NCBI GenBank assembly: GCA_017499595.2
Contig: CM039000.1
Span: forward strand, 3,224,001 to 3,288,000
DNA: 64,000 bases
Source of the DNA: Psilocybe cubensis
Taxonomy: Eukaryota
Direction: 5' to 3'
Part shown: positions 1-64,000 of the stretch, piece by piece
How positions within the stretch are numbered: the stretch's first letter is position 1
Layout of the letters: every line of letters starts with the position of its first letter
Program-made: the position numbers and the translations under genes
Notes under the pieces: model-generated
What the model was told of the DNA's origin: nothing
Databases searched by the model: none
What the model saw: the letters and a program-made list of their open reading frames with translations, nothing else

Positions 1-1090
1 TTGCGCTGCTCGTCTGTCTCCTCACCCCATCCTCCCTCTTCCAATCGACGAGCAGCCTGTGCTGCTCGTCCTCGGTTTTTCCGCCACCACCACCTCCATC
101 TGACGTCAACGGGCAGCCTGAGCTGCCCGTCTGACGTGTTGCCGTCGCCGCCACCGCCGCCCTTCACTTTGACGAGCAGCCTGTGCTGCTCGTCTTTCTT
201 TTCACCCCACCCTCCCTCTTCCAATCGACGAGCAGCGCAGGCTGCTCGTCCTTGCTTTTTCCGCCACCACCACCTCGATCTAACGTCAACAGGCAGCCTG
301 AGCTGCCCGTCGACGTGTTGCCATCGTCACCGCCGCCGCCGCCCTTCCCTGTTCACCCCACCCTCCCTCTTCCAATTGACGAGCAGCGCAGGCTGCTCGT
401 CCTCGGTTTTTCCGCCACCACCAACTCCTTCTGACGTCAACGGGCAGCCTGAGCTGCCCGTCTGACGTGTTGCCGTCGCCGCCACCGCCGCCCTTCACTG
501 TTCACCCCACCCTCCCTCTTCTAATCGACGAGCAGCCTGTGCTGCTCGTCCTCGGTTTTTCCGCCGCCACCACCTCGATCTAACGTCGACGGGCAGCTCA
601 GGCTGCCTGTCAACGTGTTGCCATCATCACCGCCGCTGCCGCCCTTCCCTGTTCACCCCACCCTCCCTCTTCCAATCGACGAGCTGCGCAGGCTGCTCGT
701 CCTTGCTTTTTCCACCACAACCACCTCCTTCTGACGTCGACGGGCAGTCTGAGCTGCCCGTCTGATGTGTCGCCATCGCCACCCCTCAGTCTGACGAGCA
801 GGTTGCGCTGCTCGTCTGTCTCCTCACCCCATCCTCCCTCTTCCAATCGACGAGCAGCCTGTGCTGCTCGTCCTCGGTTTTTCCGCCGCCACCACCTTGA
901 TCTAACGTCGACGGGCAGCTCAGGCTGCCTGTCGACGTGTTGCCATCGTCACCGCCGCCGCCGCCCTTCCCTGTTCACCCCACCCTCCCTCTTCCAATTG
1001 ACGAGCAGCGCAGGCTGCTCGTCCTCGGTTTTTCCGCCACAACCACCTCCTTCTGACGTCGACGGGCAGTCTGAGCTGCCCATCTGACGT
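1..1090. repeat. GC/CpG-rich tandem array, ~150-180 bp unit, at least 7 copies, each with two short hairpins; runs off the window start
   Basis: The anchor TTCCAATCGACGAGCAGC (with variants) recurs near 39, 219, 370, 520, 670, 841 and 992. Each unit carries GACGAGCAGC-N4-GCTGCTCGTC and ACGGGCAGC-N4-GCTGCCCGT. Confidence 0.93.
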
Positions 1091-1412
1091 GTTGGTTATG
1101 AGGATGGTTAACGTGCTGGATGTCCGTGTTGTTGGTCTGTATTTATCCCCTTCACATTCTTAGATTTCTCAATTGACCACCTTTTCCTGGGCCTGCAGAG
1201 ATAACAGAGAAATACTGCTTGTTATTGTCCTTAGTCCTGCCAACACCACCCTCCTCAATTTGATTATCCGCTCATTTCTGCTTTTGCATTCCCTAATGGT
1301 TAACACTTCCTTGGTGTATTATCTCTTATTTGGACATGGTCACATGATGACATGTGCACTACTCGGGCAATCTGTTGCGATAACGGATCTTTGTTTGTTA
1401 CCACCATCTACC

Positions 1413-4400
1413 ATGTCTTCCTATACTCTTTCAACCTCTGAAATTGCTCTTTTGCTTCGTATATTCAGGCATGGAGCCTTTGCTGAAGATGAAGATTACC
1501 TTGAAGATCTGTTGGTCCGTTTGGAGGCACTCAGCAATCCCTGGGATCTGCCAGAAGATCAGTCCACCTACGTTGTCAACTCTGAGACTCTCCATCATGA
1601 TGTAGACATTGGCCATACTGGGAATCTGGCAGGAACTGAAGTTGTGGGTGAGGATATGGTTGAGGATGAGGATGAGGATAGAGATGAGATTGAGTGGGAG
1701 GATGAGGATGAGGATAGAGATGAGATTGAGTCAGAGGATGAGGATGAGGATGAGGATGGAGAAGAGGATAGAGATCTGAACCAGGAGGTTGTCATGCAAA
1801 AAATGCATGTTGTAGATGGCGGAAAAAGGCTGGCAGTGGCTGGTGGGGATCATGGTAGAGGAGGAGGAGGAGGAGATAAAGGAAAGCATCGTGGCAGAAA
1901 GCCCTGTGTCAGAGGAGGACAAAAGGAACCGCGTCAACAAAACCAGGCTTTGTTGGATGTTGTGGGATTTGAGGATGTGGATAGCAGAGTAGCGGAGAAT
2001 GAAGATGAAGACGATGTTCTGGAAAGGCAGTATGAGATCGCTCAGCAGGAAACAGCAGAAGAAGACAGGGAAACACCGGAAAACCATGTTTTAACAAAAT
2101 CTACTAGGGCTTTGCTCCTAAAGGTCTGCTCTGTCTGCGATGATATAATGGACTCTTCTGGTTCCTTGCCTTCTTTCCAAAGTGTTGTGGCGGATCCTAT
2201 TGGCCTTTTGACCTATCTTTGCAATCCTGTCTATAGTAAATCATATCTTGATGCAATTCTAGGCGACCAATCCCTGAAATCTTTAGCAAACCGTTGCTCA
2301 ATGGCAGAGTGTAATACTCTTGTCAGTAAATTTGTGCAAGTTCTGTCTTTAATGCATTTCAGAACTAAAGTTGAAAGGTATGTATCGGCATTTAATCATC
2401 TAGTAGATTATATACTTATCCAACTTTATTACAGTGAATTCTTACAAAAGAAGAAAACTACTCCTAGCCTTACCCGGAGACGGTTACTTGAAGACTTCTG
2501 GTTGGATGGAAAAGATAAACCTGAACCCAAGTCAAAGAATGCTCTTTCTATGGCCAACAATGTTAGAAAGATGCATGATTGGCTTAAAATGGGGTCGGCA
2601 TTTTGTATCTTAGGAGGAAGCGGTAAGAAATTTTAATTATTCCATATAAATCTCAACTAAATGTTTTTAGGTTCATTGTATCTATTACCTGTGTTGATCT
2701 GTGCAGGGGTCAATGGTGACATTAGAAAGATGCCACTAGACCAATGTATTAGGCTGGGAGCTTTAATAAAATCACCAGATTTGTGTAAGTCAGATAATTG
2801 TACAGATTTGAAATTGTTTCTTATAATTTTATAGCGCTTCCTGGGCAGCTTGTCACCAAGTCTCTTATTCCAGCTATTTCAAAGCTTGGAGAACTTTTTG
2901 ATATTGAATTCACATCCATGTTTTCCCCCGACATGCTCTCTGGCTATCATGCTCAATACACATCTTCGGTTTCTGCACGTAATTTGAAGGAATCTGATAA
3001 AATTTTTGACAATATCAATTTCGAGTAAGTAACTGTTTTATTGTAGGTGAATCTATTTATTCACATTCTATATGTAGGACCTATAGGAGAAAAAGGGACT
3101 GGAATGCCTGGTCTAGCTTTTGTATCAATGATTTACAGAATCTTTCTGGCACTATCAATGATATAGAAGCATATTCATCTTACGCCAAACAACTATCAGG
3201 CCCTACAATCTCAGAGGCTATACCGTCATCACCTACAGTTATATCTCAATCCACGTCTCGAATTTCAACTATATCACCAACTGTGCGCTGTTCTTCTCCA
3301 ATGTCAATTTTAGAAGATATTCCTTTATTGGATGATGACGCTATGTCTGTATCAGATTATAGCTCTCGTTGTCCCTCTCCGCTTCTGGAAGATGAAGACG
3401 CTGCTTTCCCTGGCCATATTATCAATTCCACATATAAATCGGATGCAGACTTGAATGCTAAATTTCCTTTTAGTCGAACAGCATCTAAACAACAGATTTT
3501 TTCTACTACACAAGCGGAGAGGAAAAAAGCAGAAGAAGCACCATCTTTTCTTGATTTCGAGCAGTTCAGAATACAGGTACTAGTTTTTTTCTTTCCTAAG
3601 CCATCTTTACTCATTATTTTACAGTTTAAAAAACACATTACTCGTGCTGGAATAAGAAGAGGCAAGAAATATCTTCTTCTTAGCTCTGATATTTTAAACC
3701 AGTAAGTTTCTTTTTAAATTTACTTTTTTATTTAAAGAAAGATATACTAATGCATACTTTGCTAGGCTACCCTTGCGAATCAATGATTCCAAGGGTGCTA
3801 TGCAGATTATTGTGGATCCAACCATGTCTTCCGATATGCGCTCAAAGTTATGGACAAATTTTAAAGTGGCATTTGGTGAAAGCCTTGTGGAAACAGACAG
3901 CAAATCCCAGGGTGAATCTCATCACTTTACATCATTACATTTTACTTGGTATAACCGCTACAGTACTAAGGTGTCAGGGTTTCTCCAGTTTCCCCTCTTT
4001 ATCTTCACAGAATTATCTTATCCTTTCATTATCTTATCAATTACCTGATTAGATAGTTTATTTCTTTCATCACAGCCTTCTTGCTCCACTTCTTTCTAGT
4101 AAATTCTATATGATTCCTAGTCTTACTCATCCTTTTTCTATATGATGTCACTTTTATTCTTTAACCTTCCTTTATGATGTAATGTAGGGAATATTCTAGA
4201 ATAGCTGTAGAGTATAAATACTGGACTTGTAGGTAGCTGTAGCTTCAGCTTCAATCTCTTAGGATATCCACTATCATTGGTGTGATCTCTTAGAATCATT
4301 GAGTCTCTCTCACTCTTTTATTCTCTCTTTGCTCTCTTACTCTCCCTCTGCTCTCTCTCTCTCTCCCTTGCTTGATCTTTGTTGGTGGCCTTGTCACACT

Positions 4401-7400
4401 GATTATAGTGTTGCCCTGACAGAAGATTGAAGCTCTCTCAAGACAACTCCACCATCTTTCTTTCAACACCAAACTCTTCAACCTCTTCAACCTCTTCAAC
4501 ATCATCACCTCAACCTTCTTCCCCCACTTCCAACCCACCAACCTCTTCATCAACCTCTTCACCAATCTTCTTACCAACCTCTACATCTCCACCAATCTTC
4601 AACATCCTCCTCAAGACCTTTCTTCAAGACCTTTGGCTCATCATCTTTCCTACTCTCTGTTGTGTGCTGTGTGTGAACTTAGTAGATAGGGATACCAACT
4701 GTTGGGGCAGACACAGTCCTACTAGTGTTCTGTTTTTGGTGGTCTAGGAAATATCCAGTAACCCTGTGATCCTAGGTTTAGAGCCCTGAGTGGTGTGACA
4801 ACTGGGTATCCAGTAGATAGATATTTTTTTTAGAATACTTAGTATAGTTTCAAGGGCACTTTTAGTAGATAGCTTCTCCCACACACACATCAGAGAGCCT
4901 ACCTACCTCTACCCATGGACATGGACCCCTCCCAATTGCCTCCCACCACTCCTTCTGTGGAAGAGCTCATGCATCAGGTCCAGCTCCTTACCCAAGAGTT
5001 GAATTTTCTTAGACAGCAGCAGCAGTCATTATCCACTCCACCACACCCTCAGCAACCAGTCAGTCAGTCACCATCACCATCACCACCACCACCACCTGCT
5101 GCTCTAGATATTCATTCTTTCCCTACCCCTCATGTTGTCCCTTCCTGTTCACACTCTGCCATTAAAGTCTCACCTCCAGATCCATTTGATGGTTCTATGG
5201 AGAAGGCAGAAAACTTCCTCAGTCAGCTTAAATTATATTTCTATGGGAAAGGGATTACAGATGACTTTCAGAAAGTTATTTGTGCTCTATCTCATATGAA
5301 AGGAGGTACTGCTGGGAAGTGGGCATATGAGAAGACTAAAGTAATAGACAATGCTCAGTCCCAAGAAGGTCTTTGGGCTGACTTTGTTTATGAATTTAGG
5401 GAAGTGTTTGCAGATCCAGACCCCTCCAACACAGCTAAGCATAAAATGCACATGCTCAAGCAAGGCAGACAGACTGCTGATGAGTATGTTGCTAGCTTCA
5501 GGGCTCTGATCTCAGATACTGGGTATAATGATGCTGCTTTGGTAGACCAATTCAAGGCTGGGCTTAATGAAAATCTCAGGAATGCAGTCTACTATGTTCC
5601 TGACATGCCCAAAACCTTGGATGGATGGATTAAATGGAGTACTAGGCTAGATAGGCAGTGGAGACAGAGTGAGGCCTTTACCAAGTCTCTTTCCTCCTCC
5701 TCTTCTTCTCCCTTCCTTAAAGCCCCACCTCCCAAGGCTGTTCCTAAGCCTACTCCAAATCCTCCAGTCTTTTCCAACAGCAGCTCAAGGACCTTTGGTG
5801 CTCAGGCAAAGCAACCAGATGTAGTTCCCATGGAGGTTGACTCTGGATGGAAGTCAGTTAGGCCAATTGTTTGCTTCAAGTGCAGAAAGCCTGGTCATAA
5901 GGCTGTAAACTGCAGGTCATCAGTTAACATCAATGCTATGACCCATGAAGAACTGGCTGACTACTTTGGGAAATTAATCTTGGAAGGCCAGGAGCAGAAA
6001 GATGAGGAAAAGAAAAATTTTTAGAAGCACCATTGGTGAAAGACATGTCCCAATGGCATAGATTTAATGTACTAGAAAATGAAATTGACAGACTTGATCC
6101 TCAGTCTTCAGATTCTGGTGCAGAAATCATGTCTTCTTCTTCCTCTCTTTCTACCTTCCCTGAAAAGATCTACATCCTCAACCATAATCCTAAAACCTCT
6201 ACCCATTTGTCTGTCATCTTAAAGACAATGGACACAGAGAAAAGGTTATCTGTTGATGCTTTGCTTGATTCTGGAGCTACTGGCCTCTTTCTGCATTCTG
6301 GTTTTGTGAAGTATCATAATCTCAACACAAGGAAACTTCCTAGAGCCATTCCAGTCTATAATGTTGATGGTACCCTCAACAAGAGTGGCTCTATCCATGA
6401 GGAAGTAGACTTAATTATGGTACACAAAAACCATACAGAAAGGGCCACCTTTGCTGTTTGTGACTTGGGAGACAAATCTGCTATCATTGGACATACTTGG
6501 CTTTGGCACCATAATCCAGATGTTGATTGGAAGACAGGGGATGTCCAGTTTATTAGATGTCCCTCTGACTGCCAAATGGAAGCCAAAAGAGCCAGAAGAA
6601 AGAGGCAGAGAATAGCTGCAGTCAAAAGGAGGAAACTCCCTCAATTTGATGAAGAAGAAGAAGATTCTATTGAAGATTCTTCTGATTCTGAGATTGAGCC
6701 TGAGGATAGAATTTTTATTTCATACCTTCATCCTCAGAAGCAGTCTATTAATGCTACTTCTACTATGTCTCAAAGATTAGCAGAAGAGTCTCATCAGCAA
6801 GCTGATTCCCCTAAGAAAACCTTTGAAGAAACTGTTCCTAAGCACTATCATCAGTTTAAAGGTGTTTTTTCAAAGGAATCTTTTGATAGGCTACCAGACA
6901 GAAAGCCTTGGGATCATGCTATTGAGCTGAAACCTGGTTCTGAACCTTACAGATCCAAGATTTATCCTCTTTCTCCCAATGAACAAAAGGAACTTGATGC
7001 CTTTTTAGAGGAAAATCTGAAGTCTGGCAGGATTAGACCCTCCAAGTCACCTATGGCCTCCCCTGTATTCTTTGTCAAGAAGAAGGATGGATCTCTTAGG
7101 CTTGTCCAGGACTATAGGAAACTGAATGAAATGACCATCAAGAACTCCTACCCCCTTCCATTGATTTCTGACATTATCACCAAACTCAGCAAAGCCAAAT
7201 ACTTCACCAAACTTGATGTTAGGTGGGGATTTAACAATGTCAGAATCAAAAAAGGAGATGAATGGAAAGCAGCCTTTAGAACCAATAGAGGACTGTTTGA
7301 ACCATTGGTCATGTTCTTTGGTTTAACCAATAGTCCTGCTACCTTCCAAACTATGATGAATGATATCTTTATTGAGCTCATTGATGGAAATGTTGTCATT

Positions 7401-10400
7401 GTCTACATGGATGACATTTTAATTTTCACTGAGACTCTTGATCATCATAGAGAGGTAGTCAAGCAAGTTCTGCAAATCTTAGAACAGAACAAACTCTACC
7501 TTAAAGCAGAGAAATGTGAATTTGAAAAGAAAAAGATTGAATATCTTGGACTAATCATTTCACAAGGCAGGATTGAGATGGATCCTGTCAAGGTAGAGGG
7601 AGTTTCTAAATGGCCTGAACCTGAAAATGTCAAGGATGTCCAATCATTCTTGGGATTTGTTAATTTTTATAGAAGGTTCATAGAGGATTTTGCAGACATT
7701 GCTAAGCCCCTTCATGAATTGACAAAGAAAGGAACAGTCTGGAGATGGAGTCTTAGACAGCAGGAAGCCTTTGACCAGTTAAAGAAGAAAGTCACTTCTT
7801 CACCTGTCTTGATTTTCCCTGATGATAACAAGCCATATAAAGTTGAAGCAGACAGTTCAGATTATGCTACTGGGGCTGTTTTATCTCAGGAAGGATCAGA
7901 TGGGAAATGGCATCCTGTAGCCTTTATGTCTAAGAGTCTATCTGAAGTAGAAAGGAATTATGAGATCCATGACAAAGAGATGCTGGCTATTATCAGAGCA
8001 CTAGATGAATGGAGACATTATCTTGAAGGAACCCAACATTCCTTTGAGATTTGGACAGACCACAAAAACTTAGAGTACTTTATGGTTGCCCAAAAGCTCA
8101 GCAGAAGGCAAGCCAGATGGTCACTCTTCCTGTCCAGATTTGATTTTACTCTTCATCATAGGCCTGGTAAAAGATCTCTTAAGCCAGATGCTTTGTCTAG
8201 GAGACCAGATCATAAAAAGGGAGAGAATGATAACCAAAATGTAGTTCTTCTCAAACCTTCCTACTTTAAAATCCAGGCTCTCAAGCAGGGTCATGCTACC
8301 ATTACTGGTGCAGAAAATGATCTTCTTAAGAAGATTAGAGAAGCTAAGGAGATGGATGAAAAGGTGGTCAAGGCAGTTCAGGAGCTCAAGAAATCTTCTA
8401 CCAAGAAGATTGAAGGACAGGAATGGTCAGAAGAACAAGGCCTTATTCTCTACAGGGGGAAGGTGTATGTTCCCAAGGACAAAGATCTTAGAAGAAAGAT
8501 TGTGGAACTGCACCATGATGCCTTCATTGCTGGACATCCAGGGAAATGGAAGACAATTGAGCTAGTCTCTAGGAATTATTGGTGGCCAGGAATGTCACAT
8601 TTTATTGCAGCTTATACCAGAGGTTGTGATAGATGCAACAGAACCAAAACCTTTCCAGCCAAACCTCTTGGCCTTTTAATTCCTACTGAGATTCCCTCTG
8701 ATGTCTGGCAATGCATCTCTGTGGACTTTATTATGGGGTTACCAGAATGTCAAGGGTATAATGCCATTATGGTGGTTGTGGATAGACTTAGTAAAATGAT
8801 CCACATTATCCCTACTACAGATGAAGTCACTTCTGAAGGGACAGCCAGACTATACAGAGATTATGTCTGGAAACACCATGGCTTACCCATTAAAATTCTG
8901 TGTGATAGAGGTCCACAGTTTGTCTCAAGGTTTATGAAAGAACTCAACTCAATACTTGGTATCCAGACAGCCTCATCTACAGCCTACCATCCCCAAACTG
9001 ATGGTCAGACTGAAAGAGTTAACCAAGAAATTGAGCAGTATCTTAGACTCTTTATAAACCATAGACAAGATGATTGGGTTGAATGGTTAGCTCTAGCTGA
9101 ATTCTCTTATAACAATAGAGTTCAGGCTTCAACCAGGCAGACACCATTCATGCTCAATAATGGCAGACATCCCAGAATGGGCACTGAACCCCTTAGAGAT
9201 AGTAAAATGGACACTGTGGATACCTTTGTGAAAAATATGGAAGAAGCCAGAAAAGAAGCAGAGTCTGCACTTAGAAAAGCTGCTGATGATATGGCTAAAT
9301 TCTATAATAGACACAGAGGTACTCCAACTCAGTACAAAGTTGGGGATTTGGTATGGTTGGATGGCAAGGACCTCAAAACTGATAGGCCCTCCAAGAAATT
9401 GGATGATAAAAGATATGGGCCTTACAAAATTACCAAAGTTATTAGCCCTAATGCCTATGAGCTTAAGCTGCCATCTACCATGAAAATCCATCCAGTGTTT
9501 AATGTGGTTAAACTTCTACCTTATCACCCAGATATTGTAGAAAGAAAGCCTCCTTCTAGACCACCTCCTGTCATTCAAGGAGAAAATCCTGAGTGGGAAG
9601 TTGAATTTATCAAGGACAGCAGACTTTTTAGAAACAAACTTCAATATTTGGTCAAGTGGAAGAACTATCCTAATGAAGAATGCACTTGGGAGCCTGCAGA
9701 GCATTTGAAAAATGCTTCTAAGGCTATCAAGGACTTCCATGCCAAACATCCTTCAGCACCTAGAAGGATTTCTGCTGTGACCTTTGATAGACTTTCTTTC
9801 ACTCCTATTATTAACTTTACTGAACCTCCTCCTCTTCTTAAACCCTCTAAACTAACCCATCCATGTGCACATTGTGGAAAATGTGCCTTAGAGAGGGGGT
9901 GATGTCAGGGTTTCTCCAGTTTCCCCTCTTTATCTTCACAGAATTATCTTATCCTTTCATTATCTTATCAATTACCTGATTAGATAGTTTATTTCTTTCA
10001 TCACAGCCTTCTTGCTCCACTTCTTTCTAGTAAATTCTATATGATTCCTAGTCTTACTCATCCTTTTTCTATATGATGTCACTTTTATTCTTTAACCTTC
10101 CTTTATGATGTAATGTAGGGAATATTCTAGAATAGCTGTAGAGTATAAATACTGGACTTGTAGGTAGCTGTAGCTTCAGCTTCAATCTCTTAGGATATCC
10201 ACTATCATTGGTGTGATCTCTTAGAATCATTGAGTCTCTCTCACTCTTTTATTCTCTCTTTGCTCTCTTACTCTCCCTCTGCTCTCTCTCTCTCTCCCTT
10301 GCTTGATCTTTGTTGGTGGCCTTGTCACACTGATTATAGTGTTGCCCTGACATAAGGTCAGTTTTTAAATCCATATACTTATTCTCTTCCTAATATATTT

Positions 10401-11065
10401 TTTTTAGTTTATTCCTCCTGAAGGCATGTCAGAGGAACAAGCTAAGACTATATATCCTCCTTACTATAGAAGAGAGGGTAAAAAGATCAAGACAAATTCA
10501 TGCACTATAACTCCTCGGGCATCAGCAGAATATCACCGCTATCTTGGTATTCATAATTTGTTGGATAATATTCTAAAAGATGTACTGATTTGGCAAGCTT
10601 TGCGTGTACGTTTTTATTCATATCTTGATCCAACTTATTGCTCATATGTTTTAGCTGGAACAATATCTTCCTAGAGAGTATGAGAAGATAAGGCGATTTG
10701 CAGACCGCCTACCTGGCCAAGACCGTTCATCAGCTTATCCCTTTCCAGGATTTGTTGTTAATATCAACAATGCAACTCTCATCCACCGCGATTGGCATGA
10801 TGATATATTGTGCATCATTATTGTTTTGGGTGATTGTATAGGAGGACACTTGGTCATCTATGAACTTGGATTGGTTCTTGCGCTAAAACATGGAGATATG
10901 GTAATATTCAGATCTTCAAAATTGACTCATTTCAATATGCATTTTTCTGGTCTTCGGGGGTCTTTGGTTTTCCACAGTGATGCTGCTGGGAAGATATGGT
11001 TAGAAAACCAGAATGGATGGTCTGATAATGTATATTTCTTTGGCGATGATGATGTTGTAGCATAA
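1413..11065 (+). CDS. TET/JBP-family 2-oxoglutarate/Fe(II) DNA dioxygenase with a long acidic/helical N-terminus; 9 exons, LTR retrotransposon inserted at the donor of intron 7
   Basis: Exons at about 1413-2377, 2435-2622, 2671-2784, 2835-3024, 3078-3576, 3625-3701, 3766-3970, 10408-10605 and 10655-11065 join in frame across GT-AG introns. The last exon reads GFVVNINNATLIHRDWHD...GGHLVIYELGLVLALKHGDMVIFRSSKLTHFNMHFSGLRGSLVFH, with HxD at 10784-10792, distal His at 10928 and 2OG-binding Arg at 10955. Confidence 0.85.
3972..4421 (+). repeat. 5' LTR (450 bp)
   Basis: TG...CA ends with an 8-bp terminal inverted repeat, TATAAATA at 4213-4220, and no difference seen from 9903-10352. Confidence 0.97.
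4424..4434 (+). promoter_or_regulatory. Primer-binding site, self-priming type
   Basis: AGATTGAAGCT, just after the 5' LTR, is the exact reverse complement of AGCTTCAATCT at 4247-4257, ~26 nt downstream of the LTR TATA box. There is no TGG tRNA-type PBS. Confidence 0.8.
4915..6024 (+). CDS. gag: Gag polyprotein (retrotransposon capsid plus CCHC zinc knuckle)
   Basis: 369-aa ORF with PDPFDG, LKQGRQTADEYVASF...LVDQFKAGLN, VPMEVD and CFKCRKPGHKAVNC. Confidence 0.95.
   Translation: MDMDPSQLPPTTPSVEELMHQVQLLTQELNFLRQQQQSLSTPPHPQQPVSQSPSPSPPPPPAALDIHSFPTPHVVPSCSHSAIKVSPPDPFDGSMEKAENFLSQLKLYFYGKGITDDFQKVICALSHMKGGTAGKWAYEKTKVIDNAQSQEGLWADFVYEFREVFADPDPSNTAKHKMHMLKQGRQTADEYVASFRALISDTGYNDAALVDQFKAGLNENLRNAVYYVPDMPKTLDGWIKWSTRLDRQWRQSEAFTKSLSSSSSSPFLKAPPPKAVPKPTPNPPVFSNSSSRTFGAQAKQPDVVPMEVDSGWKSVRPIVCFKCRKPGHKAVNCRSSVNINAMTHEELADYFGKLILEGQEQKDEEKKNF
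6015..6021 (+). promoter_or_regulatory. -1 ribosomal frameshift slippery heptamer A AAT TTT joining gag to pol
   Basis: An X XXY YYZ heptamer sits in the gag frame directly before the gag TAG. The -1 frame (LEAPLVKDM...) is open into pol. Confidence 0.75.
6021..9902 (+). CDS. pol: Pol polyprotein: aspartic protease, reverse transcriptase, RNase H, integrase, chromodomain
   Basis: LLDSGAT (PR); LVQDYRKLN and YMDDILI (RT); EADSSDYATGAVL and WTDHKNL (RH); HHD...GHPG...CDRC, SVDF, CDRGPQF, TERVNQ and GPY (IN); WEVEFI...QYLVKWKNYPNEECTWEP (chromodomain). Confidence 0.97.
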   Translation, partial: LEAPLVKDMSQWHRFNVLENEIDRLDPQSSDSGAEIMSSSSSLSTFPEKIYILNHNPKTSTHLSVILKTMDTEKRLSVDALLDSGATGLFLHSGFVKYHNLNTRKLPRAIPVYNVDGTLNKSGSIHEEVDLIMVHKNHTERATFAVCDLGDKSAIIGHTWLWHHNPDVDWKTGDVQFIRCPSDCQMEAKRARRKRQRIAAVKRRKLPQFDEEEEDSIEDSSDSEIEPEDRIFISYLHPQKQSINATSTMSQRLAEESHQQADSPKKTFEETVPKHYHQFKGVFSKESFDRLPDRKPWDHAIELKPGSEPYRSKIYPLSPNEQKELDAFLEENLKSGRIRPSKSPMASPVFFVKKKDGSLRLVQDYRKLNEMTIKNSYPLPLISDIITKLSKAKYFTKLDVRWGFNNVRIKKGDEWKAAFRTNRGLFEPLVMFFGLTNSPATFQTMMNDIFIELIDGNVVIVYMDDILIFTETLDHHREVVKQVLQILEQNKLYLKAEKCEFEKKKIEYLGLIISQGRIEMDPVKVEGVSKWPEPENVKDVQSFLGFVNFYRRFIEDFADIAKPLHELTKKGTVWRWSLRQQEAFDQLKKKVTSSPVLIFPDDNKPYKVEADSSDYATGAVLSQEGSDGKWHPVAFMSKSLSEVERNYEIHDKEMLAIIRALDEWRHYLEGTQHSFEIWTDHKNLEYFMVAQKLSRRQARWSLFLSRFDFTLHHRPGKRSLKPDALSRRPDHKKGENDNQNVVLLKPSYFKIQALKQGHATITGAENDLLKKIREAKEMDEKVVKAVQELKKSSTKKIEGQEWSEEQGLILYRGKVYVPKDKDLRRKIVELHHDAFIAGHPGKWKTIELVSRNYWWPGMSHFIAAYTRGCDRCNRTKTFPAKPLGLLIPTEIPSDVWQCISVDFIMGLPECQGYNAIMVVVDRLSKMIHIIPTTDEVTSEGTARLYRDYVWKHHGLPIKILCDRGPQFVSRFMKELNSILGIQTASSTAYHPQTDGQTERVNQEIEQYLRLFINHRQDDWVEWLALAEFSYNNRVQASTRQTPFMLNNGRHPRMGTEPLRDSKMDTVDTFVKNMEEARKEAESALRKAADDMAKFYNRHRGTPTQYKVGDLVWLDGKDLKTDRPSKKLDDKRYGPYKITKVISPNAYELKLPSTMKIHPVFNVVKLLPYHPDIVERKPPSRPPPVIQGENPEWEVEFIKDSRLFRNKLQYLVKWKNYPNEECTWEPAEHLKNASKAIKDFHAKHPSAPRRISAVTFDRLSFTPIINFTEPPPLLKPSKLTHPCAHCGKCALERG
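9890..9899 (+). promoter_or_regulatory. Polypurine tract
   Basis: AGAGAGGGGG lies 3 nt before the 3' LTR. Confidence 0.85.
9903..10352 (+). repeat. 3' LTR (450 bp)
   Basis: Direct copy of 3972-4421, followed by the TSD TAAGG. Confidence 0.97.
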
Positions 11066-11202
11066 TTACTATTCAGATGTTTGTACTGCCACCTGTCGGA
11101 TATTTAATTTCAAAGTCCGTTCACATGATGTCAACTTCGTCCGACACGTCTAAACTTGTATTCTACTTTTTTGGCATCCGTTCTCCAGGCTATCTTGTCA
11201 TA

Positions 11203-13281
11203 ATGCAAACCCGTTCTTTAAAAACAACAAGTTCAGCACCAGCCAAGCCTAAGGCTAAGCCCAAATCCAAGTCTACAAGTACATCAACAACGTCAAAAAA
11301 AGCTTCTTAGAAAAGCAAAGCATCGCAAGACGTTTCTAGTGGACAAAAAGGTAAGTATTGATTCTATCAATGTTCTGTTGTTAATATCTTGTTATTATAC
11401 TGTCAGATTCATCTATAACGTCAAATGAGCTAGCTATATTCCGGAAGGTCCAAGAACAAATGAAGTCTCAGCGTAAGCGTGCTCAAGACGCTGTAAATGA
11501 AGGTAGGTAAATTCCATTTATAAAATCCTACATTTATGCCATTTTCTTGTAGATATTCAAGACAGAAATATGCAGCTTCTTGCACAGCAGCAAGAAAAAG
11601 AAGATCATCCTAGTGAAGAGGAAGCTCGCCGTCCTGCCAAACGTACTCGCACTAGAACAACTCAACTTAGCGATGATGAGCAAGAACTAGCAAATTCATT
11701 AACACCTTTGTCTACTACACGACGCCAAACCACTATACGTCCATCTCCAAGCATAGAATCCGGAAATGAAGAAGACAACAATGATGATGATGATGATGAC
11801 GATGCAAAAGAATCCGCAATTCAACAGGAGAGAGACGGCAGTGATGAAGGAGATGCCAAAATGGACATTGATAATGGCAATATTGGAAATGAAGAAATGG
11901 TTCAGAGCAATAGAAGCTTTGACAACAATGGCGTACGTTTTACAACTTATTGATATCTATTACTCATGATTATTTCTAGATTGAGATCATTGATATTGAG
12001 GATGATTCTCGATCAGTAATATCTAAAATATCCGGCACATCTCGCTCAGCTAGCTCTGAGACTCCAGTACGATTTGCAAAGTCAGCCAAGGTTACTGAAA
12101 GTGATTTTCCTCCTTCCGTTTGGGAACTTGCTGTTGCCGCAAAGTCACACATCCGGTATGCCCTAATCAAAATTTCTCCCTTTCCTTATGCTACTCGGGC
12201 AGAGCGCGTAGAATTCATCTGGGATGTTATCAAAGCGACCTCCAAATTGAATAATAAAGCATTGGTTTCTGCATTCAAGCAAGCCGCTAATAACGAAGCT
12301 ATTAAGAAGAATCTTATTGCCTTTGTACGTATATACAAATCAACTCATTATATATTTGCTAATGTTTATTATAGACAATGTATGGACGGACTGCTTTAAT
12401 CAGCAATATCATTGGCAAGGCTAGAGACAAAGTTAAAGGATTCTACTCTTTAGGAGGCAATGCTACTGGCAATCATGACGATGGCTCTGTTGCTGAGGAT
12501 GTGAAATGGTTATTAGATCAGTCTCATTATGTTTATGGTGGCCTTGACGTCAAGGTATGACTTGATTTCTACCATATCAACTTACTAATTTAAATGCTTT
12601 AGAAACGAACTTATGACGCAAATAAACCTTTTCTTCATCCTCTTATTATTGAGCTTATTGAAGCACAATGGTTTCCATCATCGTATCGTTCAAAATCTGA
12701 TGTAGAAACAGCTACAAACATTATGAAAGACAAAATTATTCCATCGTCTGTTATTCTCTTAGTAGCCACAGCGGTAAGCTATATCATTCTTTATTCATAC
12801 TTATACTTAATTTTGATTTAGATTGAACATGCACTCAGAGAATGGTCTAATGGTCACAAGGCTTTTAATATTAACTTCGCCGAAGAAGGTTCTCGTCAAT
12901 GGTTATATTTTTTTCTGCATAATATTTATTATATTCTAAAATATTTTCATCTAGCTATCAACGTTTAGAAAGCAATTGGAAGACCATTGAGAAGAATGCT
13001 TATAAATGGTCTGTTTTCTGTCGTAAAAAGATTTTTAATGCAATTGCGTCAGTATTTTTTTTAATACCTTAATTCATACTAAGTATACTTTTGCTTTTCA
13101 TAGCGCAAACTACCAAGTTATAGGAGCCGCTCCTAGTGATATGTTAGCTCTTGATTTTGCTGCTTTAGATAAAATAGCCGAAGAAGATGGAAATGATGAA
13201 CCAGCACAAAGAGAAGATGAACACAATGGCAATAGTGGCAATGTTGGTAGTAATGGTAATAGTGGTGAAGTCGACAACTAA
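11203..13281 (+). pseudogene. Multi-exon DUF6532-like protein (basidiomycete, transposon-associated) with an in-frame TAG early in exon 1
   Basis: The spliced reading gives ...YGRTALISNIIGKARDKVKGFY...VKWLLDQSHYVYG...KPFLHPLIIELIEAQWF...VILLVATAIEHALREWSNG..., which I recognise as DUF6532-like. There is a stop at 11308-11310; a downstream ATG at 11460 could rescue translation. Confidence 0.65.
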
Positions 13282-13687
13282 TGGGCCAGATATGCTTATA
13301 GTTAATAAAGGGCAGCTATTTTAGATAAATCCTTCTTTAGAATTCTTTATTTGCGTATATTCATTTTAATCTGTTTTTAATTGCTTCATATATATATACT
13401 GCATTTGTAGCAAACAGGAGCGCTTTCAGCAATTACTTTTTTTATATATGATGTTTTAATACTTATAAAACATAGTATTTTAATTAGTAGATTGTGTTAA
13501 AGTAGCTTTATACTATATATAAAAGCTCAAACTGTATTTGATTGTTTTACAAAGCATTAAATCATTTGTATATGTGTTTTAGCCTTTATTTAAGTATATT
13601 CAAATATTCTAAAGATATTTATTATTGCTTTAAAGACAAAAATTATAATTTTAAAATATCTAAGTTTTGCAAAGAGGCATTGATGTT

Positions 13688-13747
13688 GCTTTGGAATGCT
13701 TTGGAATGCTTTGGTACGCTTTGGAATGCTTTGGAACACTTTGGGAA
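13688..13747. repeat. 10-bp tandem repeat GCTTTGGAAT x6 (possible subterminal repeat)
   Basis: Seen directly in the AT-rich tail after the DUF6532-like gene. Confidence 0.85.
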
Positions 13748-13951
13748 TATTTCAATTGCTTTATAATGCTTTAAGCTGTTTTAAGCTATTTTAAAATACT
13801 TTTGAATATTTTTAGCACTCCATTCTAAATCCACCTTGCTTTAGAGACTTCTAGATCCCTTTTTGTCTTTAGTGTCTTTAGTCTACCTAGGTGTACCTAA
13901 AGCAACTTAAATATACCTAGGGACAAAACCTATTTTCCTGATGTTTCTACA

Positions 13952-14324
13952 GGATATCTTGTGCACTGTCAACGCGCCACATGACTGCGCACAATATAAC
14001 TGCACAGCGAGTGGTGTTCGATATGTGTATCAAGAGCGCAAGGCAACAACCATCAAAACTCCAGTCATTGAACATAAAGTCAACCCTGACCACCGTGTTC
14101 TTAATATGGGGCAGATGCGCAATTCTATCCATCTGCAGCAATTTTGCGTTCCTGCACGACCGGTTCCTAACAAATTGGAAACAATACACAAAGCTGTTTC
14201 CCATACTATTGATACACGAAAGGCGGCAGCAACCAGCGGTCGTGCCACACGAGGAAGGGGGAAAGCGGCTCATAAACTTAAAGGGCAAGGCCACAGTCAA
14301 CATCGTGACATAGGCCAAGATTGA
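13952..14324 (+). pseudogene. 3' exon fragment of a basidiomycete transposase-like gene (possibly CACTA/EnSpm-related)
   Basis: After the acceptor TTTCTACAG it reads DILCTVNAPHDCAQYNC...VYQERKATT...IEH...VLNMGQMR, resembling C-termini of fungal transposase-like proteins. No upstream exons are adjacent. Confidence 0.5.
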
Positions 14325-15320
14325 CAGGCTAGTATTCCTAGTGTGTCTCCCCTTTCGCCACTTCCATCTGCACAGACTGCTGCTTCATCATTGCCACCAC
14401 CCTCGCCAGTGGTTTCCCAGGCCCAGCCATATCCTTACTTCTTTTGGCCATCAGCACCCTCTAATACAGCTTATCCACATTACAATCGACAACCACAGCA
14501 GTACCAAGGGTATACGATGCCATACCCTCAGCATTGGGTTCCCAATTCATCATTGTCGTGGGTTCCAATGCCCCATCTGCCGCCGCCAACTCAACACCCA
14601 GATGGTCGTTAAAGTCATGTGACTGGGGCTACCATTCTGTTGCTTTGCTTCTCTTTCTCTCACCACAGCTTGCCACCCCGCGACCCACTCTCCACTCTCT
14701 GCATACGCACCTCCGGCCCCCCGCAACCCACTCTCCCCTCTCTGCATATGCACCTCCGGCCTGTCCAGTTGTCAAGGTTGGAGTTTCACGGTGAGTTTTC
14801 AAGATTGTTTGAGGTCGTTTGCAAAGTTGATCAACCCCGCCCCGCTTGTCCTAGACCCTTGCTCGTCAAGGTAAGCCCAGCAGCAACACACTCCGTCACC
14901 ATTGATACTGATGGGACTTGTGCAGCGCTACTCGACATGGCCATGCGTGAGCGCTGCAACTCACTACTGCACAGAATGGTGATACGGCGAGTGATTCGGC
15001 AGCGGGCAGAGAGAGAGGACGCGGATTGAAGCATCTCCACTCTCTGCATACACACCTCCGGCCAACGACCCCTCTCCACTCTCTGCATACGCGCTGCCGG
15101 CCAATGACCCACGCAGGTCTTACTAAGAATGCTGCCACATTCACAACGTGTCTGGCAAACCTGGCACTCTTGCAGGTTGTGTCCCATCCCGTACCGGCCC
15201 CTTCACCGAGAATGCTGCTAACTGGGGTTGCAATGAATATCCATGGAAGGGGAGATATGTAAGGTGCACTTGTTTACTTTTCATACCAGTTTCTTTACTA
15301 AACAGACAATAGCATGCACC

Positions 15321-15450
15321 TGCCACTTGTCGACTACGCGCCGCGGCTGCCACTACTCCATCTGCTGCCACTTATCGACTACGCGCCGCGGCTGCCACTA
15401 CTCCATCTGCCCGCCTGCCACTATCTGACTATGCGCCGCGGCTGCCACTC
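15321..15450. repeat. ~46-bp tandem repeat x3 (TGCCACTT..GACTACGCGCCGCGGCTGCCACTACTCCATC)
   Basis: Seen directly. Confidence 0.85.
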
Positions 15451-16126
15451 CTTATATCAACAATGACACACGGAGGTCCTGAATGCCATCGCTATTTGAC
15501 ACACACTCAACACACTTGACAGCCTAGGGTGCAGCAGCCGGACTTCAACAACGTCCCCAGCAATCTGTGCAATGGCATCGCGTCCCCATTGCCTTGTGTC
15601 TTGTTCCTTCGCGTTGTGTCATTAGTCAATTACATTGTATTGTTTTAGTGCAGGATAGCTAGATAATTCAATGTTAATTAAGGATTACATAAAAGTGATA
15701 TCAGTATTGAGAAAAGTGCATAGCTAGAGGTTACTGCTAAGCCCTCTTCAGCACAACTTCCAGGTTTTTTAGCAGTTGGGGATGGTGTTGACAACTTAAG
15801 ATCCTCATCCGAGTCTGTCAATGATGTCAATTGTTTGAACTCCAATTTGGTCATGGGAAATTTGGGGGGCGAATCTCTTTTCTGTTGTTCACTCCCTTCC
15901 GCATTATACATATTGATTTTGGCCCTTCCCCTGAGCTCAAACGTGTTCGAACGCGCTCGGACGCGTTACTGACGCGTTGCGCGCCGTTTATTTGAAATCA
16001 ACAAGAAAATGTTGCACAGCTTTGGTCGGAACGGATAAAACCAAGAACTGCAGAGTGAGTGCAAATCCCGCTTTTGTTCAACATCTTCCTGCTCAGAACA
16101 CTGCTTTGTCAAGTTCAGCTCATCCA

Positions 16127-17748
16127 ATGTCAGCCGGATCAAACGCTTCCCCACCCTTTGAGCATCCAGTACAACCTGATAGTGTTGAACTATTTATTGA
16201 TACTCTCAGCCTTCAATTCGGGCTTACACCAGAACGCCACAATGATCTACACCTTTTATACTCTGTAAGAGACATTTCTTTTGAGTTATTGAAGTTCTCT
16301 GATTGGTTATTGCACTACTTCAGCTTGGAGCTGAGCAACAGATTCCGTTAGATTGCGCTTCTGCTCTGACTGGGATATTTGCACTTGCGTGTCAATTTTC
16401 CGTTGAACAGAAGATTCTCACCGCATTTGCATCAGTCAATGGTAGCCTGGGAGGACTAGATCTAAAGGGAACATTTGAAGAGCTACAAATCCGCCTGCAG
16501 AAAACATGGGAAATTACAAAAAATCAGAAGGTGCGTTTCATGTCTCAGTTTAAGGTGAACTTCGGTTCATTTTCTCTCTAGGAGGACCTTCGACACTTAT
16601 CGCAGCAGCATATATACATGCCCAAGTGCACATGCTTCAAGCTTCTCCATGTTGACGTTGAGGTGAGTATACATCTCCATAATCATTCATGTATGGACTC
16701 GGACTTACTCTATCCTTTATTATCTAGGCTGAAGTTAGCAAAGATGCCTCAAAGTATTCGATGCAAAATATATTCGGCAAACCCGCTCATGAGCTATGCT
16801 GGAGGTCAGAAGCAAAACGGGTGGCATCAAGCGTTCGGAATGCATTCCGACAAGATGTGAGTCTTATGTTCAGCAATGATGTGTACTAAATATTAAAAAT
16901 ACATATTGCTTTAGATTCGTGACAGCTTGTTTGGTCGCAAACGCTGCAGCCTCAAAAGGTTTACACAAGCATGTGCAGACAAATATCATCATGGGACACT
17001 GTTAGGCAGTCAAGAAGTCGAATATCAGATACGAAATGTTCTTTTGGTAAGTCTATTACGATATCAATTTACTGTCTATTTCTTATGTCCACTAAACAAC
17101 AACAATAGAGAAGATTTGCATACGAAAATAAAGAGCTTCTTGGCAAGGAAGAAAGCTTTCAAGATGACACCGAAGACAATGACTCTCACGCAGTAATGGG
17201 TAACAAGCGTCAAAAGGGTCTAAAAACGGTGGGTCGTATTCCGAACGGGGATGACTTTTGGGCCCAAGCAGATGATTGGTTTGAGAAGGGCTTTGAGCTG
17301 CGGGGTCAGAGCTTTACGACGGATGCATGGAAAGAGTATGTTTACAGTTTTGTACTTGAGTGTGTGTTTAATGTGCTAATTCATGTTTTTTACCTATAGA
17401 TATATTGATGAATCAAGGTCTCTCGATGACGAATGGCATAAAAATAATGGACGCAGCAGACAGCAGATCACCGACAGCAGTTCCACATCCGACCAATTTC
17501 CAGAGTTTACGCAAAGATCAGTGCACAATCGTTCTTCATCCCCTGACTTTACAACACAAACTTTACCACTGAATTTAACGTCCTCCTCACTTCCAACTCA
17601 ATCCAGTACATTTCTGGAACAGTCTTCATCACGGCATACACATAGCTCTATGGCCCGAACCTCTATAGTACAACAATATCTTTATAATAATTGTGGTCCG
17701 GATTATCAGGTCAGAGGTAATTGCAGCAGCGGTAGTAGTGGGGTGTAA
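16127..17748 (+). CDS. Multi-exon hypothetical protein, probably a transposon accessory gene
   Basis: Successive ORF pieces join across GT-AG introns (...LQKTWEITKNQK|EDLR...ASSVRNAFRQD|IRDSL...GRIPNGDDFWAQADDWF...AWKE|YIDES...). It lies on the same strand, downstream of the transposase-like fragment. Confidence 0.6.
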
Positions 17749-19484
17749 AGTTCTTATTCATTCTACTCTTTCTATATAATCATGTAATTAATGTAACAAA
17801 AAGCTTGCAACTTGTGAATGGGACAACCGACATTTGGATGGTGAATGTGGCAGTGCTAATCGTTTGTAATTGTTTGCTTAACCTTTGTGTGCATTTTGCA
17901 ACCGGGAAATGCTCTCTCCTCAATCCACCACTGCTGTTCCATGCCGTTTTTTCATTTTGTTTGTTTCTGCAGCTCCTGAATCTGTTCAGGCATGCATTTG
18001 GCATGCAAGCTGATTGTTGTGATTGCCCCTAGTTATGCAATTTCCCGTATGTGGGAACCATGTTCAATGGCACAATGGTCGCTTGAGCTTTTTCATGTAT
18101 ATTGTCCATGATTCTGCTCCGCTAACTGATACAGGGTCATGCGTAGATTCAATCAGTAATCGCTGTAAGCTGCTCCTCATTGTTTGTGTCTTATCTTGGC
18201 TAACTGGTCTTTTGGAAACAGATGGACAAGTTTAAGTGGCAGTAAGTCTATTCGCAATACTATGCTCCTATGCTTTTCAATACTGATTTAAGATACAGAC
18301 TTTTTGCTTGCATTGGGTGAACATCGTTGCTGCTCCAAGTCTTTCAATCTTTCTCAAGTTTTCCGGAGTAGAGAAGAACAGTCGAGATGGGCAGGAAGGA
18401 TTGTTGGGTGCAAGTAGAAGTACCATGGTGCGTATGATTGATCATTATTGCCTGCTTGTATGTGTACGTTGTAGATACCTCATTGAATGAATATTTATGT
18501 GTAAAAAAACTTCTGATCCTTCAAAATCGATGGAATCCGATAAGATTTGACTAATGTTGAGCGAATCTCAAAGCAAATCTACGTAAGAATATTCTCTACA
18601 GATTTTAAAATATTCTTAATTCATGGAAAATAACAAACTACTTGAGCTGAAGCCACTCAAGAATTGGTTATAATGATTTAGACCTGCCTTAAGGTACGTC
18701 GAGGCAATATGATTAGCCCCCTTGTTTTTTGAGAATTTCTTAAATCATATTAACCATCACCAATCAAAATCCGGGTCAAGATATTGTTCGTACCGAGGGT
18801 CACCTGTGTAACATGTAGTTATTCATCTGGTAGTAGGGATTATTTCTGGTACGCGCTATCTCTTTTTTCTTCAAGTAAATATTAGCACGCTTAGTCTAAA
18901 TAATGGAATATTAGTGGTCGAAGTCTTTATGAACAACACTGCAAGGCTTCAAGATAACAAAGCTTGAAAACAAAAGATAAAGCCCTAAACAAGGAGTCTT
19001 TTCAGCATATACCTAAATGACAGTTCCATGATTCTTTTATAATACTGAGCTAGATGAAATTTCCCCCAATATACTAGTTGCATAGATGCTCAGTGGCGGT
19101 CTCGGGGCCTGAAGGGTTAGAATAATAGAAAAACTGTACACGTGAACTACGCAAGAACTACGGCACGATGTCAAGTGCCGGCTTGGACGCCACTGTACAA
19201 GAACCTCCTTACCCGGTGTAGACACGAGGCAGGAATTGGGGCTAAAACGTCGCTCTGAAAGCGAAGACCAGCATATACAGTTGACTTTTTCATAATGCAT
19301 ACCGGTTGTAACGGCCAAAAGCTTAGTCTCATTCCCATCTGTTATAGGGCACGATCTCCCCTCCTGCAAGAGGCCCGGGACTAATAGGCGGAGATCAAAG
19401 TCGGAGTCAAAAATTCTGCAAAATCTGATCGGGAAGATGTGCCCTATAACATCTGGTGCAATTGCATCAGTAAAGATGCGGACA

Positions 19485-20016
19485 TGTCACGCCGTGCTCA
19501 CGCATCGACTTGACGCCGTCTAAGTCAGGATTTTTGGTCCAAGGACAACAGTTCTCTTTGTTTGAATATTATATCTTGCCATATCTCTAATCTCAAGTAT
19601 GTAAAGTGCCCAGTTGCGGCCGAAAATGTTATAAAATTTCCGTTGGAAGGCTCTAGCCCGTGTACAGGTACTAACCTCAAGTGTTAAGTGTGAAGATCTA
19701 ATATACTTAGGCTGAATGGGACAGTAGAATTAGGGTAGAAAGCAAAGGTTTGATGTTACAGCATTACCAGGCCGGGTACTCACTCTGCGAGTTCACACTC
19801 CTTGAAATTGTCAGTTAGGAGTGGATGCACCAAGACATCAAAATAAGGCTAGCTTAATTGGATTGCACTGAAATCAAATAATATTGTATTTATTGTCATC
19901 CAGTAAGTCTAAGAGTGATTATTGGTGAGTAAATTGTCTATTAACAAGGAGAACGGGGAGTATGAGGAGCATTGATTGAGCGATAAAAAGAGTGTGAGAG
20001 TGTGACTGATGTGACA
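19485..20016. mobile_element. Possible solo LTR (532 bp)
   Basis: Begins TGTCAC and ends GTGACA, and splits a perfect 39-bp palindrome. Only a 3-bp ACA duplication flanks it. Confidence 0.45.
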
Positions 20017-20156
20017 ACAGGGGCTGTCCGCATCTTTACTGATGCAATTGCACCAGATGTTATGGAGAGCGATTTGCAACGGTTTTCGTCAGAATTTTTG
20101 ACTCCGCTTTCATTCTCCGCCGGAGCTCTCCCGTTGTCTTCTCCCATATCACCTCG

Positions 20157-20490
20157 AGCATTTGTTAGCTGCCTTTGGGTCAGCGCTTCAAGCACTTGTT
20201 AGCTGCCTTTGGGTCGGCGCTTTGAGCATTTGTGAGCTGCCTTTGGGTCAGCGTTTCGAGCATTTGTGAGCTGCCTTCGGGTTGGCAATGCGAGCATACT
20301 CCAGATCTCCCAACATTCACTAGCTGCCTTTGGATCGGCGCATCGAGCACACGAACACACAAAGCTGCCTTTGGGTCGGCAATTCGAGCATACAAAGCTG
20401 CCTTTGGGTCGGCGAATCGAGCACACGAAGTCACCTTCGGGTCGGCGCATCAAGCACATGAAGCTACCTTTTGGGTTGGTGCATCAAACA
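20157..20490. repeat. 33-34 bp minisatellite x9 (AGCTGCCTTTGGGTCGGCG...GAGCA)
   Basis: Unit starts at 20167, 20201, 20235, 20269, 20322, 20363, 20396, 20429 and 20462. Confidence 0.9.
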
Positions 20491-21079
20491 TACTAAACTG
20501 CCTACCGACTGACAAGTTATGGGGATTTTGTATGCATGTGGCCCTACCTGAGGTGGTCCCCGCACGGGGGAGCTGGCTTCATGATGACCAGTCAGGCTCA
20601 TCAGGCCTGATACGCTCACACATGGGCTCACTCCTATGCTATGGCTTGTTCTTACTTTATTACATGTCGTTTCTGGGACACACAACCTGCCATCTATAGC
20701 GCGCAGCCTGCTTTGATGCCTGCTGCACACCACGACCGACACGCTATCCCCTACCCTCCAACTGTCTGAAGCGGAACTTGGGCGGAGCGCCTTGTGGGTG
20801 AGACAGTAAAGCTGAGACAACAAATCAGCACCGCCACCCATGTCAAACCTTGTCTGTGCGCCCGCGGGACACTCATTAGAGAGTTTCTGGGAAGGTGGCT
20901 GAGAGTGCAATAGGCCCTGTGACGCCCGAGAGTTCCTATGACTCTGACGCTACCATGACCTTGTCCAACGAAGACCCTTTGCAACCCGGAGAACTTAATT
21001 CAGCTGGCGCTCTTGCTCCCCATCCTCTGCCGCCTGCAGACGGGAGCGGCCGCTCAGATTCTTCTTCATGTGGACCGTC

Positions 21080-21381
21080 GCCAGGGCAAGATTCCGCGCT
21101 TGTACAGGCTTTGCAGGATGTGTAAGCGGAAGATGGAAGATGAGGTACACACCTTGCTACTATGCACAAATGTTTCGGACCAACTACAAACAAAACGCGC
21201 GGCTTTCTTGGACACAATGAAAAAACAGTATTTAAACTGGCAGTGGCGTGACATTGCATGTGGAAGCGGACTGGACATTTTGAAACGCCTCTGCACAGTG
21301 CAATTGGGAGCAGACTGTGGAGGCAACGGCCGGGTTGACATACCATGTTCTCAAGGAATTTGTGCAGGTGGAGATAGATAG
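21080..21381 (+). mobile_element. 3' fragment of a LINE ORF2 (C-terminal zinc finger)
   Basis: IPRLYRLCRMCKRKMEDEVHTLLLC...LQTKRAAFL fits the R-x-C-x2-C...E-D-E-x-H-x4-C motif of non-LTR retrotransposon C-termini. Confidence 0.6.
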
Positions 21382-21869
21382 ACACCCCCTCAGGGATGAT
21401 ACAATTGGAAAATCACAAATTAGACAGCCTAACAGACACGGAGAAATGTAACTTATAACCCACTGTATAGCTAACCACAATATAACAAATATTGCTTGGT
21501 CCCCGGGAGCCTCCTGCTAAAGGAAGGCAAGGAAGGCATAGAGTTACGTCAAACCACAAAAACCTGTAAAACCTCAGGCTCTAAGTTACCCGGACCAGGG
21601 AGATCTTCACTCAGCGAAAGCGCTGGGTCGATTATTCGTATCTGTGAGGGAGCGGTGAGTCCCCCCGGAGTCTTCAAGTTTCAGGGCCTTGGAGGCGGCC
21701 GGGGGACGGCAGGCATCCTTTTTAGGGTCCGAAAAACTGCTTTCCTACCTACCCGAACATCTGGAGCCGAGATTACCAAAAGCTATGCATTATGACAATT
21801 ATGCAATACGAAGATAGTCACGCATTGTGACTGAGGTGTGACCCCAGCCAAATGTGTGACATGAATGGT

Positions 21870-22230
21870 AATCCACGACTCTCATTCGCTTTGTAGACAA
21901 TGTATTGGGATAGGAATTTGCTTGTGTGTTGATCTTGTGGCTCTTTGCTAGCTTTCTTGAAAGTGTAGATTGATTAAAAGTAGTGGATCCTCTTTCCTAT
22001 TTTTAAAATGAGCAAGTATCTTACCTTGGAATAGTAATGGGTGCTTTTTGCCAAAATCAAAGACAAGCAGCCAGTCAGCAACTGTCAAATTTAACCGTGA
22101 TTTTGCTGCAGCTAAGCTGGATGAAGTTTTTGGTACATCTTTGGTACAATTTTTGTTTTGCATTTGCCGGTTATATGGAGCTGGCTTCTCACGTGACTTG
22201 AGTATTTTTTCTGTATTTTTTTGCATTGGG
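21870..22230 (-). pseudogene. Frameshifted N-terminal (CENP-B-like HTH) remnant of a pogo-type transposase
   Basis: RLNLTVADWLLVFDFGKKHP...QGKILAHFKNRKE, then in another frame NQSTLSRKL...YPNTLSTKRMRVV. No DDE domain remains. Confidence 0.7.
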
Positions 22231-22647
22231 AAGAAATAGTGAACCATAATGTGGGAAAACGGGTGAAATTGTTCTCTGAAGGGCTCAACATTGTGTAGAT
22301 AGTGCGTTAATGCACCCAATAAATTTTATGATTAGCTTGATGTCGGCCTTTACTACCAAAATGTGCAGAAAATCTCTGTTTATACCCATTGTCATAATGC
22401 ATATTTGCATCTCAAGCCCATGCATTATGCAATATGCAATATGGATGCCAATTCCCTGCTTCCCTACGTGATGCAAGCCCAAAAGTCATGCATTATGAGA
22501 AATATGCATTATGACGTTATGCATTATGAAAAAGTCAACTGTAACTCTAACAGAGACCTTGACCTTCAAGTTCTTCAATGTCCAAGTTTTCCTATCCTTC
22601 TTACTTTTGTCCATCTCGACTAATCTTCTTGTTACTACAGATATAAC

Positions 22648-24316
22648 ATGCTGACCAGTACCCCTTTTTCGGTGGTAGAAAAAGTGGCCACAGAAATCTG
22701 GTCCGAGTGCTTTAGTTACGTAGAGACCAACGAACATCGAAGTATGCTTCAAACATGCACATTTTTTCGCGACATGTGCCTCCCCCTGGTCTTTAAACAT
22801 TCAAAACTTTTGATATCGACCGATCCGAGACATCCCAGGTGGTATAGCAGACAACTTGAACGCTTAGAAAGATCGACTGCCCTTTCAGAAAGTGCGCATG
22901 CAAATCTGGTTCGCATATTGACTCTCAGCTACGATCACAAAATCACTCGCAGGGCAACAGATGAGGATAGTGCGGCTATGAAAATCCTTTACCCTCGCTT
23001 TATCGACACCTGTCTCAAGATACTCCCCAGTTTTCCCAACCTGCGTGTCGTGCACATCTCTGGAAACAAGAATGTGGATAAAGAGATAATGGTTGCCTTA
23101 TCTGCTTTACCCAACCTCGATGAACTAGACATATCGCCAGCCGAATTCGGCGTGCATAAACTACCGAAAGGGGTGCGTGTACAGGTTCGGAAGCTTGAAA
23201 TATACAGTACCCATGACTACAATCCGAACAAAGCCGCTACCACTCTCGATGTCTTCTGCGGCCAACGTCTCGAGGAGTTGATAGTATTTTCTAACGCGTA
23301 TACGCCTAAAATAACGAAATCGTTGATGGCTCAGAACAACTGTACTCTTCTCAAATCCATCCATCTAAGGCTGCGTCAGCACCAGTTTGCAGCGCTTGTC
23401 CCTTTTTTTATATCTGCCTCGAGTCTTGAATCTATCCACCTTGGTTTTGCTGTACGCCACGATGAACCTTGGATCGAAATTCCCCGTCCCCCTCCACTAC
23501 CAACATCCGCTTTGAAGCGTTTGACATCCTTCTCTGGGAACGACGTACCTATTATGACGATCGTTCCAAGGCGACCAGTTAAAAGACTTGCAATTTCGAA
23601 ATTGCCTCCTGCGACAATTTTACCGCCTTCTATGCTACCTAGAGAATCAAAAATTGTACTTGCTGATCTTTTGCGTACAGACCCAAGTCTCCGACTGACA
23701 CATCTGGAGTTCAATGATGACTACGGCGATGACGTTATGGAGGTTGATATTCTCGAATCCGTCGTCCTTCATGCTCCCTATATCTCCTCTCTGTCTTTGA
23801 GCATTGGCGTCAATGGCGGGCCAAGAATACTTGGTGATCCTTTTGACGAAACCCTTGAAGTGACAGTCGACGACGTTGACCTCATTGGTTATACGGATAG
23901 GGAAATGATAAGCCATCACGAATACCAATACCTGGCACAGTTCAAACGACACGAGGATTTTATGGTGCGTAACAAGTACCCACATTACGATAACCAAAAG
24001 CTCAATATTGTCGCAGAGAGCAATGCATTGGATAGCTGTACATAAATTCCCATTGCCAGTCCATTTGGAAGTGCTGAACCTACGTTGCTGGAAATTTTCC
24101 AATAATGACTGTCGGTTTTCTGAGCAGACGAAACCAACACAGGAATATACCTTCTCTATTGCAAGGTCTATCTTTGCCACCATTTCTCGGAGCTATCCAT
24201 CGTTGAGGGAAGTCAATCTGACAAGCCGCAGGACCCCAGTGTTGCATTGGTATAAGAACAGGACAGGTACATGGGTTTTGGATGCCTTTAAAGTTCGTCC
24301 CACTCGGTTCAGGTAA
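22648..24316 (+). CDS. F-box-like / leucine-rich repeat protein (2 exons)
   Basis: 465-aa ORF with N-terminal VATEIWSECFSY...LQTCTFFRDMCLPLVF and LRR-like FPNLRVVHI, LPNLDELDI and YPSLREVNL. Intron at ~23964-24016. Confidence 0.75.
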
Positions 24317-24358
24317 CCATATATATAACGGCATGAACTTAACAGTGCGGTTGCGGTG

Positions 24359-26410
24359 TTATATACCGGTAACTACAAGGCTCTCTGGGTAGTTGACGTC
24401 AAACTGTAAAATAATAGAAACTGTCTTCTGGGGAGGAATGGATACAATCCAATTGATTTTTCCATCTTTGCCAATTGAGTTTGGGTCCTTGTCCGGTTCA
24501 TCAGCGCTATCCCACTGTGCCAAAACGTTATCAGCAACCTTTACGCTCTTTGCCACGAAAGTATCAGCATTCTTCAGTGATAAGGTGTTTGTGCTGCTGG
24601 TCGAAGGAAGAATGAGATTGGGATTAAGTAGTTTGACCTCGATTCTCTCGTCTTCGGAGACTGGTACATGATCGATTACCCTGAGATTTTGAACGGGAAT
24701 AGTCCTAGAATTGAATATACTGATCCTCTGCGTGAATAATTGGTTGGAGCTTTTGGAATAGAAGCCAGTTTTCCCCGATTTCTTCTCGCGGGAATGATAT
24801 GTGACTCGAATAGACGAATCCAATCTGAAAGGTCGGCCGTTTAGAGAGAAAGTCAGATACATAGCTGTATTTCTTACCCAAGCAAACATTCAAACTCTTC
24901 CTGAGGACTTGCTGAAGGAATACGAGTGGTAGCAATGAAGCTACCATCAACGTAGATATTTGCATTTCCTGGTACGAATGTATATTTGGAATTATTATTT
25001 ATTTTAGCCTAGGAACAACACCAGTAAGGACTTTTGACCAGAAGATACGAAAGCAACGCACCTTTAGATAAACCCTTGCATCCTTAGCTGGGATTGTATA
25101 CCATGTCAATACTGCCTCCAAGTCCAGCTGAGCAACAGGAACATTGTGTCTCGTCCCATCACTTGGAATACTGACAAGGCCGGCAATCTGGAATGTAGCA
25201 GCGAGGCTTCCTTTATTGGAAGTTGGGATCATAACAGGTTGTGCTATAATTACAGGCGGAGGAGACGACATTCGCCTCCTGGAACGGGAGCGGGAGCGGG
25301 AGCGGGAACGTCCTGAAGGCGCATAGATAACAGTTGGTTGAGCAGACATGGCGGCGGCCATTGGTACCCCTGCCATAGGGACAAGAGGCCGAGATGGTTG
25401 AACCTGGTAAGGTTTGACATACCAGGGATGGAGTACGGGAGGTGTCACTCCAAAAGAGGGTGTCATGGTCTCCAGCTTGAGAGGAACATTTTCCCAAGAC
25501 TTGAAGCAATTCAGCATCATAAAAAGAATAGCATGCACACGTTCACTTACCTCCCCTGTACTTTGAATAATGCTCGCTTTGTACAAAATCGTTGCCACCT
25601 TTTCCTTGGATAAGGTATTGACTCGAATATCATAACTCGCAGTCCAATCAACTTGATTAACGGCTTTGAATGACAATGGACTTGTTGAGTGTCCGTATAT
25701 GTTAACGAAAAGAAAAATTCAGAGCGCCGTACCGTATACGAGGCGTATGGTGATAATTTCTTCAACTTGACCATGAACATCGATGGATACCTTCCAAGAT
25801 TGGTTAGGTGCAGAAGTTGCGTGGTTGGAAAGCTGCTCTTCTTTGATTTTGGCCATAACATCTGCCAAGTCCTTCTCGAGATCCAGGATCTGTTCGTCGA
25901 CCTTCCGACTCAGAGTCATATAGCCATCAAGTGTTGCCTCCAAGCGAGGAATGTTGAAATCATTGGCGCTAATCGTATTCAGATAGTTATTTAGAGTAGC
26001 ACGGGATTTCTCGGCACTTTCTAGGGCCTTTTCTATGACTCTGCGCTGTTTTCTTAGTTCGCTTTCAGCTGGTGTCATCGTGTTTCCCCCGAAGGGAGAA
26101 CTTGTAGTTTTTTCGACGATAACATCATGGATAGACGCGTTTCCTAGACCTTCTACCCTGTAGAACAAACAACATTGTCGGGAAAATTGGGAAGGCCGCG
26201 CAGTAATGGTATGGCATACCTGAGAGAATCTTCTTGAAATGCTTGAGGGAGACCACTTATGACGACCTTATTTCGCCCTGCTTTTACGGAAATTTCGAAA
26301 AGGCGGGTGATCTCAGCGCGACCGGAGTACAAGTTGATATTGGTGATCTTGCTATGTTGAGTAGCGACCAGTTCCACAGCATTGGTTTCGCAAACGTTCT
26401 CCATGGTCAT
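24359..26410 (-). CDS. DUF4140/DUF4139 domain protein (mucoidy inhibitor A-like), multi-exon
   Basis: ITNINLYSGRAEITRLF...GRNKVVISGLP...DSLRVEG, WTASYDIRV, ASIIQSTGESWENVPLKLET, SIPSDGTRHNV and VIDHVPVSEDERIEVKL. Confidence 0.85.
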
Positions 26411-27578
26411 GGCGGAAAGTATAGTGAATTCCGATTCAATGCATGATGACTTTTATATGTATCGCATACTCCCAGGGAGTAACATTCTATCAGCGCACAG
26501 ACGAATTGTTGGTGTACGCTGGGTATGTGGCAAAAAACTTTTTTGTCATCCCAAGTCCATCACACCAAGCACAAATCATATATGGGTGGCCAGAGGAGAT
26601 ATTGAAGGCCGTAGGAGACATCCGGGTATGCGCGCATCTCCAATATTACAAGAGAGTAAGTGAGTGTAGTTGTGTTATGTTGGCGCTATGGTCAAGCAAG
26701 GAGTCAACTTATCAAGGGGGTGCATTTGCAGTTGAATATCAGTCGCGTGATCTAGCTGGCGGTCCTAGAAAATTCAAAACTCTGACCTTCGACTACTCTT
26801 TCAACGGGGAAATGAAGATAGTTCTTGCTTTTTTCGTCTTTCAGCCTCCATCAAGAAGCGCTCAAATAATAATTTGAGAAGCAGCTCAACAAATTGGCGT
26901 GTATTCTCTGATACTTTCATTTGTCAAGGGTAAAAAATTTTGGTTATTCGATGGGGTCGAACGTATGGTCTTGATTCGATGCCATTGGAGAGAATGACTG
27001 CGCGAGACCAATTGACGATACAGCCATTCTAGTTGGCGTGAATGTCGTTTTGAACATGTCTTGTTGAACCCCGTGGGTCACAACCGCCTAAATGTTGGAA
27101 TTTATTTTTATGACTTCGTCGAGTTGGTCAGTCGAGGTCTAATTTAAAAAAACACAGATTTCAGTGATGGATGTGCCGATACGTTAACGTTTTACCGTTT
27201 ACTTCATGCGGTCCGTATTGGATTAGTATTTTGTTAAAAGCAGAATCGAATTTACTATTGCTACAATGAGTATGGTAGGTACAGTGGTGATGAGAGAGTC
27301 TTTTTTGGAATGCGAGAGCGTAATTAGTGAATACAGGGATAATGGGATAGATGTCCATGTCCGACTGCACGAAGCAGGGATTAAGAGGGTGGATTGCTAG
27401 ATTGTAGAGAATGCTTAAAGTGACGAAAAGAGCGAGTGCAAGAATGAGCGTTGGGTCCGAGAAAGGAACTGCGTGATAGGAAGATTTCCATGTTCATAGT
27501 TGGCGTTCGTGTTGAAGTATATTATCTTCTTCTGAATGCAATGAGCGTGACTCCAGCTCCAGGCGGAGGAGTCACTGT

Positions 27579-28793
27579 TTAGAGGGCGGTACGACTTGAC
27601 TTGAAAGTCGGGGGCGAGCTGATGACTTCGGACTCCGCAGTGCTTTCACGACGGGGTGTAGGTGGCATATTTGGGCGCTCAGGCACGTAGAAGCTCGAGG
27701 ACCCAGACACAGTCGATGCACTACGGGAGAGTGAAGCCTGAGACGGAAGGGAAGGGGTCACATAGCGAGGGAGAGATTCCTCAGGCTTTTGCAGGATAAA
27801 TCCACGCAGTCCGGCAGCCTTCTCACCCTGGCGTCCGAAGCCGTAACCGACCTTCTCGGCGCTCTTGTAGGATGCTGCATCCGTGGTGGTTTCCTGGTGG
27901 ACCATCACAACGTTTGGCTGGGGCTGTCCTTGAGGGTACGGGAAAGTGGTGTAGACGTTGGTTGGTGCCTTCTCATTTTGTGAAAATGAACGAGAGACGA
28001 CGTATGGAGAGGCGCTGACAAACACGGGACGGTTGTCTACAGAAGTAGGAAGAACTCCTTTGGATTCTGCCCGCCAGGATGTGATGGATCGTTTCGACTT
28101 GGCTTTCTCGCGGAAGATGAGTCCAAGGAGCATGTTGATGCAGGCGATGGCAAACAAGAAGAAGGCGGATACAAGGGTGAAGTCATCAACGTGGTGGGAG
28201 AGTATTTGCGTGGAAATCCTATGAATGAGGGTAAGATATCATATAATGGAAACGAAACAGGAATGCATACAAGGCTTGGAAAATGCCTAGAGGTCCTAAC
28301 CCAAAGTTTGTACCGAGAACAGGGAAGTATTTGTCGAAGAATTTCATTGGCCATGTACATTCAGAAACTAGGAATAATGATATAAAAAGATTGTTTTGAG
28401 TTGAAAAATGCAACTTACGGAACAAGATAATAGTCTGGAAAAGAATCAAAAGACTGGCAACGACGGCCCAGAAAACTCCAGCAGGCTGATTTGGGACTGT
28501 GCTTCCTCTACAATAAATAGAAGGTTAGTGACGTAAAATTTGCATGTATAGAAACGTACTCGATATAATCGCAGTTAAGCATAGTTGAGTTGTCTGAACC
28601 CTTATTTGCCTCGAAGGCGTTGACAGCTTTGATATTGGTGACCATAACCACGATGGTGCTTGCGAACACCAAAATGAGGGAAATCAAGCTAAGCACTCGG
28701 ACGGCGTTCAAGCCCATAAAAAGCACTGATTCCATTAGAATTTTTTTCCAGCAAAGTTGCAAGAGGGGACTTACTGGCACGAGGAGGAAGCAT
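27579..28793 (-). CDS. Conserved fungal multi-pass membrane protein of unknown function, multi-exon
   Basis: Spliced reading: MLPPRA|..GLNAVRVLSLISLILVFASTIVVM...CDYIE|GSTVPNQPAGVFWAVV...FFDKYFPVLGTNFGLGPLGIFQAL|..ILSHHVDDFTLVSAFFLF. It has several hydrophobic segments and a S/P-rich tail. Confidence 0.75.
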
Positions 28794-30671
28794 TGTAACT
28801 CTAGGTATATAGTTGAATTTGGAGATGGGATAGTTGTTGTTGGATGTTGTGGTCCGAACCTCGGCGGTTTAGTTGGTGTAGGGTGCTCGTTAGAAGTCTA
28901 GCTATCTGTGTAGTCGTAAGTAGTGGAAAGGAAAGAGGTGGCCCAGCACCGACGTCAAGTCGTGAATCTAGGAAGAGAGCGTTGGGAAAGAGGGATAATA
29001 AATAACACCAAGAAAATAATACCCAGTTTATAAGAAGGCCCGTCGCAGTACGGCATGAGGCTGTATCCATTCTTATTGAGTTTGTGCGTTGATACGAGGC
29101 CAAATACTTGGACAATGTCCAGCCAGAGGAACAGAGAGTTTGAAGAACAATGCGTAGCCGAATTCTCATTGTTGTTTGTTGTCACGTGACACGCATTTGA
29201 ACAATAGGCGCTCTCGGCGACGTTCTAATTTTGGATCGCCAGGCCTTGTTCTCTACCTGCGCGTCCCCAGGGTATCCTAGCAGCCGACAACGCTCGTAAC
29301 AGATTTTGACGTGTATGAATAATAAGAACGAAGAATCCGGACACACCTCGCCGACATTGTTTTTTAAGTTTGGCAAGGTTTGGTCCAAATTGGGTCCGAC
29401 TCGTCTCGAGTTGAGTACTCTACTAGTAATCGAGAATTCAGTACTAATCCGTCTGTAACGTAAAGGAGAACTTACCGCAGTGTTATAAACATTTTCATAA
29501 AGTTATGATGCTTTCCGATGTACAACGAACGGGATACGGGAATATATAACATCAGGCTCACAGTGTGTACTAATAGCCGGGTTCAGGGCCAATGTCTGTC
29601 AACGCTCAGAAATATTGGAGCAACTGTAAATTAGTATGCCAAAGGAGACGCGCTGAAGCAGATTCATCATTAATACCTAGAAATATCCACTAACAGTACC
29701 TTTAAATATCAATGGGGCTGGGGATTGGTGATTCGGAGACTCTCAGGGAGATTCGCTGGCCAGTAACTGATACTTAGAGGACACTCATTAGATTATTATT
29801 CCGGTCAAGCTAGTGAGTCGACTCTCAATCTCTTTGAGTAATTGACGAAACGTTAGAGGATGAATGATACATCATCAGGGATTCTGGGAAAATACGACAG
29901 CAAATACATTACCTGTAGCGTATTGCCATAATTATTTGGGCGTTATGATGCCATATCTGGTGAAAATCTCACTGATTTCAAATTATCAGTGATGATCATA
30001 CAGACAGTGTGTTATAATGTGATGAAATGCTGACCGCCACATTATCATTGGAATATCATGATGATATTGTCATTATATCCACCACATCATTCAGCTGCCA
30101 GAATTATAACAATCTGGTCATGTCTTGTCATCTATACTGCATAACTGTAAAGTAGGAATCATTATTATGTTTAAACGGCCGCTTAGAGGTAATAATGGTA
30201 ACAAATTCGTGGAAATAGTATTTGAACTCCGCGCTTTGGGTTGTCTAATAATAGATCAAGTACACAGGCATGGATTTTGTTCAACCAATCGCCGAGTGCG
30301 TATATGCACGGAGGAGATTTCACCTTGATATGCGGCCGGTGCCTGTGAGTCTTCAAATACTATGTTTCAGCGACGTCCTTGAAGACTGGGCATTCCCCGT
30401 TCAGCGCCAATCATACATCATACTCGCGGCGTTGAGTCCGGTAACACCGTCCCGCTCCACTAATCGCTTTTTCCTGTGACATTGGATGACGATTTTTCAA
30501 GCTAACCATGCAATCTTTGTCAGTTTTCTTAGTCACCGAATTCTCACCAACGCTAAAGTGTGGGGCAGCGAATCTCAATAGACACGAAGAGATATTTAAG
30601 AACCAACGGGCCACCACTTCATTCTCATTTCCAGACACTTGAAATCATATTGAGGAACATTGATCAGCAAA

Positions 30672-32363
30672 ATGGCGACCGCTGCTAATCCTACGCAAGA
30701 TTCCACTTCTATAATTCCTTTCAAGATACAAGTTTCGGATGATCAAATCGAACACCTGAACAAGAAGCTTGCCTTGGTCAGGCTTCCCGATGAGCTCGAG
30801 AACGCGGGCCGCGACTATGGCGTGCCCCTTGGAGACATTCAACGACTTGTCGCGCGCTGGAAGTCCGGATATGACTGGAGAACGCACGAAAAACAGTTGA
30901 ATGACGAACTGCCCCAGTTCCAGGGGAGCATCGACGTGGAAGGCTTCGGATCCCTCAAAGTCCATTTCGTGCATAAGAAGAGCGAAGTTGAGAACGCTAT
31001 CCCCCTCTTGTTTGTTCACGGCTGTACGTGTGCCGTGTCGCTGGACAAACGAGATTCTGTTCTTATTACCCACTGAATCAGGGCCAGGGAGCTTCGTTGA
31101 AGTACGCAAGATCCTGCCTTTGTTAACCCAGGAAATTGCTGGGCAGCCTAGCTTCCACGTTGTGGCCTTTAGCCTTCCTGGATATGGCTTCTCGGAAGCG
31201 CCCAAAAAGAAAGGGTTCAAGATAAATCAGTTTGCAGAGGTGCGTATTTATATACCTCCGTATCCGTCTTGTCCTATATCAATGTGATGTAATTATCTAT
31301 CATCAGGTGGGGCACAAGCTCATGTTGTCATTGGGATACAAAGAATATGGTAAATATATCAGAATCAAGGCAACAGAGCACCACTTTCTAACGTGGGATC
31401 TTCGTAGTTGCCCAAGGAGGCGATTGGGGTTCAAGGGTGTGTTACTGTTGATTTCCACGTAAATTTCTATTTGACCACACTCTCTTAGATTTGCCAAAGA
31501 ATTGCTAGCCTCTATGGTGGCACACATTGCAAAGCATGGCATACGAACTTTCCTTTACCCTTGGACACTTCGCTGTCAGTACTACTGATCTATGCAAAAT
31601 AGATATCCACGCTCATTTTAAGATAATTTGCAGCATACGCAACCCCCCCACCTTGTTTTCGCATCCATGGCTTTATCTGTCTGGTCGAATTTCTTCTTAT
31701 ACCCCGGCTGAGAAGGCTGGACTGGAGAGAACAGCTTGGTTTATTAAAGAAGGGCACGGCTATGCTCAAGAACATTCCACGCAACCACAGACTCTTGGGT
31801 ACAGCCTCGCTGACTCCCCCGTAGGCCTCTTAGCTTGGATCTACGAAAAGCTGGTTAACTGGACCGATAACTATCCATGGGATGACGATGAAGGTAAGCG
31901 TTAGATTCACCACTTTTACCTTTCGATTGTATTTATTGAAGCACTTTCAATCTGCCGCGGCGAGCAGTTTTAACATGGATATCGATTTATTGGTTCTCGT
32001 CAGCTGGTCCTGCGGCTTCGCTGAGAATTTACTACGAATTCCATCATGAAACTGATACAGACCGTCCCAAACCACCTACGATACCTGCTGGTGCTTCGTT
32101 CTTTCCCAAAGAACTACACAACTTACCCCGAAAGTGCGTTTATCAGTCTCGACCATTTCACAGCAAATTTGACATAACTTCACAGATGGACTAGGACACC
32201 GTACAGAAAGTTTGAAGCTGAGCATGATTCAGGCGGTCATTTCGCTGCCCATGAAAAACCGAACGAGCTAGTGCAGGACTTACGAAGAATGTTCGGAAAG
32301 GGTGGTATTGCCGAGGGCATTGTCAAGGGAAAGACCGGCTACAAGGCCCTAAGTAGACTATGA
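30672..32363 (+). CDS. Microsomal-type epoxide hydrolase (EHN plus alpha/beta hydrolase), multi-exon
   Basis: PFKIQVSD...YDWRTHEKQLN..LPQF, IPLLFVHG|WPGSFVE, FHVVAFSLPGYGFSEAP, QGGDWGS, PQTLGYSLADSPVGLLAWIYEKL and GGHFAAHEKP. Confidence 0.93.
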
Positions 32364-32468
32364 AATCCCAGTTCCAACTTTAGGCTACTTTTATGTCCCA
32401 AAGTAATATTTGATGAAGAAAATGATTATATTATGAGTAGTTTCTAGCAATGTTTCATTCGTGAAGTG

Positions 32469-34223
32469 CTACGTGGTTTTCGCCTCATCAACCGCCTCGG
32501 TTGCCTGTGCCTCAGGCTCGGTTTTGGAAGCTGCGCTTCCACTGGGTCTAAAATCAATTTTCTTTTTTGTACTTCCTTGCTTCAAAAGTCCCTGCAATGA
32601 ATCTAAAGTGCTTTGCGACGCCTGCATGTTGGGTGTGGAGGTGGAGGGTAGCTGTGCGGGGAGTTTGCCCAACCTTGTCTTGGATAAGTATTGCTGGGTA
32701 AGGGATGTCCTAATGACGCGGTTTGTTGGTGGCAGCTGGGCACTGTATTCCAAAGTACCGGGGAAGAATGGGTTCGTTCGATACATTTGTGACATTGAGC
32801 CGTCAACGGCGACAACGGTGCGCAGGCGCGTGCGCGCGAGTGGCTTGTTCGTCGCACCCTCTCCCACGACGATAGGAGTCTCCTCGACCTGGATAGACAC
32901 GGGCCGCAAGAGTCTCTCACTCTTTCGTGTATCGGGGATAAATTTGCCTGGACGGTCGGGGTCTCGTATACGCGGCGCCTGGATGCCCTGGACAGGTTCG
33001 GTGACAAAAGGACTATAGAGTGGTCGGGTGTCAGTGCCAGACTTTGCTTTGGGAAGTCTGACGGTTAGAGGACCGAGAGTAGCTAGGAAGTCGCCTTCCA
33101 GGTCTTTTTGGCTCTGGGCGGAAGTATCCTGGAGGACGAGTCCGGGTTGTGGTTTACAGGTGAAGAGCGACTCAAGCTCTGTAGGCATGGCATATACGAG
33201 CCCTCCAAGCTTATGGGGCTGTTTGCGAATGCGACCAGGCTTGTTCGCCAAAGCAGCAGCAGCCTCTACGCTCTTCGTTTTTAGCGTGGTTTTGTAGGTC
33301 TGATCTTCGTTGTAGCGTCCAAGGAACGCCATGTGAAGATACTTCGTGGTCGCTTCATGTCCGAGTTTGAGAACTAGCTCCGCATCCGAGAGGGTATTAG
33401 GGTCGACGGTGCTCATTCGGTTTTCCTTTGGCACTTCCACTGCCTTTCCGTCCTGGGCGTCTTTCTCTGCTTTTTTCTTCGCCGCTACCTCCTGCGCGTG
33501 ATCCTTCTCCAGTTGCTGTCTGAGATATTTGATAAATTTGGGTCTGAGCTTGCGGAGATGCTCCAGATATCGCTTGAATTCAACAGGCGTCATGGCGTTG
33601 ATGTTGGGTTGAAGGAGGCTCTCGTCGTCGCGACGTGGCTGTTTACGTTGTACGGTGGCTTTGGCACCATAGTTCCCTTTCCCAGCTCGACCCAGAGACT
33701 CTAAGTTTACAGCAGTGGATTTTTCGGTTGAGGGAAGGATCCCACTCCAATCTGCTTGGTCTACAGGAGGAGACGGAGGAGCCTCATCTTTGTAACGTTC
33801 GTCGCGGAATCTATGGAACTTGGGTGACTCTCCAGGACAGAAATCAGAGTCAAAACCAGTGGCCTTTATTGTAGCTGCCTGACCGAGGCCAATGAACCAA
33901 GAGGTCTGCGGGACAAGACCAGGCGTCGTGTTCAGCTCCTCCACGGACTTGATAACTTTGACCTGGTGGTCTGCTCGGTCCCACTCGATATACTGGGCAT
34001 GTTCTTCAAAGTTTCGGAGAACGATGGCACCGCGCTTGCTACGGTTGGCTATGGGACGCTTGAGACCCCAATTTCCGCGATGGGTGTATGAGGGAGGTGC
34101 AGAGTAGGTTTGTCGGATAGCGGGGTCGAAGGATGCGAAGCGAGAGCGCCTGAGCAGCTCACCAAAGGGTGAAGACGGGGGAATAACCTTTGGTACGCAT
34201 TTCGAGGCAGTTATAGCCGACAT
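32469..34223 (-). CDS. MRP51: Mitochondrial small-subunit ribosomal protein Mrp51 (bS1m)-like
   Basis: 584-aa single-exon ORF with N-terminal FGELLRRSRFA...HRGNWGLKRPI, typical of the Mrp51 family. Confidence 0.75.
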   Translation of the reverse strand: MSAITASKCVPKVIPPSSPFGELLRRSRFASFDPAIRQTYSAPPSYTHRGNWGLKRPIANRSKRGAIVLRNFEEHAQYIEWDRADHQVKVIKSVEELNTTPGLVPQTSWFIGLGQAATIKATGFDSDFCPGESPKFHRFRDERYKDEAPPSPPVDQADWSGILPSTEKSTAVNLESLGRAGKGNYGAKATVQRKQPRRDDESLLQPNINAMTPVEFKRYLEHLRKLRPKFIKYLRQQLEKDHAQEVAAKKKAEKDAQDGKAVEVPKENRMSTVDPNTLSDAELVLKLGHEATTKYLHMAFLGRYNEDQTYKTTLKTKSVEAAAALANKPGRIRKQPHKLGGLVYAMPTELESLFTCKPQPGLVLQDTSAQSQKDLEGDFLATLGPLTVRLPKAKSGTDTRPLYSPFVTEPVQGIQAPRIRDPDRPGKFIPDTRKSERLLRPVSIQVEETPIVVGEGATNKPLARTRLRTVVAVDGSMSQMYRTNPFFPGTLEYSAQLPPTNRVIRTSLTQQYLSKTRLGKLPAQLPSTSTPNMQASQSTLDSLQGLLKQGSTKKKIDFRPSGSAASKTEPEAQATEAVDEAKTT

Positions 34224-35282
34224 TGGGGCGGTCTAGCCGTCGTCGTACGCGTCGGCGACGAGGACAACGGGCACTGGTCTTTGATATTATTTACTGCACC
34301 GACCCAAACTTTTCCAGCGCAGCGCGGGGTTTGAACATTTTAGCCGGCATGTTCCGGGGTCGCGTTTGGGTATAAAACACGGCCTGATCGCGTTTTTTTC
34401 CCCTTTTCTTTACAACCACGGCGTCCAAATTACTATCTATCCTCCGCTTCGAGCAGACAGGACGTACTTGTACGTTCAGTTGAAGGAAAGATGGTCCAGA
34501 CAAACGTCGGAGAGTAACTCGTTCTCGCGAGAGTATTCTCAAAAACAATCTTTGCTGATTGCTCCTCCCTCTGGTTGAGGGGCCAGGACGCAGGATCACC
34601 TGGAGCTTTGCTACAAACTCTGTTTTCCCTTTGTTATATCGCTATTCCTTTGTTCTAGGTACCCATGCAAATACAACTTCTCTACTTGCTACCATCGATT
34701 CTTGAGCTGATTGCACACAAAGCCGAAGGATACCGGATGTGGTGATCTCAAATAGTTGTGGTGAGTCTACCTTCAAATTAAATCATTTACCAGCCTCTTC
34801 TTCGCCCATGCACACCGGATGTCAATGACGAAAAAACTAGTAAAGGAACACACCCCGTTCGCGTCCTTTTGGACTACATCTTCGCGGAGTAGAACAATCG
34901 GGTGACGGATCCTGCATTCCCTTCTTTATTGACACGGGAGCGGGCATCGAGTCTCTGGCCTCGGCTCCCTTCACGCGGGCCAGAGGAATGCACGGGGCAG
35001 ATGGAGGGTGTGGATGGAGAAGTAAAGGCGAGGCCGAGACATTCCGAGTGATTGCTGACTTTTGTGATTTTATTTATTTGCATTTAACTATACATTAACC
35101 CTCAGTCCAAAGTTGCTAACTTTACCCTTCATAGAACGAATGAATTAGATGGTTTGTATGCATCAGTGCTCTTGATTGCATGGGTTGGCCCATTGATTAG
35201 AAAGATGTGGAGGTATAATTGCATAGTCAAAGGTACATTGAATTGTAGTAATACTGTATTTGAGAGTCACATTTCTATGCGA

Positions 35283-38200
35283 TCACTGACCAAGATGCAC
35301 GAATGGAACCCAGTATCGAAATGCGGCCCCCTTACTCCTCAGTTTCTGCACCGCGAAGTCGAAAGCTTGAATAGATTTGTTGACATCAGGATAGTCCATA
35401 GGTAGTCCATCGGAACCTTTGAACAATTCCTCGTAAAAAGCATCTGCGAAAATAGGGCCGTCCCTATCCTGGATATTCCTGTGGATGCGCTACCAGATCA
35501 GCAAGGTAACATAAAAACTAACCGATGAACATACCACATTGTCGCAATAACGCTGCGGAATCCGGAAAATAACAAGCTTGCACCCAAACTCATCGCTTCG
35601 TCCGGAAGATTTTCGTCTCCCATAGCCGTCTCGCAAGCACAGAGGAATGCAAGAGATCCGTTCAACTTTTGCTGCTGCATGATTTTCGAGATCGTCAGCA
35701 GTCCGTCGTCCACGAGCAGCCCACTCTGCAGTGGTTTGTTTCTATCTTGGGTACCATGACAGGCAAAATGAACAATAGACGCAGTGGATAGATGGGATAG
35801 TATGGTTTTTACATTAGAAGGCGAGTCTTTCGAAGCGCCCAGTTGGACCAAGTGGTCATTCGGAACCCGTGCTTTGATTTTATCAAGTTCTTCAGAGGCA
35901 CACGACAGCCGTTTGGTATCAACCACTGCTAGCATGTGGAATGATTCTTGGTTAGATATATGATTGCTGGTGAGAAGTCTTTCGATTGTGGGTGTATAGG
36001 TCGATATGACGTAGTCCGAGATGCTCTCCGAACCCTCTTTGGAATCATAATTTCCTGCAGCGTGGATGGGAAGGAAAGTGAATAAATCAGTCGGACACCA
36101 TCGTATTGTGGGTCTCTCAGCCGAGGCCTGAAAACATGCATCAGTAATGACGACAATCCCTTCAATAAAATAAAAATTACCGTGATACCAAGCACCCCGA
36201 GGACAGGCTTCACCAATTCATTCCATAGAACTCTGAGGATATATTTGAATATATCGTCCGAGCGTAATGCGCCAGCACGTCTGGTTGCTCTTTCTTCAGC
36301 AACATCAGGTTGCGCTACAATGTTTTCGTGAAAAAATGATAAATCTCCTTGGATATGTTCGATTGACGAACGCAGCAGAGTCTCTTGAGTGGATGCTGCA
36401 TGCAAAAGTTCCTTCATTTTGAGTAACTCTATCACAGGTAAAGCTGGTAGTTGTATTTGATGGACATCCGTGGCTGTCATAATCAAGCAATGACTTTGCT
36501 CGTAAGCTGGGATGAGAAAAACAACTGGCCCTCTACTTGTTGCCCCTCGAAGGACAGACAACCGAGGAGGCAGCAGAAAGTCTTCAAAGCCGTTAATACC
36601 CCGGACCTGGTCAATCAAGCTATGCCACTCCGCAGTCAATGCATCCAATTCACGTTCCTGCTTCTCCAGCATAATATGTCGCTTGTTGTCCGTAGGTACA
36701 GCGAACGTGTCCCGGTGAGACGCAACTTCGAGTTTGGATGAAATGTCGCGCAGCCTTTCTCCGAGATCAGGTGCCTCTTCAAGCAGTCGGTCGAGGGGCG
36801 TGCGGAGATGTAGGACCTGGGACCAAACAACTGCGCGTCCGGCCTCCAAGTATTCGATGGCCTTGCCATAATCGTGAAGCCGGATAGCGCACAGCGCAGC
36901 CTTGCGGGCCAGGCTATCACCTCCGGCACTCAAGGATTGCTGGCGTGATTCGATATCGAGGCTGAGAGAGGCCCTTTCCCGTGCGACTTGCAATAAAGTA
37001 TCGTAGGCACCGAGTACTGTCGGATGGTGGTACTCATCTGCGGCAAATGCCCATGATTGGGCAACAAGAAGCCGCTGGGTAGGTGACAAAGACGGGATCT
37101 GGAGTGCTACAGAGAAAGCATCCATAGCCTGTTCTAATAGCTCATTTTTATTAAACTTGGAGTATGCTGTACAGTAGGCCTTTGCCAGATTGTGGTAAGA
37201 CCCAAACAACTTTTGATGTTTTGCAGGAAGAAGCGAAATAGCCTCCCTGTACAGTGCAACGACCTCTTGAAAATCATCCTCATTTCCGTTACATTCAAAA
37301 CGCTTCGAGACTGCTATTGCCAGGTTGACGAGCGAAGTATATCGATCTGAAAAAGGTGGGGGGCGCAGAGCCAGAGCATGCCGATGCAGTGCGATAGACT
37401 CCTCCAAATCAGCAACGTCATTACACTCCGTAAACTTTGTCGAAAGCAAGTTGCCAAGATTATTCAGGGTATTGGCGTGTCGTCGACCCTCCAGATTTAG
37501 GACGCGCCTCTGCAACGAGATTGCTTCGTCAAGGTCACCCCCATGCCCTCGCTGATGTCTCAAAGCGAGCATATTCGCAAGATTACCGAGTATACCGTGA
37601 CGTTGAGGATTTCGCACCCTCTCCAAATATTCTACACATTGTTTCTGCCAGAATATAGCGTCGTCCAAATCGCCCGCCTTGCCGAGCAGCTCGAACCGAC
37701 CAACGAGTGCCATCGCAAAGTGGTTGATCGCAGCGTACCGGTGCAGGTCGTTCGCATCGAACAGGTCTACGCACTGCCTGAACACCAAGATAGCCTCGTC
37801 CACATCAGACCGCTGGCTGGCGGCGTACCGCGCCCGAAACCAAAGCGCGTTTCCGAGTCCGCTGAGCAGAGTGGTGCGTTCGCGATCGTGGTCGCGGCCG
37901 GGTGCCGGGCCCAGCTCTCGGAGGGCTTCGCGCTGGAGATCGACGGCTTCGTCCAAAAGCGCATGTTTCCCTGTCAGCTGGCCTTGCATGGACAGGACAT
38001 TCGCAAGGCCGAAAAGCGACCAGTGTCGCGAGGGGTGCGGGGCAGGCCTCGAGTCCAACGACTGTCGGAACAAGCAAACTGCTTCGTCCAGATCATCCGC
38101 CGCGCCTCCCTCCACAAACCGCTTCGCAAGTGCCGTTCCAAGGTTATACGCCAACTCCCCCCGATCGGAACGTTCAGAGAAAAACGCCGAGCTGGCATGC

Positions 38201-39390
38201 AACGCCTCTCTGAAAAGCTTGATCGCTTCTTCGAGGTCGCTCGCTTCGCCGCTCTCGTTGAACCTAGTCGTTAGAGCTTTCCCCAGCTCCTCCAGCGACT
38301 CGGGGCGATAAGGGTGCGGGAACGATCGCATCTCCAACGCCTCGCGGTGCAGCGAGATAGCACCATCAAGCTCCTGCCTGCTACCACTCGCTTCAAACTC
38401 GCGCATGCGCCTCTTTGCACGGTCAAACACCTCCGCGCATCGCATGACATACCGAAAATCGTCAGGCCGCGGCGTAGTGGCATCTGTGCCACCGCGCGCG
38501 CGCAAGGCACGCGTGAACCCCTCTTCGAGGCTGAACTCGTCGTCGGATGTGAGTTGCTCGAGCGCCAATGCCGGGATACGCGCTTCGAGCGCCTCAAGGT
38601 CTATATTGCGCGCCACACTCTGTGCGCCGTGCGCGTGGATGTGCGTAAACGCGTCTTTCAGATTCGAGACGGCATCCGATAGGCAGGACGCGTCGCCCGA
38701 GGCGCGGTACGCCATATACTGAGCATCGGAGAGTGCGCACAGCGCTGCGACGTAGCTCGGGCTCGGTACGTCCGCATTGAGAATTCGAAGTTGGGGTTGT
38801 AGGGTGTGTATTAAATCGTGCAGCGCGTCAGAGGGTATCGATTCGTCGAACTCCGCCAACATTCTCTGGGCGAAACGCCCCAGGTCAGTGTCCGTGTCCG
38901 TGTCCGTGTCCGTGTCCGGAGTATCACCCACGCCATCTTCACCCTCCGGCCCAGCTGGGCTACTCAACACATACAACAATCTCTCAACGCGAAGCCCCAT
39001 CATCTCATCCCAATCCTCAACCCGCCCAGCGCACAGAAAGCGCACAGTCAGCGCAGCCGCAAGGTCGTCTAGCGCATCTTGCGCCAGCGGGCGCTGCTCG
39101 TGGATTTGGGGGAACAGGTGCACGGCGCTGTCGAGCTTTGTGAAGGGTAGGTGGGATTTGCAGGTTGATAGTAGGGCCACTGTGGATTCGATGCGGGCTT
39201 CTGCTGCTGCGGCTGCTTCGTTGTTTGGGGCTTCGGCTTCTGAGATGGGGAGGAGAGGTGACGCTGTAGTCTCTGTAATTTGACTGGGATGCTACATCAT
39301 CCAAAGCATAAGCGCGCATAAAAGGATAGAAGCGTAGATTTTAGCAAAAAAACTCACTGGGCACCCTTTAAGAACGTTCGAATAATCCAT
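35283..39390 (-). CDS. TPR-repeat CHAT-domain (caspase-like) protease, multi-exon
   Basis: Many DLDEAIxLxRxAL...HP.R...L.NL repeats, AIEYLEAGRAVVWSQ, GFEDFLLP, catalytic IVHFACHG and FLCACETAMGD, SVIATMW, and C-terminal WVPFVHLGQ*. Confidence 0.93.
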
Positions 39391-40399
39391 GTTGAAAAAA
39401 GTCACTGTTTCGTTCAATCTACCTTTTCACAAGAGAAAGGAAGGACTCAAGTACACCCCTTCTTAGCCATCTCCTCGTACCCGTAGCATCCCCCGTACAG
39501 CTTGGGGTACAGCATCCAAATTTAAGCTAATAAAATCCCGTATACACGCCAATGACCTGGCAGTGTTATGGGTAAGAGGGCTAATGTATGCATGGCATAC
39601 CAGCATAAGCACACATATACGGGGCGAATAAATGCTGGACAAGGTACCCAGGCTCCAGCTCCGTACAGCTTGGGTACAGCATTCTTTGAATTTTCTGAAT
39701 CTGAACACATGTTCAGTTGGGCAGTGCGTGCTTGCGGTCCTAATACTCAGGCGTTTAACCCAGAAAATTAGGCGATCGGAGGTATAGTATAGAGAGATAC
39801 AGAATATGAGTCCGATGGTCTTTCGCAAAACGTTCTTAAGTATAAGGCGCGCAGCACAGCCACTTGAAAATGAAATGCGACCATAGACAGGGGTCTCACT
39901 GATCTCGTGATCTCTTTTAAAGCGCGTCGCGTCGCGAGTTCGTGGAGGGGTCCCGCTCAACGTCGCCGCTCGATTCAAAATTGAATTCCGCACGCAAACG
40001 AACAAAAAAATACTATCCGCTCATTCGTAATAACACGCAATGGCCACATAGTACTGTACACTGGACTCGGACCATCGACATTATGATTAATTAATCTACT
40101 ACTCATTACTCGAACCTCAATCGACCTCGATACATCATTTAACGATTTTTAGATTTCTACAGTACGCAATGTCCCTAATTCCCTAACTCCAGAACTCCAG
40201 GACCCTGATAGTAGTAGCACCTATAATACTATACCTATACACACACCACACCGTTGAGTCATACTGACACGTACGATCCATCTCTCAGGCCCAAGATGTG
40301 ACAATGCCGTCAAACGAGACCTCGAGCCATAAAATGAACGATGTCATGTGTGTCACTATTGGATAATAACTGAATGACAGTCATGATCATTTGGCCTGC

Positions 40400-41540
40400 G
40401 AGAGCATCGTTTTTTGGAATATTGCAGATCGTCTCCTGAGAGATGGGTGTATGTGCATGTGTATGTGTGTGGTGGTGTGTGCAGTGTTTGGCGAGATATG
40501 ACTCGGAGGAGCGCTGAGCTGTGAGCTGTTAGCTGTGGGTGAGAAGGAGAACAAGAGAGATTGGATGTGGTGTGTAGTTTATGGCGCTGTAATGCAGATG
40601 GGATGCATACCATAGATAAACGAGAAACGAGAAACGAGAACGTGAAGACAAACAAAATCACAAACACAAACAGCACCAGAACCAGAACCAGAACCAGAAC
40701 AAAAAAAAAAAGCAAAGGTGAAACCAATCACACAAAGCATCATATCAAACTGACCATCCGAGTCGTAGCATCAACCCAACCAGCGCCCTCTCTTCTCCAG
40801 ATCTACAGTCGGATTGGATATTGGATCGGAGGCGAGCACTAGCACTGAGCACTGGGAACTGAGCACCTGAGCGCTGAGCACTAGCACTGGGCACTGAGCA
40901 CCTGAGAACCTGAAAACCTGAAAACCTGAGAACCTAAGAAGTTTCTCGTCAGCTAAGTACTATAGGAAAGCGAGATAATATCAAGGGGCTATCGGTGTAC
41001 TTGTAGCCCATGGGACCACTATGATGACGACCATGAGCGTGCGGTAGTCTTTATCCTTATCCACGATCCTTATCCACGATCTGCGAGCACAGTCAGGTCA
41101 GGTCAACCTCCAGGCGCTGTCGCTGTCGCTGTTGCTGTCCGCTACTACCCCCACGATCTCGCAACCCACGATGACGACCCACGATTATAATATAGAAGAA
41201 TGAAGATTGGATTGAAGATAGCTAGCCAGACACATCGATGAACTGCATCGCATCGCATCGCATCGCATCGTGTGAATCCAGTTTCCTCCGCCTCGACTCG
41301 GAAATTTAGCTCCAAAGAGCGCTGGCGGCCTCAAGCTACTCTCATGATTTTCAGTCGTACCTTGTCGTCGTCGTCGTCGTCGTCGTCGTTCGCGGAAATG
41401 CCGCACTGTCCAAATGGGATAATGCCGAGTACGAGTGCGAGTGCGAGTGCTGGATGTGCTTGGATGTGCTGAGCGATTGTCTTGAATCATGATTATGATC
41501 ATGGGAGTCGAAAGCCAAGGCTAGGAAAGGCTAGGAAGGG
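40400..41540. repeat. Microsatellite-rich upstream region (ACCAGA, GAGCACT, GCATC, TCG and GAGTGC runs)
   Basis: Multiple short tandem repeats seen directly. Confidence 0.8.
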
Positions 41541-42879
41541 CAAAAGAGCCCACCCCCGCACGTGTGATACCGGTTCGTGATGTTACACTACAGGCTCCTT
41601 AATCCCACATAATACTATATAGACATGGTAAACATAAGTAAATGTTATATGTGAACACTGAAGACATATATTCGAACCTTTGCTCCCGCGGCCGCCATGT
41701 GCTTCCTGCGTACTGCTTCCTGCTTGTGCAGCGCACGCGAGGATCTGACGAATCACGATATGTTGCGAATTGCGATTTGTAGGGATCTTTGATCGTTGAT
41801 GGCTGCTACATAGCGTGATTATAGGGAATGGACGCTCAGGCGCAGTTGGGTGCTATGTAGTATGTATGCGTGTGCGTATTATAAGGGTGGGTTGAAGATG
41901 GGGGACAGGAGGAGTGGTGGTAGTGGGACGATGACGACAGCGCATCTCGTTAACGTGCTTCTCAAAAATCAAAGGTTGAATAACATCGTAGAAAGCAAAA
42001 GTCTAGTCGAGCCGCTTCGCGCGTAGTACTATCTCCGTCGCGTACGTCTTTTTTGCCTTTTGCAGCAGGTCAAGTGGGAGTGAAAGAGAAGCAAAGCACG
42101 GTGCCGTAAAACAGGCTACATCGTGCGAATTGGGGAGATGCAGCCGTTACGGTTCAGTGTTTCTGAGCGTAGCGTGGATCATGGACGTGAGATGTATGGG
42201 ATATGGAGAAACGGATTAACCTTTCACGCCACGCGCTTTCAGACACTTTCAAGGCAGCTGCTCTAGATTAGAGTCTAAAGTAAGACATATTTCAGCTAAC
42301 CCAGCGAAAACCGCGCTGTGATGATATTCTGGCGTTCCCCTCTTTCGGGTTTGGTTTAGAGTCGAGTTGATGTGGAAGACGCTATGCTGGGTGGGATAGC
42401 ATTGACAGACACGGTGGGCGGGCTGGGTTGTACACAAAAAGGGACTAGTATAGGTGTGGTAAACTAGTTACATAACCCTTCCAATGAGCCGACTTTTTTT
42501 TTTTCATCTTCATTTGCATTGATTTTAATAGAGTAGAGAGATAAACGGTGTTATTCGGTGCAATAGTTGAAATAACGAAATTGCAAACACTCGCCATCAG
42601 AAGGACGCAGAAGGAAAGAAGAAAAAAAAGCAAAGTGTCCGTATGGGCAACGCCCCTCCTCGCCAACCTCAGCCGAAGTCTCACTCTTGGTCTCATCACC
42701 ACCACCACCACCGTCCCTCTCGTCCCTCCCCCGACCGACTCCCCCTCCTCTCCGCCGCTCCCCACGACGACGACGACGGCGACGAACACCAACCACGCCT
42801 CCTTTACACCCCCTAGCACACCGGACAATCCCCGGCGCTCCCTTTTTCTCATCACCAACACCCTAATCCCCCGCCAGCT

Positions 42880-44909
42880 ATGCACCACCGTCCGCCCCCG
42901 ACAGTCCGCTCGTCCTCCTCGCTGGCACCGAGCGCCGTGTCCAGTCGCGCCCCGACGCCCCGCCATTCGCCCCTCCTGCCCTCTTCCCCTTCCTCTCTGT
43001 CTCTCTCCATGACCTCCACTGCCGCGGGGTACCCACTCGACAAGTACGATGCGCCGTCAATGCAGAGCCAGCAGCAGCTCTTGCAGCAGCAGCAGTTGCA
43101 GCACCTCCAGCAGCAGCAGGTCCCAACTATATGCGGCATGCCTTTGAAATACGTTTCGTCAGTCCACCTCCTGTTTTTATCCAATGTCTATCTATTCTAA
43201 CATATATCCTCTGCAGACTCGTCACCCTCGCCGTCCAAAACGCCGCCCTGTCCATTGTCATGCACTACTCGCGCGTCTCTATCCCCCCGTCCCTCGCCTA
43301 CTCACCCGCCTCCGCCGTCCTGCTCAACGAGATCCTCAAAGGCTCTATTTCCTTCCTCATTGCCCTCCTACGCTCTCCGCTACTTACACAACCGCTGCAC
43401 CAGCACCCCCTGACTCGCCGCAAGCCGCTCTCATCCCCCATGCTCTGGGCCCACGCTTTCACCCACCTCTGCCGCGAAGTCTTCTCCCCAGACTGCTGGA
43501 AGCTCAGCATCCCCGCCATCCTCTACGTCGTCCAAAACTCCCTCCAGTTCGTCGCTATCGCCAACCTCCCCGTCGCGTCCTTCCAGGTCACCTACCAGAT
43601 GAAAATCCTTACCACCGCCGCATTCAGCGTCGCCCTCCTCCGCAAAAAGCTCTCGCCAGCAAAATGGCTCTCGCTCTTCTTCCTCGCTATTGGCGTCGGC
43701 ATCGTCCAGATCCAAAACGCCGCGACAGCACACAAGCCTACGGCCGTAGGCAGCGCACACGAGTTCCACCACGTCATGAACCCGCTCAAGGGCTTCGGCG
43801 CCGTCACAGCCGCATGCTTCACATCCGGCCTCGCAGGCGTCTACTTTGAGATGGTCCTCAAGGGCTCCAAAGCCGATCTCTGGGTGCGCAACGTGCAGCT
43901 CTCCCTCTTCTCCCTGATCCCCGCGCTCCTCCCGGCGCTGTACACCGCGCGCCCGCCGAACTCGCAGGGCTTCGTGCACGATCTGTTCCGCCACTTTGGC
44001 GCGTGGGCGTGGGCGACGGTCGGCATTCAGGTCGCGGGCGGGCTCGTCACGGCTGTTGTGATCAAGTATTCGGATAATATTTTGAAAGGGTTCGCGACGA
44101 GCTTGTCGATTGTGTTTTCGTTCCTGGCGAGTGTGGCGTTGTTTGATTTTAGGATTACGCCGAGCTTTGTGATTGGGGCGGGGACGGTGCTTGGTGCGAC
44201 GTGGATGTATAACCAGCCTTCTTCTTCCTCTTCCTCTTCGTCCTCCTCGTCTTCGTCGGCGTCGGCTGCCGCTGCCGCTGCGGGTGCAGGTTCGATAGCG
44301 CTACAACAAAAACACTACTACCAAGACCAACCCTCCGCGTCGTCTTCTCTCGACTCGTCGCCCGTCCTTGGCGGCGGTAAAGAAAAATCGCTCTTCTCAA
44401 TCGTACTCAACGACGCCTCGCCCCCGTCCTCCGGCTCCGCGTCGCCTTATTACCCCGGCACCCCCGACCCCAACACGGGTGTGAACGGGAACGGGACGAG
44501 CGGTGTGTTAGGTGGTCTGGGTGTGGGCTCGTTTATGCGCAGGAAGAGCGGGGGGTTCGGGGGTGCGGGGAGTAGTAGGAATAGTAGCACCGCGAGCTTG
44601 AGCGCGCTTTTGAGTGCGAGTATTGGTTCGGTTGCGGCGTCTGCTGGGGCGGGGAACACGAGTCCGACGTCGGGGCAGGGGAGTATAGCTGGAGTAGGAG
44701 GGAGTATAGGCAGTGGTATTGGTGGAGGAGGGGCAGGAGGAGGAGGAAGGGGCGAGCTAGGGCTGGCGGAAAGCGGCGAGCTCGTGCATGATGAGACGAG
44801 TGCGGTGGGGAGCTATTATAATACGCCGTATTCGTCGAGGCCTGCGTCGAGGGTTGGGTCGAGGCCGCCTAGTCCGGGGCCGGTGAGGTTTGGGAGGGGC
44901 GGGTCGTGA
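42880..44909 (+). CDS. Nucleotide-sugar (UDP-galactose) transporter, SLC35A family; 2 exons, low-complexity N- and C-tails
   Basis: PLKYVS|LVTLAVQNAAL, AVLLNEILK, LSIPAILYVVQNSLQF, FQVTYQMKILTTAAFSV, SGLAGVYFEMVLK, LWVRNVQL and VIKYSDNILKGFATSLSI. The start could instead be 43009. Confidence 0.93.
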
Positions 44910-47580
44910 GTGTTTGTGTGGGTTGTGGTTTTGAGGTTTTGAGGGTGTGGGTTAGGTTGTGTAGGGGTTTTGAGGCTGGTGTGGGTTGTGTGGGTGGGTG
45001 TGGGTTGTGAGTGCGTGTGGGTAGGTGAGGTTGGGGTTGGGGAATGGGTGGATGCTTTTTTTTTTCTTTCTTTTTTTTGGCGCGCGTGTGTGGAATTAGA
45101 TTTTGGATTGCATTGGGTTCGGGTTCGGGTTCGGGTTCGGGTTGGATTGGCTTTTCTTTTTTTTTTTTTTTTTGGTCGGGTTTAGTATGTTGCTTGGTTT
45201 GGGTGGATTTGTGGGGTGTTGTAGATGGAGTGTGGAGAGTGGTGCGTGGTGGGATAGAAAGCCGTGGACGTACGTGGATTTGGATTTTAAACGTGGGCGT
45301 GGGCATAGACAGGATATGCGGGTGTGCGGGTGTGGGGATGCGCGCGGAGAGGGAAGACCGGGGAGGGAATATAGGATCACGAGCACCAACACGAGCACCA
45401 GCGCGCTATAACGCTTTGACGCTTTGACGCCGGCTGTGACGATGACGATGACGATGACGGATGCGCATGGGATCTAGCCGCGGAGTCTCTCGTACGGGAC
45501 ACATGTGTGTCTGTTTGTCTGTGTCTGTGTTCTTTTTTTCAGCCAGCCTGGCAAGAAGAGAGGGAGAGGGAGAGGGATTCCGACGTCGTGGTTACTTTTT
45601 TTGTTCGGTCAGGTCAGGTCAGGTCAGCGCTACGACATTGGAAAACCTCGACTTTCGACTTTCAACGCGCCGTGGTCTTTCCTTTCCGTGTTCTTTTTGG
45701 TTTCTGTCTCTGGATCGCGCCGTGGATAGATGAGATTTTCTTGGAACGAACAGGCTAGTTTGCCTTTGCCTTTGCCAGCCAACCATGCAGCCACCGTCAA
45801 CACCTATAGCACGAACAACGCTAAAAACATTGAACGACGCTAAATTCTCGAACAACGCCAAAAACCTCGAACGACGCTAAATCCTCGAACAACGCCAAAA
45901 CCTCGAACAATGCCAAAACCCCACTTCACATCACCCTACCACCTATCCTCACACTTTATCTTCATCTTCATCGCTCATCGACATCGATCACCCACCGTTC
46001 ATCCTATTATCCTATTAGAACGCCCGCGCCCCTCATCCAATCCTACAAAAAATTCATCTTTTCTCTAGTTTATGAAAAACCATATACCTTTTTTCTTTTT
46101 TCCTACGTCTTTCCTACTTTTTTATTATTTCATTTGCACCCTTGACGATTTTTGACATTATTTGACATTTAGTTTTTCCTTTGACTTTTGACTCTTTGAC
46201 TCGCTTTTTTTTATTATTAGTAGTAGTTACTTGCATACATACATACATACAATACATTTACTCTACGTTACTACGTTACACCTCATCCTTTTTTTTAACG
46301 TTTATGCGATGATGACGACTTGTTCTTTTTTTATTATTACCTTGATTATCTTGATTTGCTTGGTTTGCTTGAATTTTTTTGCTTTTTGCTTTTTTATATA
46401 CAGTTTCCGACTTGATTCTGATTCCGACTCTCTCTCCCACTGCCATCGCCATCGCCATCGCCACTGCCATCCATTCTCATTCTCATTCCTACCCCGTTCT
46501 ATGTTCTGCGTTTCAATTCACATATTCTACACCGTTAGCCTTCACCGTCATCTTCATCTTCATTATCCATCGTCATTATCCATCCATACTTCCATCCATA
46601 GTACTTCCATCCATACTTCCATACTTCCATACCTTACGTTCATGTCCAACTCGCATTCATGTTCATGTTCATGTCCATGTTCATATTACGTCCTCTCTCT
46701 CTCTCTCTCTTGCTTTTCTACTATTGTCAGTCGATCAATCAATAATCATTTTTTTTATTCTCTTTGCAGTGGATTTATATTGGAGCTGCGTTTTTGAGTG
46801 TTTGAGTGTTTGAGTGGAATGTTTGAGTGTTTGAGTTATTAACGTTTGGTGTTTAACGTTTGGTCTTTGCTTTTGCGTTTTTCTCTACTATCATACGGTT
46901 TTTGTTCTTTTTTTGTGGTTTTTTTTTTTTTAGTTTTTAGTTTTGATGATATGACTTCTATGACCCACTTACACCTAACCCCTGACCCCTTCCTCCGAGT
47001 TCGACCTCCGATTTCCCGCTTCTTACCTCTCAATAATTGTCAAACCCTACACCCACCCATAAAGATAGATCCTTGAAATGAACGAAACGAAAAACGAAAT
47101 TTTTGAATCATCTTCTGACTTTTTTTTGCTATTTTCTTTTTTCTGATTTCTGATTTCTTTTTTCTGTTTCCTGTTTTCTTTTTTTCCGTGTGTCTTGGTT
47201 TCTTTCCTCTCTATTCTCTCCTTCTCCTTCTCTCTTGTCTCTTTCGCATCTCTTGTCTCCTCTCTCGTCTCGTCTCATCTCCTCGTCTCGTCTCCTCTTT
47301 TTTGGTTCTTTACTTTTTTCATTTTTTCGATTTTGATTGGTTAGCTTGCTCTGCGTCTGCGTCTACGTTCTGCGTCCGCTTCGACTTGCGACTTGCGCTT
47401 GCCTTCAACTTTCGACTCCTCTCCTCTCCTCTTCTGACTCGATTCGTCTTTTCTCTATCTACTACATACTACCTACCTAGTACACAGTCACGGTACACAG
47501 TACACAGTACATAGTACGTACATACACATACAACACATACATATACAACATCATGCACATGTACATACCGCAAGCATATT
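44910..47580. repeat. Low-complexity, microsatellite-dense region (TTCGGG, GGTCA, GCCATC, poly-T, ~18-bp AAAACCTCGAACAACGCC units at ~45820-45920)
   Basis: Seen directly; no credible protein-coding ORF. Confidence 0.8.
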
Positions 47581-47823
47581 TTCAAAATTCAAAATTTTAG
47601 ATCAAGCAATGCGCAAAACTTATTCGAAAGGCGTAGCCAGTTCATCAATTTCTGCTTTAATGTTTTTGATTGTGAATGAAAGTTCAAGAATACTGTACAA
47701 AATATGACGACATAATAATTCTTGATGGTTATTGTCCAATTCTTAGCTGGGGGAATTGTGATGGACGACGAGGCGAGGTCCAACAGTCCAAGTCGCGTTC
47801 AAGACAAGAATAATAATTTTTAC

Positions 47824-49344
47824 TCAAGGAGAGTCATCGTAATCCCCCTCACGATCCAACATAGGCAAGATCCCGACACGCAAAGTCCGGCCCTGTTCAG
47901 CAAACTTCTTCCAGACGCCTCCCCTGATCACATCTTCGCTGTACAGCCGGTCCCTGTCCGACACCGCGCCCGCCATCCGCACTCTCAACTGCACCTGCAA
48001 CGTGCGCAGCACATCCGGAAACGGCGCCAACACCTCCTCAATGATCTCAGGCAAAGAAAACCACGTAAACGTCTGCAGCATGGTGTGATCTGGCATTCCG
48101 AAGAATGAAGCTTCGTTCTTCGCGTCCACGGTAAGAGTAAATGTGAGCTGGGAGATAAGCGGAGACGGTGCAGCCACCTCCGCATCGCGTTGCACGGGGT
48201 TCGTCAAGGACGATGGACAAAGGAGCTGAGCGAAAAGTCCGCGGAAATATGGCTCGAGAATGTGTGTGCTGGTATCGTGACTCGTGAAAAGCCCCTCAAC
48301 GTGCAGGTGTTGGATCCGGGTAATCTGGCTTAGCTCAATCAACGGCATATTATGAAGACCTGCGCGCCGCGTTATACACAATCAATAATGAGGAGAAATC
48401 AAAATTAAAGGACGCAAAGGAAGCATACCCGTTATACAACTCGGCAAGACGACACACAAGTTCTCTACTTGAGACCCCGCGCTCTGGAGATACGTTGAGA
48501 GCAGACTGAGCATCTCCTGCTCATAGTCGAGATTTAGCCTGAGCGTCTTCACTGATGGCCTCGGATTTTGGATCAGCATCCACTCCAGCACTGAGATGCC
48601 TGCGACCGTACTGGCATGCAAACTTTGATCCTGCGTTGGGAGCTGAGATGTTCGTCGTAGATCGAGCAAGGGCATTTGAATGGCGGGCCCGGTCCCGGTA
48701 TGCGGTAACAGAAAGTCGACGCCCCCGCCCTCGCAGATCCGTGTCCGTGTCCGTGAAGCCACAAGTCGTGTGGCGCCCGTCGAGATTGTCGGCCGTGATA
48801 TTGACAGCTTGGCTAAAAGCGGCAGCGAAGCAACGAATCGAAAGAATGACAGTGGACATTGCAAGCCAATCCGATGCGTCTCTACGGCCTTGACACCTTT
48901 CATCGCCGCCAAAAGAGCCCAAAATGAGTCTGGGATAGCATTTGAAGGGATGCCGGAAAGGCGGACGGAGCCCACGCGTTGCAGACGCTCGTGGATGCGA
49001 GAAGGGTTATCGAAAACATGCTCCTTGCGCACGCCGCCGCCAGCTAATTTTAAAGCTCGTTTTCGCGCCAATCGTTCTTGTGCACTTTTCTTGGGGTTTT
49101 CTTCACCCGTTATAACGAGTCTGATGATCGTGTTGGCGAGGCTGCTCCAAGGGGCGTCTAGTAACAGCAACAGTCGCTGAAATTTGCTGAACGAAATGGT
49201 CGTTTCTGAATACAAATGATGTCGGGATGCTGTCACGAGCTTGAGGGATGCGAGGCTGCATGCGTGAAGGCTTCTGCGGTCATCGTGCAGAAAGTCTATA
49301 ATTCCTTCGAGGATTTCTTGCGGGAGACAGGTGGTGAAAGACAT
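47824..49344 (-). CDS. F-box-like protein (2 exons)
   Basis: N-terminal LPQEILEGIIDFLHDDRRSLHACSLAS...ASRHHLY is the typical agaric F-box-like motif. Intron at ~48361-48428. Confidence 0.8.
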
Positions 49345-49970
49345 TTCCCTCTGCAATATGTGCTGCACGATATTTGTTTCGACGAGACGTGCTGCGAGTG
49401 TGGCCAAGTGGCTGCAAGCAATACAGACGACGACAGGGTGGAATAGGTGCTAACCAACCTGACCTACTGGGTTAGTTTTAAGGTATGCACGAGGAGCTCG
49501 TGTCGTAAGGGTCGACTTCGATATGTGTAGATCTATGGATAGCCGGACGTAGTGTCTGCCTGCTTTTTGACAGCGCAAGTAAGCGAGATGGGGACAGGTC
49601 TGTCGGAACTTCGTGCCAATAAGGACAATACACCGAGGGCGGAAGAGTAGAAAACCAAAGAAAAGAGGTGTCCGTGAATCCAGGATACTCGCAATCGTTT
49701 GGGAAACAATATCATAGTGACGACGGCCGAACGCCATCTGGCCCTTGTGCGCGACGGAAGTCATCAGGATCTCGGCTTTGAGGAGGAACGCCGACTCTAT
49801 GAGTGTTCAATGAATACTCAATTGCGAACCGTTCCGACTTAGGGGTCAGGGGGTTGCTAAAATTTGATGTCAAACTTGATATACATAAATAGATATTATG
49901 TTACAAACACCTTCTTTTCTCAAGAAATCGGCAAAAATAATCCAGAAAAAGATACGGAAAGTGCAAAATT

Positions 49971-50072
49971 TGGTTCAATCCAGGATCGAACTGGAGACCT
50001 TCTGTGCACCGAAGATAAACTTCAGTAAATCTCAATGTGAGACAGAAATCATAACCACTAGACCATTGAACC
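49971..50072 (-). tRNA. tRNA-Val(CAC) with a 29-nt canonical intron
   Basis: The minus strand folds as acceptor GGTTCAA/TTGAACC, D-arm TGGTCTAGTGGTTATGAT, anticodon stem TCTGT/ACAGA with CT-CAC-A, and T-arm TCCAG-TTCGATC-CTGGA. Intron at 50007-50035. Confidence 0.93.
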
Positions 50073-51458
50073 TGTTTTCTTATTTCTCATTTTCGTTACA
50101 CAAGGCTTGGCCATAATTAGTGCTAGATTTGACGGTTACGACGTGAGGCAACGTGAGGCACTGTTTTCCTCCTTCTGCCACAACTCAATTTGTCTTGCAA
50201 CTATATGCTACACAGACGACAATGGAGCACACTCATCTGCTCTTAAATTCTCTGATTAAGATACAGATGGCAGGTATACATCATTGGCTGATGCTTTGGA
50301 CTTTACTCGGATGTGACTCTATACTTTACGCTGAACTACGTCTTCCAAAGATTCATTCCATGCACCATCTCGACAAGGGTTCTTTCAATTAGTGGTGGTT
50401 CTGTTCCATTGTTTTTTTATTTTTGCCTCACTTTCATCACTGAACACTCATCAGGACAAAATATGAACTGCAATCGTGCGACGTCGAATAACTTTATCAG
50501 TTCCTGATAAGGTTCTCGAAAAAATGATACTCTAGACGCCGCCGCGTGGGGTTCGAAAGGGATCTCTCAGGACTGGCAGAGTCTGAGAGAAAGACGTACA
50601 AACCTACGGAAAACGCGTTTTACATTTCGCCAGATGTCCGAAGTGCGGCTCGGACATGCCAACCAAGGGCCATTCGCACGAAACTGTAACGGACACATCG
50701 TCTGCAACGATATTGAGCACGCATGACCTTGAGGCTTGTCATGCGCACCCTTGCTTATCGTTCCCTGCTCCTGGGCGACCTCACCGATTCAATACAGTCC
50801 AGTTTGCCAACTGTCGAACTGAGTGTAAACATGACCGAAGCCTACTATACAAACCGGCGGGGACCTTGTGAAATGCAATCATTCCCGTCGCCGAGACAAT
50901 TTGGACCACGCTAAATCCTGGATAGTTATTGTCAATTGGCACCTACGCAAAGCTCGAGAAAAGCGGATTGGGATTCATCATGGTGGTTGTCAACATTTCA
51001 AGACTCAATTCGTACATTGACGGTAGCACGCACACATCACTACGTTTTTTTCCAAATAATTCGTAGGGAAATTGCTTTCCGTGATTTTTCCGCCACCGGG
51101 CCTGCGAAGGCTTCAGATTTACCATCAAGTTGATGAGCATCCTCTCAATCGATGCCAACCCCATGGCTGTTAACCTGCGCACTTCCGCACATTCTGATTC
51201 CCCGCTGTCAGGCTATGATTCCCCGCGAAGGTACTTGTACTGACATCATTTTTATGCTTTAGAGGATCTACGTAATAGCGATCATTGGCATCCAATCGAC
51301 AATTTTCGATTCGATTGTCCACAAAGGTTCAAAAAATTTTATATACTTTTATGTGATCAACACATCCGTCAAAGTATGTAAGGTTAGTGAATTAATTCCA
51401 TGCAATATTTATATGAATAATCTCGAGCGTATTTAATGCAACTAAATCTACCCGATGC

Positions 51459-52765
51459 CTAAGGAATGGTTGGCCAATGGGGGGTTCTGGAAGGATTCAT
51501 CCACTCAGTGATACCAAATGACTTGTACTGCTTTTCACCAACAGCTCCTCCAGTATAGTTGGCAACCCATCTGTGGTAAACGCTGACGCTGGGGTTAGAG
51601 TTGATGTTAGTCGCATGGAATGCGACCTTCTTGTTGTCCGGAAGCACGAAGGTAACATCGAATTCAGTAGGAACAACCACACCCGCCTCAGTCGCTTCAC
51701 CACTTGGTGTGATGATCGAAATGTCCTTGGTTCTCTCACCAATAACGTTGCACTGGCTGCTGATGAACTGGCCGTTGTAGCTGATATGACCGCTATTGAT
51801 GTTGTTGGTCCCATCAATGGTGGCTCCGCTGAAGGTGACGAAAGACCACGGGCCGACCTCTGCGATGAGGACATACCACGATTTTATGAAATCGTTCATT
51901 GCGTTAGGACCCCAGTTGGAATCCTTGTAACCTGCACCGGAAAACTTGATCTTCTTTCCACCAAAGGTAACATCAACTGTCGATGGGCCAGCTAGATGAA
52001 TTCCGGTCAGATACTCATGCACACATTCTCTATGAGGATTACATACCCGGAACCGTGATTCGCCATCCGGTCTTCTTATACAAGATGTTTTCGGCCGCTG
52101 TCAATGGGCGACCATCTGAAACAAGCTTGTCGAAGAACGGCGAGTCGGTGACCTTTGTTCCGCCGCAGCCTGTACGGAATGAGCTTTCGCTGTTGATGAC
52201 GATCGTTCCCGAAACAACGGCAGTGTTGAGGGTAACGGTGAACTTCTTCAAGTCTTTGCTTGCGATGAAGCCAATTTCATTATTACCCCATGTGCCTTTG
52301 GTTTCAAGGCCGTTACCGGTTGCTGCAACTGTCGATGTGTTGAAAACCAGTGTCTGAGCGAAGGGGAGTCCGTCAAGATCGAAGCCGTTGACCTCGACCA
52401 AATACAAAGGACTATTCGACGTTCCAAATTGGAATGTATTGCCTGAATGATACTCAAAAAAAAATCCACTGACGAAGCCCAGGACCACATACCCCGCTTG
52501 AGAACAATCTCAATGGAAGGAGGCACGCCATTTGAAGCCGCCTTTTGGGATATTACCTGGGTGTACCACCAGTCGATTGCGCGGTTGTCAACTGCTGCAT
52601 CAATATGCGGTCCTTCCCAGTTGGCAACATCTGCAGCAGCGGCTAGGAGAGGGCCTAAGCGCAAATAATGATGAATATCCGTAACACTGATCCATGCAGC
52701 ATCAAAACGGCAATTGCCTTACCTAGTAAAGTGACCACTGTAAGTAGGAACTTCCTTCCAAGCAT
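51459..52765 (-). CDS. Secreted protein of the CrtC (hydroxyneurosporene synthase)/AsqO/Diels-Alderase-like fold, multi-exon
   Basis: Signal-like MLGRKFLLTVVTLL, then IDWWYTQVIS, FSGAGYKDSNWG, WYVLIAEVGPWSFV and YHRWVANYTGG. The family call is from motif memory. Confidence 0.6.
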
Positions 52766-53843
52766 TACTAGAGAGAGTTGAGTGAAGTATGGTGAAGAAA
52801 TTCTTTGGCACCTTCTTATACTGTTTTCTGTGATCTCCAAGGTTCATGTGGGGCCGCGACATATAATCATTCTATGTAAGTTGAGTAGCAAGTCAACAGG
52901 CTCGAATGGTAAGTACCCAGCGATCGAAACTTTTGTACCCATCTTGCCATATGGTGTATTGTTTCGGGATTGTGCAAACTAGCGAGCGTGTTCTTTACAT
53001 ACAATGTGACCCGCAGCCCACACATAGAGTAGGATTTAAGAATGAAGTCATCAGTTACCACCAAATCAAGTCATACCGCCAAGACTTAATTCTTAGGTAG
53101 CGAGTATATTCGACTTTAAGCGCCGAACACTTAATTTCTTCTTGTATAATAGTACTTATTCCAAAATTGTCATGTATTCTATAAGTAAGTCATCGCGGGA
53201 CTGAAGATTTACGAGAGGTCGTAAAGCCTCATAGACGCTCACTTGGACCCCGCCGTCTGTGGCCGGATCAACGCTTGGCTCGTTCTGAACGTCTCCCCGG
53301 AAAGCAGAAGGAGACGCCTTCTATGCGAGTTGCCATCCTCAGACATCTAAACTAGGTATCATGCATCAATCACTCAATGATACAAAAACTAAAACACATC
53401 ATCCAGTCTGGTCTTTGTCAGTCAATCTGTGGGAGTCGGCAAGGGTTCGGAGAGGTTAATCTTCCGACGAAACAATCACATCAAGCGGAAATGTACAACT
53501 TGTTGGAGACACCAATTATGCGTCAACGGCGAAAAATATCGTCTCATGAGGAGTCAAAGCATTGTTCTACTTGTGATTTGTTGAAATTTCGTCACTCGCT
53601 TTACAAGGTTAATATCATACATCCACACCTAGGGAAACCTAACGAGTTGCTGAACGGTGCGACAATGCTCCACCCGGAAAATCCTCGACTTCTACAGAAA
53701 GGGGACTCCATTTCCAATAAGTATTTAATACCGATTCTGAATTATGTAGATGATACGCGCCCTAAGGTGCTGCAAACGTAGGAAAGCAATACACCAAACC
53801 AAAGATCCGGAGAAGTCCTAAACATCTATGCCTTTCTGGATGG

Positions 53844-55688
53844 TTACAAAACAACTGACCAGTAGCGCTTACTGCCTCTGGTTTCTCTAGAAATACCATA
53901 GGGTGGGTAATTATGCGCTGGCAAAGAAACTGAGGAGGGAACAGCGACAGAGGCATCAAGGATAGGATTGTTGGCTGCTACTGTATTTGTGGAGCCAGTC
54001 ATCTCTGCGGAATTGGCCCCAGCAACCCTTTCAAGATTTTCATCCAATTCGGCATTCGCTGGTCGTAGAGGTCGATAAGAAAGCATGTCATCCAACCTGT
54101 TAAGTTGCTGGGCAAGGTCAGACAACAACTGCTTCTTTACAGAATATTCAACGCTTTGTGTCTGCCAAAATATAGCATCCTCCAAATCGTTCGCGTTGCC
54201 AAAATATTTGAACCGCTTAAAGAGTGCCATTGCAAACCGGTTAATAGCAGCAAAGCGGCCGGAGTCGTTCCCGTTATATAAGTGACCTATAATATGCTGA
54301 AATATGCGAATAACCTCGTCTATGTCTTCTTGTCGACTGCTGGCTTTAAATCGTGCGAAGAGAACAGTTACTAGACTAGTGAGCGATAGTAGGTGCGCAT
54401 CAGGATCAGAAGAAGGACAAAAATCCACAGCTTCGCGATTCATGGCAACAGCTTCATCCAGGAGACTAATTGGACTCCCAGAGCAATGAAATCGGAGCAT
54501 GATTGCGTTAGCAAGACTACACAGCAATAAATGTCGCAAAGGATGTGTTTCTGATAACAACTCTAGAGTTTTCTTGTACAAAACGATTGCTTCGTCCAAG
54601 TCGCATGCCGAACAATTCTGACTATACCGGATCAGCAGTGTGCTTGCTACGTCATACATCAGCCTAGCGCGTGTGAAGCTTGGGAGCGAAGTGCCTTCAT
54701 GTAGTATCATTTTCCGAAGTGTTATTACTTCTTCGATGTCATTGGGGTCACCAGTTATGTCGAATCTGCTCACCAGTGTACTCGCAAGAAGCTTAAGGGA
54801 CTCGAAGCGAATATGGCCAGTACCGTGCCTCTTCAACATTTGGCGAAGTAGAGAAATAGCCTGATTAAGAGACCCCAGATCAGGATCCATACGCACACCC
54901 AGCGCAAAACCGTCCGGGTCTCGAAACAGCCATTGATTTTGAGGGTTGCCGGAGAAAGTGGTTTCTGAAGGTAGTCCACATGCCACCACCTGTTCGAAGC
55001 GTAACGCGCGCCTGCATGCCTCTATAGTTGTGAGGTCTGAATACGCAGCCACACCCTGTGTGCCGTACTTGTGGATATGGTCCAATGCAGCATCTACATT
55101 CTCAATCGCAGGGCCTAGATGCGATATATCGCCTGAAGCGCGGAAAAGAATATACAGAGCGTGCCCCAGTGCACTGTACGCTTCAGGCAGTATGCGCGCG
55201 TACGGATCCACCGTGGGAAGCAGGTCAAGCGCGCACCTCAATGAACGCATAGCGTCGGACACAGAGCTCACGGAGATCGAGGCGAAGAACCGGAAAAGCG
55301 CCTCGTGCGCCTGTACAGCTGCTTGTCGTTTCCTATGCGCACTCACCTCCTGTGGGGCACTGAGTGTGGGGTTAACTGCCTGCAGTCCAGCGCGCAGGGC
55401 CATATGTTCATGAAAGTCGTTGAGCTGCCCCGTGAAGAGGAACCGGATGTTCAGTGCAAGAGCCAGGTCGCTCACCGTTCTCGATTGTGGCTGTGGTTGT
55501 AAATGAGCAGTTGGCGGCTGGTTTGCAAGCGCACAGCGAAACAGATCCACTGCGCGGTTCAGGTCTGCGAAGGGGATCTTGGCTTTACATTCCATGAGCA
55601 ATGATATGGCAGCATATGTGTTGGATAATGCCACAGTCACCGGGTCGCTGACACGATTGTGTGCCAGTGGTGCAGCGTTCGTAGTCAT
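53844..55688 (-). CDS. TPR-repeat protein, paralog of the N-terminal half of the TPR-CHAT gene, lacking a CHAT domain
   Basis: 614-aa ORF. FAAINRFAMALFKRFKYFGNANDLEDAIFWQTQSVEY aligns with YAAINHFAMALVGRFELLGKAGDLDDAIFWQKQCVEY of the CHAT gene. No HFACHG or CAC motif is seen downstream. Confidence 0.75.
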   Translation of the reverse strand: MTTNAAPLAHNRVSDPVTVALSNTYAAISLLMECKAKIPFADLNRAVDLFRCALANQPPTAHLQPQPQSRTVSDLALALNIRFLFTGQLNDFHEHMALRAGLQAVNPTLSAPQEVSAHRKRQAAVQAHEALFRFFASISVSSVSDAMRSLRCALDLLPTVDPYARILPEAYSALGHALYILFRASGDISHLGPAIENVDAALDHIHKYGTQGVAAYSDLTTIEACRRALRFEQVVACGLPSETTFSGNPQNQWLFRDPDGFALGVRMDPDLGSLNQAISLLRQMLKRHGTGHIRFESLKLLASTLVSRFDITGDPNDIEEVITLRKMILHEGTSLPSFTRARLMYDVASTLLIRYSQNCSACDLDEAIVLYKKTLELLSETHPLRHLLLCSLANAIMLRFHCSGSPISLLDEAVAMNREAVDFCPSSDPDAHLLSLTSLVTVLFARFKASSRQEDIDEVIRIFQHIIGHLYNGNDSGRFAAINRFAMALFKRFKYFGNANDLEDAIFWQTQSVEYSVKKQLLSDLAQQLNRLDDMLSYRPLRPANAELDENLERVAGANSAEMTGSTNTVAANNPILDASVAVPSSVSLPAHNYPPYGISRETRGSKRYWSVVL

Positions 55689-56186
55689 CTGTTCCGATGT
55701 GGTGGTATGGTTACAAAAGAAGTAATAAGGATGAATTACTGGCGGATAATTTGAGGTGGGTTAAGTCTTCAATAGGTTGTGATTATGGAGGGAGGAATGT
55801 GTGTTTCTTGCCACCGTGCTGTTGTTGTTCCCTGTGGTTTTCTCACGGATGGTCCACTGAAGGTTGCGCTGATTGACTCACCGAGTCATTATATCACAAT
55901 GGACTGTTGTATTTAACTGTCCAGTTCGAGAGTAGGAGCTAATGTACTGAAAAATTTGAACCAAAAGGTTAAATCTGGGGATACGAGTATGCTTGCCTTC
56001 AAGCCAAGTGACGGGCCCAAATTTTCTTCATGATTATCGAATGCTCGCAATTGAGGGTATGATCTGAGCATGTGTTTAAAGTAAGTCTTGAGGTTGAAAT
56101 CCGAGTCACTCAAATCCACCAAAAGCTAACCCGGCAGAACATTGGGCGATTAATTTCTAGTGTTTGAATTGGAGGTTAAAGCTTAA

Positions 56187-56377
56187 GGCCCTGTTCGGTA
56201 GTAACTCACGCCGTGAGTTACTAACTCACGATTTCCATATTTGGTGCTTTGTGACAACATTTACCACTGGCTGAGCATGGTCACCCATCAGTCACATCAC
56301 CCAATATGTACATCTTCGCCATTTATAGAAATCGTGAGTTGATAACTCACGACCGTGACTTGCTACCGAACAGGGCC
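56187..56377. mobile_element. Tourist-like (PIF/Harbinger) MITE, 191 bp
   Basis: 15-bp perfect TIRs GGCCCTGTTCGGTAG / CTACCGAACAGGGCC that extend imperfectly inward, flanked by TAA, with internal AACTCACG/CGTGAGTT repeats. Confidence 0.88.
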
Positions 56378-56952
56378 TAAAGCTTAAGAGTAAGCAAGGC
56401 ACCAAATTTGATTCCATCACGTGATAGAACGCGTCCTGCGACGCGGGGACGCGGAACATTTTTGCAAGATTTTTGACACGATGCAACTCCTAAGTAATCC
56501 AATGGGAGTCATGACCATTACTGGGAAATCAATATATATGTAAACTTAATTGTTACTGCACTAATATTTATAATGCTTGGGGAGGCTACAATTAGTAGAT
56601 GAGAGTAGTGGGTTTGTGGAGTTGTGCCGGAGAAGGAGGGAACAGGAGTGATGTGTAGAGGACTATTGGGCTGGAGGAGTCGGCTCGCTTAACCTTGAAC
56701 TTAGTTGAGCGTTCTCCACCAGACGCACATCTGTAGATATTTCATGTAGCAAAGTGGTTAATGTGCTGTTTTTGACTGTTAATCATAGTGCCTCGAAATC
56801 TTCTAGAAATTAACCACCCAAAATACTGGATTACAAGTACCACAAGGCGAATAGTGAGTAATCTACTGCATAAAACCGAACAAGCAACATGGGAATAACG
56901 AAAACGTAAACCATCTCTAGCTATCTACAAGTTCGACTCAAGAAACCGTCAC

Positions 56953-58306
56953 TTATTTGCGCCTACCCGCAGGGTCGTTGACATTTCCAGAGATATCGGT
57001 GGGCTGGAAGTTGGGGCCAGTCGCGGTATCGGTGGGTGGAGGGGCAGCTGCAGAAGAGTCGGTGGAGGTAGCATCAGTAGAAACAGATGCGTCAGCGCTA
57101 TCGGTGGAGGTGGCGTCGGTAGCAGCAGAGGCGTCAGCGCTGTCAGTGGCTGTAGCATCAGAGGAGTCGGTAGAATCGGTAGAGTCAGCCGAATCGTCAG
57201 TGCTGTCGGTCGAATCGTCGGTGCTGTCGGTCGAGTCGTCGGTGCTGTCAGCAGATTCATCAGCAGTGTTGTCGGTGGTACCGTCGCTTCCAGTGCAACC
57301 ACAGGATGACATATCAGCAGTCATGCCGAGGGGGCAGGTTCCGCCTACAAAATAATCATCGTTAGATTGTATTATTCTAATAAAATTCAAAACATATCCT
57401 TACTGGAGCCGAAAGGAACGAGAGGGACGCTGGGCGAACCGAAGATGCCTGGGTTGACACCTTCGATTTGCTCGTTGTAAATACCGACCAGTTCAGGGTT
57501 GATTGGGGCCCTCAGACAGTAAAGGCTGGACGGAATAACACCCAGGACCTCAACGGCGTTTCTGGGGTGGGCACGGAAGCTCAAAGCGTGTTTGATCAAC
57601 GCATCCTTGTTCCTGATTCCGCGGGACTTGGCGAATGTGATCATGCGGTCAGCGATGTCGAGCTGATCGCAGGCATCTGCATGCTCTGAGAGGGCATCAA
57701 TGCCAAAGTCACCAGCAAGGCTGTTGCACGGGTCGCCAGTGAAGATGTCGCCGCCGCTAACGAGGCAGAGATCTTCCCAGGTCTCGACGAAGGTAGAAAC
57801 GGTCTCTTCGAAGGAAACAGAGACGGTGGTCTCTTCGGAGAAGGAAGAGGAGTCGAAGGAAGAGAAACCGCCGTGGAACCCAGAGCCGTGGAACCCACGA
57901 GCCCAGAAGCGACGGGTTGCTGTAGAGTTGGTAGTGGCAGTAGAGTTGTCAGTAGCGGTGGGGTCAGCAACTGTAGTGTTCGACGCGAGGCTGGGGTCGG
58001 TAGTGTCAGTCGAGTTATCGGCAGCGGTTGGGTCGACAGGGATATCAGTTGACGATAGATCCGGCGCTGTGGTCGTTGCAGATGGCGGGGGAGGCGCAAG
58101 GGCAGCACATGCTGCAGGTGCGTCAGTGCGACTAAAAAATTATTAAAACTAGAATCTTATGATCACCAATTGGTAACTTACCTCTGAAGGATGTGGCGAC
58201 GAGCGAGAGGAGCACCCCTGTGCCTGCGGAAAACTGCACGATCTCCGAGAGGAGAAGCAGTGACCGAAAGGATGACCGAAAGTACAACTAAGGAGAGGGT
58301 CTTCAT
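56953..58306 (-). CDS. Secreted Ser/Thr/Asp-rich protein with a central Cys-containing domain, multi-exon
   Basis: Signal peptide MKTLSLVVLSVILSVTASP; core FVETWEDLCLVSGGDIFTGDPC...DACDQLDIADRMITFAK...AHPRNA...SLYCLRAPINPEL; STDDSTD repeats. Confidence 0.8.
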
Positions 58307-59466
58307 ATTGAATAAGATATGGAAGATAAAGATTCGAAAGAAAACGTGAAGAAATTGAAAGAAAGAACGAAAGGAAGAGCTACCGGGCTCAAAGAAAAAA
58401 GTGGGTGGGAGAAGAAAATTAAGAGAAGAACTGCCTGAAGGATGTCAATCTTTGAAGGGGATTTATAGTGTCGCGTTAGGTATCCCGCCGAGTAAGGTGG
58501 TTGTCGAATGACAGCGGCACATGAGCCAATCGCGTCAAGCAAGGCCTGTCAATACAGCTTTGAGGGCGCTGGTGCATTCAGCGCTGAAGGCTTCAAAGAT
58601 ATCTATGAATATCTTTGAGTCTTGTTCAATCAACAACAAAACGTTCGGAGAGATCAGCAGCAAAATAGTCGTTCGACACTCAGGACGTAGAGACTGCATT
58701 GAAGATCCTCTGGAAACTTGCCCCCTGCGAGTGCCCATTTCCCCGATAGGCAGATTTCATCCATGCCAGAGTAGAATGAGAATGAATATAGTGAAACACA
58801 GATCAGGCATTTTGACTTTGAGCGCAGAGGTCGTCATTGAGATCTGTCAGGAAAGCAGAGGAGACTGGCAAGCAAGCGGTGTAATGACTTATGAAAAGCT
58901 GTCAATCAACTCACACAGATGCCAACAATCGTTTTGAGCCAATCCTAACCACACCGGCGTGGAATGTATCCGACTCATTAAGTGAAAGTATGGGAAGCTA
59001 GACTTGTTAACTGGCAGTGTTTGATGAAAAGTAGCGCCTCTATAAAAAATAGCTTTCCATCGGTGGATTCAAGGACAACTACTGTATCCAGGGTGTAAGG
59101 GGAAAGCGTGCTAAACAGCATTGAAATGAACAAGAATAGAGATAGCTTTCTTTATTTGGATAATTCAGAAATAGTCAAGCTTATCACGTCGAGGCTGTGA
59201 AAGTACTGGAGGAGTGGGTGGAGGAGGAAAGAAAGTGCCTTGGCGCAGAATACTATCGGCCCGGAGATGGAAAACATCAATCACGTGATGCACAGAAATT
59301 TTGAAATCCTAAGTCGATGAACCACCGTTTGCGACAGTATTTGGCTGAATCCAAGTTGAATCCTCGCCGAACAAAAGTATTTAATTCGCAGTAACGCCCT
59401 CTACGACGCAGAACATCTATAACCCATCTAATATTGTCTGATCCTGATATTTCTACTGCGACAAAA

Positions 59467-62400
59467 ATGGTTGTCCCAGCCTCAATGATCGTGGACGACA
59501 CTGCGTCTCCACCTCCACGCAAAAGACTTCGGCAAGAGGAATCGACCAAGCCAGCCGCAAAGACATCGAGAGAACCCCGGCTTTTTGTGCCATTCAGAGC
59601 TCTTGGATTGATCACAAACCATATCCCTTTCGTCCTGCAAACGCGATCTCATAAAGGTGCTACAGATGGACCTAGAATTCACCTTTTGACATGCCTTGGA
59701 AAGTCATGGGCACTATGGGAAGGAGGAAAGATGGGTCTGCTTTTTGTCGGTATGTATGTCACGGAGATATCTTACCGTATATTTTACAATGTCTAATTGA
59801 CTGGAACAGGACCTGATGCACCAGAATACATATCATGTATGGCCATGGATGGTGACGCCGTGTGGGTAGCGTCTGGACCATACGCGATCAAATATATTCG
59901 AGGAAAAGAGGTATATATATGATTTTAATGATGTAATAAAATCTCATCTTTTGCAAGGTTTCTCGAGTAACGAATCCTCTCGGGACTCATCTCTCGTTCA
60001 TTACCGTGTTCGGATCCCAATTGCTTGCTCTTACCGAGAATGGCGATCGTATGCTTATCTGGAGTACCTCTGACGAAGGTTCGTATTGAAGCAAACATAC
60101 ACCTACCCGAATACTAACGTTATTTGTTAGAACTGGAATCGATGGTCTCATTTGACCCAACATTTTCAGCTACCTTCATTCTACATCCGGCAACATACCT
60201 CAACAAAGTTGTCGTGGCTAGCAGCCAGGGTGGAATGCAGCTATGGAATACCCGAACGAAGTAGGTTTTAAGCTATCAAAGTCGATTAACTTGCTAACTC
60301 TTAAATTGCTAGCACATGCATTCACCAATTCAGCGCCGCTCGACTACTCTCATCTCCCGACCTTGTTGCCTCTGGATCAACTGACCGAGGCAACGCAATA
60401 ACCGCACTCGTGCAATCCCCCGCTATCGATGTTGTTGGCATCGGATATACCTCTGGAGAGATTTCAGTATATGATATTCGAGCAGATGAGCGACTCATGC
60501 GCATGTACATGGAAGGTGGGGGAGTGAAAGCACTCGGATTCCGAACAGGTTAGCTTTTTGTCTTGCGAATCTGTGAGTTTTGTTGAATTCGTGTGTTATA
60601 GATGGACATCCAGTGTTGGCCTCAGCTTCTTCAGCCGGGCACATCGCGTTATGGGATCTCAATGAAGGCGGTCGTCTTCTCCACATGGTTCGAGGAGCAC
60701 ACGATGCTGCCATTACCGCATTAGAGTGGGTTCCTGGACAGCCTGTTTTGATCACCTCGAGTGAGGATAACAGCGTCAAGGTCTGTTTGCTATTTACTAT
60801 ATTCTGTCCAATTATGCATTCATCTTCCAACCACAGCAATGGTTATTCGATTCACCGACTTCACCTCCCAGACTCCTCAAATACCGCTCCGGACACCAGA
60901 CACCACCGCATCTCATCCGCTACTATGCAGACGATGGCAAGCAGCTTTTAACTGCTTCCAGAGACCGCAGCTTGCGCTGCACATCCGTCGTCCGTGACTC
61001 ACGATCCTTTGAATTATCTCAAGGTACATATCGCAAGCAATTCCGCCTTTAGCACTAATGAATCATGAGCTGACGATGCCACATCTTCATCCTGTAGGAT
61101 CCCTTCTAAAAAAGGCCACTTCGCTGTCGATACCTCTTGCATCCCTTAAATTCCCTCCCATTACTTCTCTATCATATTCGTCAACTCGATCGAAGGATTG
61201 GGATGACATTATTACCGCCCATGCTGATGAGACGTTCGCTCGCACATGGACAATGCAGGGCAAACGCCTAGGGAAATATAGCCTCGGGTTCGTCGACGAC
61301 CCGAAAGCCAAAGGCAAGGAACGAGGCGTCGTAGGTGCCGCCAAGGTAACGCATTCTACCTTCTCCGTTCATCCCTTTTTTCCAACGAACACATTCTATT
61401 TGCTTTTTTCCAGGCGGTATGCGTAACAGCGTGCGGAAACTTTGGACTTGCGGGGTCGTCGACAGGCCAGATCCAAATGTGGAACCTGCAATCAGGCATC
61501 AAACGAAAATCGTACGCTCTGGGCCCCTGCCCCGCTGAAGTCGCTGCCCGTTTCTATTCCGGTGCTGCCAAAAGCAGCGAGCGCACAGTGACAGGCCTAG
61601 CAACCGACTCCCTGAATAGATCCGTCATCGCCAGCACGCTCGACGGTACCGTCAACGTACGTGGACTTGTCTCAATCTGTATTAATGCAGAAGTGACAAT
61701 GTGCTAATGTTAACGCTCTTATGTGCTATTGTTGTTTCTGACTGGATTTCATCTTTATTTTATCGTTATTTCTATTTTCCTCGTTTTGCAGTTCTTCGAT
61801 TTCCAGACGACACAGTTGGAGTACACGCTCGTGTTACCATCGACGGCGGTATCGATATTACTGCAGCGCGACAGCGGGCTGCTCGCCGTAATATGCGACG
61901 ACATGACCGTGCGCATTATCGACATAGAGACACGGCGCATAGTCAGAGAACTCTCTGGCTTCCATGGGCGAATCCTCGACATCGCAAGTCCCCTTTCGCT
62001 CCTCACTTCTCGCCGGGTTTCTTTAACCCTGTTTCTTTATTTTCTCCTTTTTGACTGCAGACTTTTTCGCCCGACTCACGATGGCTCGTCGCGTCCTCGC
62101 TCGACGCGGTAATCCGCACGTTCGACGTGCCGACCGGCCGTCTCATCGACGCGTTCCGCACGGCGAGCGTCGCGACCAGCATCTCGTTTTCACCTACAAA
62201 TGACTTCCTCGCCACTGCCCACGTCGACAGCGTCGGCGTGTTCTTGTGGTACGTATGGATCTTCGGTGTACACGAGAATATTCCACTGACGTCTCATTTT
62301 TTTCATAGGGCCAACCGCGCGCAATATGCTGAGGTGTCGTTCCAGAGCATAAGCGACAACGAGATCTTTGACGTTGCACTCCCCTCCGTGCAGGGTGTCG

Positions 62401-63494
62401 CAGAAGATGAAGGTCAGCAATCCATATCCGCCTTGGTGTGTCCATTTACATCGCTAAACATTTCATTACTTTTTCTTTCTTGTATACATAGCCCTGGAAG
62501 CTTTGACTGCGCTCAAAATGGCCGACGCACCGCAAGACGTGTTCTCGACGCCGCCACAGCTCGACGGGGAGCTTATCACGCTCACACTCCTCCCGCGCGC
62601 GCGCTGGCAGACATTGCTCAACCTTGAGGTCATTCAGGTGCGTCCGTCCGTCCCATTCGCAGCAGCGGCACTCCTCCAAACATAATCGCTAATCACTAAT
62701 CTTGGATTCGTATTTCATATTTGCATCGCGAACAACAGCAACGCAACAAGCCGAAAGAGCCGCCGAAAGCGCCTGAGCACGCGCCGTTCTTCCTGCCTAC
62801 GCTGCCTGGCGTCGAGGCGCGCTTCGCGGCTCCGACAGACGCTGCCAAGGCACAAGAACAGGAGAAGAAGAAGGAGAAAAAGTCGACGAGGAGGATCGAC
62901 CAGCTGATGGCGTCTGGAAATGAAAGTGTGTTTTACCAGAAACTCGCGGCGGAGGATACTCATGGAGATTGTAAGCCGTTTTTCACTCTCCCATCTCGGC
63001 TACCCAAGTTCTTTCGAACGCTGACGTTTTTTTTTGGTTTCCTTCTCCTCTTTTTTTGTGTGCGATGTGCGATGGTGGATATAGATGAGACGTTCTTCAG
63101 CTACGCGAAACATCTCTCGCCCGCCGCACTCGACCTCGAACTGCGCACGCTCCCTTCGTCTTCGTCGATCCACCCGCTCGCAGCACTTGCGCTCCTCCTA
63201 CACGCGCTCGCACAGCGGCTGCGCGCGCACCGCGACTTTGAGGCAGTACAGGCGATGCAAGCCGTTGTGCTGCGCGCACACGGGGATGTGCTCATCGCCA
63301 CCGCTGCTGAGGCTGAGGCGGGCGCCGGCGCGGGTGTAGGGCAGATGGAAGCGGATGCGGAGACAGCGCCGGAAAGGGCGGTGCTGGACAAGTTGCGCGA
63401 GTTGGAGGAGGTGCAGAGGGTGGAGAGTAAGCGCGTGCTGGAGCTTATTGCGAGTTCGTTGGGTACGCTTGGGTTTGTGAGGGATACGTTGTGA
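59467..63494 (+). CDS. UTP21: U3 snoRNA-associated protein Utp21 (WD40 repeats), multi-exon
   Basis: RLFVPFRALGLITNHIPF, LHPATYLNKVVV, QSPAIDVVGIG, TSSEDNSVK, RWQTLLNLEVI, RNKPKEPPKAPEHAPFFLPTL and LSPAALDLELRTL...RDFEAVQA. Confidence 0.95.
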
Positions 63495-64000
63495 TGTTGT
63501 TGAACTTGAAGTTTTTTTCTTACCCTTTTTTACTTGCTTTTGTGAGGGAAATCCTAGTGTAATTGGGATCCATAGTTGTTGTTGTTCTGATCTCATCTTA
63601 TTACTTTTCCAAAAAGATTGGATAATTGAAAGTTAATTTTTGACGATGAGGTATATGTATATGTAAAGAAAGTTGAGAACAATCTCTCGACCCTCCCTCG
63701 ATTTTGCTGGTTGGTGTAAGGGAATTAAATGCTATAGTATATAATTCCCTGTACATCTGAACTTGTCGATTTTTTATCTGGGAAGAACGTCAGTGGTCAC
63801 GCCAACGGTTCTGCACCGCCACCGAATCCGATTCTATTCCGCCAACACTCGACTTAGCAGTAAGTTCTCCTCAAAACCATACAACTACGCAACATGTGCG
63901 ACAAAAATCTCCCATGCGATCCAGAGGTAGTACCTCTATCAACGACAATTACACCGACATCATTGGCTATTGCCTCTCTAATCGTAGCGCTTGTGATCGT

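Follow-up and report, generated by a model that had tools for sequence, protein, structure and literature searches.

Organization of the locus

The window, that is the whole 64-kb stretch of Psilocybe cubensis DNA analysed here, opens inside a tandem array, followed by a gene for a TET/JBP-type dioxygenase, by a Ty3/Gypsy chromovirus inserted in this gene and by a downstream gene with DUF6532 fragments (Table 1).

Table 1. Coordinates of the features at the left end of the window
Feature	Position	Strand	Basis and remarks
GC-/CpG-rich tandem array	1-1121		cut by window start; GC 0.625, CpG o/e 1.01
TET/JBP gene, 5' part	1413-3970	+	exons 1-5; collinear tblastn with the 1,088-aa homolog P0004
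Introns of the TET/JBP 5' part	2623-2670, 2785-2834, 3025-3077, 3702-3765	+	gene model
Target-site duplication TAAGG, left copy	3967-3971		G of the intron GT donor at 3971
Ty3/Gypsy chromovirus	3972-10352 (6,381 bp)	+ (strand of the TET gene)	LTRs, target duplication, domains
5' LTR	3972-4421 (450 bp)	+	TG..CA ends; TATA-like box near 4214; 0 CpG
gag	4915-6024 (369 aa)	+	open frame; Ty3 capsid, Retrotrans_gag, zinc knuckle (Pfam)
pol	6033-9902 (1,289 aa)	+	open frame; protease, RT, RNase H, integrase (H2C2, rve, SH3)
Chromodomain, integrase C-terminus	9594-9743	+	pol residues 1188-1237; PF00385, E 2.4e-15
3' LTR	9903-10352	+	same sequence as 5' LTR; purine-rich tract directly before
Target-site duplication TAAGG, right copy	10353-10357		original donor AAG/GT re-created
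Remainder of the 51-nt intron hit by the chromovirus	10358-10407	+	gene model
TET/JBP gene, 3' part	10408-11065	+	two exons, intron 10606-10654; stop 11063-11065
Fe(II) triad, TET/JBP 3' part	His 10784-10786, Asp 10790-10792, distal His 10928-10930	+	
Downstream multi-exon gene with DUF6532 fragments	11507-13281	+	fragments 12375-12560 and 12603-12821; same low-depth segment as the TET gene
Right edge of the AT-rich low-depth segment (TET and DUF6532 genes)	~13940-13985		depth, GC

The array was resolved by TRF into 5.8 copies of a period of 151 and 2.9 copies of a higher-order unit with a period of 322. Its unit holds two palindromes with 10-bp stems, and the palindromic motifs match 14 and 16 times, all within positions 47-1084, with no match expected. 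From 1122 to 22,543, chromovirus excluded, CpG o/e ranges from 0.42 to 0.73 vs 1.01 over the host genes from 22,544 to 64,000; it is 0.42-0.69 in the body of the TET gene (0.42 in its 5' part) and 0.56 in the outer segment when the array is left aside.

The TET and DUF6532 genes share a segment of low depth. At its right edge, GC rises from 0.30 to 0.49 and the depth of run X1 contigs from 11.5-15.8 left of 13,983 to about 29 right of it, and in runs X18 and X1 the segment left of ~13,950 reaches 0.25-0.45 of the neighbouring depth. This low depth fits a hemizygous insertion and also a divergent haplotype, with no excess copy number, and the segment is probably hemizygous. A scan of 25 frames between 767 and 15,273, chromovirus excluded, detected no transposase, and neither terminal repeats nor right-end counterparts of the array motifs occur in the window. 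Because the window cuts the array, a transposase could be located to the left of position 1. That the TET locus is itself a mobile element is therefore supported only indirectly, through the roughly half-depth coverage left of ~13,950. The sequence-only reading had described an outer element that keeps CpG-rich arrays and encodes a TET/JBP oxidase. A TET/JBP-type dioxygenase is indeed encoded on either side of the chromovirus and the array has kept its CpG, but no transposase or termini are visible and the rest of the segment is depleted. The nesting proposed in the same reading is real, except that the chromovirus interrupts the TET gene itself and not merely an element around it.

A TET/JBP gene split within its catalytic domain

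Assuming that translation starts at 1413, the 5' part of the gene codes for an extended N-terminal region that matches no Pfam family, followed by the first of the conserved strands of the TET domain (YNRY motif). The chromovirus, in the orientation of the gene, entered one base into the 51-nt fifth intron, between the G and the T of the donor; this intron sits where two homologs in alignment A2 carry extra residues. The insertion divides the TET domain, with the YNRY strand upstream and the HxD...H core downstream. Removal of the element, one copy of the duplication and six short GT-AG introns leaves an open frame of 983 codons, whose product gives a single blastp alignment to residues 334-1085 of P0004 (E 1.7e-119), a protein of 1,088 aa from Flammula alnicola which aligns collinearly on either side of the chromovirus.

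The Pfam Tet_JBP model scores 24.8 bits (E 1.4e-5) against the window exon, below its cut-off of 34.9; it matches all eight homologs scanned, among which P0008 alone exceeds the cut-off (41.4 bits). In alignment A2 (22 sequences) the distal His never varies and the HxD His and Asp almost never do; the window protein has all three residues. The family profile also matches human TET2 across HxD (E 0.0012), the two HxD motifs being aligned. The predicted structure of a homolog, P0003 (pLDDT 75.8, pTM 0.75), has CcTet as top PDB match (7vpn_B, E 6.6e-7, TM 0.51, 273 columns), followed by NgTET1 (5cg9_D and 4lt5), then TET2 and CMD1; by way of this model, a TET-type double-stranded beta-helix fold is supported for the family. 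Flammula, Gymnopilus and Pluteus have annotated "hypothetical proteins" with the same long architecture (~1,000-1,100 aa), and many other database homologs are short, domain-only proteins, which may be fragmentary gene calls.

The insertion would lengthen the 51-nt intron to ~6.4 kb and set the termination signals of the LTRs within the gene, so that, judging from its sequence, the interrupted TET gene is most likely inactivated. The downstream exons hold an in-frame ATG at 10426.

A recently mobile chromovirus family

The inner element proved to be what the sequence-only reading had taken it for, a CpG-free chromovirus with a chromodomain integrase. It combines TG..CA LTRs and a target-site duplication with the gag-pol order and a chromodomain at the C-terminus of the integrase. 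Along the 1,289 aa of pol, Pfam places a protease (73-157, weak), RVT_1 (348-509), RNase H (572-703), the integrase (816-987) and SH3 (1104-1165). The chromodomain scores 56.6 bits, with a cut-off of 25.1, and has aromatic residues at the three positions that would correspond to the methyl-lysine cage. The sequence after the 5' LTR does not start with the usual TGG of a primer-binding site. The two 450-bp LTRs are 100% identical, and the best explanation is that the chromovirus is autonomous and transposed very recently.

Raw reads of run X18 cover the chromovirus at a depth of ~1,380-1,610 vs 69-82 at 15.7-19 kb (~19-fold) and run X1 contigs at 323-489 vs 29 (~11-17-fold), from which we estimate ~11-19 near-identical copies; 41,386 of the 74,792 placed reads are at least 99% alike. 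The flanks of these copies mostly differ (agreement of the loose-end consensus 0.35-0.40), and the commonest flank is not the TET site. At the LTR start, two independent loose-end consensus strings match at 28 of 30 positions, which indicates that an appreciable minority of copies share one flank and thus that some repeated target exists; this flank was sought in the 64-kb window and is absent from it. Since the TET flank has a depth at or below single-copy, most chromovirus copies cannot occupy this site in near-identical TET loci. In reads and contigs, which allow a weak test, no sign of a preference for TET loci was seen. No TET homolog occurs on the 91 contigs with related chromoviruses, which have little flank, and no contig joining the LTR to TET exons was found in one possible RNA run of very low depth.

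Complete absence of CpG

The chromovirus contains no CpG where 267 are expected from its base composition. The CpG-free gap runs from 3957 to 10515 (6,560 bp) and spans LTRs, non-coding leader and codons alike; elsewhere in the 64 kb the longest such gap measures 296 bp. Within the coding sequence, all 91 Arg codons are AGR and none is CGN, NCG codons are missing among the 413 codons for Ser, Pro, Thr and Ala, and no C/G codon junction is found vs 88.5 expected. TpG (1.22) and CpA (1.15) show a similar excess, the pattern expected from deamination on both strands. Arg is nonetheless kept in 53 of the 59 columns in which it is shared by at least 70% of 23 aligned relatives.

This intact, multi-copy element devoid of any CpG is unusual. 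The closest relatives by pol protein share 76-85% identity. Among 80 metagenomic relatives (38-60% identity) none is CpG-free; their CpG o/e extends from 0.11 to 1.21, and lower CpG tends to accompany higher TpG+CpA. Of 91 loci of relatives, 22 have an ORF of at least 900 aa, and in these CGN accounts for 0.43-0.93 of the Arg codons (median 0.80). Within the family, the 22 best-supported variants, from a list with 520 further rows, differ by 14 changes of the T>C or A>G type; none of these creates a CpG, where by our own arithmetic ~3 would be expected.

Origin of the CpG-free state and of the nesting

In this Agaricales fungus, the CpG depletion of repeats leads us to infer that they are methylated at CpG. 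Such methylation, followed by deamination, would have stripped CpGs across many replication cycles, and selection among retrotransposing lineages would have retained only the copies with working proteins; a lineage without CpG could then presumably no longer be marked by CpG methylation. Zero CpG is far below the usual reach of mutation pressure alone, which argues for selection without proving it. Chromodomain integrases of other chromoviruses steer integration to H3K9-methylated, repeat-rich chromatin and, by analogy, the integrase described here probably directs the chromovirus to such chromatin. The insertion lies within a CpG-depleted, repeat-rich 22-kb stretch, so that the nesting would be a by-product of this targeting or plain chance, with no specific relationship. 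On the whole, we consider it fairly probable that CpG was purged under selection, leaving the element unmethylatable at CpG, that the chromodomain targets repeat-rich chromatin and that the insertion in the TET gene is incidental. A further-reaching proposal, which we put forward tentatively and would not call probable, is that the family is naturally "methylation-proof": selected CpG avoidance in the LTRs, the leader and ~1,660 codons would keep it transcribed and mobile despite silencing by CpG methylation, and the chromodomain would still steer it into methylated repeats, including TET loci, whose opposite strategy would be to erase the mark.

The lack of CpG might instead be a purely mutational end state, reached by methylation-driven or RIP-like hypermutation and of no benefit, the present copy being a survivor. 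The joint rise of TpG and CpA in the chromovirus, the raised TpG+CpA of low-CpG relatives and the CpG depletion of the window's other repeats point in this direction, and CpG-biased hypermutation has been published for Basidiomycota (PMC4014442 and PMC12730594, section 4.2, in their available parts). We nevertheless regard this as unlikely, since deaminated CGN codons become Cys, Trp, stop, His or Gln whereas the conserved Arg columns have largely stayed Arg, and since writing every Arg as AGR needs transversions plus purifying selection. Open frames, identical LTRs and a multi-copy family also speak against it, the other repeats of the window stop at an o/e of 0.42-0.73, and the absence of CpG-creating changes among the family variants goes the same way. 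Scarcely any credence can be given to an escape from an RNA- or cDNA-level CpG sensor, or from a CpG-directed nuclease, rather than from DNA methylation, as we know of no such system in fungi. CpG is likewise missing from the LTR stretch that precedes the TATA-like box and presumably lies outside the RNA, and the repeat-wide depletion in the window suggests a process at the DNA level. The sole support in the sequence is that all transcribed parts, non-coding leader included, are CpG-free; CpG-sensing antiviral proteins are described in vertebrates (PMC11670115, available part).

As to the nesting, the sequence-only reading had suggested that CpG-free chromoviruses prefer TET/JBP elements or give them an unmethylatable promoter, in a specific TE-TE interaction. 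The common orientation would suit a partnership, as would the TATA-like box in the 3' LTR, the splice donor restored by the duplication directly after it, the presence of the HxD...H core and of the in-frame ATG in the downstream exons, the frequency in the database of short, domain-only homologs (perhaps fragmentary calls) and the one flank common to a minority of copies. Yet a product read out from the LTR would miss part of the domain, as the downstream part lacks the first conserved TET strand, and a split catalytic domain makes a knock-out likelier than a partnership. The idea fares no better with the heterogeneous flanks, the commonest being another site, with a TET flank that is too shallow for a target present in several copies of at least 90% likeness, or with the 91 contigs and their little flank. 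Chance suffices by our rough estimate of ~1/10 for one TET hit under uniform insertion (dozens of TET genes per agaric genome, ~20 insertions, 40-Mb genome), and the figure would be higher if insertion is repeat-directed. Coprinopsis cinerea, for instance, has 46 TET genes (cited in PMC12730594, section 4.2). A specific interaction is therefore very improbable. Doubtful, though far from implausible, is that there is no outer mobile element at all; the TET/JBP gene would then be a normal host gene with a lineage-specific expansion, lying in polymorphic, repeat-rich DNA and hit by a retrotransposon. The 25 frames without a transposase domain and the lack of terminal repeats or matching right-end motifs agree with an ordinary gene, as do a depth that leaves room for no more than one copy with a likeness of at least 90% and the long architecture seen in Flammula, Gymnopilus and Pluteus. 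On the other hand, the reduced depth in two runs is what a presence/absence variant would give, the CpG o/e of the segment resembles that of repeats and not of host genes, and the region left of the window start could hold a transposase; moreover, Agaricomycete TET/JBP genes are reported to reside largely on DNA transposons, Kyakuja and Zisupton among them (PMC12730594, available part).

If the CpG-free state is adaptive, the family would be a clean natural case of a transposon that evades silencing by DNA methylation by deleting the substrate from its own sequence, where other elements encode a counter-enzyme instead. The same genome offers CpG-bearing repeats and TET genes for comparison, which makes the idea of CpG escape directly testable, and the family would be a natural probe of the share of CpG methylation in the silencing of mushroom repeats vs H3K9 methylation or RNAi. 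The nesting matters less: TET/JBP genes, thought to aid their carriers, are themselves hit by other mobile elements, and one nested locus says nothing on preference.

Comparison with known systems

The element resembles fungal chromoviruses, of which MAGGY, MarY1 and the Tf1/Tf2 group are examples, by its TG..CA LTRs, its 5-bp duplication and its gag followed by PR-RT-RNaseH-IN-SH3-chromodomain. Its pol has 2,913 relatives at E <=1e-50 among 8,000 scored; those that bear a name are "Tf2-type" proteins from Lyophyllum shimeji (55-57% identity). It departs from them by its lack of CpG, when the lowest o/e in the DNA of the 80 relatives is 0.11, and by a CGN share of 0% of Arg codons vs 43-93%.

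TET/JBP genes were reportedly found on fungal DNA transposons by Iyer et al. in 2014. Kyakuja, Zisupton, Plavaka and other fungal DNA transposons carry such genes, and those of the Kyakuja/Zisupton type have defined termini, CA..TG in Kyakuja, with a 7-bp target duplication (Kojima 2025, PMC12730594, available part). The locus described here shares with them an Agaricales dioxygenase with HxD...H in a repeat-like, CpG-depleted, probably hemizygous segment, but it shows neither transposase nor termini in a window that starts inside the array, and its protein of ~980-1,100 aa has an uncharacterised N-terminal region. Counted from the first His, and assuming no indel, the window TET has Asp at +5 and Ile at +11, whereas CcTET-like AG-type enzymes have Gly/Ser at +5 and Asp at +11 (PMC12730594, section 3.4). 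According to the available text of the same source, no TET is encoded by a retrotransposon; that text is silent on retrotransposon insertions within TET genes and contains none of the words "inserted", "nested" and "CpG".

In Basidiomycota, repeats undergo CpG-biased hypermutation (Horns et al. 2012, quoted in the available parts of PMC4014442 and PMC12730594); according to section 4.2 of the latter, none has been detected in Agaricomycotina. The chromovirus has likewise lost CpG and gained TpG/CpA in repeated DNA. However, the hypermutation is described as degrading repeats, whereas the element is intact, recently active and multi-copy, with conserved proteins.

Some retrotransposons have captured DNA methyltransferases. 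A Copia family carries a methyl-CpG-binding domain from a captured host gene (PMC6673714, available part). Like these transposons, which counter or exploit DNA methylation, the chromovirus would be a TE lineage adapted to the CpG-methylation system of its host. Unlike them, it has captured no gene, and its adaptation, if it is one, lies in its own dinucleotide content.

A CpG-free chromovirus

The 6,381-bp insertion in the TET/JBP gene is a Ty3/Gypsy chromovirus, complete and of very recent origin. Its LTRs (Table) have TG..CA ends, TAAGG flanks the element at both sides, a TATA-like box lies in the LTR near 4214, and a purine-rich tract stands immediately 5' of the 3' LTR. Both frames are open, with gag (369 codons) matching the Ty3 capsid, Retrotrans_gag and zinc knuckle entries of Pfam, and pol (1,289 codons) encoding protease, reverse transcriptase, RNase H, integrase, a Tf2-type SH3 domain and a C-terminal chromodomain (E 2.4e-15). 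The 64-kb window holds no tRNA gene.

Features of the locus, in window coordinates
Feature	Position	Remarks
Left tandem array	1-1121	units of ~151 bp
TET/JBP gene, exons on both sides of the insertion	1413-3970 and 10408-11065	+ strand
Alignment to P0004 residues 334-584	2067-3025	
Alignment to P0004 residues 827-892	3773-3970	
Insertion-site intron	3971 and 10358-10407	51 nt originally
Retrotransposon gap in P0004 alignment	3972-10352	
LTR pair	3972-4421 and 9903-10352	direct repeats, 450 bp each; 100% identical, match ends exactly at LTR ends
Alignment to P0004 residues 902-964	10456-10650	
Alignment to P0004 residues 952-1085	10655-11038	
DUF6532 gene	11507-13281	directly 3' of TET
GC-rich tandem-repeat block	14676-15449	
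Element with terminal inverted repeats	19276-22543	3.27 kb
Insert within that element	19387-20121	39-bp inverted repeats at 19446-19484 and 20025-20063

That this chromovirus had shed its CpG while carrying a chromodomain integrase was already proposed in the sequence-only reading, and both points hold. The longest stretch without CpG in the window spans 6,560 bp (3957 to 10515), the runner-up in 64 kb being 296 bp, and the element contains none of the 267 CpG expected from its base composition (Poisson log10 P about -116). The absence extends to every part, with 14 expected in each LTR, 21 in the leader, 58 in gag and 157 in pol. At the codon level, Arg is written as AGA or AGG at all 91 sites, the 413 Ser, Pro, Thr and Ala codons include no NCG triplet, and C|G codon junctions are absent against 88.5 expected. 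TpG (1.22) and CpA (1.15) are raised to a nearly equal extent. Simple deamination of CGN codons yields Cys, Trp, stop, His or Gln. Of the 59 alignment columns in which Arg is present in at least 70% of 23 relatives, the chromovirus retains it in 53, and since deamination would have destroyed these residues, Arg must have been shifted to AGR codons while purifying selection acted through many copy generations. As judged from these alignments, the protein sequence is uncompromised by the CpG loss, which joins three traits: a methyl-CpG deamination signature, a clear constraint at the protein level and an end point of exactly zero. Other repeats in the window stop at a CpG observed/expected ratio (o/e) of 0.42-0.73, far above the zero of the chromovirus.

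Among 8,000 scored, 2,913 pol relatives have E ≤1e-50, the closest proteins being 84-85% identical and the named ones being "Tf2-type" proteins of Lyophyllum shimeji (55-57% identity). At the DNA level, the comparison covers distant relatives only, namely 80 metagenome contigs (38-60% identity) and 11 IMG/VR contigs (33-53%); viral contigs were rejected as a source of close relatives, all 11 loci being just 33-53% identical. In the 80 metagenome relatives, the pol region has a CpG o/e between 0.11 and 1.21 and never zero, with TpG+CpA tending upward in the low-CpG members. An ORF of 900 aa or more is present at 22 of the 91 relative loci, and there CGN makes up 43-93% of Arg codons (median 80%). 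As none of the 80 relatives is CpG-free and CGN codons are common among relatives, total CpG loss is, on these comparisons, a derived trait of this chromovirus family or its close kin and not a general one of fungal chromoviruses.

We read this state as the result of long-term purging of CpG, in which CpG-free lineages were favoured, or at least unopposed, by selection, and as an outcome CpG methylation is no longer able to mark the chromovirus. The CpG-free state is likely, if unproven, to be adaptive. CpG-biased hypermutation is known in basidiomycete repeats (PMC4014442); according to PMC12730594, it was not detected in Agaricomycotina. Literature searches on CpG-free or CpG-depleted fungal retrotransposons listed no description of an intact CpG-free one.

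Copy number and flanks of the family

An 8-kb probe was found, whole or in part, in 15 runs of seven studies, with at least half of its words in 11 of the 15, which carry several different organism labels. Runs with the locus have contigs amounting to about 40 million letters. Four runs were mapped to window positions 3001-23,000. In X18 (raw genomic reads), the element reaches a depth of ~1,380-1,610 against 69-82 for its neighbours (15.7-19 kb), a ratio of ~19-fold, and in X1 (contigs) 323-489 against 29, or ~11-17-fold. Of 74,792 reads mapped in X18, 41,386 are at least 99% alike. At no fewer than 22 positions, nearly all reads have another letter than the window copy, which is therefore a slightly divergent member of the family. 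At the 22 differing positions listed (520 further rows exist), no majority letter would create a CpG; 14 of these differences are T>C or A>G, and as changes of this type would create one in about a quarter of cases in this sequence, by our own arithmetic about 3 were expected. X14, which may be RNA, yielded five short contigs (152-227 bp, depth 2.4-4.5), every one of them internal to the chromovirus and none on TET exons or across a junction.

Reads leaving the LTR into foreign sequence numbered 366, 580 and 464 before the LTR start, and 315, 260 and 359 behind the LTR end. Agreement of these loose ends with their consensus is just 0.35-0.40, which indicates that the flanks differ among most copies. 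Two independent consensus strings of the 5' side nonetheless match at 28 of 30 positions, G/C positions included, despite a per-position agreement of ~0.36; a sizeable minority of copies thus has one upstream flank in common, pointing to a repeated target or a duplicated insertion. The commonest foreign LTR flank has no match within the window, and none of the 15 joints listed out of 53 is an empty-site joint skipping 3972-10357.

Interruption of the TET/JBP gene

P0004, a 1,088-aa TET homolog from Flammula alnicola, is collinear with the window on both sides of the insertion (Table). To model the gene, the element and one duplication copy were removed by script and short GT-AG introns were then sought. 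The frame is open from ATG 1413 to the stop at 11065 in 260 intron combinations; the start codon is assumed, and so many combinations make an open frame easier to obtain, though the exons are long ORFs themselves. With blastp, the best model (983 codons) aligns in one piece to P0004 residues 334-1085 (32% identity, E 1.7e-119). The insertion-site intron is the same in the 40 listed of the 260 combinations and in the five best-scoring ones, and the alignment rows of two homologs carry extra residues exactly at the insertion point, as expected if an intron there had been read through in their gene calls.

The chromovirus sits between the G and the T of the splice donor and is oriented like the TET gene. 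A GT follows the left exon by chance, made by the TAAGG duplication and the initial TG of the LTR, and the 3' LTR is followed by a restored copy of the original donor. The insertion divides the conserved YNRY strand, a confident beta-strand in the structure model of the 295-aa homolog P0003, from the HxD...H core. The gene otherwise looks intact and the two LTRs do not differ, which suggests that a working gene has recently been interrupted. Fungal introns are short (48-64 nt as modelled here) and LTRs contain termination signals, and for these reasons we infer that the TET gene is now non-functional.

In X18, every read on the TET 5' flank (3022-3956) departs from the window at 18 shared positions (~2%), at about one quarter of the neighbouring depth; the X18 strain therefore has an allele or paralogue of the TET locus that has diverged.

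Nesting and the surrounding repeats

The nesting had been read as a possible interaction between two mobile elements, in which CpG-free chromoviruses preferentially hit TET/JBP elements. Tests for such a preference were all negative but weak: the flanks of the family are heterogeneous, the TET flank is single-copy, and none of the 91 related contigs carries TET. Indeed, 150 TET proteins compared with these 91 loci (525 kb, mostly element-internal) gave no match beside the related chromoviruses. Chromodomain integrases of other chromoviruses are expected to direct copies into repeat-rich chromatin; the integrase of this element would likewise send it to repeat-rich DNA, and the TET locus lies in such DNA. 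Furthermore, given ~11-19 copies of the chromovirus and agaric genomes with dozens of TET genes each (46 in Coprinopsis cinerea, a figure cited in PMC12730594), a single TET hit is unsurprising. The nesting needs no special explanation, and a TE-TE interaction between the chromovirus and a TET element is unsupported and improbable. The earlier observation is otherwise largely confirmed, with corrections, and its lasting interest resides in a chromovirus family without CpG that is apparently active.

Some of the corrections concern the outer element, which was said to keep CpG-rich arrays and was placed up to 13940. Repeat-like DNA fills the first 22 kb of the window, and the remainder holds ordinary genes, including those for a nucleotide-sugar transporter (84% identical to Galerina marginata and 73-81% to other Agaricales), a mitochondrial ribosomal protein, a TPR protein and Utp21. 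The transporter matches place the host among the agaric mushrooms. CpG o/e is 0.42-0.73 for pieces of 1122-22,543, chromovirus excluded, against 1.01 for 22,544-64,000. CpG is kept in the left array (1.01) but not in the 5' part of TET (0.42) or in its 3' part with the DUF6532 gene (0.69), and if methylation-driven decay explains the CpG loss of repeats, the TET locus has been hit by it too.

The evidence for an outer element is indirect. TET and DUF6532 have a depth of 14-22 in X18 (69-82 adjoining) and of 7.5-13 in X1 (29 adjoining), X1 contigs matching the window perfectly stop at 13,983, where the adjoining contig (depth 29) has 35 differences in 3.4 kb, and GC steps from 0.30 to 0.49 near 13,950. 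This fits a segment carried by only one of two haplotypes and ending on the right near 13,950, close to the 13940 first proposed. Against an outer element, 25 frames scanned outside the chromovirus contain no transposase, 1-14 kb lacks long bracketing inverted repeats, the array palindromes at the left have no right-hand counterpart in the window, and depth gives no excess copy number of the TET/DUF6532 segment; the left end lies beyond the window, which starts inside the array. According to Kojima (PMC12730594), the usual carriers of TET/JBP genes in agaricomycetes are Kyakuja, Zisupton and other DNA transposons, which makes a mobile carrier plausible here, but we do not class the locus as a TET-carrying transposon.

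Each unit of the left array contains two palindromes with 10-bp stems and 4-nt loops, perfect or near-perfect (14 and 16 motif matches against 0 expected), which look like protein-binding or hairpin sites; candidate roles are those of a promoter, of transposon subterminal repeats or of a satellite. The DUF6532 gene, in the same low-depth segment as TET, is multi-exon and very acidic in its N-terminal region; DUF6532 is mentioned in one paper on Ganoderma genomes. Just right of this segment, the GC-rich block contains three distinct tandem repeats (43-, 39- and 45-bp units) and bears the strongest deamination-like signature in the window (CpG o/e 0.70, TpG 1.45, CpA 1.41). Farther right, the 3.27-kb element has 29-bp terminal inverted repeats (97% complementary), is apparently TA-flanked and resembles a non-autonomous DNA transposon of the Tc1/mariner-like type, with no Pfam match for its ORFs; 21 raw X18 reads skip exactly this element (joint 19275 to 22542) and thus reveal a presence/absence polymorphism. 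Its internal segment, with fully complementary inverted repeats, 2-2.5 times the depth of its neighbours and several alternative joints (skips of 670-682 bp), suggests a nested multi-copy MITE-like insert.

Identity of the TET/JBP family

The ORF at 10655-11065 matches Pfam Tet_JBP at 24.8 bits (E 1.4e-5), under the cut-off of 34.9; all eight homologs scanned match this entry as well, and one exceeds the cut-off. A word-indexed search for longer TET relatives gave no match, and an exhaustive one then gave 694 relatives at E ≤1e-3 (best 53% identical), among them "hypothetical proteins" of Flammula alnicola, Gymnopilus dilepis and Pluteus cervinus. Many are ~1,000-1,100 aa long with the domain at the C-terminus. 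The N-terminal exon, compared with a protein atlas, scored at most 0.88 with unnamed or helical-repeat clusters only and was uninformative.

A profile of 22 family members matches human TET2 across HxD (E 0.0012), and the window gene retains the HxD, the distal His and the subsequent Arg-containing strand. P0004 has no match at the sequence level among PDB entries. The P0003 model (pLDDT 75.8, pTM 0.75) finds Coprinopsis CcTet (7vpn) as its best PDB match (E 6.6e-7, TM 0.51, 273 columns), with Naegleria NgTET1 beside it and human TET2 and CMD1 next. On profile and predicted fold, the family is a TET/JBP-type dioxygenase, in agreement with the oxidase first proposed at this locus, whose activity is a predicted one. 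The family is not close to CcTET in sequence and, counting from the first His, lacks the two residues reported to be typical of CcTET-like enzymes (PMC12730594).

Follow-up and report, generated by a model that had tools for sequence, protein, structure and literature searches.

A 64,000-nucleotide stretch of the Psilocybe cubensis genome (contig CM039000.1, hereafter the window) carries a gene for a TET/JBP-like dioxygenase followed by a gene with a DUF6532 domain, and the question raised by this locus is whether the two form an intact piece of epigenetic machinery carried by a DNA transposon, as the original prediction had it, or the remains of a pair that has lost its function. A transposon origin has precedent, as the main text of Kojima (2025, PMC12730594, citing Iyer et al. 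2014) places TET genes of Agaricomycetes on Kyakuja, Zisupton and Plavaka elements. The analysis presented here points with good confidence to the second answer: the TET/JBP gene has been split by a young Ty3/Gypsy element, and the locus would be a strain-specific loss-of-function pair.

Results

A TET/JBP gene split by a Ty3/Gypsy element

By homology, the TET/JBP gene comprises eight exons and 967 codons, with the ATG at 1413 and the stop codon at 11063-11065 in frame, and all of its exon junctions are GT..AG-bounded when junctions and reading frame are checked (Table 1). The original prediction had correctly described in-frame exons but counted nine of them, as it placed an extra intron after ...HRYL through which the homologues read. 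Six of the introns measure 48-64 nt, whereas 'intron 6' (3971-10407) extends over 6,437 nt, ~100 times the size of the others. The homology evidence argues that exons 1-6 and exons 7-8 are one gene and not two: of the 40 family representatives with a length of 560 aa or more, 13 gave tblastn matches to both exon 6 and the last exon, several of the exon 6 matches ending at 3970, precisely where this exon ends, and 16 matched on both sides of the retroelement. Moreover, the homologue P0005 is colinear with the gene from 2067 to 11038. The NCBI P. cubensis protein JR316_0003886 (P0001, 693 aa) corresponds to the N-terminal part of the gene and ends inside the 5' LTR (...SKSQGNILE).

The gap is occupied by a complete chromovirus whose gag and pol are each open to their own stop, pol being read in a frame shifted back by one base relative to gag. 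With its TG...CA LTRs, 5-bp target site duplication (TSD), CCHC knuckle in gag, purine tract before the 3' LTR and pol order of protease, RT, RNase H, integrase and chromodomain, the element resembles other fungal chromodomain Ty3/Gypsy elements, and nothing unusual was seen in it. It integrated at the donor (5' splice) site of intron 6, where it separates the two halves of the TET domain and changes the donor from AAG/GTCAGT to AAG/GTGTCA. A GT donor is still present at the junction (3971) and the 3' half of the original intron, reconstructed as 51 nt (10357-10407) for the empty site, is intact. The TET/JBP gene of this assembly is therefore split by a 6.4-kb retrotransposon, and of the intact long gene that had been proposed the in-frame exons stand but the integrity does not, since 6,381 bp of Ty3/Gypsy sequence lying inside it had gone unnoticed.

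Table 1. Positions of the genes, the retroelement and other features in the window
Feature	Position	Strand	Remarks
TET/JBP exons 1-6	1413-2622, 2671-2784, 2835-3024, 3078-3576, 3625-3701, 3766-3970	+	aa 1-765
Acidic tract (EDEDEDRDEIE, twice)	1662..1751	+	36-nt tandem repeat
Conserved helical module, upstream of catalytic domain	2553..3213	+	aa ~381-550, exons 1-4; contains the WLKMGSAFC... stretch
TSD TAAGG, left copy	3967..3971		exon 6/intron 6 boundary inside (AAG/G)
Complete Ty3/Gypsy chromovirus, 6,381 bp	3972..10352	+	same orientation as the TET/JBP gene
5' LTR (TG...CA, 450 bp)	3972..4421	+	450/450 identical to the 3' LTR
gag (Ty3 capsid, retrotransposon gag, CCHC knuckle)	4873..6024	+	Pfam; without internal stop
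pol (protease, RT, RNase H, integrase, SH3, chromodomain)	6006..9902	+	Pfam; without internal stop
3' LTR	9903..10352	+	purine tract ...AGAGAGGGGG in front
TSD TAAGG, right copy	10353..10357		last G is the start of the original 51-nt intron
TET/JBP exon 7	10408..10605	+	aa 766-831; homologues P0005, P0013 and P0141 align here
TET/JBP exon 8	10655..11065	+	aa 832-967 plus stop; double-stranded beta-helix core
DUF6532 gene, exons 1-5 of 9	11203-11350, 11407-11502, 11553-11932, 11980-12324, 12375-12554	+	gene 11203..13281
In-frame TAG, DUF6532 codon 36	11308..11310	+	CAG in other runs
DUF6532 gene, exons 6-9 of 9	12603-12773, 12822-12901, 12955-13047, 13104-13281	+	
Remnant of P. cubensis protein P0152 (1,281 aa), last 221 codons	13947..14612	+	663 bp, own stop

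The insertion site is empty in other public runs

Reads and contigs were compared for four other public runs (X5, X6, X7 and X11). The joint 3966->10353, which skips 6,386 nt, was found in all four, as one contig each in X5, X6 and X7 and as 11 raw reads with eight different start sites in X11. X7, a run with another species label, has the TET gene in this position but lacks the retroelement there. Among the runs examined, the insertion is private to this assembly, although a low-frequency filled allele would be missed in the contigs of X5-X7. Evidence for the filled allele comes from the assembly itself and from the NCBI model ending in the LTR, a model that may derive from that assembly. The retroelement could in principle be a repeat misplaced by the assembler into an intact gene, since a family of ~80 copies does invite misassembly and the possible source runs X1-X4 were outside the comparison, but this is scarcely credible, as the complete element with its TG...CA LTRs is surrounded by a perfect 5-bp duplication that would not come from a misjoin, and removal of the element and one TAAGG copy gives the exact sequence of the other four runs.

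In X11 the depth was ~1,400-1,500 inside the retroelement and 13-21 on its flanks, ~80-fold lower. The element is young and belongs to a high-copy family, of the order of 80 copies by read depth. We describe the TET/JBP locus as low-copy rather than 'single copy', since its flank depth is judged against the retroelement and not against a genome-wide value. Of the sampled words, two runs that may be RNA contained almost none.

Other changes distinguish these runs. X5 and X6, which may be one lineage, carry CGA>TGA at TET codon 566, and the ten differences that only these two runs show in 1770-3966 are all C:G>T:A, four of them at CpG.

The catalytic domain belongs to the TET/JBP family

A match to Pfam PF12851 (Tet_JBP) had been expected of the spliced protein; the last exon alone gave one of 24.8 bits, below the curated gathering cut-off of 34.9, the domain being spread over three exons. 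Family membership is supported by homologues and folds. At E<=1e-3, a phmmer search with the last exon retrieved 694 proteins. Tet_JBP is matched by 34 of 51 long homologues (E<=0.01 in one scan, E<=0.001 in another), and six of the 51 exceed the curated cut-off. When the family sequence profile was compared with the PDB, human TET2 was the sole match (E 0.006), the PFSG...HRD segment of the family aligning with it and the HRD motifs coinciding, and CcTet was not found at E<=1. An Atlas search with P0005 gave weak leads only (scores 0.83).

The predicted HxD...H...R motif is present in the protein as H875-R-D877, H923 and the downstream R932 (10784-10792, 10928-10930 and 10955-10957, all in exon 8), and it occupies invariant or nearly invariant columns: both histidines are invariant and the Asp and Arg at least 90% conserved in a 60-sequence family alignment, and the Asp of HRD is invariant in a 47-sequence one. 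R932 would be the arginine that binds 2-oxoglutarate, judging from its position rather than from structural superposition.

The folds agree with this. For the homologue P0071 (AF2 model, pLDDT 89.5), Foldseek ranks 1-26 are all CcTet, NgTet1, TET2 or CMD1, and VIA-align gave Z scores of 18.7, 17.5, 15.9 and 13.6 for CcTet, Naegleria NgTet1, TET2 and CMD1, respectively, the next fold being ALKBH3 with 11.1. The last exon of the window itself, modelled at pLDDT 82, has CcTet, NgTet1 or CMD1 at ranks 1-21. The best structural match of both is CcTet, the TET dioxygenase of Coprinopsis cinerea (PDB 7vpn, 7w5p, 8jkk), with Foldseek E values of 1.5e-9 for P0071 (VIA-align, 265 residues aligned, rmsd 3.9) and 3.5e-5 for the window's exon. 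CcTet is also an agaric enzyme and shares the HxD...H metal site, although identity in the structural alignments is 11-23%. All these data support the original assignment of the gene product as a TET/JBP-type nucleic-acid Fe(II)/2-oxoglutarate dioxygenase, an enzyme family already known, and not another kind of 2OG oxygenase. By analogy with CcTet, its substrate would be 5mC and possibly 6mA. CcTet is of the 'AG type', described in the main text of Kojima (2025, PMC12730594) as having Gly/Ser at the Gly331 position (His+5) and Asp at Asp337 (His+11). A gap-free count from the first His in the window's family gives Asp at +5 (at least 90% conserved) and Ile at +11; going by this ungapped count, the family may not be of this CcTet-like type.

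The N-terminal region

Unlike TET2 and NgTet1, the window protein has no Cys-rich domain or CXXC and carries a helical module before the catalytic domain instead. This module (aa ~381-550) is common to 19 of 150 family representatives, which are presumably fungal, in a local phmmer search with the spliced protein, and residues 2-132 of P0071, which match it, are predicted to be helical with a block pLDDT of 86-96. The description of the N-terminus as uncharacterised consequently fits its far end, which is almost without relatives, but not the module; a word-indexed search among longer proteins, with aa 223-403 as the query, returned only the gene's own NCBI model. The acidic tract, for which the suggested targeting role found no support, is a tandem repeat of period 36 with 2.5 copies and 96% matches (Tandem Repeats Finder), and this acidic N-terminus is lineage-specific.

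The DUF6532 gene

A DUF6532 gene follows the TET/JBP gene in tandem on the same strand. Exon 6 matches Pfam PF20149 (DUF6532) with 31.2 bits (profile positions 106-162), above the cut-off of 24 bits, and exon 5 matches it with 22 bits (profile positions 60-103), below that cut-off. P0147 (E 6.6e-13) and P0109 (E 2.2e-8) also align with the spliced protein through their DUF6532 parts, and exon 4 has no relatives at E<=1e-3 among longer proteins. A co-occurrence of the two genes had been proposed as a check, and the TET-then-DUF6532 order does recur elsewhere, as fused gene models. The paired gene ends at 13281, as had been described, and carries an in-frame TAG at codon 36; position 11308 is T>C in 4/4 other runs, which turns this codon into CAG. 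The protein could start at a downstream Met, past the TAG. Complex prediction with the TET and DUF6532 parts of the fused model P0147 scored 0.00 in both runs, which is no evidence either way. In a full-text literature search DUF6532 appeared in PMC8955403 only and not in a TET context; Iyer et al. (2014) may cover TET-linked genes.

Discussion

We propose that the TET and DUF6532 genes together most probably represent a dead allele specific to this strain, an ordinary insertional null. A young and intact Ty3/Gypsy element of a high-copy family has entered intron 6 in sense orientation at its donor site, stretching an intron of 51 nt to 6,437 nt. LTR insertions in sense orientation can make transcripts terminate or splice wrongly within the LTR. 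Transcription starting at the TET promoter would probably meet this fate inside the 5' LTR, and the resulting product would be devoid of the catalytic core. The private TAG in the DUF6532 gene would add a second lesion, with the pair losing its function. Some full-length TET mRNA may nevertheless be made from the filled allele, because the GT donor is kept and the 3' half of the intron is intact.

A different history, possible but on balance doubtful, is that the pair is old and immobile cargo of a Plavaka-like transposon that has lost all but the last 221 codons of its transposase gene by deletion, the unit decaying as methylated repeat DNA and the Gypsy insertion being one of several independent lesions. 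This would fit with the P0152 remnant that lies 666 bp downstream of the gene pair on the same strand, which is 95% identical to the C-terminus of P0152 and is interrupted by an in-frame TGA at 14322-14324 (CGA>TGA). It would also fit with the fact that the TAG of the window arose from CAG and with the nonsense change and the exclusively C:G>T:A private differences of X5 and X6, although only four of these ten transitions are at CpG and the two runs may count as one lineage. The remnant is possibly Plavaka-like, judging from the look-alikes of P0152 in the Atlas, 22/30 of which carry PF18759 Plavaka (a lead only). However, the Pfam scan of P0152 itself revealed no Plavaka domain, low-stringency tblastn found no further pieces of P0152 in the window, a P0152-like stretch is absent from all 150 TET representatives, no element ends were found, and the remnant, lying where repeats abound, may be debris with no connection to the pair. 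A link between DUF6532 and transposons is also suggested by some Ganoderma genomes, in which DUF6532 counts rise together with those of KDZ and Plavaka according to a passage of PMC8955403. Carrying this idea further, the TET of this clade could be a fixed two-gene module that is always followed by a DUF6532 gene on the same strand, once carried as Plavaka-like cargo and now being destroyed independently in Psilocybe strains, by Gypsy here and by C>T nonsense changes elsewhere; we regard this as rather unlikely.

The original prediction, an intact, expressed and transposon-borne TET whose gap between exons 6 and 7 is spliced out, with TET-DUF6532 as KDZ/Plavaka cargo, is in our opinion improbable. 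All exons are open and in frame, the catalytic residues and the GT donor at 3971 are intact, TET genes on such elements are documented in the main text of PMC12730594, and the remnant lies close by. Nevertheless, it would require the splicing of an intron ~100 times larger than the others and holding a sense element with its own LTR signals, in a gene that X7 carries in this position with no retroelement inserted. Neither did we find support for a transposon around the pair: Pfam detected no KDZ/Plavaka domain in stop-to-stop ORFs of at least 70 aa in 13300-24300, nor in the 42 scanned ORFs out of the 103 that measure 110 aa or more in 13000-64000; no inverted repeats were found in 1-24000; and 1-1412 shares no similarity with 13282-24000 at word size 9. 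The flank depth, ~80-fold under that of a true repeat, also counts against this reading. A transposase could lie upstream, where the window covers only 1.4 kb. Furthermore, Kyakuja elements have no terminal inverted repeats according to the main text of Kojima (2025, PMC12730594), and because of this their ends would be unrecognisable from a single copy. The locus resembles fungal TET-carrying DNA transposons in that transposon debris lies beside an agaric TET/JBP gene whose family is large and expanded (694 hits), but differs from them in its low copy number and in that no transposase, termini or TSD of such an element were found. The same main text states that TET-carrying transposons encode no additional protein for further base modification, glycosyltransferases being the example given, and the wording 'other proteins' or 'unknown function' does not occur in it.

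Returning to the insertional null, its first consequence is a corrected gene model: what was presumed to be an intact nine-exon 'epigenetic' gene is a TET gene cut by a recently active retrotransposon. The identical LTRs, the polymorphism of the site between samples and the high copy number together indicate that this Gypsy family is a live source of strain variation in the mushroom. Strains with and without the insertion, plus those with the nonsense allele, are natural material for studying the effect of one TET paralogue on 5mC/5hmC, and if the two-gene-module reading were true, they would provide matched natural 'on' and 'off' alleles for the effect of a mushroom TET on the methylome. Finally, the repeated TET-then-DUF6532 arrangement is a first functional lead for this domain of unknown function, whatever role it may have beside the TET enzyme.

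A chromovirus in intron 6 of the TET/JBP gene

The original prediction had described an intact TET/JBP gene of nine exons, and its integrity was not supported because intron 6 is filled by a 6,381-bp chromovirus. In the stop-to-stop ORF list, which covered 1-16000, two ORFs of 383 and 1,298 aa separate the N-terminal fragments of that prediction from the HxD-containing ORF at 10655-11065. Pfam identifies the first as gag (Ty3 capsid and CCHC knuckle) and the second as pol, with protease, RT, RNase H, integrase and SH3 domains plus a chromodomain; neither has internal stops. A direct repeat, at 3972 and 9903, came out of the repeat search; in a script comparison its two copies, the LTRs, showed 0 mismatches, and TAAGG flanks the element on both sides (3967-3971 and 10353-10357). 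The stretch 3972-10352 is a complete element on the same strand as the TET gene. Removing it together with one TAAGG copy restores an intron of 51 nt (GTCAGT...TTTTAG), and therefore the exon 6 donor was the exact target of the element and was changed by it from AAG/GTCAGT to AAG/GTGTCA.

Our model has eight TET exons (967 codons), as homologues align through the stretch after ...HRYL where an extra intron had been proposed. Six of its introns measure 48-64 nt and the seventh 6,437 nt (3971-10407). The NCBI model (JR316_0003886, 693 aa) exits exon 6 early at GT 3912 (region 3908-4200), takes an acceptor AG at about 4187, within the 5' LTR, and runs into a stop in that LTR, so that the public annotation already encodes, unknowingly, a TET-LTR chimera.

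Features of the window (TET exons are hand-built, with GT..AG borders checked)
Feature	Position	Strand	Remarks
TET exon 1	1413-2622	+	
TET exon 2	2671-2784	+	
TET exon 3	2835-3024	+	
TET exon 4	3078-3576	+	
TET exon 5	3625-3701	+	
TET exon 6	3766-3970	+	
5' LTR	3972-4421	+	450 bp, TG...CA ends
3' LTR	9903-10352	+	450 bp, TG...CA ends
TET exon 7	10408-10605	+	
TET exon 8	10655-11065	+	ORF with HxD motif
P0152-like remnant	13947-14612		95% identity to last 221 residues of P0152
DUF4139/DUF4140 gene	24359-26267	-	Pfam
Mitochondrial ribosomal Mrp51 gene	32469-34232	-	Pfam
Nucleotide-sugar transporter gene	42867-44909	+	Pfam
AsqO-like/Diels-Alderase-like protein gene	51459-52509	-	Pfam
Utp21/WDR36 gene	61013-63494	+	Pfam

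The empty site in other sequencing runs

A run search with 1400-3970 as query retrieved DNA runs from several studies, and four public runs were compared over 1300-13400: X5 and X6, from two other studies and with the species label of the window, X7, with another species label, and X11, which consists of raw reads. In all four, position 3966 is joined directly to 10353, with 6,386 nt skipped; the joint is found in one contig each of X5, X6 and X7 (at least 255 letters on either side) and in 11 reads of X11 with 8 start sites. Because the runs are DNA, the joined form is the empty site and not spliced RNA, and the insertion, judged against the four runs compared, is private to the assembly of the window. 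Furthermore, the depth in X11 was about 1,400-1,500 inside the element versus 13-21 on its flanks, which indicates a Gypsy family on the order of 80 copies and a low-copy TET-DUF6532 unit, this depth being uncalibrated genome-wide. Gypsy-family reads in X11 also show internal deletion variants (joints 6750 to 8138 and 9762 to 10134, for example), and at more than 20 sites in 3972-10352 nearly all X11 reads differ from the inserted copy, which is therefore a minority subtype of the family.

Exons on both sides belong to one gene

Comparison with homologues indicates that the exons to the left and right of the element were one gene. With the last exon as query, phmmer retrieved 694 proteins at E<=1e-3 from 1.84 billion cluster representatives, and 31 of these reached E<=1e-30. 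Many of the proteins are 800-1,100 aa long and match at their extreme C-terminus. When the 40 representatives with a length of 560 aa or more served as tblastn queries against the window, 16 matched on both sides of the element and 13 matched both exon 6 and the last exon, several of these matches ending at 3970. One homologue of 1,088 aa (P0005) is colinear with the window over 2067-11038. The ...WYNRY motif that ends exon 6 adjoins the start of exon 7 within one conserved domain of the family alignment, and two homologues (P0004 and P0017) carry odd insertions at exactly this point, as if an intron had been read through.

The enzyme family

The assignment to the TET/JBP family was right, given the fold matches and the motif residues in place (H875, D877, H923 and R932). 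In HMM and structure searches of the kind that the original prediction had proposed, Pfam Tet_JBP stayed below its cut-off on the last exon (24.8 versus 34.9 bits) and TET/JBP folds ranked best. Tet_JBP was found in 34 of 51 long homologues, above the cut-off in 6, and a 38-sequence profile had human TET2 as its sole match in the PDB (E 0.006), with PFSG...HRD aligned. An AlphaFold model of the homologue P0071, which is 45% identical to the last exon, was built from a 60-sequence alignment (pLDDT 89.5, pTM 0.86); its Foldseek ranks 1-26 were all CcTet, NgTet1, TET2 or CMD1, and VIA-align gave Z values of 18.7 for CcTet, 17.5 for NgTet1, 15.9 for TET2 and 13.6 for CMD1, followed by ALKBH3 at 11.1. 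The last exon of the window, folded with its own alignment (pLDDT 82.1), returned CcTet, NgTet1 and CMD1 at ranks 1-21. The identity of CcTet to the window family is just 11-23%, and at the two positions that section 3.4 of a study of TET+ transposons in fungi (Kojima 2025, PMC12730594) highlights for CcTet and the 'AG type', the window family appears to differ. We would call the gene a divergent agaric branch of TET/JBP.

The N-terminus, described as uncharacterised, deserves this name only in part. Its first ~380 residues have almost no relatives (only its own NCBI model and a weak P0005 match), and an acidic unit in two copies, encoded by a tandem repeat of 36 nt, makes up residues 84-106. 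The module at residues ~381-550, including the WLKMGSAFC... stretch of the original prediction, is common to 19 of 150 representatives and forms a confident bundle of helices in the P0071 model.

The neighbouring DUF6532 gene

The predicted pairing with a DUF6532-like gene was confirmed by a Pfam DUF6532 match to exons 5 and 6 of the downstream gene and by the same order in three representatives. In five representatives (P0076, P0109, P0134, P0141 and P0147) the TET domain is followed by 200 residues or more. DUF6532 is well above the cut-off in two of them, P0147 (121 bits) and P0109 (105.9 bits), and P0134 matches the DUF6532 protein of the window (E 4.6e-4). The order in these three is TET then DUF6532; each is probably a fusion of adjacent gene models, which speaks for a tandem arrangement that recurs. 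A prediction of a complex between the TET and DUF6532 parts gave no answer either way.

Surroundings of the gene pair

Residence on a transposon, also predicted, found no support in the window regions searched. Pfam scans of the ORFs from 70 aa upwards at 13300-24300, and of 42 of the 103 ORFs from 110 aa upwards at 13000-64000, detected no KDZ or Plavaka domain. A search for inverted repeats was also negative, and the flanks of the gene pair have no common sequence. A remnant downstream, with a CGA>TGA change that gives an in-frame TGA at 14322-14324, resembles P0152 (JR316_0004928), a P. cubensis protein of 1,281 aa encoded elsewhere. P0152 has no Plavaka domain according to Pfam; of its 30 look-alike clusters in the Atlas, 22 are in sets carrying PF18759 Plavaka, which is a lead only, and P0152 is possibly a Plavaka-like transposase.

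The window starts 1.4 kb upstream of the TET gene, inside a GC-rich minisatellite (1-1120; units of about 151 and 322 nt, 74-89% matches) that lies directly upstream of this gene and runs off the window start, and whose frames are open in all phases because of composition. Downstream of the remnant, a GC-rich stretch holds short tandem arrays (43-, 39-, 45- and 34-nt units) at 14676-15449 and 20154-20476, which may be either ordinary minisatellites or the subterminal repeats of an old element. A large ORF pair on the minus strand (35498-39291) combines a CHAT protease-like part with TPR repeats (TPR-S, TPR_10, TPR_12) in an NLR-like architecture. As five ordinary host genes are also present, the region is not purely repeat DNA.

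Other lesions and possible decay of the TET gene

The DUF6532 gene (nine-exon model, 11203-13281) has a lesion of its own in the window, where position 11308 is T and codon 36 reads TAG; all four runs have C, and hence CAG. In X5 and X6, 3259 C>T turns TET codon 566 from CGA to TGA. The X5 contig differs from the window at 14 positions in 1770-3966. Of these changes, 10 occur in X5 and X6 alone and are all C:G>T:A; seven are missense, two silent and one nonsense, and four lie at CpG. X5 and X6 have every difference in common and may be one lineage.

Altogether, the original observation was partly right, and the locus is that of a known enzyme family struck by an ordinary, very neat retrotransposon insertion. 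The TGA and the transitions of X5 and X6 point to an independent decay of the same TET gene, possibly driven by methylation. From this small sample, the TET gene seems to be dispensable, and mutation of the methylation type may act on it.

Follow-up and report, generated by a model that had tools for sequence, protein, structure and literature searches.

The window, a stretch of 64,000 nucleotides from the Psilocybe cubensis contig CM039000.1, contains a gene predicted to encode a TET/JBP-like dioxygenase that is interrupted at the end of an exon by a complete long terminal repeat (LTR) retrotransposon. The features of the locus are listed below in window coordinates (TSD, target site duplication; TIR, terminal inverted repeat).

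1413 to 3970, + strand: 5' part of the TET/JBP-like gene, with exons 1413-2622, 2671-2784, 2835-3024, 3078-3576, 3625-3701 and 3766-3970.
3967 to 3971, + strand: left TSD, TAAGG, made up of the last four exon bases and the donor G(+1).
3971 to 3976, + strand: rebuilt donor, GTGTCA; weak, with 4/9 matches to the U1-pairing consensus and no G at +5.
3972 to 10352, + strand: complete element, 6381 bp; intact Ty3/gypsy retrotransposon with a chromodomain.
3972 to 4421, + strand: 5' LTR, 450 bp; TATAAA at 4213, probable transcription start at 4247.
4056 to 4075, + strand: nearest candidate cryptic acceptors in the 5' LTR (TAG ending at 4056, CAG ending at 4075), from a motif scan only.
4424 to 4434, + strand: primer-binding site (PBS), complementary to LTR positions 4247-4257; probable Tf1-type self-priming.
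4873 to 6024, + strand: gag open frame (Ty3 capsid, zinc knuckle).
6006 to 9902, + strand: pol open frame (protease, reverse transcriptase, RNase H, integrase, chromodomain).
9890 to 9899, + strand: polypurine tract.
9903 to 10352, + strand: 3' LTR; TATAAA at 10144, probable start at 10178, leader without ATG.
10353 to 10357, + strand: right TSD, TAAGG; its AG (10355-10356) abuts the native donor (AG|GT).
10357 to 10407, + strand: native intron, 51 nt, phase 0, intact; donor 7/9, CTAAT branch motif, TAG acceptor.
10408 to 11065, + strand: last two coding exons (10408-10605 and 10655-11065), with the HxD..H triad, the 2OG-binding Arg and an internal ATG at 10426.
13932 to 13943, - strand: right TIR of a Plavaka transposon, whose left end (L045:407) precedes the window by 9.6 kb.
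L046:6389 to L045:406, and 13944 to 14324 in the window: outer interrupted gene, which we take from its motifs to be transposase-like.

A first-pass annotation had placed the insertion exactly on a splice donor, with the GT regenerated, and the LTRs, the TSD TAAGG and the donor AAG|GTGTCA are all as it described. The retrotransposon has the hallmarks of a chromovirus, with TG..CA LTRs, a 5-bp TSD, a polypurine tract and a PBS, and its two LTRs are identical over all 450 bp. Pfam searches of 6006-9899 gave the domain order protease, reverse transcriptase, RNase H and integrase (PR-RT-RH-IN), followed by a C-terminal chromodomain (E = 2.5e-15); the match to the protease was weak (E = 0.0037). 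Self-priming as reported for Tf1 relies on pairing between the PBS and the RNA's own 5' end (PMC4600332). Here, the complementarity between PBS and LTR extends over 11 nt, a length reached by none of 5430 control starts, and this match would put the transcription start 34 nt past the TATAAA box. The gag gene, the PR-RT-RH-IN-chromodomain order, the 5-bp TSD, the TG..CA LTRs and the LTR-complementary PBS are all shared with fungal chromoviruses that use Tf1-like self-priming, and by these sequence features the element is a fungal chromovirus of the Ty3/gypsy group. It differs from other fungal chromoviruses in that its 6381 bp contain no CpG at all, compared to 215 GpC. Among 24 partial copies of the family (≈1950 bp each), 20 had no CpG, three had one or two, and one (L013), apparently a nested insert, had 53.

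With the insertion removed, the gene model is open from the ATG at 1413 to the stop at 11065 and encodes 967 residues, with a phase-0 junction at 3970. An optional in-frame intron (2378-2434) would shorten the product to 948 residues, while a candidate intron at 2124-2182 was dismissed because it breaks the frame. Homologs were collected with a HMMER scan that gave 693 matches at E ≤ 0.001, the best 150 of which were used; a word-indexed search for longer protein homologs found none. The claim that removal of 3971-10407 would restore WYNRYSTK|FIPP in frame is borne out by the open model and by the homologs, since the join was spanned by 62 of 84 BLASTP HSPs from 76 homologs of at least 200 residues (from the best 150 of 693). 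Alignment A1 had one out-of-frame row, for 3768-3968 of the window, which was ignored. Residue conservation was assessed in the 40 homologs that span residues 750-940, among 48 of at least 400 residues (from the best 150 of 693). In this set, His875, Asp877 and His923 were each present in all 40 sequences and Arg932 in 36. The 5' part of the gene terminates in a conserved HFxWYNRY strand, whose His755 and Arg761 were found in 36 and 35 of the same 40, respectively. The first-pass annotation saw no other lesion in the gene, which is true of the frame and of the residues needed for catalysis and reaches no further.

The Pfam Tet_JBP profile scored the last exon alone at 25.1 bits (E = 1.1e-5), against a curated cut-off of 34.9, and matched 28 of 34 aligned members at E ≤ 0.01 (best 1.4e-12). 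A profile search reached TET2 at E = 0.003, and NgTet1 weakly. Fold comparison was done on a model of a homolog, P0026 (pLDDT 91.8), rather than on the window protein. The top Foldseek match to this model was CcTet, and structural alignment gave Z = 12.7 for NgTet1 (rmsd 3.6, 166 residues aligned) and 12.1 for CcTet, followed by PHD2 at 10.8. Residues 14-219 of the model align to NgTet1 136-321, as judged from the ends of the range. The identification of the interrupted gene as a predicted TET/JBP-like dioxygenase is thus well supported by sequence and model comparisons. At the DNA level, neither the gene nor its 3' flank was found a second time in the genome. There were 11 matches to distant paralogs, at 30–36% identity, which were unsuitable as models of the empty site.

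The gene resides in a DNA transposon of 17.15 kb (23.5 kb with the retrotransposon) that has perfect 12-bp TIRs starting with CATCA, TT flanks, and a Plavaka transposase (PF18759, E = 7.8e-89). The genome holds one identical match to this transposase and 30 others at 26–50% identity. PlavakaB has been defined by CATCA..TGATG termini, a 2-3 bp TSD and a Plavaka transposase (Kojima 2025, PMC12730594). Judged by its termini and transposase, the host element is of this type, and the TET/JBP-like gene is its cargo and not a host gene, a status that the first-pass annotation had missed. The TET-carrying Plavaka transposons described in the same report likewise combine CATCA..TGATG termini, a 2-bp TSD, the Plavaka transposase and a TET/JBP cargo, although the families it describes come from Agaricus bisporus and Gymnopus confluens rather than Psilocybe cubensis. 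It lists for Plavaka the PE type, with an HxE motif (PMC12730594), whereas the protein here has HxD: the motif reads HRD, and the Asp is found in 40 of 40 long homologs (from the best 150 of 693). Kojima argues that TET cargo genes serve the transposon, not the host (PMC12730594), and loss of this copy would therefore probably cost the fungus little. The insertion allele is probably near neutral.

An empty allele was present in X18, a DNA sequencing run from another strain. The reads join 3966 to 10353, skipping 6386 nt, which equals the element plus one TSD (the joint was annotated as GT..AG at a cut of +4). The empty allele was supported by 11 reads with 8 different starts, at a flanking depth of ≈15–20. 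Consequently, the insertion is polymorphic and recent. Identical LTRs were found in 23 of the 39 family copies with two LTRs. In two further runs, X1 and X3, contigs enter the LTR ends and the gene has no differences; these runs come from one study, possibly the source of the assembly, and were not treated as independent evidence. In a segment a short way upstream of the ATG (1233-1287), X18 differs from the window by at least 10 substitutions.

The coordinates given earlier for the native phase-0 intron, with its donor at 10357 and its end at 10407, hold. The duplicated 5 bp were the four bases at the exon end and the G of the donor, so that the TG at the start of the LTR rebuilt a GT automatically: G3971 and the first T of the LTR form AAG|GTGTCA, while the native donor, AAG|GTCAGT, now lies at 10357. 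In addition, the right TSD supplies an AG (10355-10356) that the first-pass annotation had overlooked, and 3971-10356 is a perfect GT..AG unit. The nine positions of the U1-pairing donor consensus were used as a yardstick for donor strength. The new donor, which had been called weak, matched at 4 positions, compared to 6–7 for all seven native donors, and was outscored by 54 of the 261 GTs within the element. The other native introns of the gene are 48–64 nt long. In a neighboring gene, an open alternative model uses a 4/9 donor in a short intron, which suggests that weak donors may be usable here. Excision of 3971-10356 with retention of the 51-nt intron would lead to a stop at 768 residues, while excision of 3971-10407 in one step, or of the two units in succession, would restore the frame.

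This geometry is already in print for an insect, and the present fungal case is an arrangement of a known kind that arose by chance. In the fall armyworm Spodoptera frugiperda, the LTR retrotransposon Yaoer interrupts SfCHS2 by a ≈6.4-kb insertion at an exon/intron border (PMC11249258). Its TSD, GAAGG, likewise consists of four bases from the exon end plus the G of the donor. The T of the LTR recreates the GT in a donor, AAG|GTGTCT, that shares 8 of 9 bases with the one described here, the native donor is restored past the 3' LTR, and reading into the LTR meets a stop (PMC11249258). The authors draw the same three splice routes, including the TSD-based GT..AG unit, and report wild-type mRNA at 0.08 of normal; the element-only splice product went undetected in their published data (PMC11249258). 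The two cases differ in that the insect has long introns and exon definition, and the insertion there affects a host gene under selection whose transcripts were measured (PMC11249258), whereas the fungal gene has introns of 48–64 nt and is transposon cargo. Intron definition is reported to prevail in fungi, basidiomycetes included; the introns of Cryptococcus neoformans average 64 nt, with 5% over 200 bp (PMC2397502), and fungal splicing is said to favor the "smallest intron possible" (PMC8469720). The intron statistics behind our conclusions are those of other fungi, not of Psilocybe cubensis.

Autonomous LTR elements can act as introns, as described for the Copia introner of Panicum (PMC12130899), and taking the AG from the TSD is a standard introner route (PMC11282704). 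The unit at 3971-10356 resembles introners in its GT..AG bracket with a TSD-derived AG (PMC12130899, PMC11282704), and its removal would restore the pre-insertion RNA. However, introner families repeatedly make spliced introns (PMC12130899), whereas in this family the bracket occurs in 5 of 50 TSDs, as chance predicts (2.6 expected). The locus also bears comparison with recursive splicing. At recursive AG|GT splice sites, one removal rebuilds the abutting donor. Fungal [D1,2] stwintrons are similar in that excision of one unit rebuilds the donor of an abutting second intron, but they are described as starting with GGU and having a short inner intron without a TSD (PMC8469720); the present unit starts with GUG, is 6.4 kb long and is flanked by TSDs, and does not qualify as a [D1,2] stwintron. 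Literature searches, which did not reach most subscription journals, found no fungal case of this arrangement.

According to the family census, the precision noted in the first-pass annotation is not a property of the element. The genome contains 102 LTR starts, from which 57 insertions were rebuilt; 50 had a perfect 5-bp TSD and 49 were independent, giving 98 site-strands. Left out were two loci without an LTR match, two unpaired 3' LTRs, seven insertions without a matching TSD and one duplicate; two of the 102 LTR-start matches also fell outside the census. Both LTR ends read TGTCAG inward. Since the LTRs start with TG, a GT arises at one end of the insertion whenever the TSD ends in G or starts with C, and this applied to 27 of the 50 TSDs (16 with G as the fifth base, 14 with C as the first). 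The target already had a GT in the same register at 11 of 98 site-strands, and a strong donor (7/9) only at the present site, compared to an expectation of 0.066 from flanking control sequence; the present case had been picked for exactly this coincidence. No donor targeting was found among the 50 TSDs and 98 site-strands. Thus, the regenerated GT is a by-product of an LTR that starts with TG and a TSD that ends in G, and the event is one of chance, though uncommon within one family. One practical rule for annotation is that any TG..CA element with a 5-bp TSD of the form NNAGG gets a GT..AG bracket for free, and since this happened in 5 of 50 copies, such fits are not evidence of adaptation.

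Taking these data together, we consider it likely that the polymorphic allele is null or near-null, and that splicing out of the element is less likely than in the insect. On this reading, a recently active chromovirus inserted by chance into the TET/JBP-like cargo gene of a Plavaka transposon. If the gene is transcribed, most of its RNA would be expected to fail in one of three ways, each of which would lose the HxD..H active site. Some RNA may end in the same-strand 5' LTR. LTRs commonly terminate transcripts, and premature polyadenylation here would follow from that general property; the specific poly(A) signals invoked by the first-pass annotation fared less well, as no AATAAA was found on the + strand of the element. 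Other transcripts would continue into the LTR, which would add 25 residues before a stop (790 residues in all). Finally, the weak donor could be spliced to an acceptor 86–452 nt away, followed by an early stop: the site at 4056 would give an intron of 86 nt and a protein of 783 residues, that at 4075 an intron of 105 nt and a protein of 772, and the CAG at the 5' LTR end (4422) a protein of 853. All four predicted products end before His875. Farther downstream, the strong native donor would tend to remove only the 51-nt intron, using up its acceptor. Splicing out of the element is less likely here than in the insect because of fungal intron definition, the weak donor and the stop-giving acceptors 86–105 nt away. 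The insect donor AAG|GTGTCT, with wild-type mRNA at 0.08 of normal, counts against this reading, since it shows that so weak a donor can work in vivo.

A leaky allele, in which ≈1–20% of transcripts lose the whole element and some intact dioxygenase is made, appears unlikely, though it is the foremost of the alternatives that we considered. The element could be removed in one step (3971-10407), or 3971-10356 could be removed first, rebuilding the native donor, followed by the 51-nt intron, in a recursive, introner-like manner. Both routes would restore the frame, branch-like motifs lie 6 and 23 nt upstream of the AG at 10356, and there is the precedent of Yaoer, which with the same geometry yields wild-type transcripts (PMC11249258), as well as the Copia introner (PMC12130899) and the TSD-AG introner route (PMC11282704). 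The precedents, however, come from an insect and a grass, both with long introns, and even in the insect the element-only product went undetected in the reported assays (PMC11249258). The acceptor at 10356 is AAG, with no pyrimidine before the AG, unlike all seven native acceptors (YAG), and the identical 5' LTR presents a better CAG first, at 4422. In the interval from the new donor to 10356, a motif scan, which was crude (it recovered four of seven native acceptors), counted 137 AGs that have a branch-like motif. The earlier framing of "knockout or leaky" was fair, since the geometry permits clean removal and the insect case shows it at a low level, but the splice-out idea falls short in that these 137 sites intervene and the nearest give stops. 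The observation of the first-pass annotation is confirmed, and its interpretation partly supported. More doubtful still is the stronger form, in which the 6.4-kb autonomous element is removed in two steps via the TSD-made AG|GT and the dioxygenase stays partly active. If true, the intron would be ≈100 times longer than normal ones and would use a recursive splice site created by the TSD, in a fungus that splices by intron definition; it would offer a natural test of the intron-length limit of the Agaricomycete spliceosome.

It had also been proposed that the 3' LTR drives a transcript of the catalytic domain, spliced at 10357-10407 and translated from the ATG at 10426. Such an RNA may exist: predicted from ≈10178, by the self-priming match 34 nt past TATAAA, it would have a 179-nt leader free of ATG ahead of 10426 and an intact native intron, and an LTR without CpG would be immune to silencing by CpG methylation. 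On the other hand, transcription running through an element often occludes the promoter in its 3' LTR. The 196-residue product would also not be the whole catalytic domain, as it lacks the HFxWYNRY strand, encoded before the insertion, with His755 (36/40) and Arg761 (35/40; best 150 of 693). The P0026 model shows this segment as a confident strand, inside the region that aligns with NgTet1 and CcTet. The product is unlikely to be active, and we regard an active LTR-driven enzyme as very improbable. Least credible of all is a family preference, through targeting or through selection, for splice donors or AG|G sites, which would make it a damage-lessening LTR introner. NNAGG or CCTNN TSDs, which also supply the AG, were seen 5 times against 2.6 expected (P = 0.13), and strong donor-like 9-mers within a 10-position window at 3 sites against 0.66 (P = 0.03); without the ascertained case, these values become P = 0.27 and 0.14. 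The other two donor-like sites are in other registers and are only candidates as donors, and the TSDs are diverse, their sole bias being toward G/C ends and an A/T center. A second full copy, at C9:2693629 (L048/L113; TSD GAAGG), does lie within an open frame and is bracketed by GT..AG.

That copy lies in the same orientation as the frame it interrupts, which is presumably transposase-like, and its excision would restore the frame. Another copy, C5:1869804 (L074/L073), has the TSD GTAAC after AAG, with CATAG 60 nt on, and its target may be the opening five bases of an intron, the donor being kept; no clear gene was found there. Two copies, C4:964940 and C12:1961715-1967643, lie ≈3–5 kb from distant dioxygenase paralogs, consistent with insertion into transposon-rich regions.

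The coexistence of inserted and empty alleles provides a ready-made test of whether a 6.4-kb LTR element can be spliced under intron definition, and could reveal whether a TSD-made AG|GT works recursively. In a dikaryon, however, a junction read joining 3970 to 10408 is also the normal product of the empty allele and so proves nothing. X14, a run guessed to be RNA and labeled as another organism, reached no exon and covered only five short stretches of the element, and is uninformative on expression.

The insertions are nested at three levels, since the Plavaka transposon itself sits between the branch point and the acceptor of a 62-nt intron of the outer transposase-like gene, which had no Pfam match. 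The transposon carries further cargo: a 14-3-3-like coding stretch (L045:5771-6229, Pfam E = 3.2e-13) and an intron-rich gene of ≈530 residues at 11203-13281 (+ strand), two tested pieces of which had no Pfam match. Just upstream of the TET/JBP-like gene, and also within the Plavaka element, is a GC-rich array (window 1-1120 and L045:9420-10000) of ≈150/300-bp repeats with internal palindromes.
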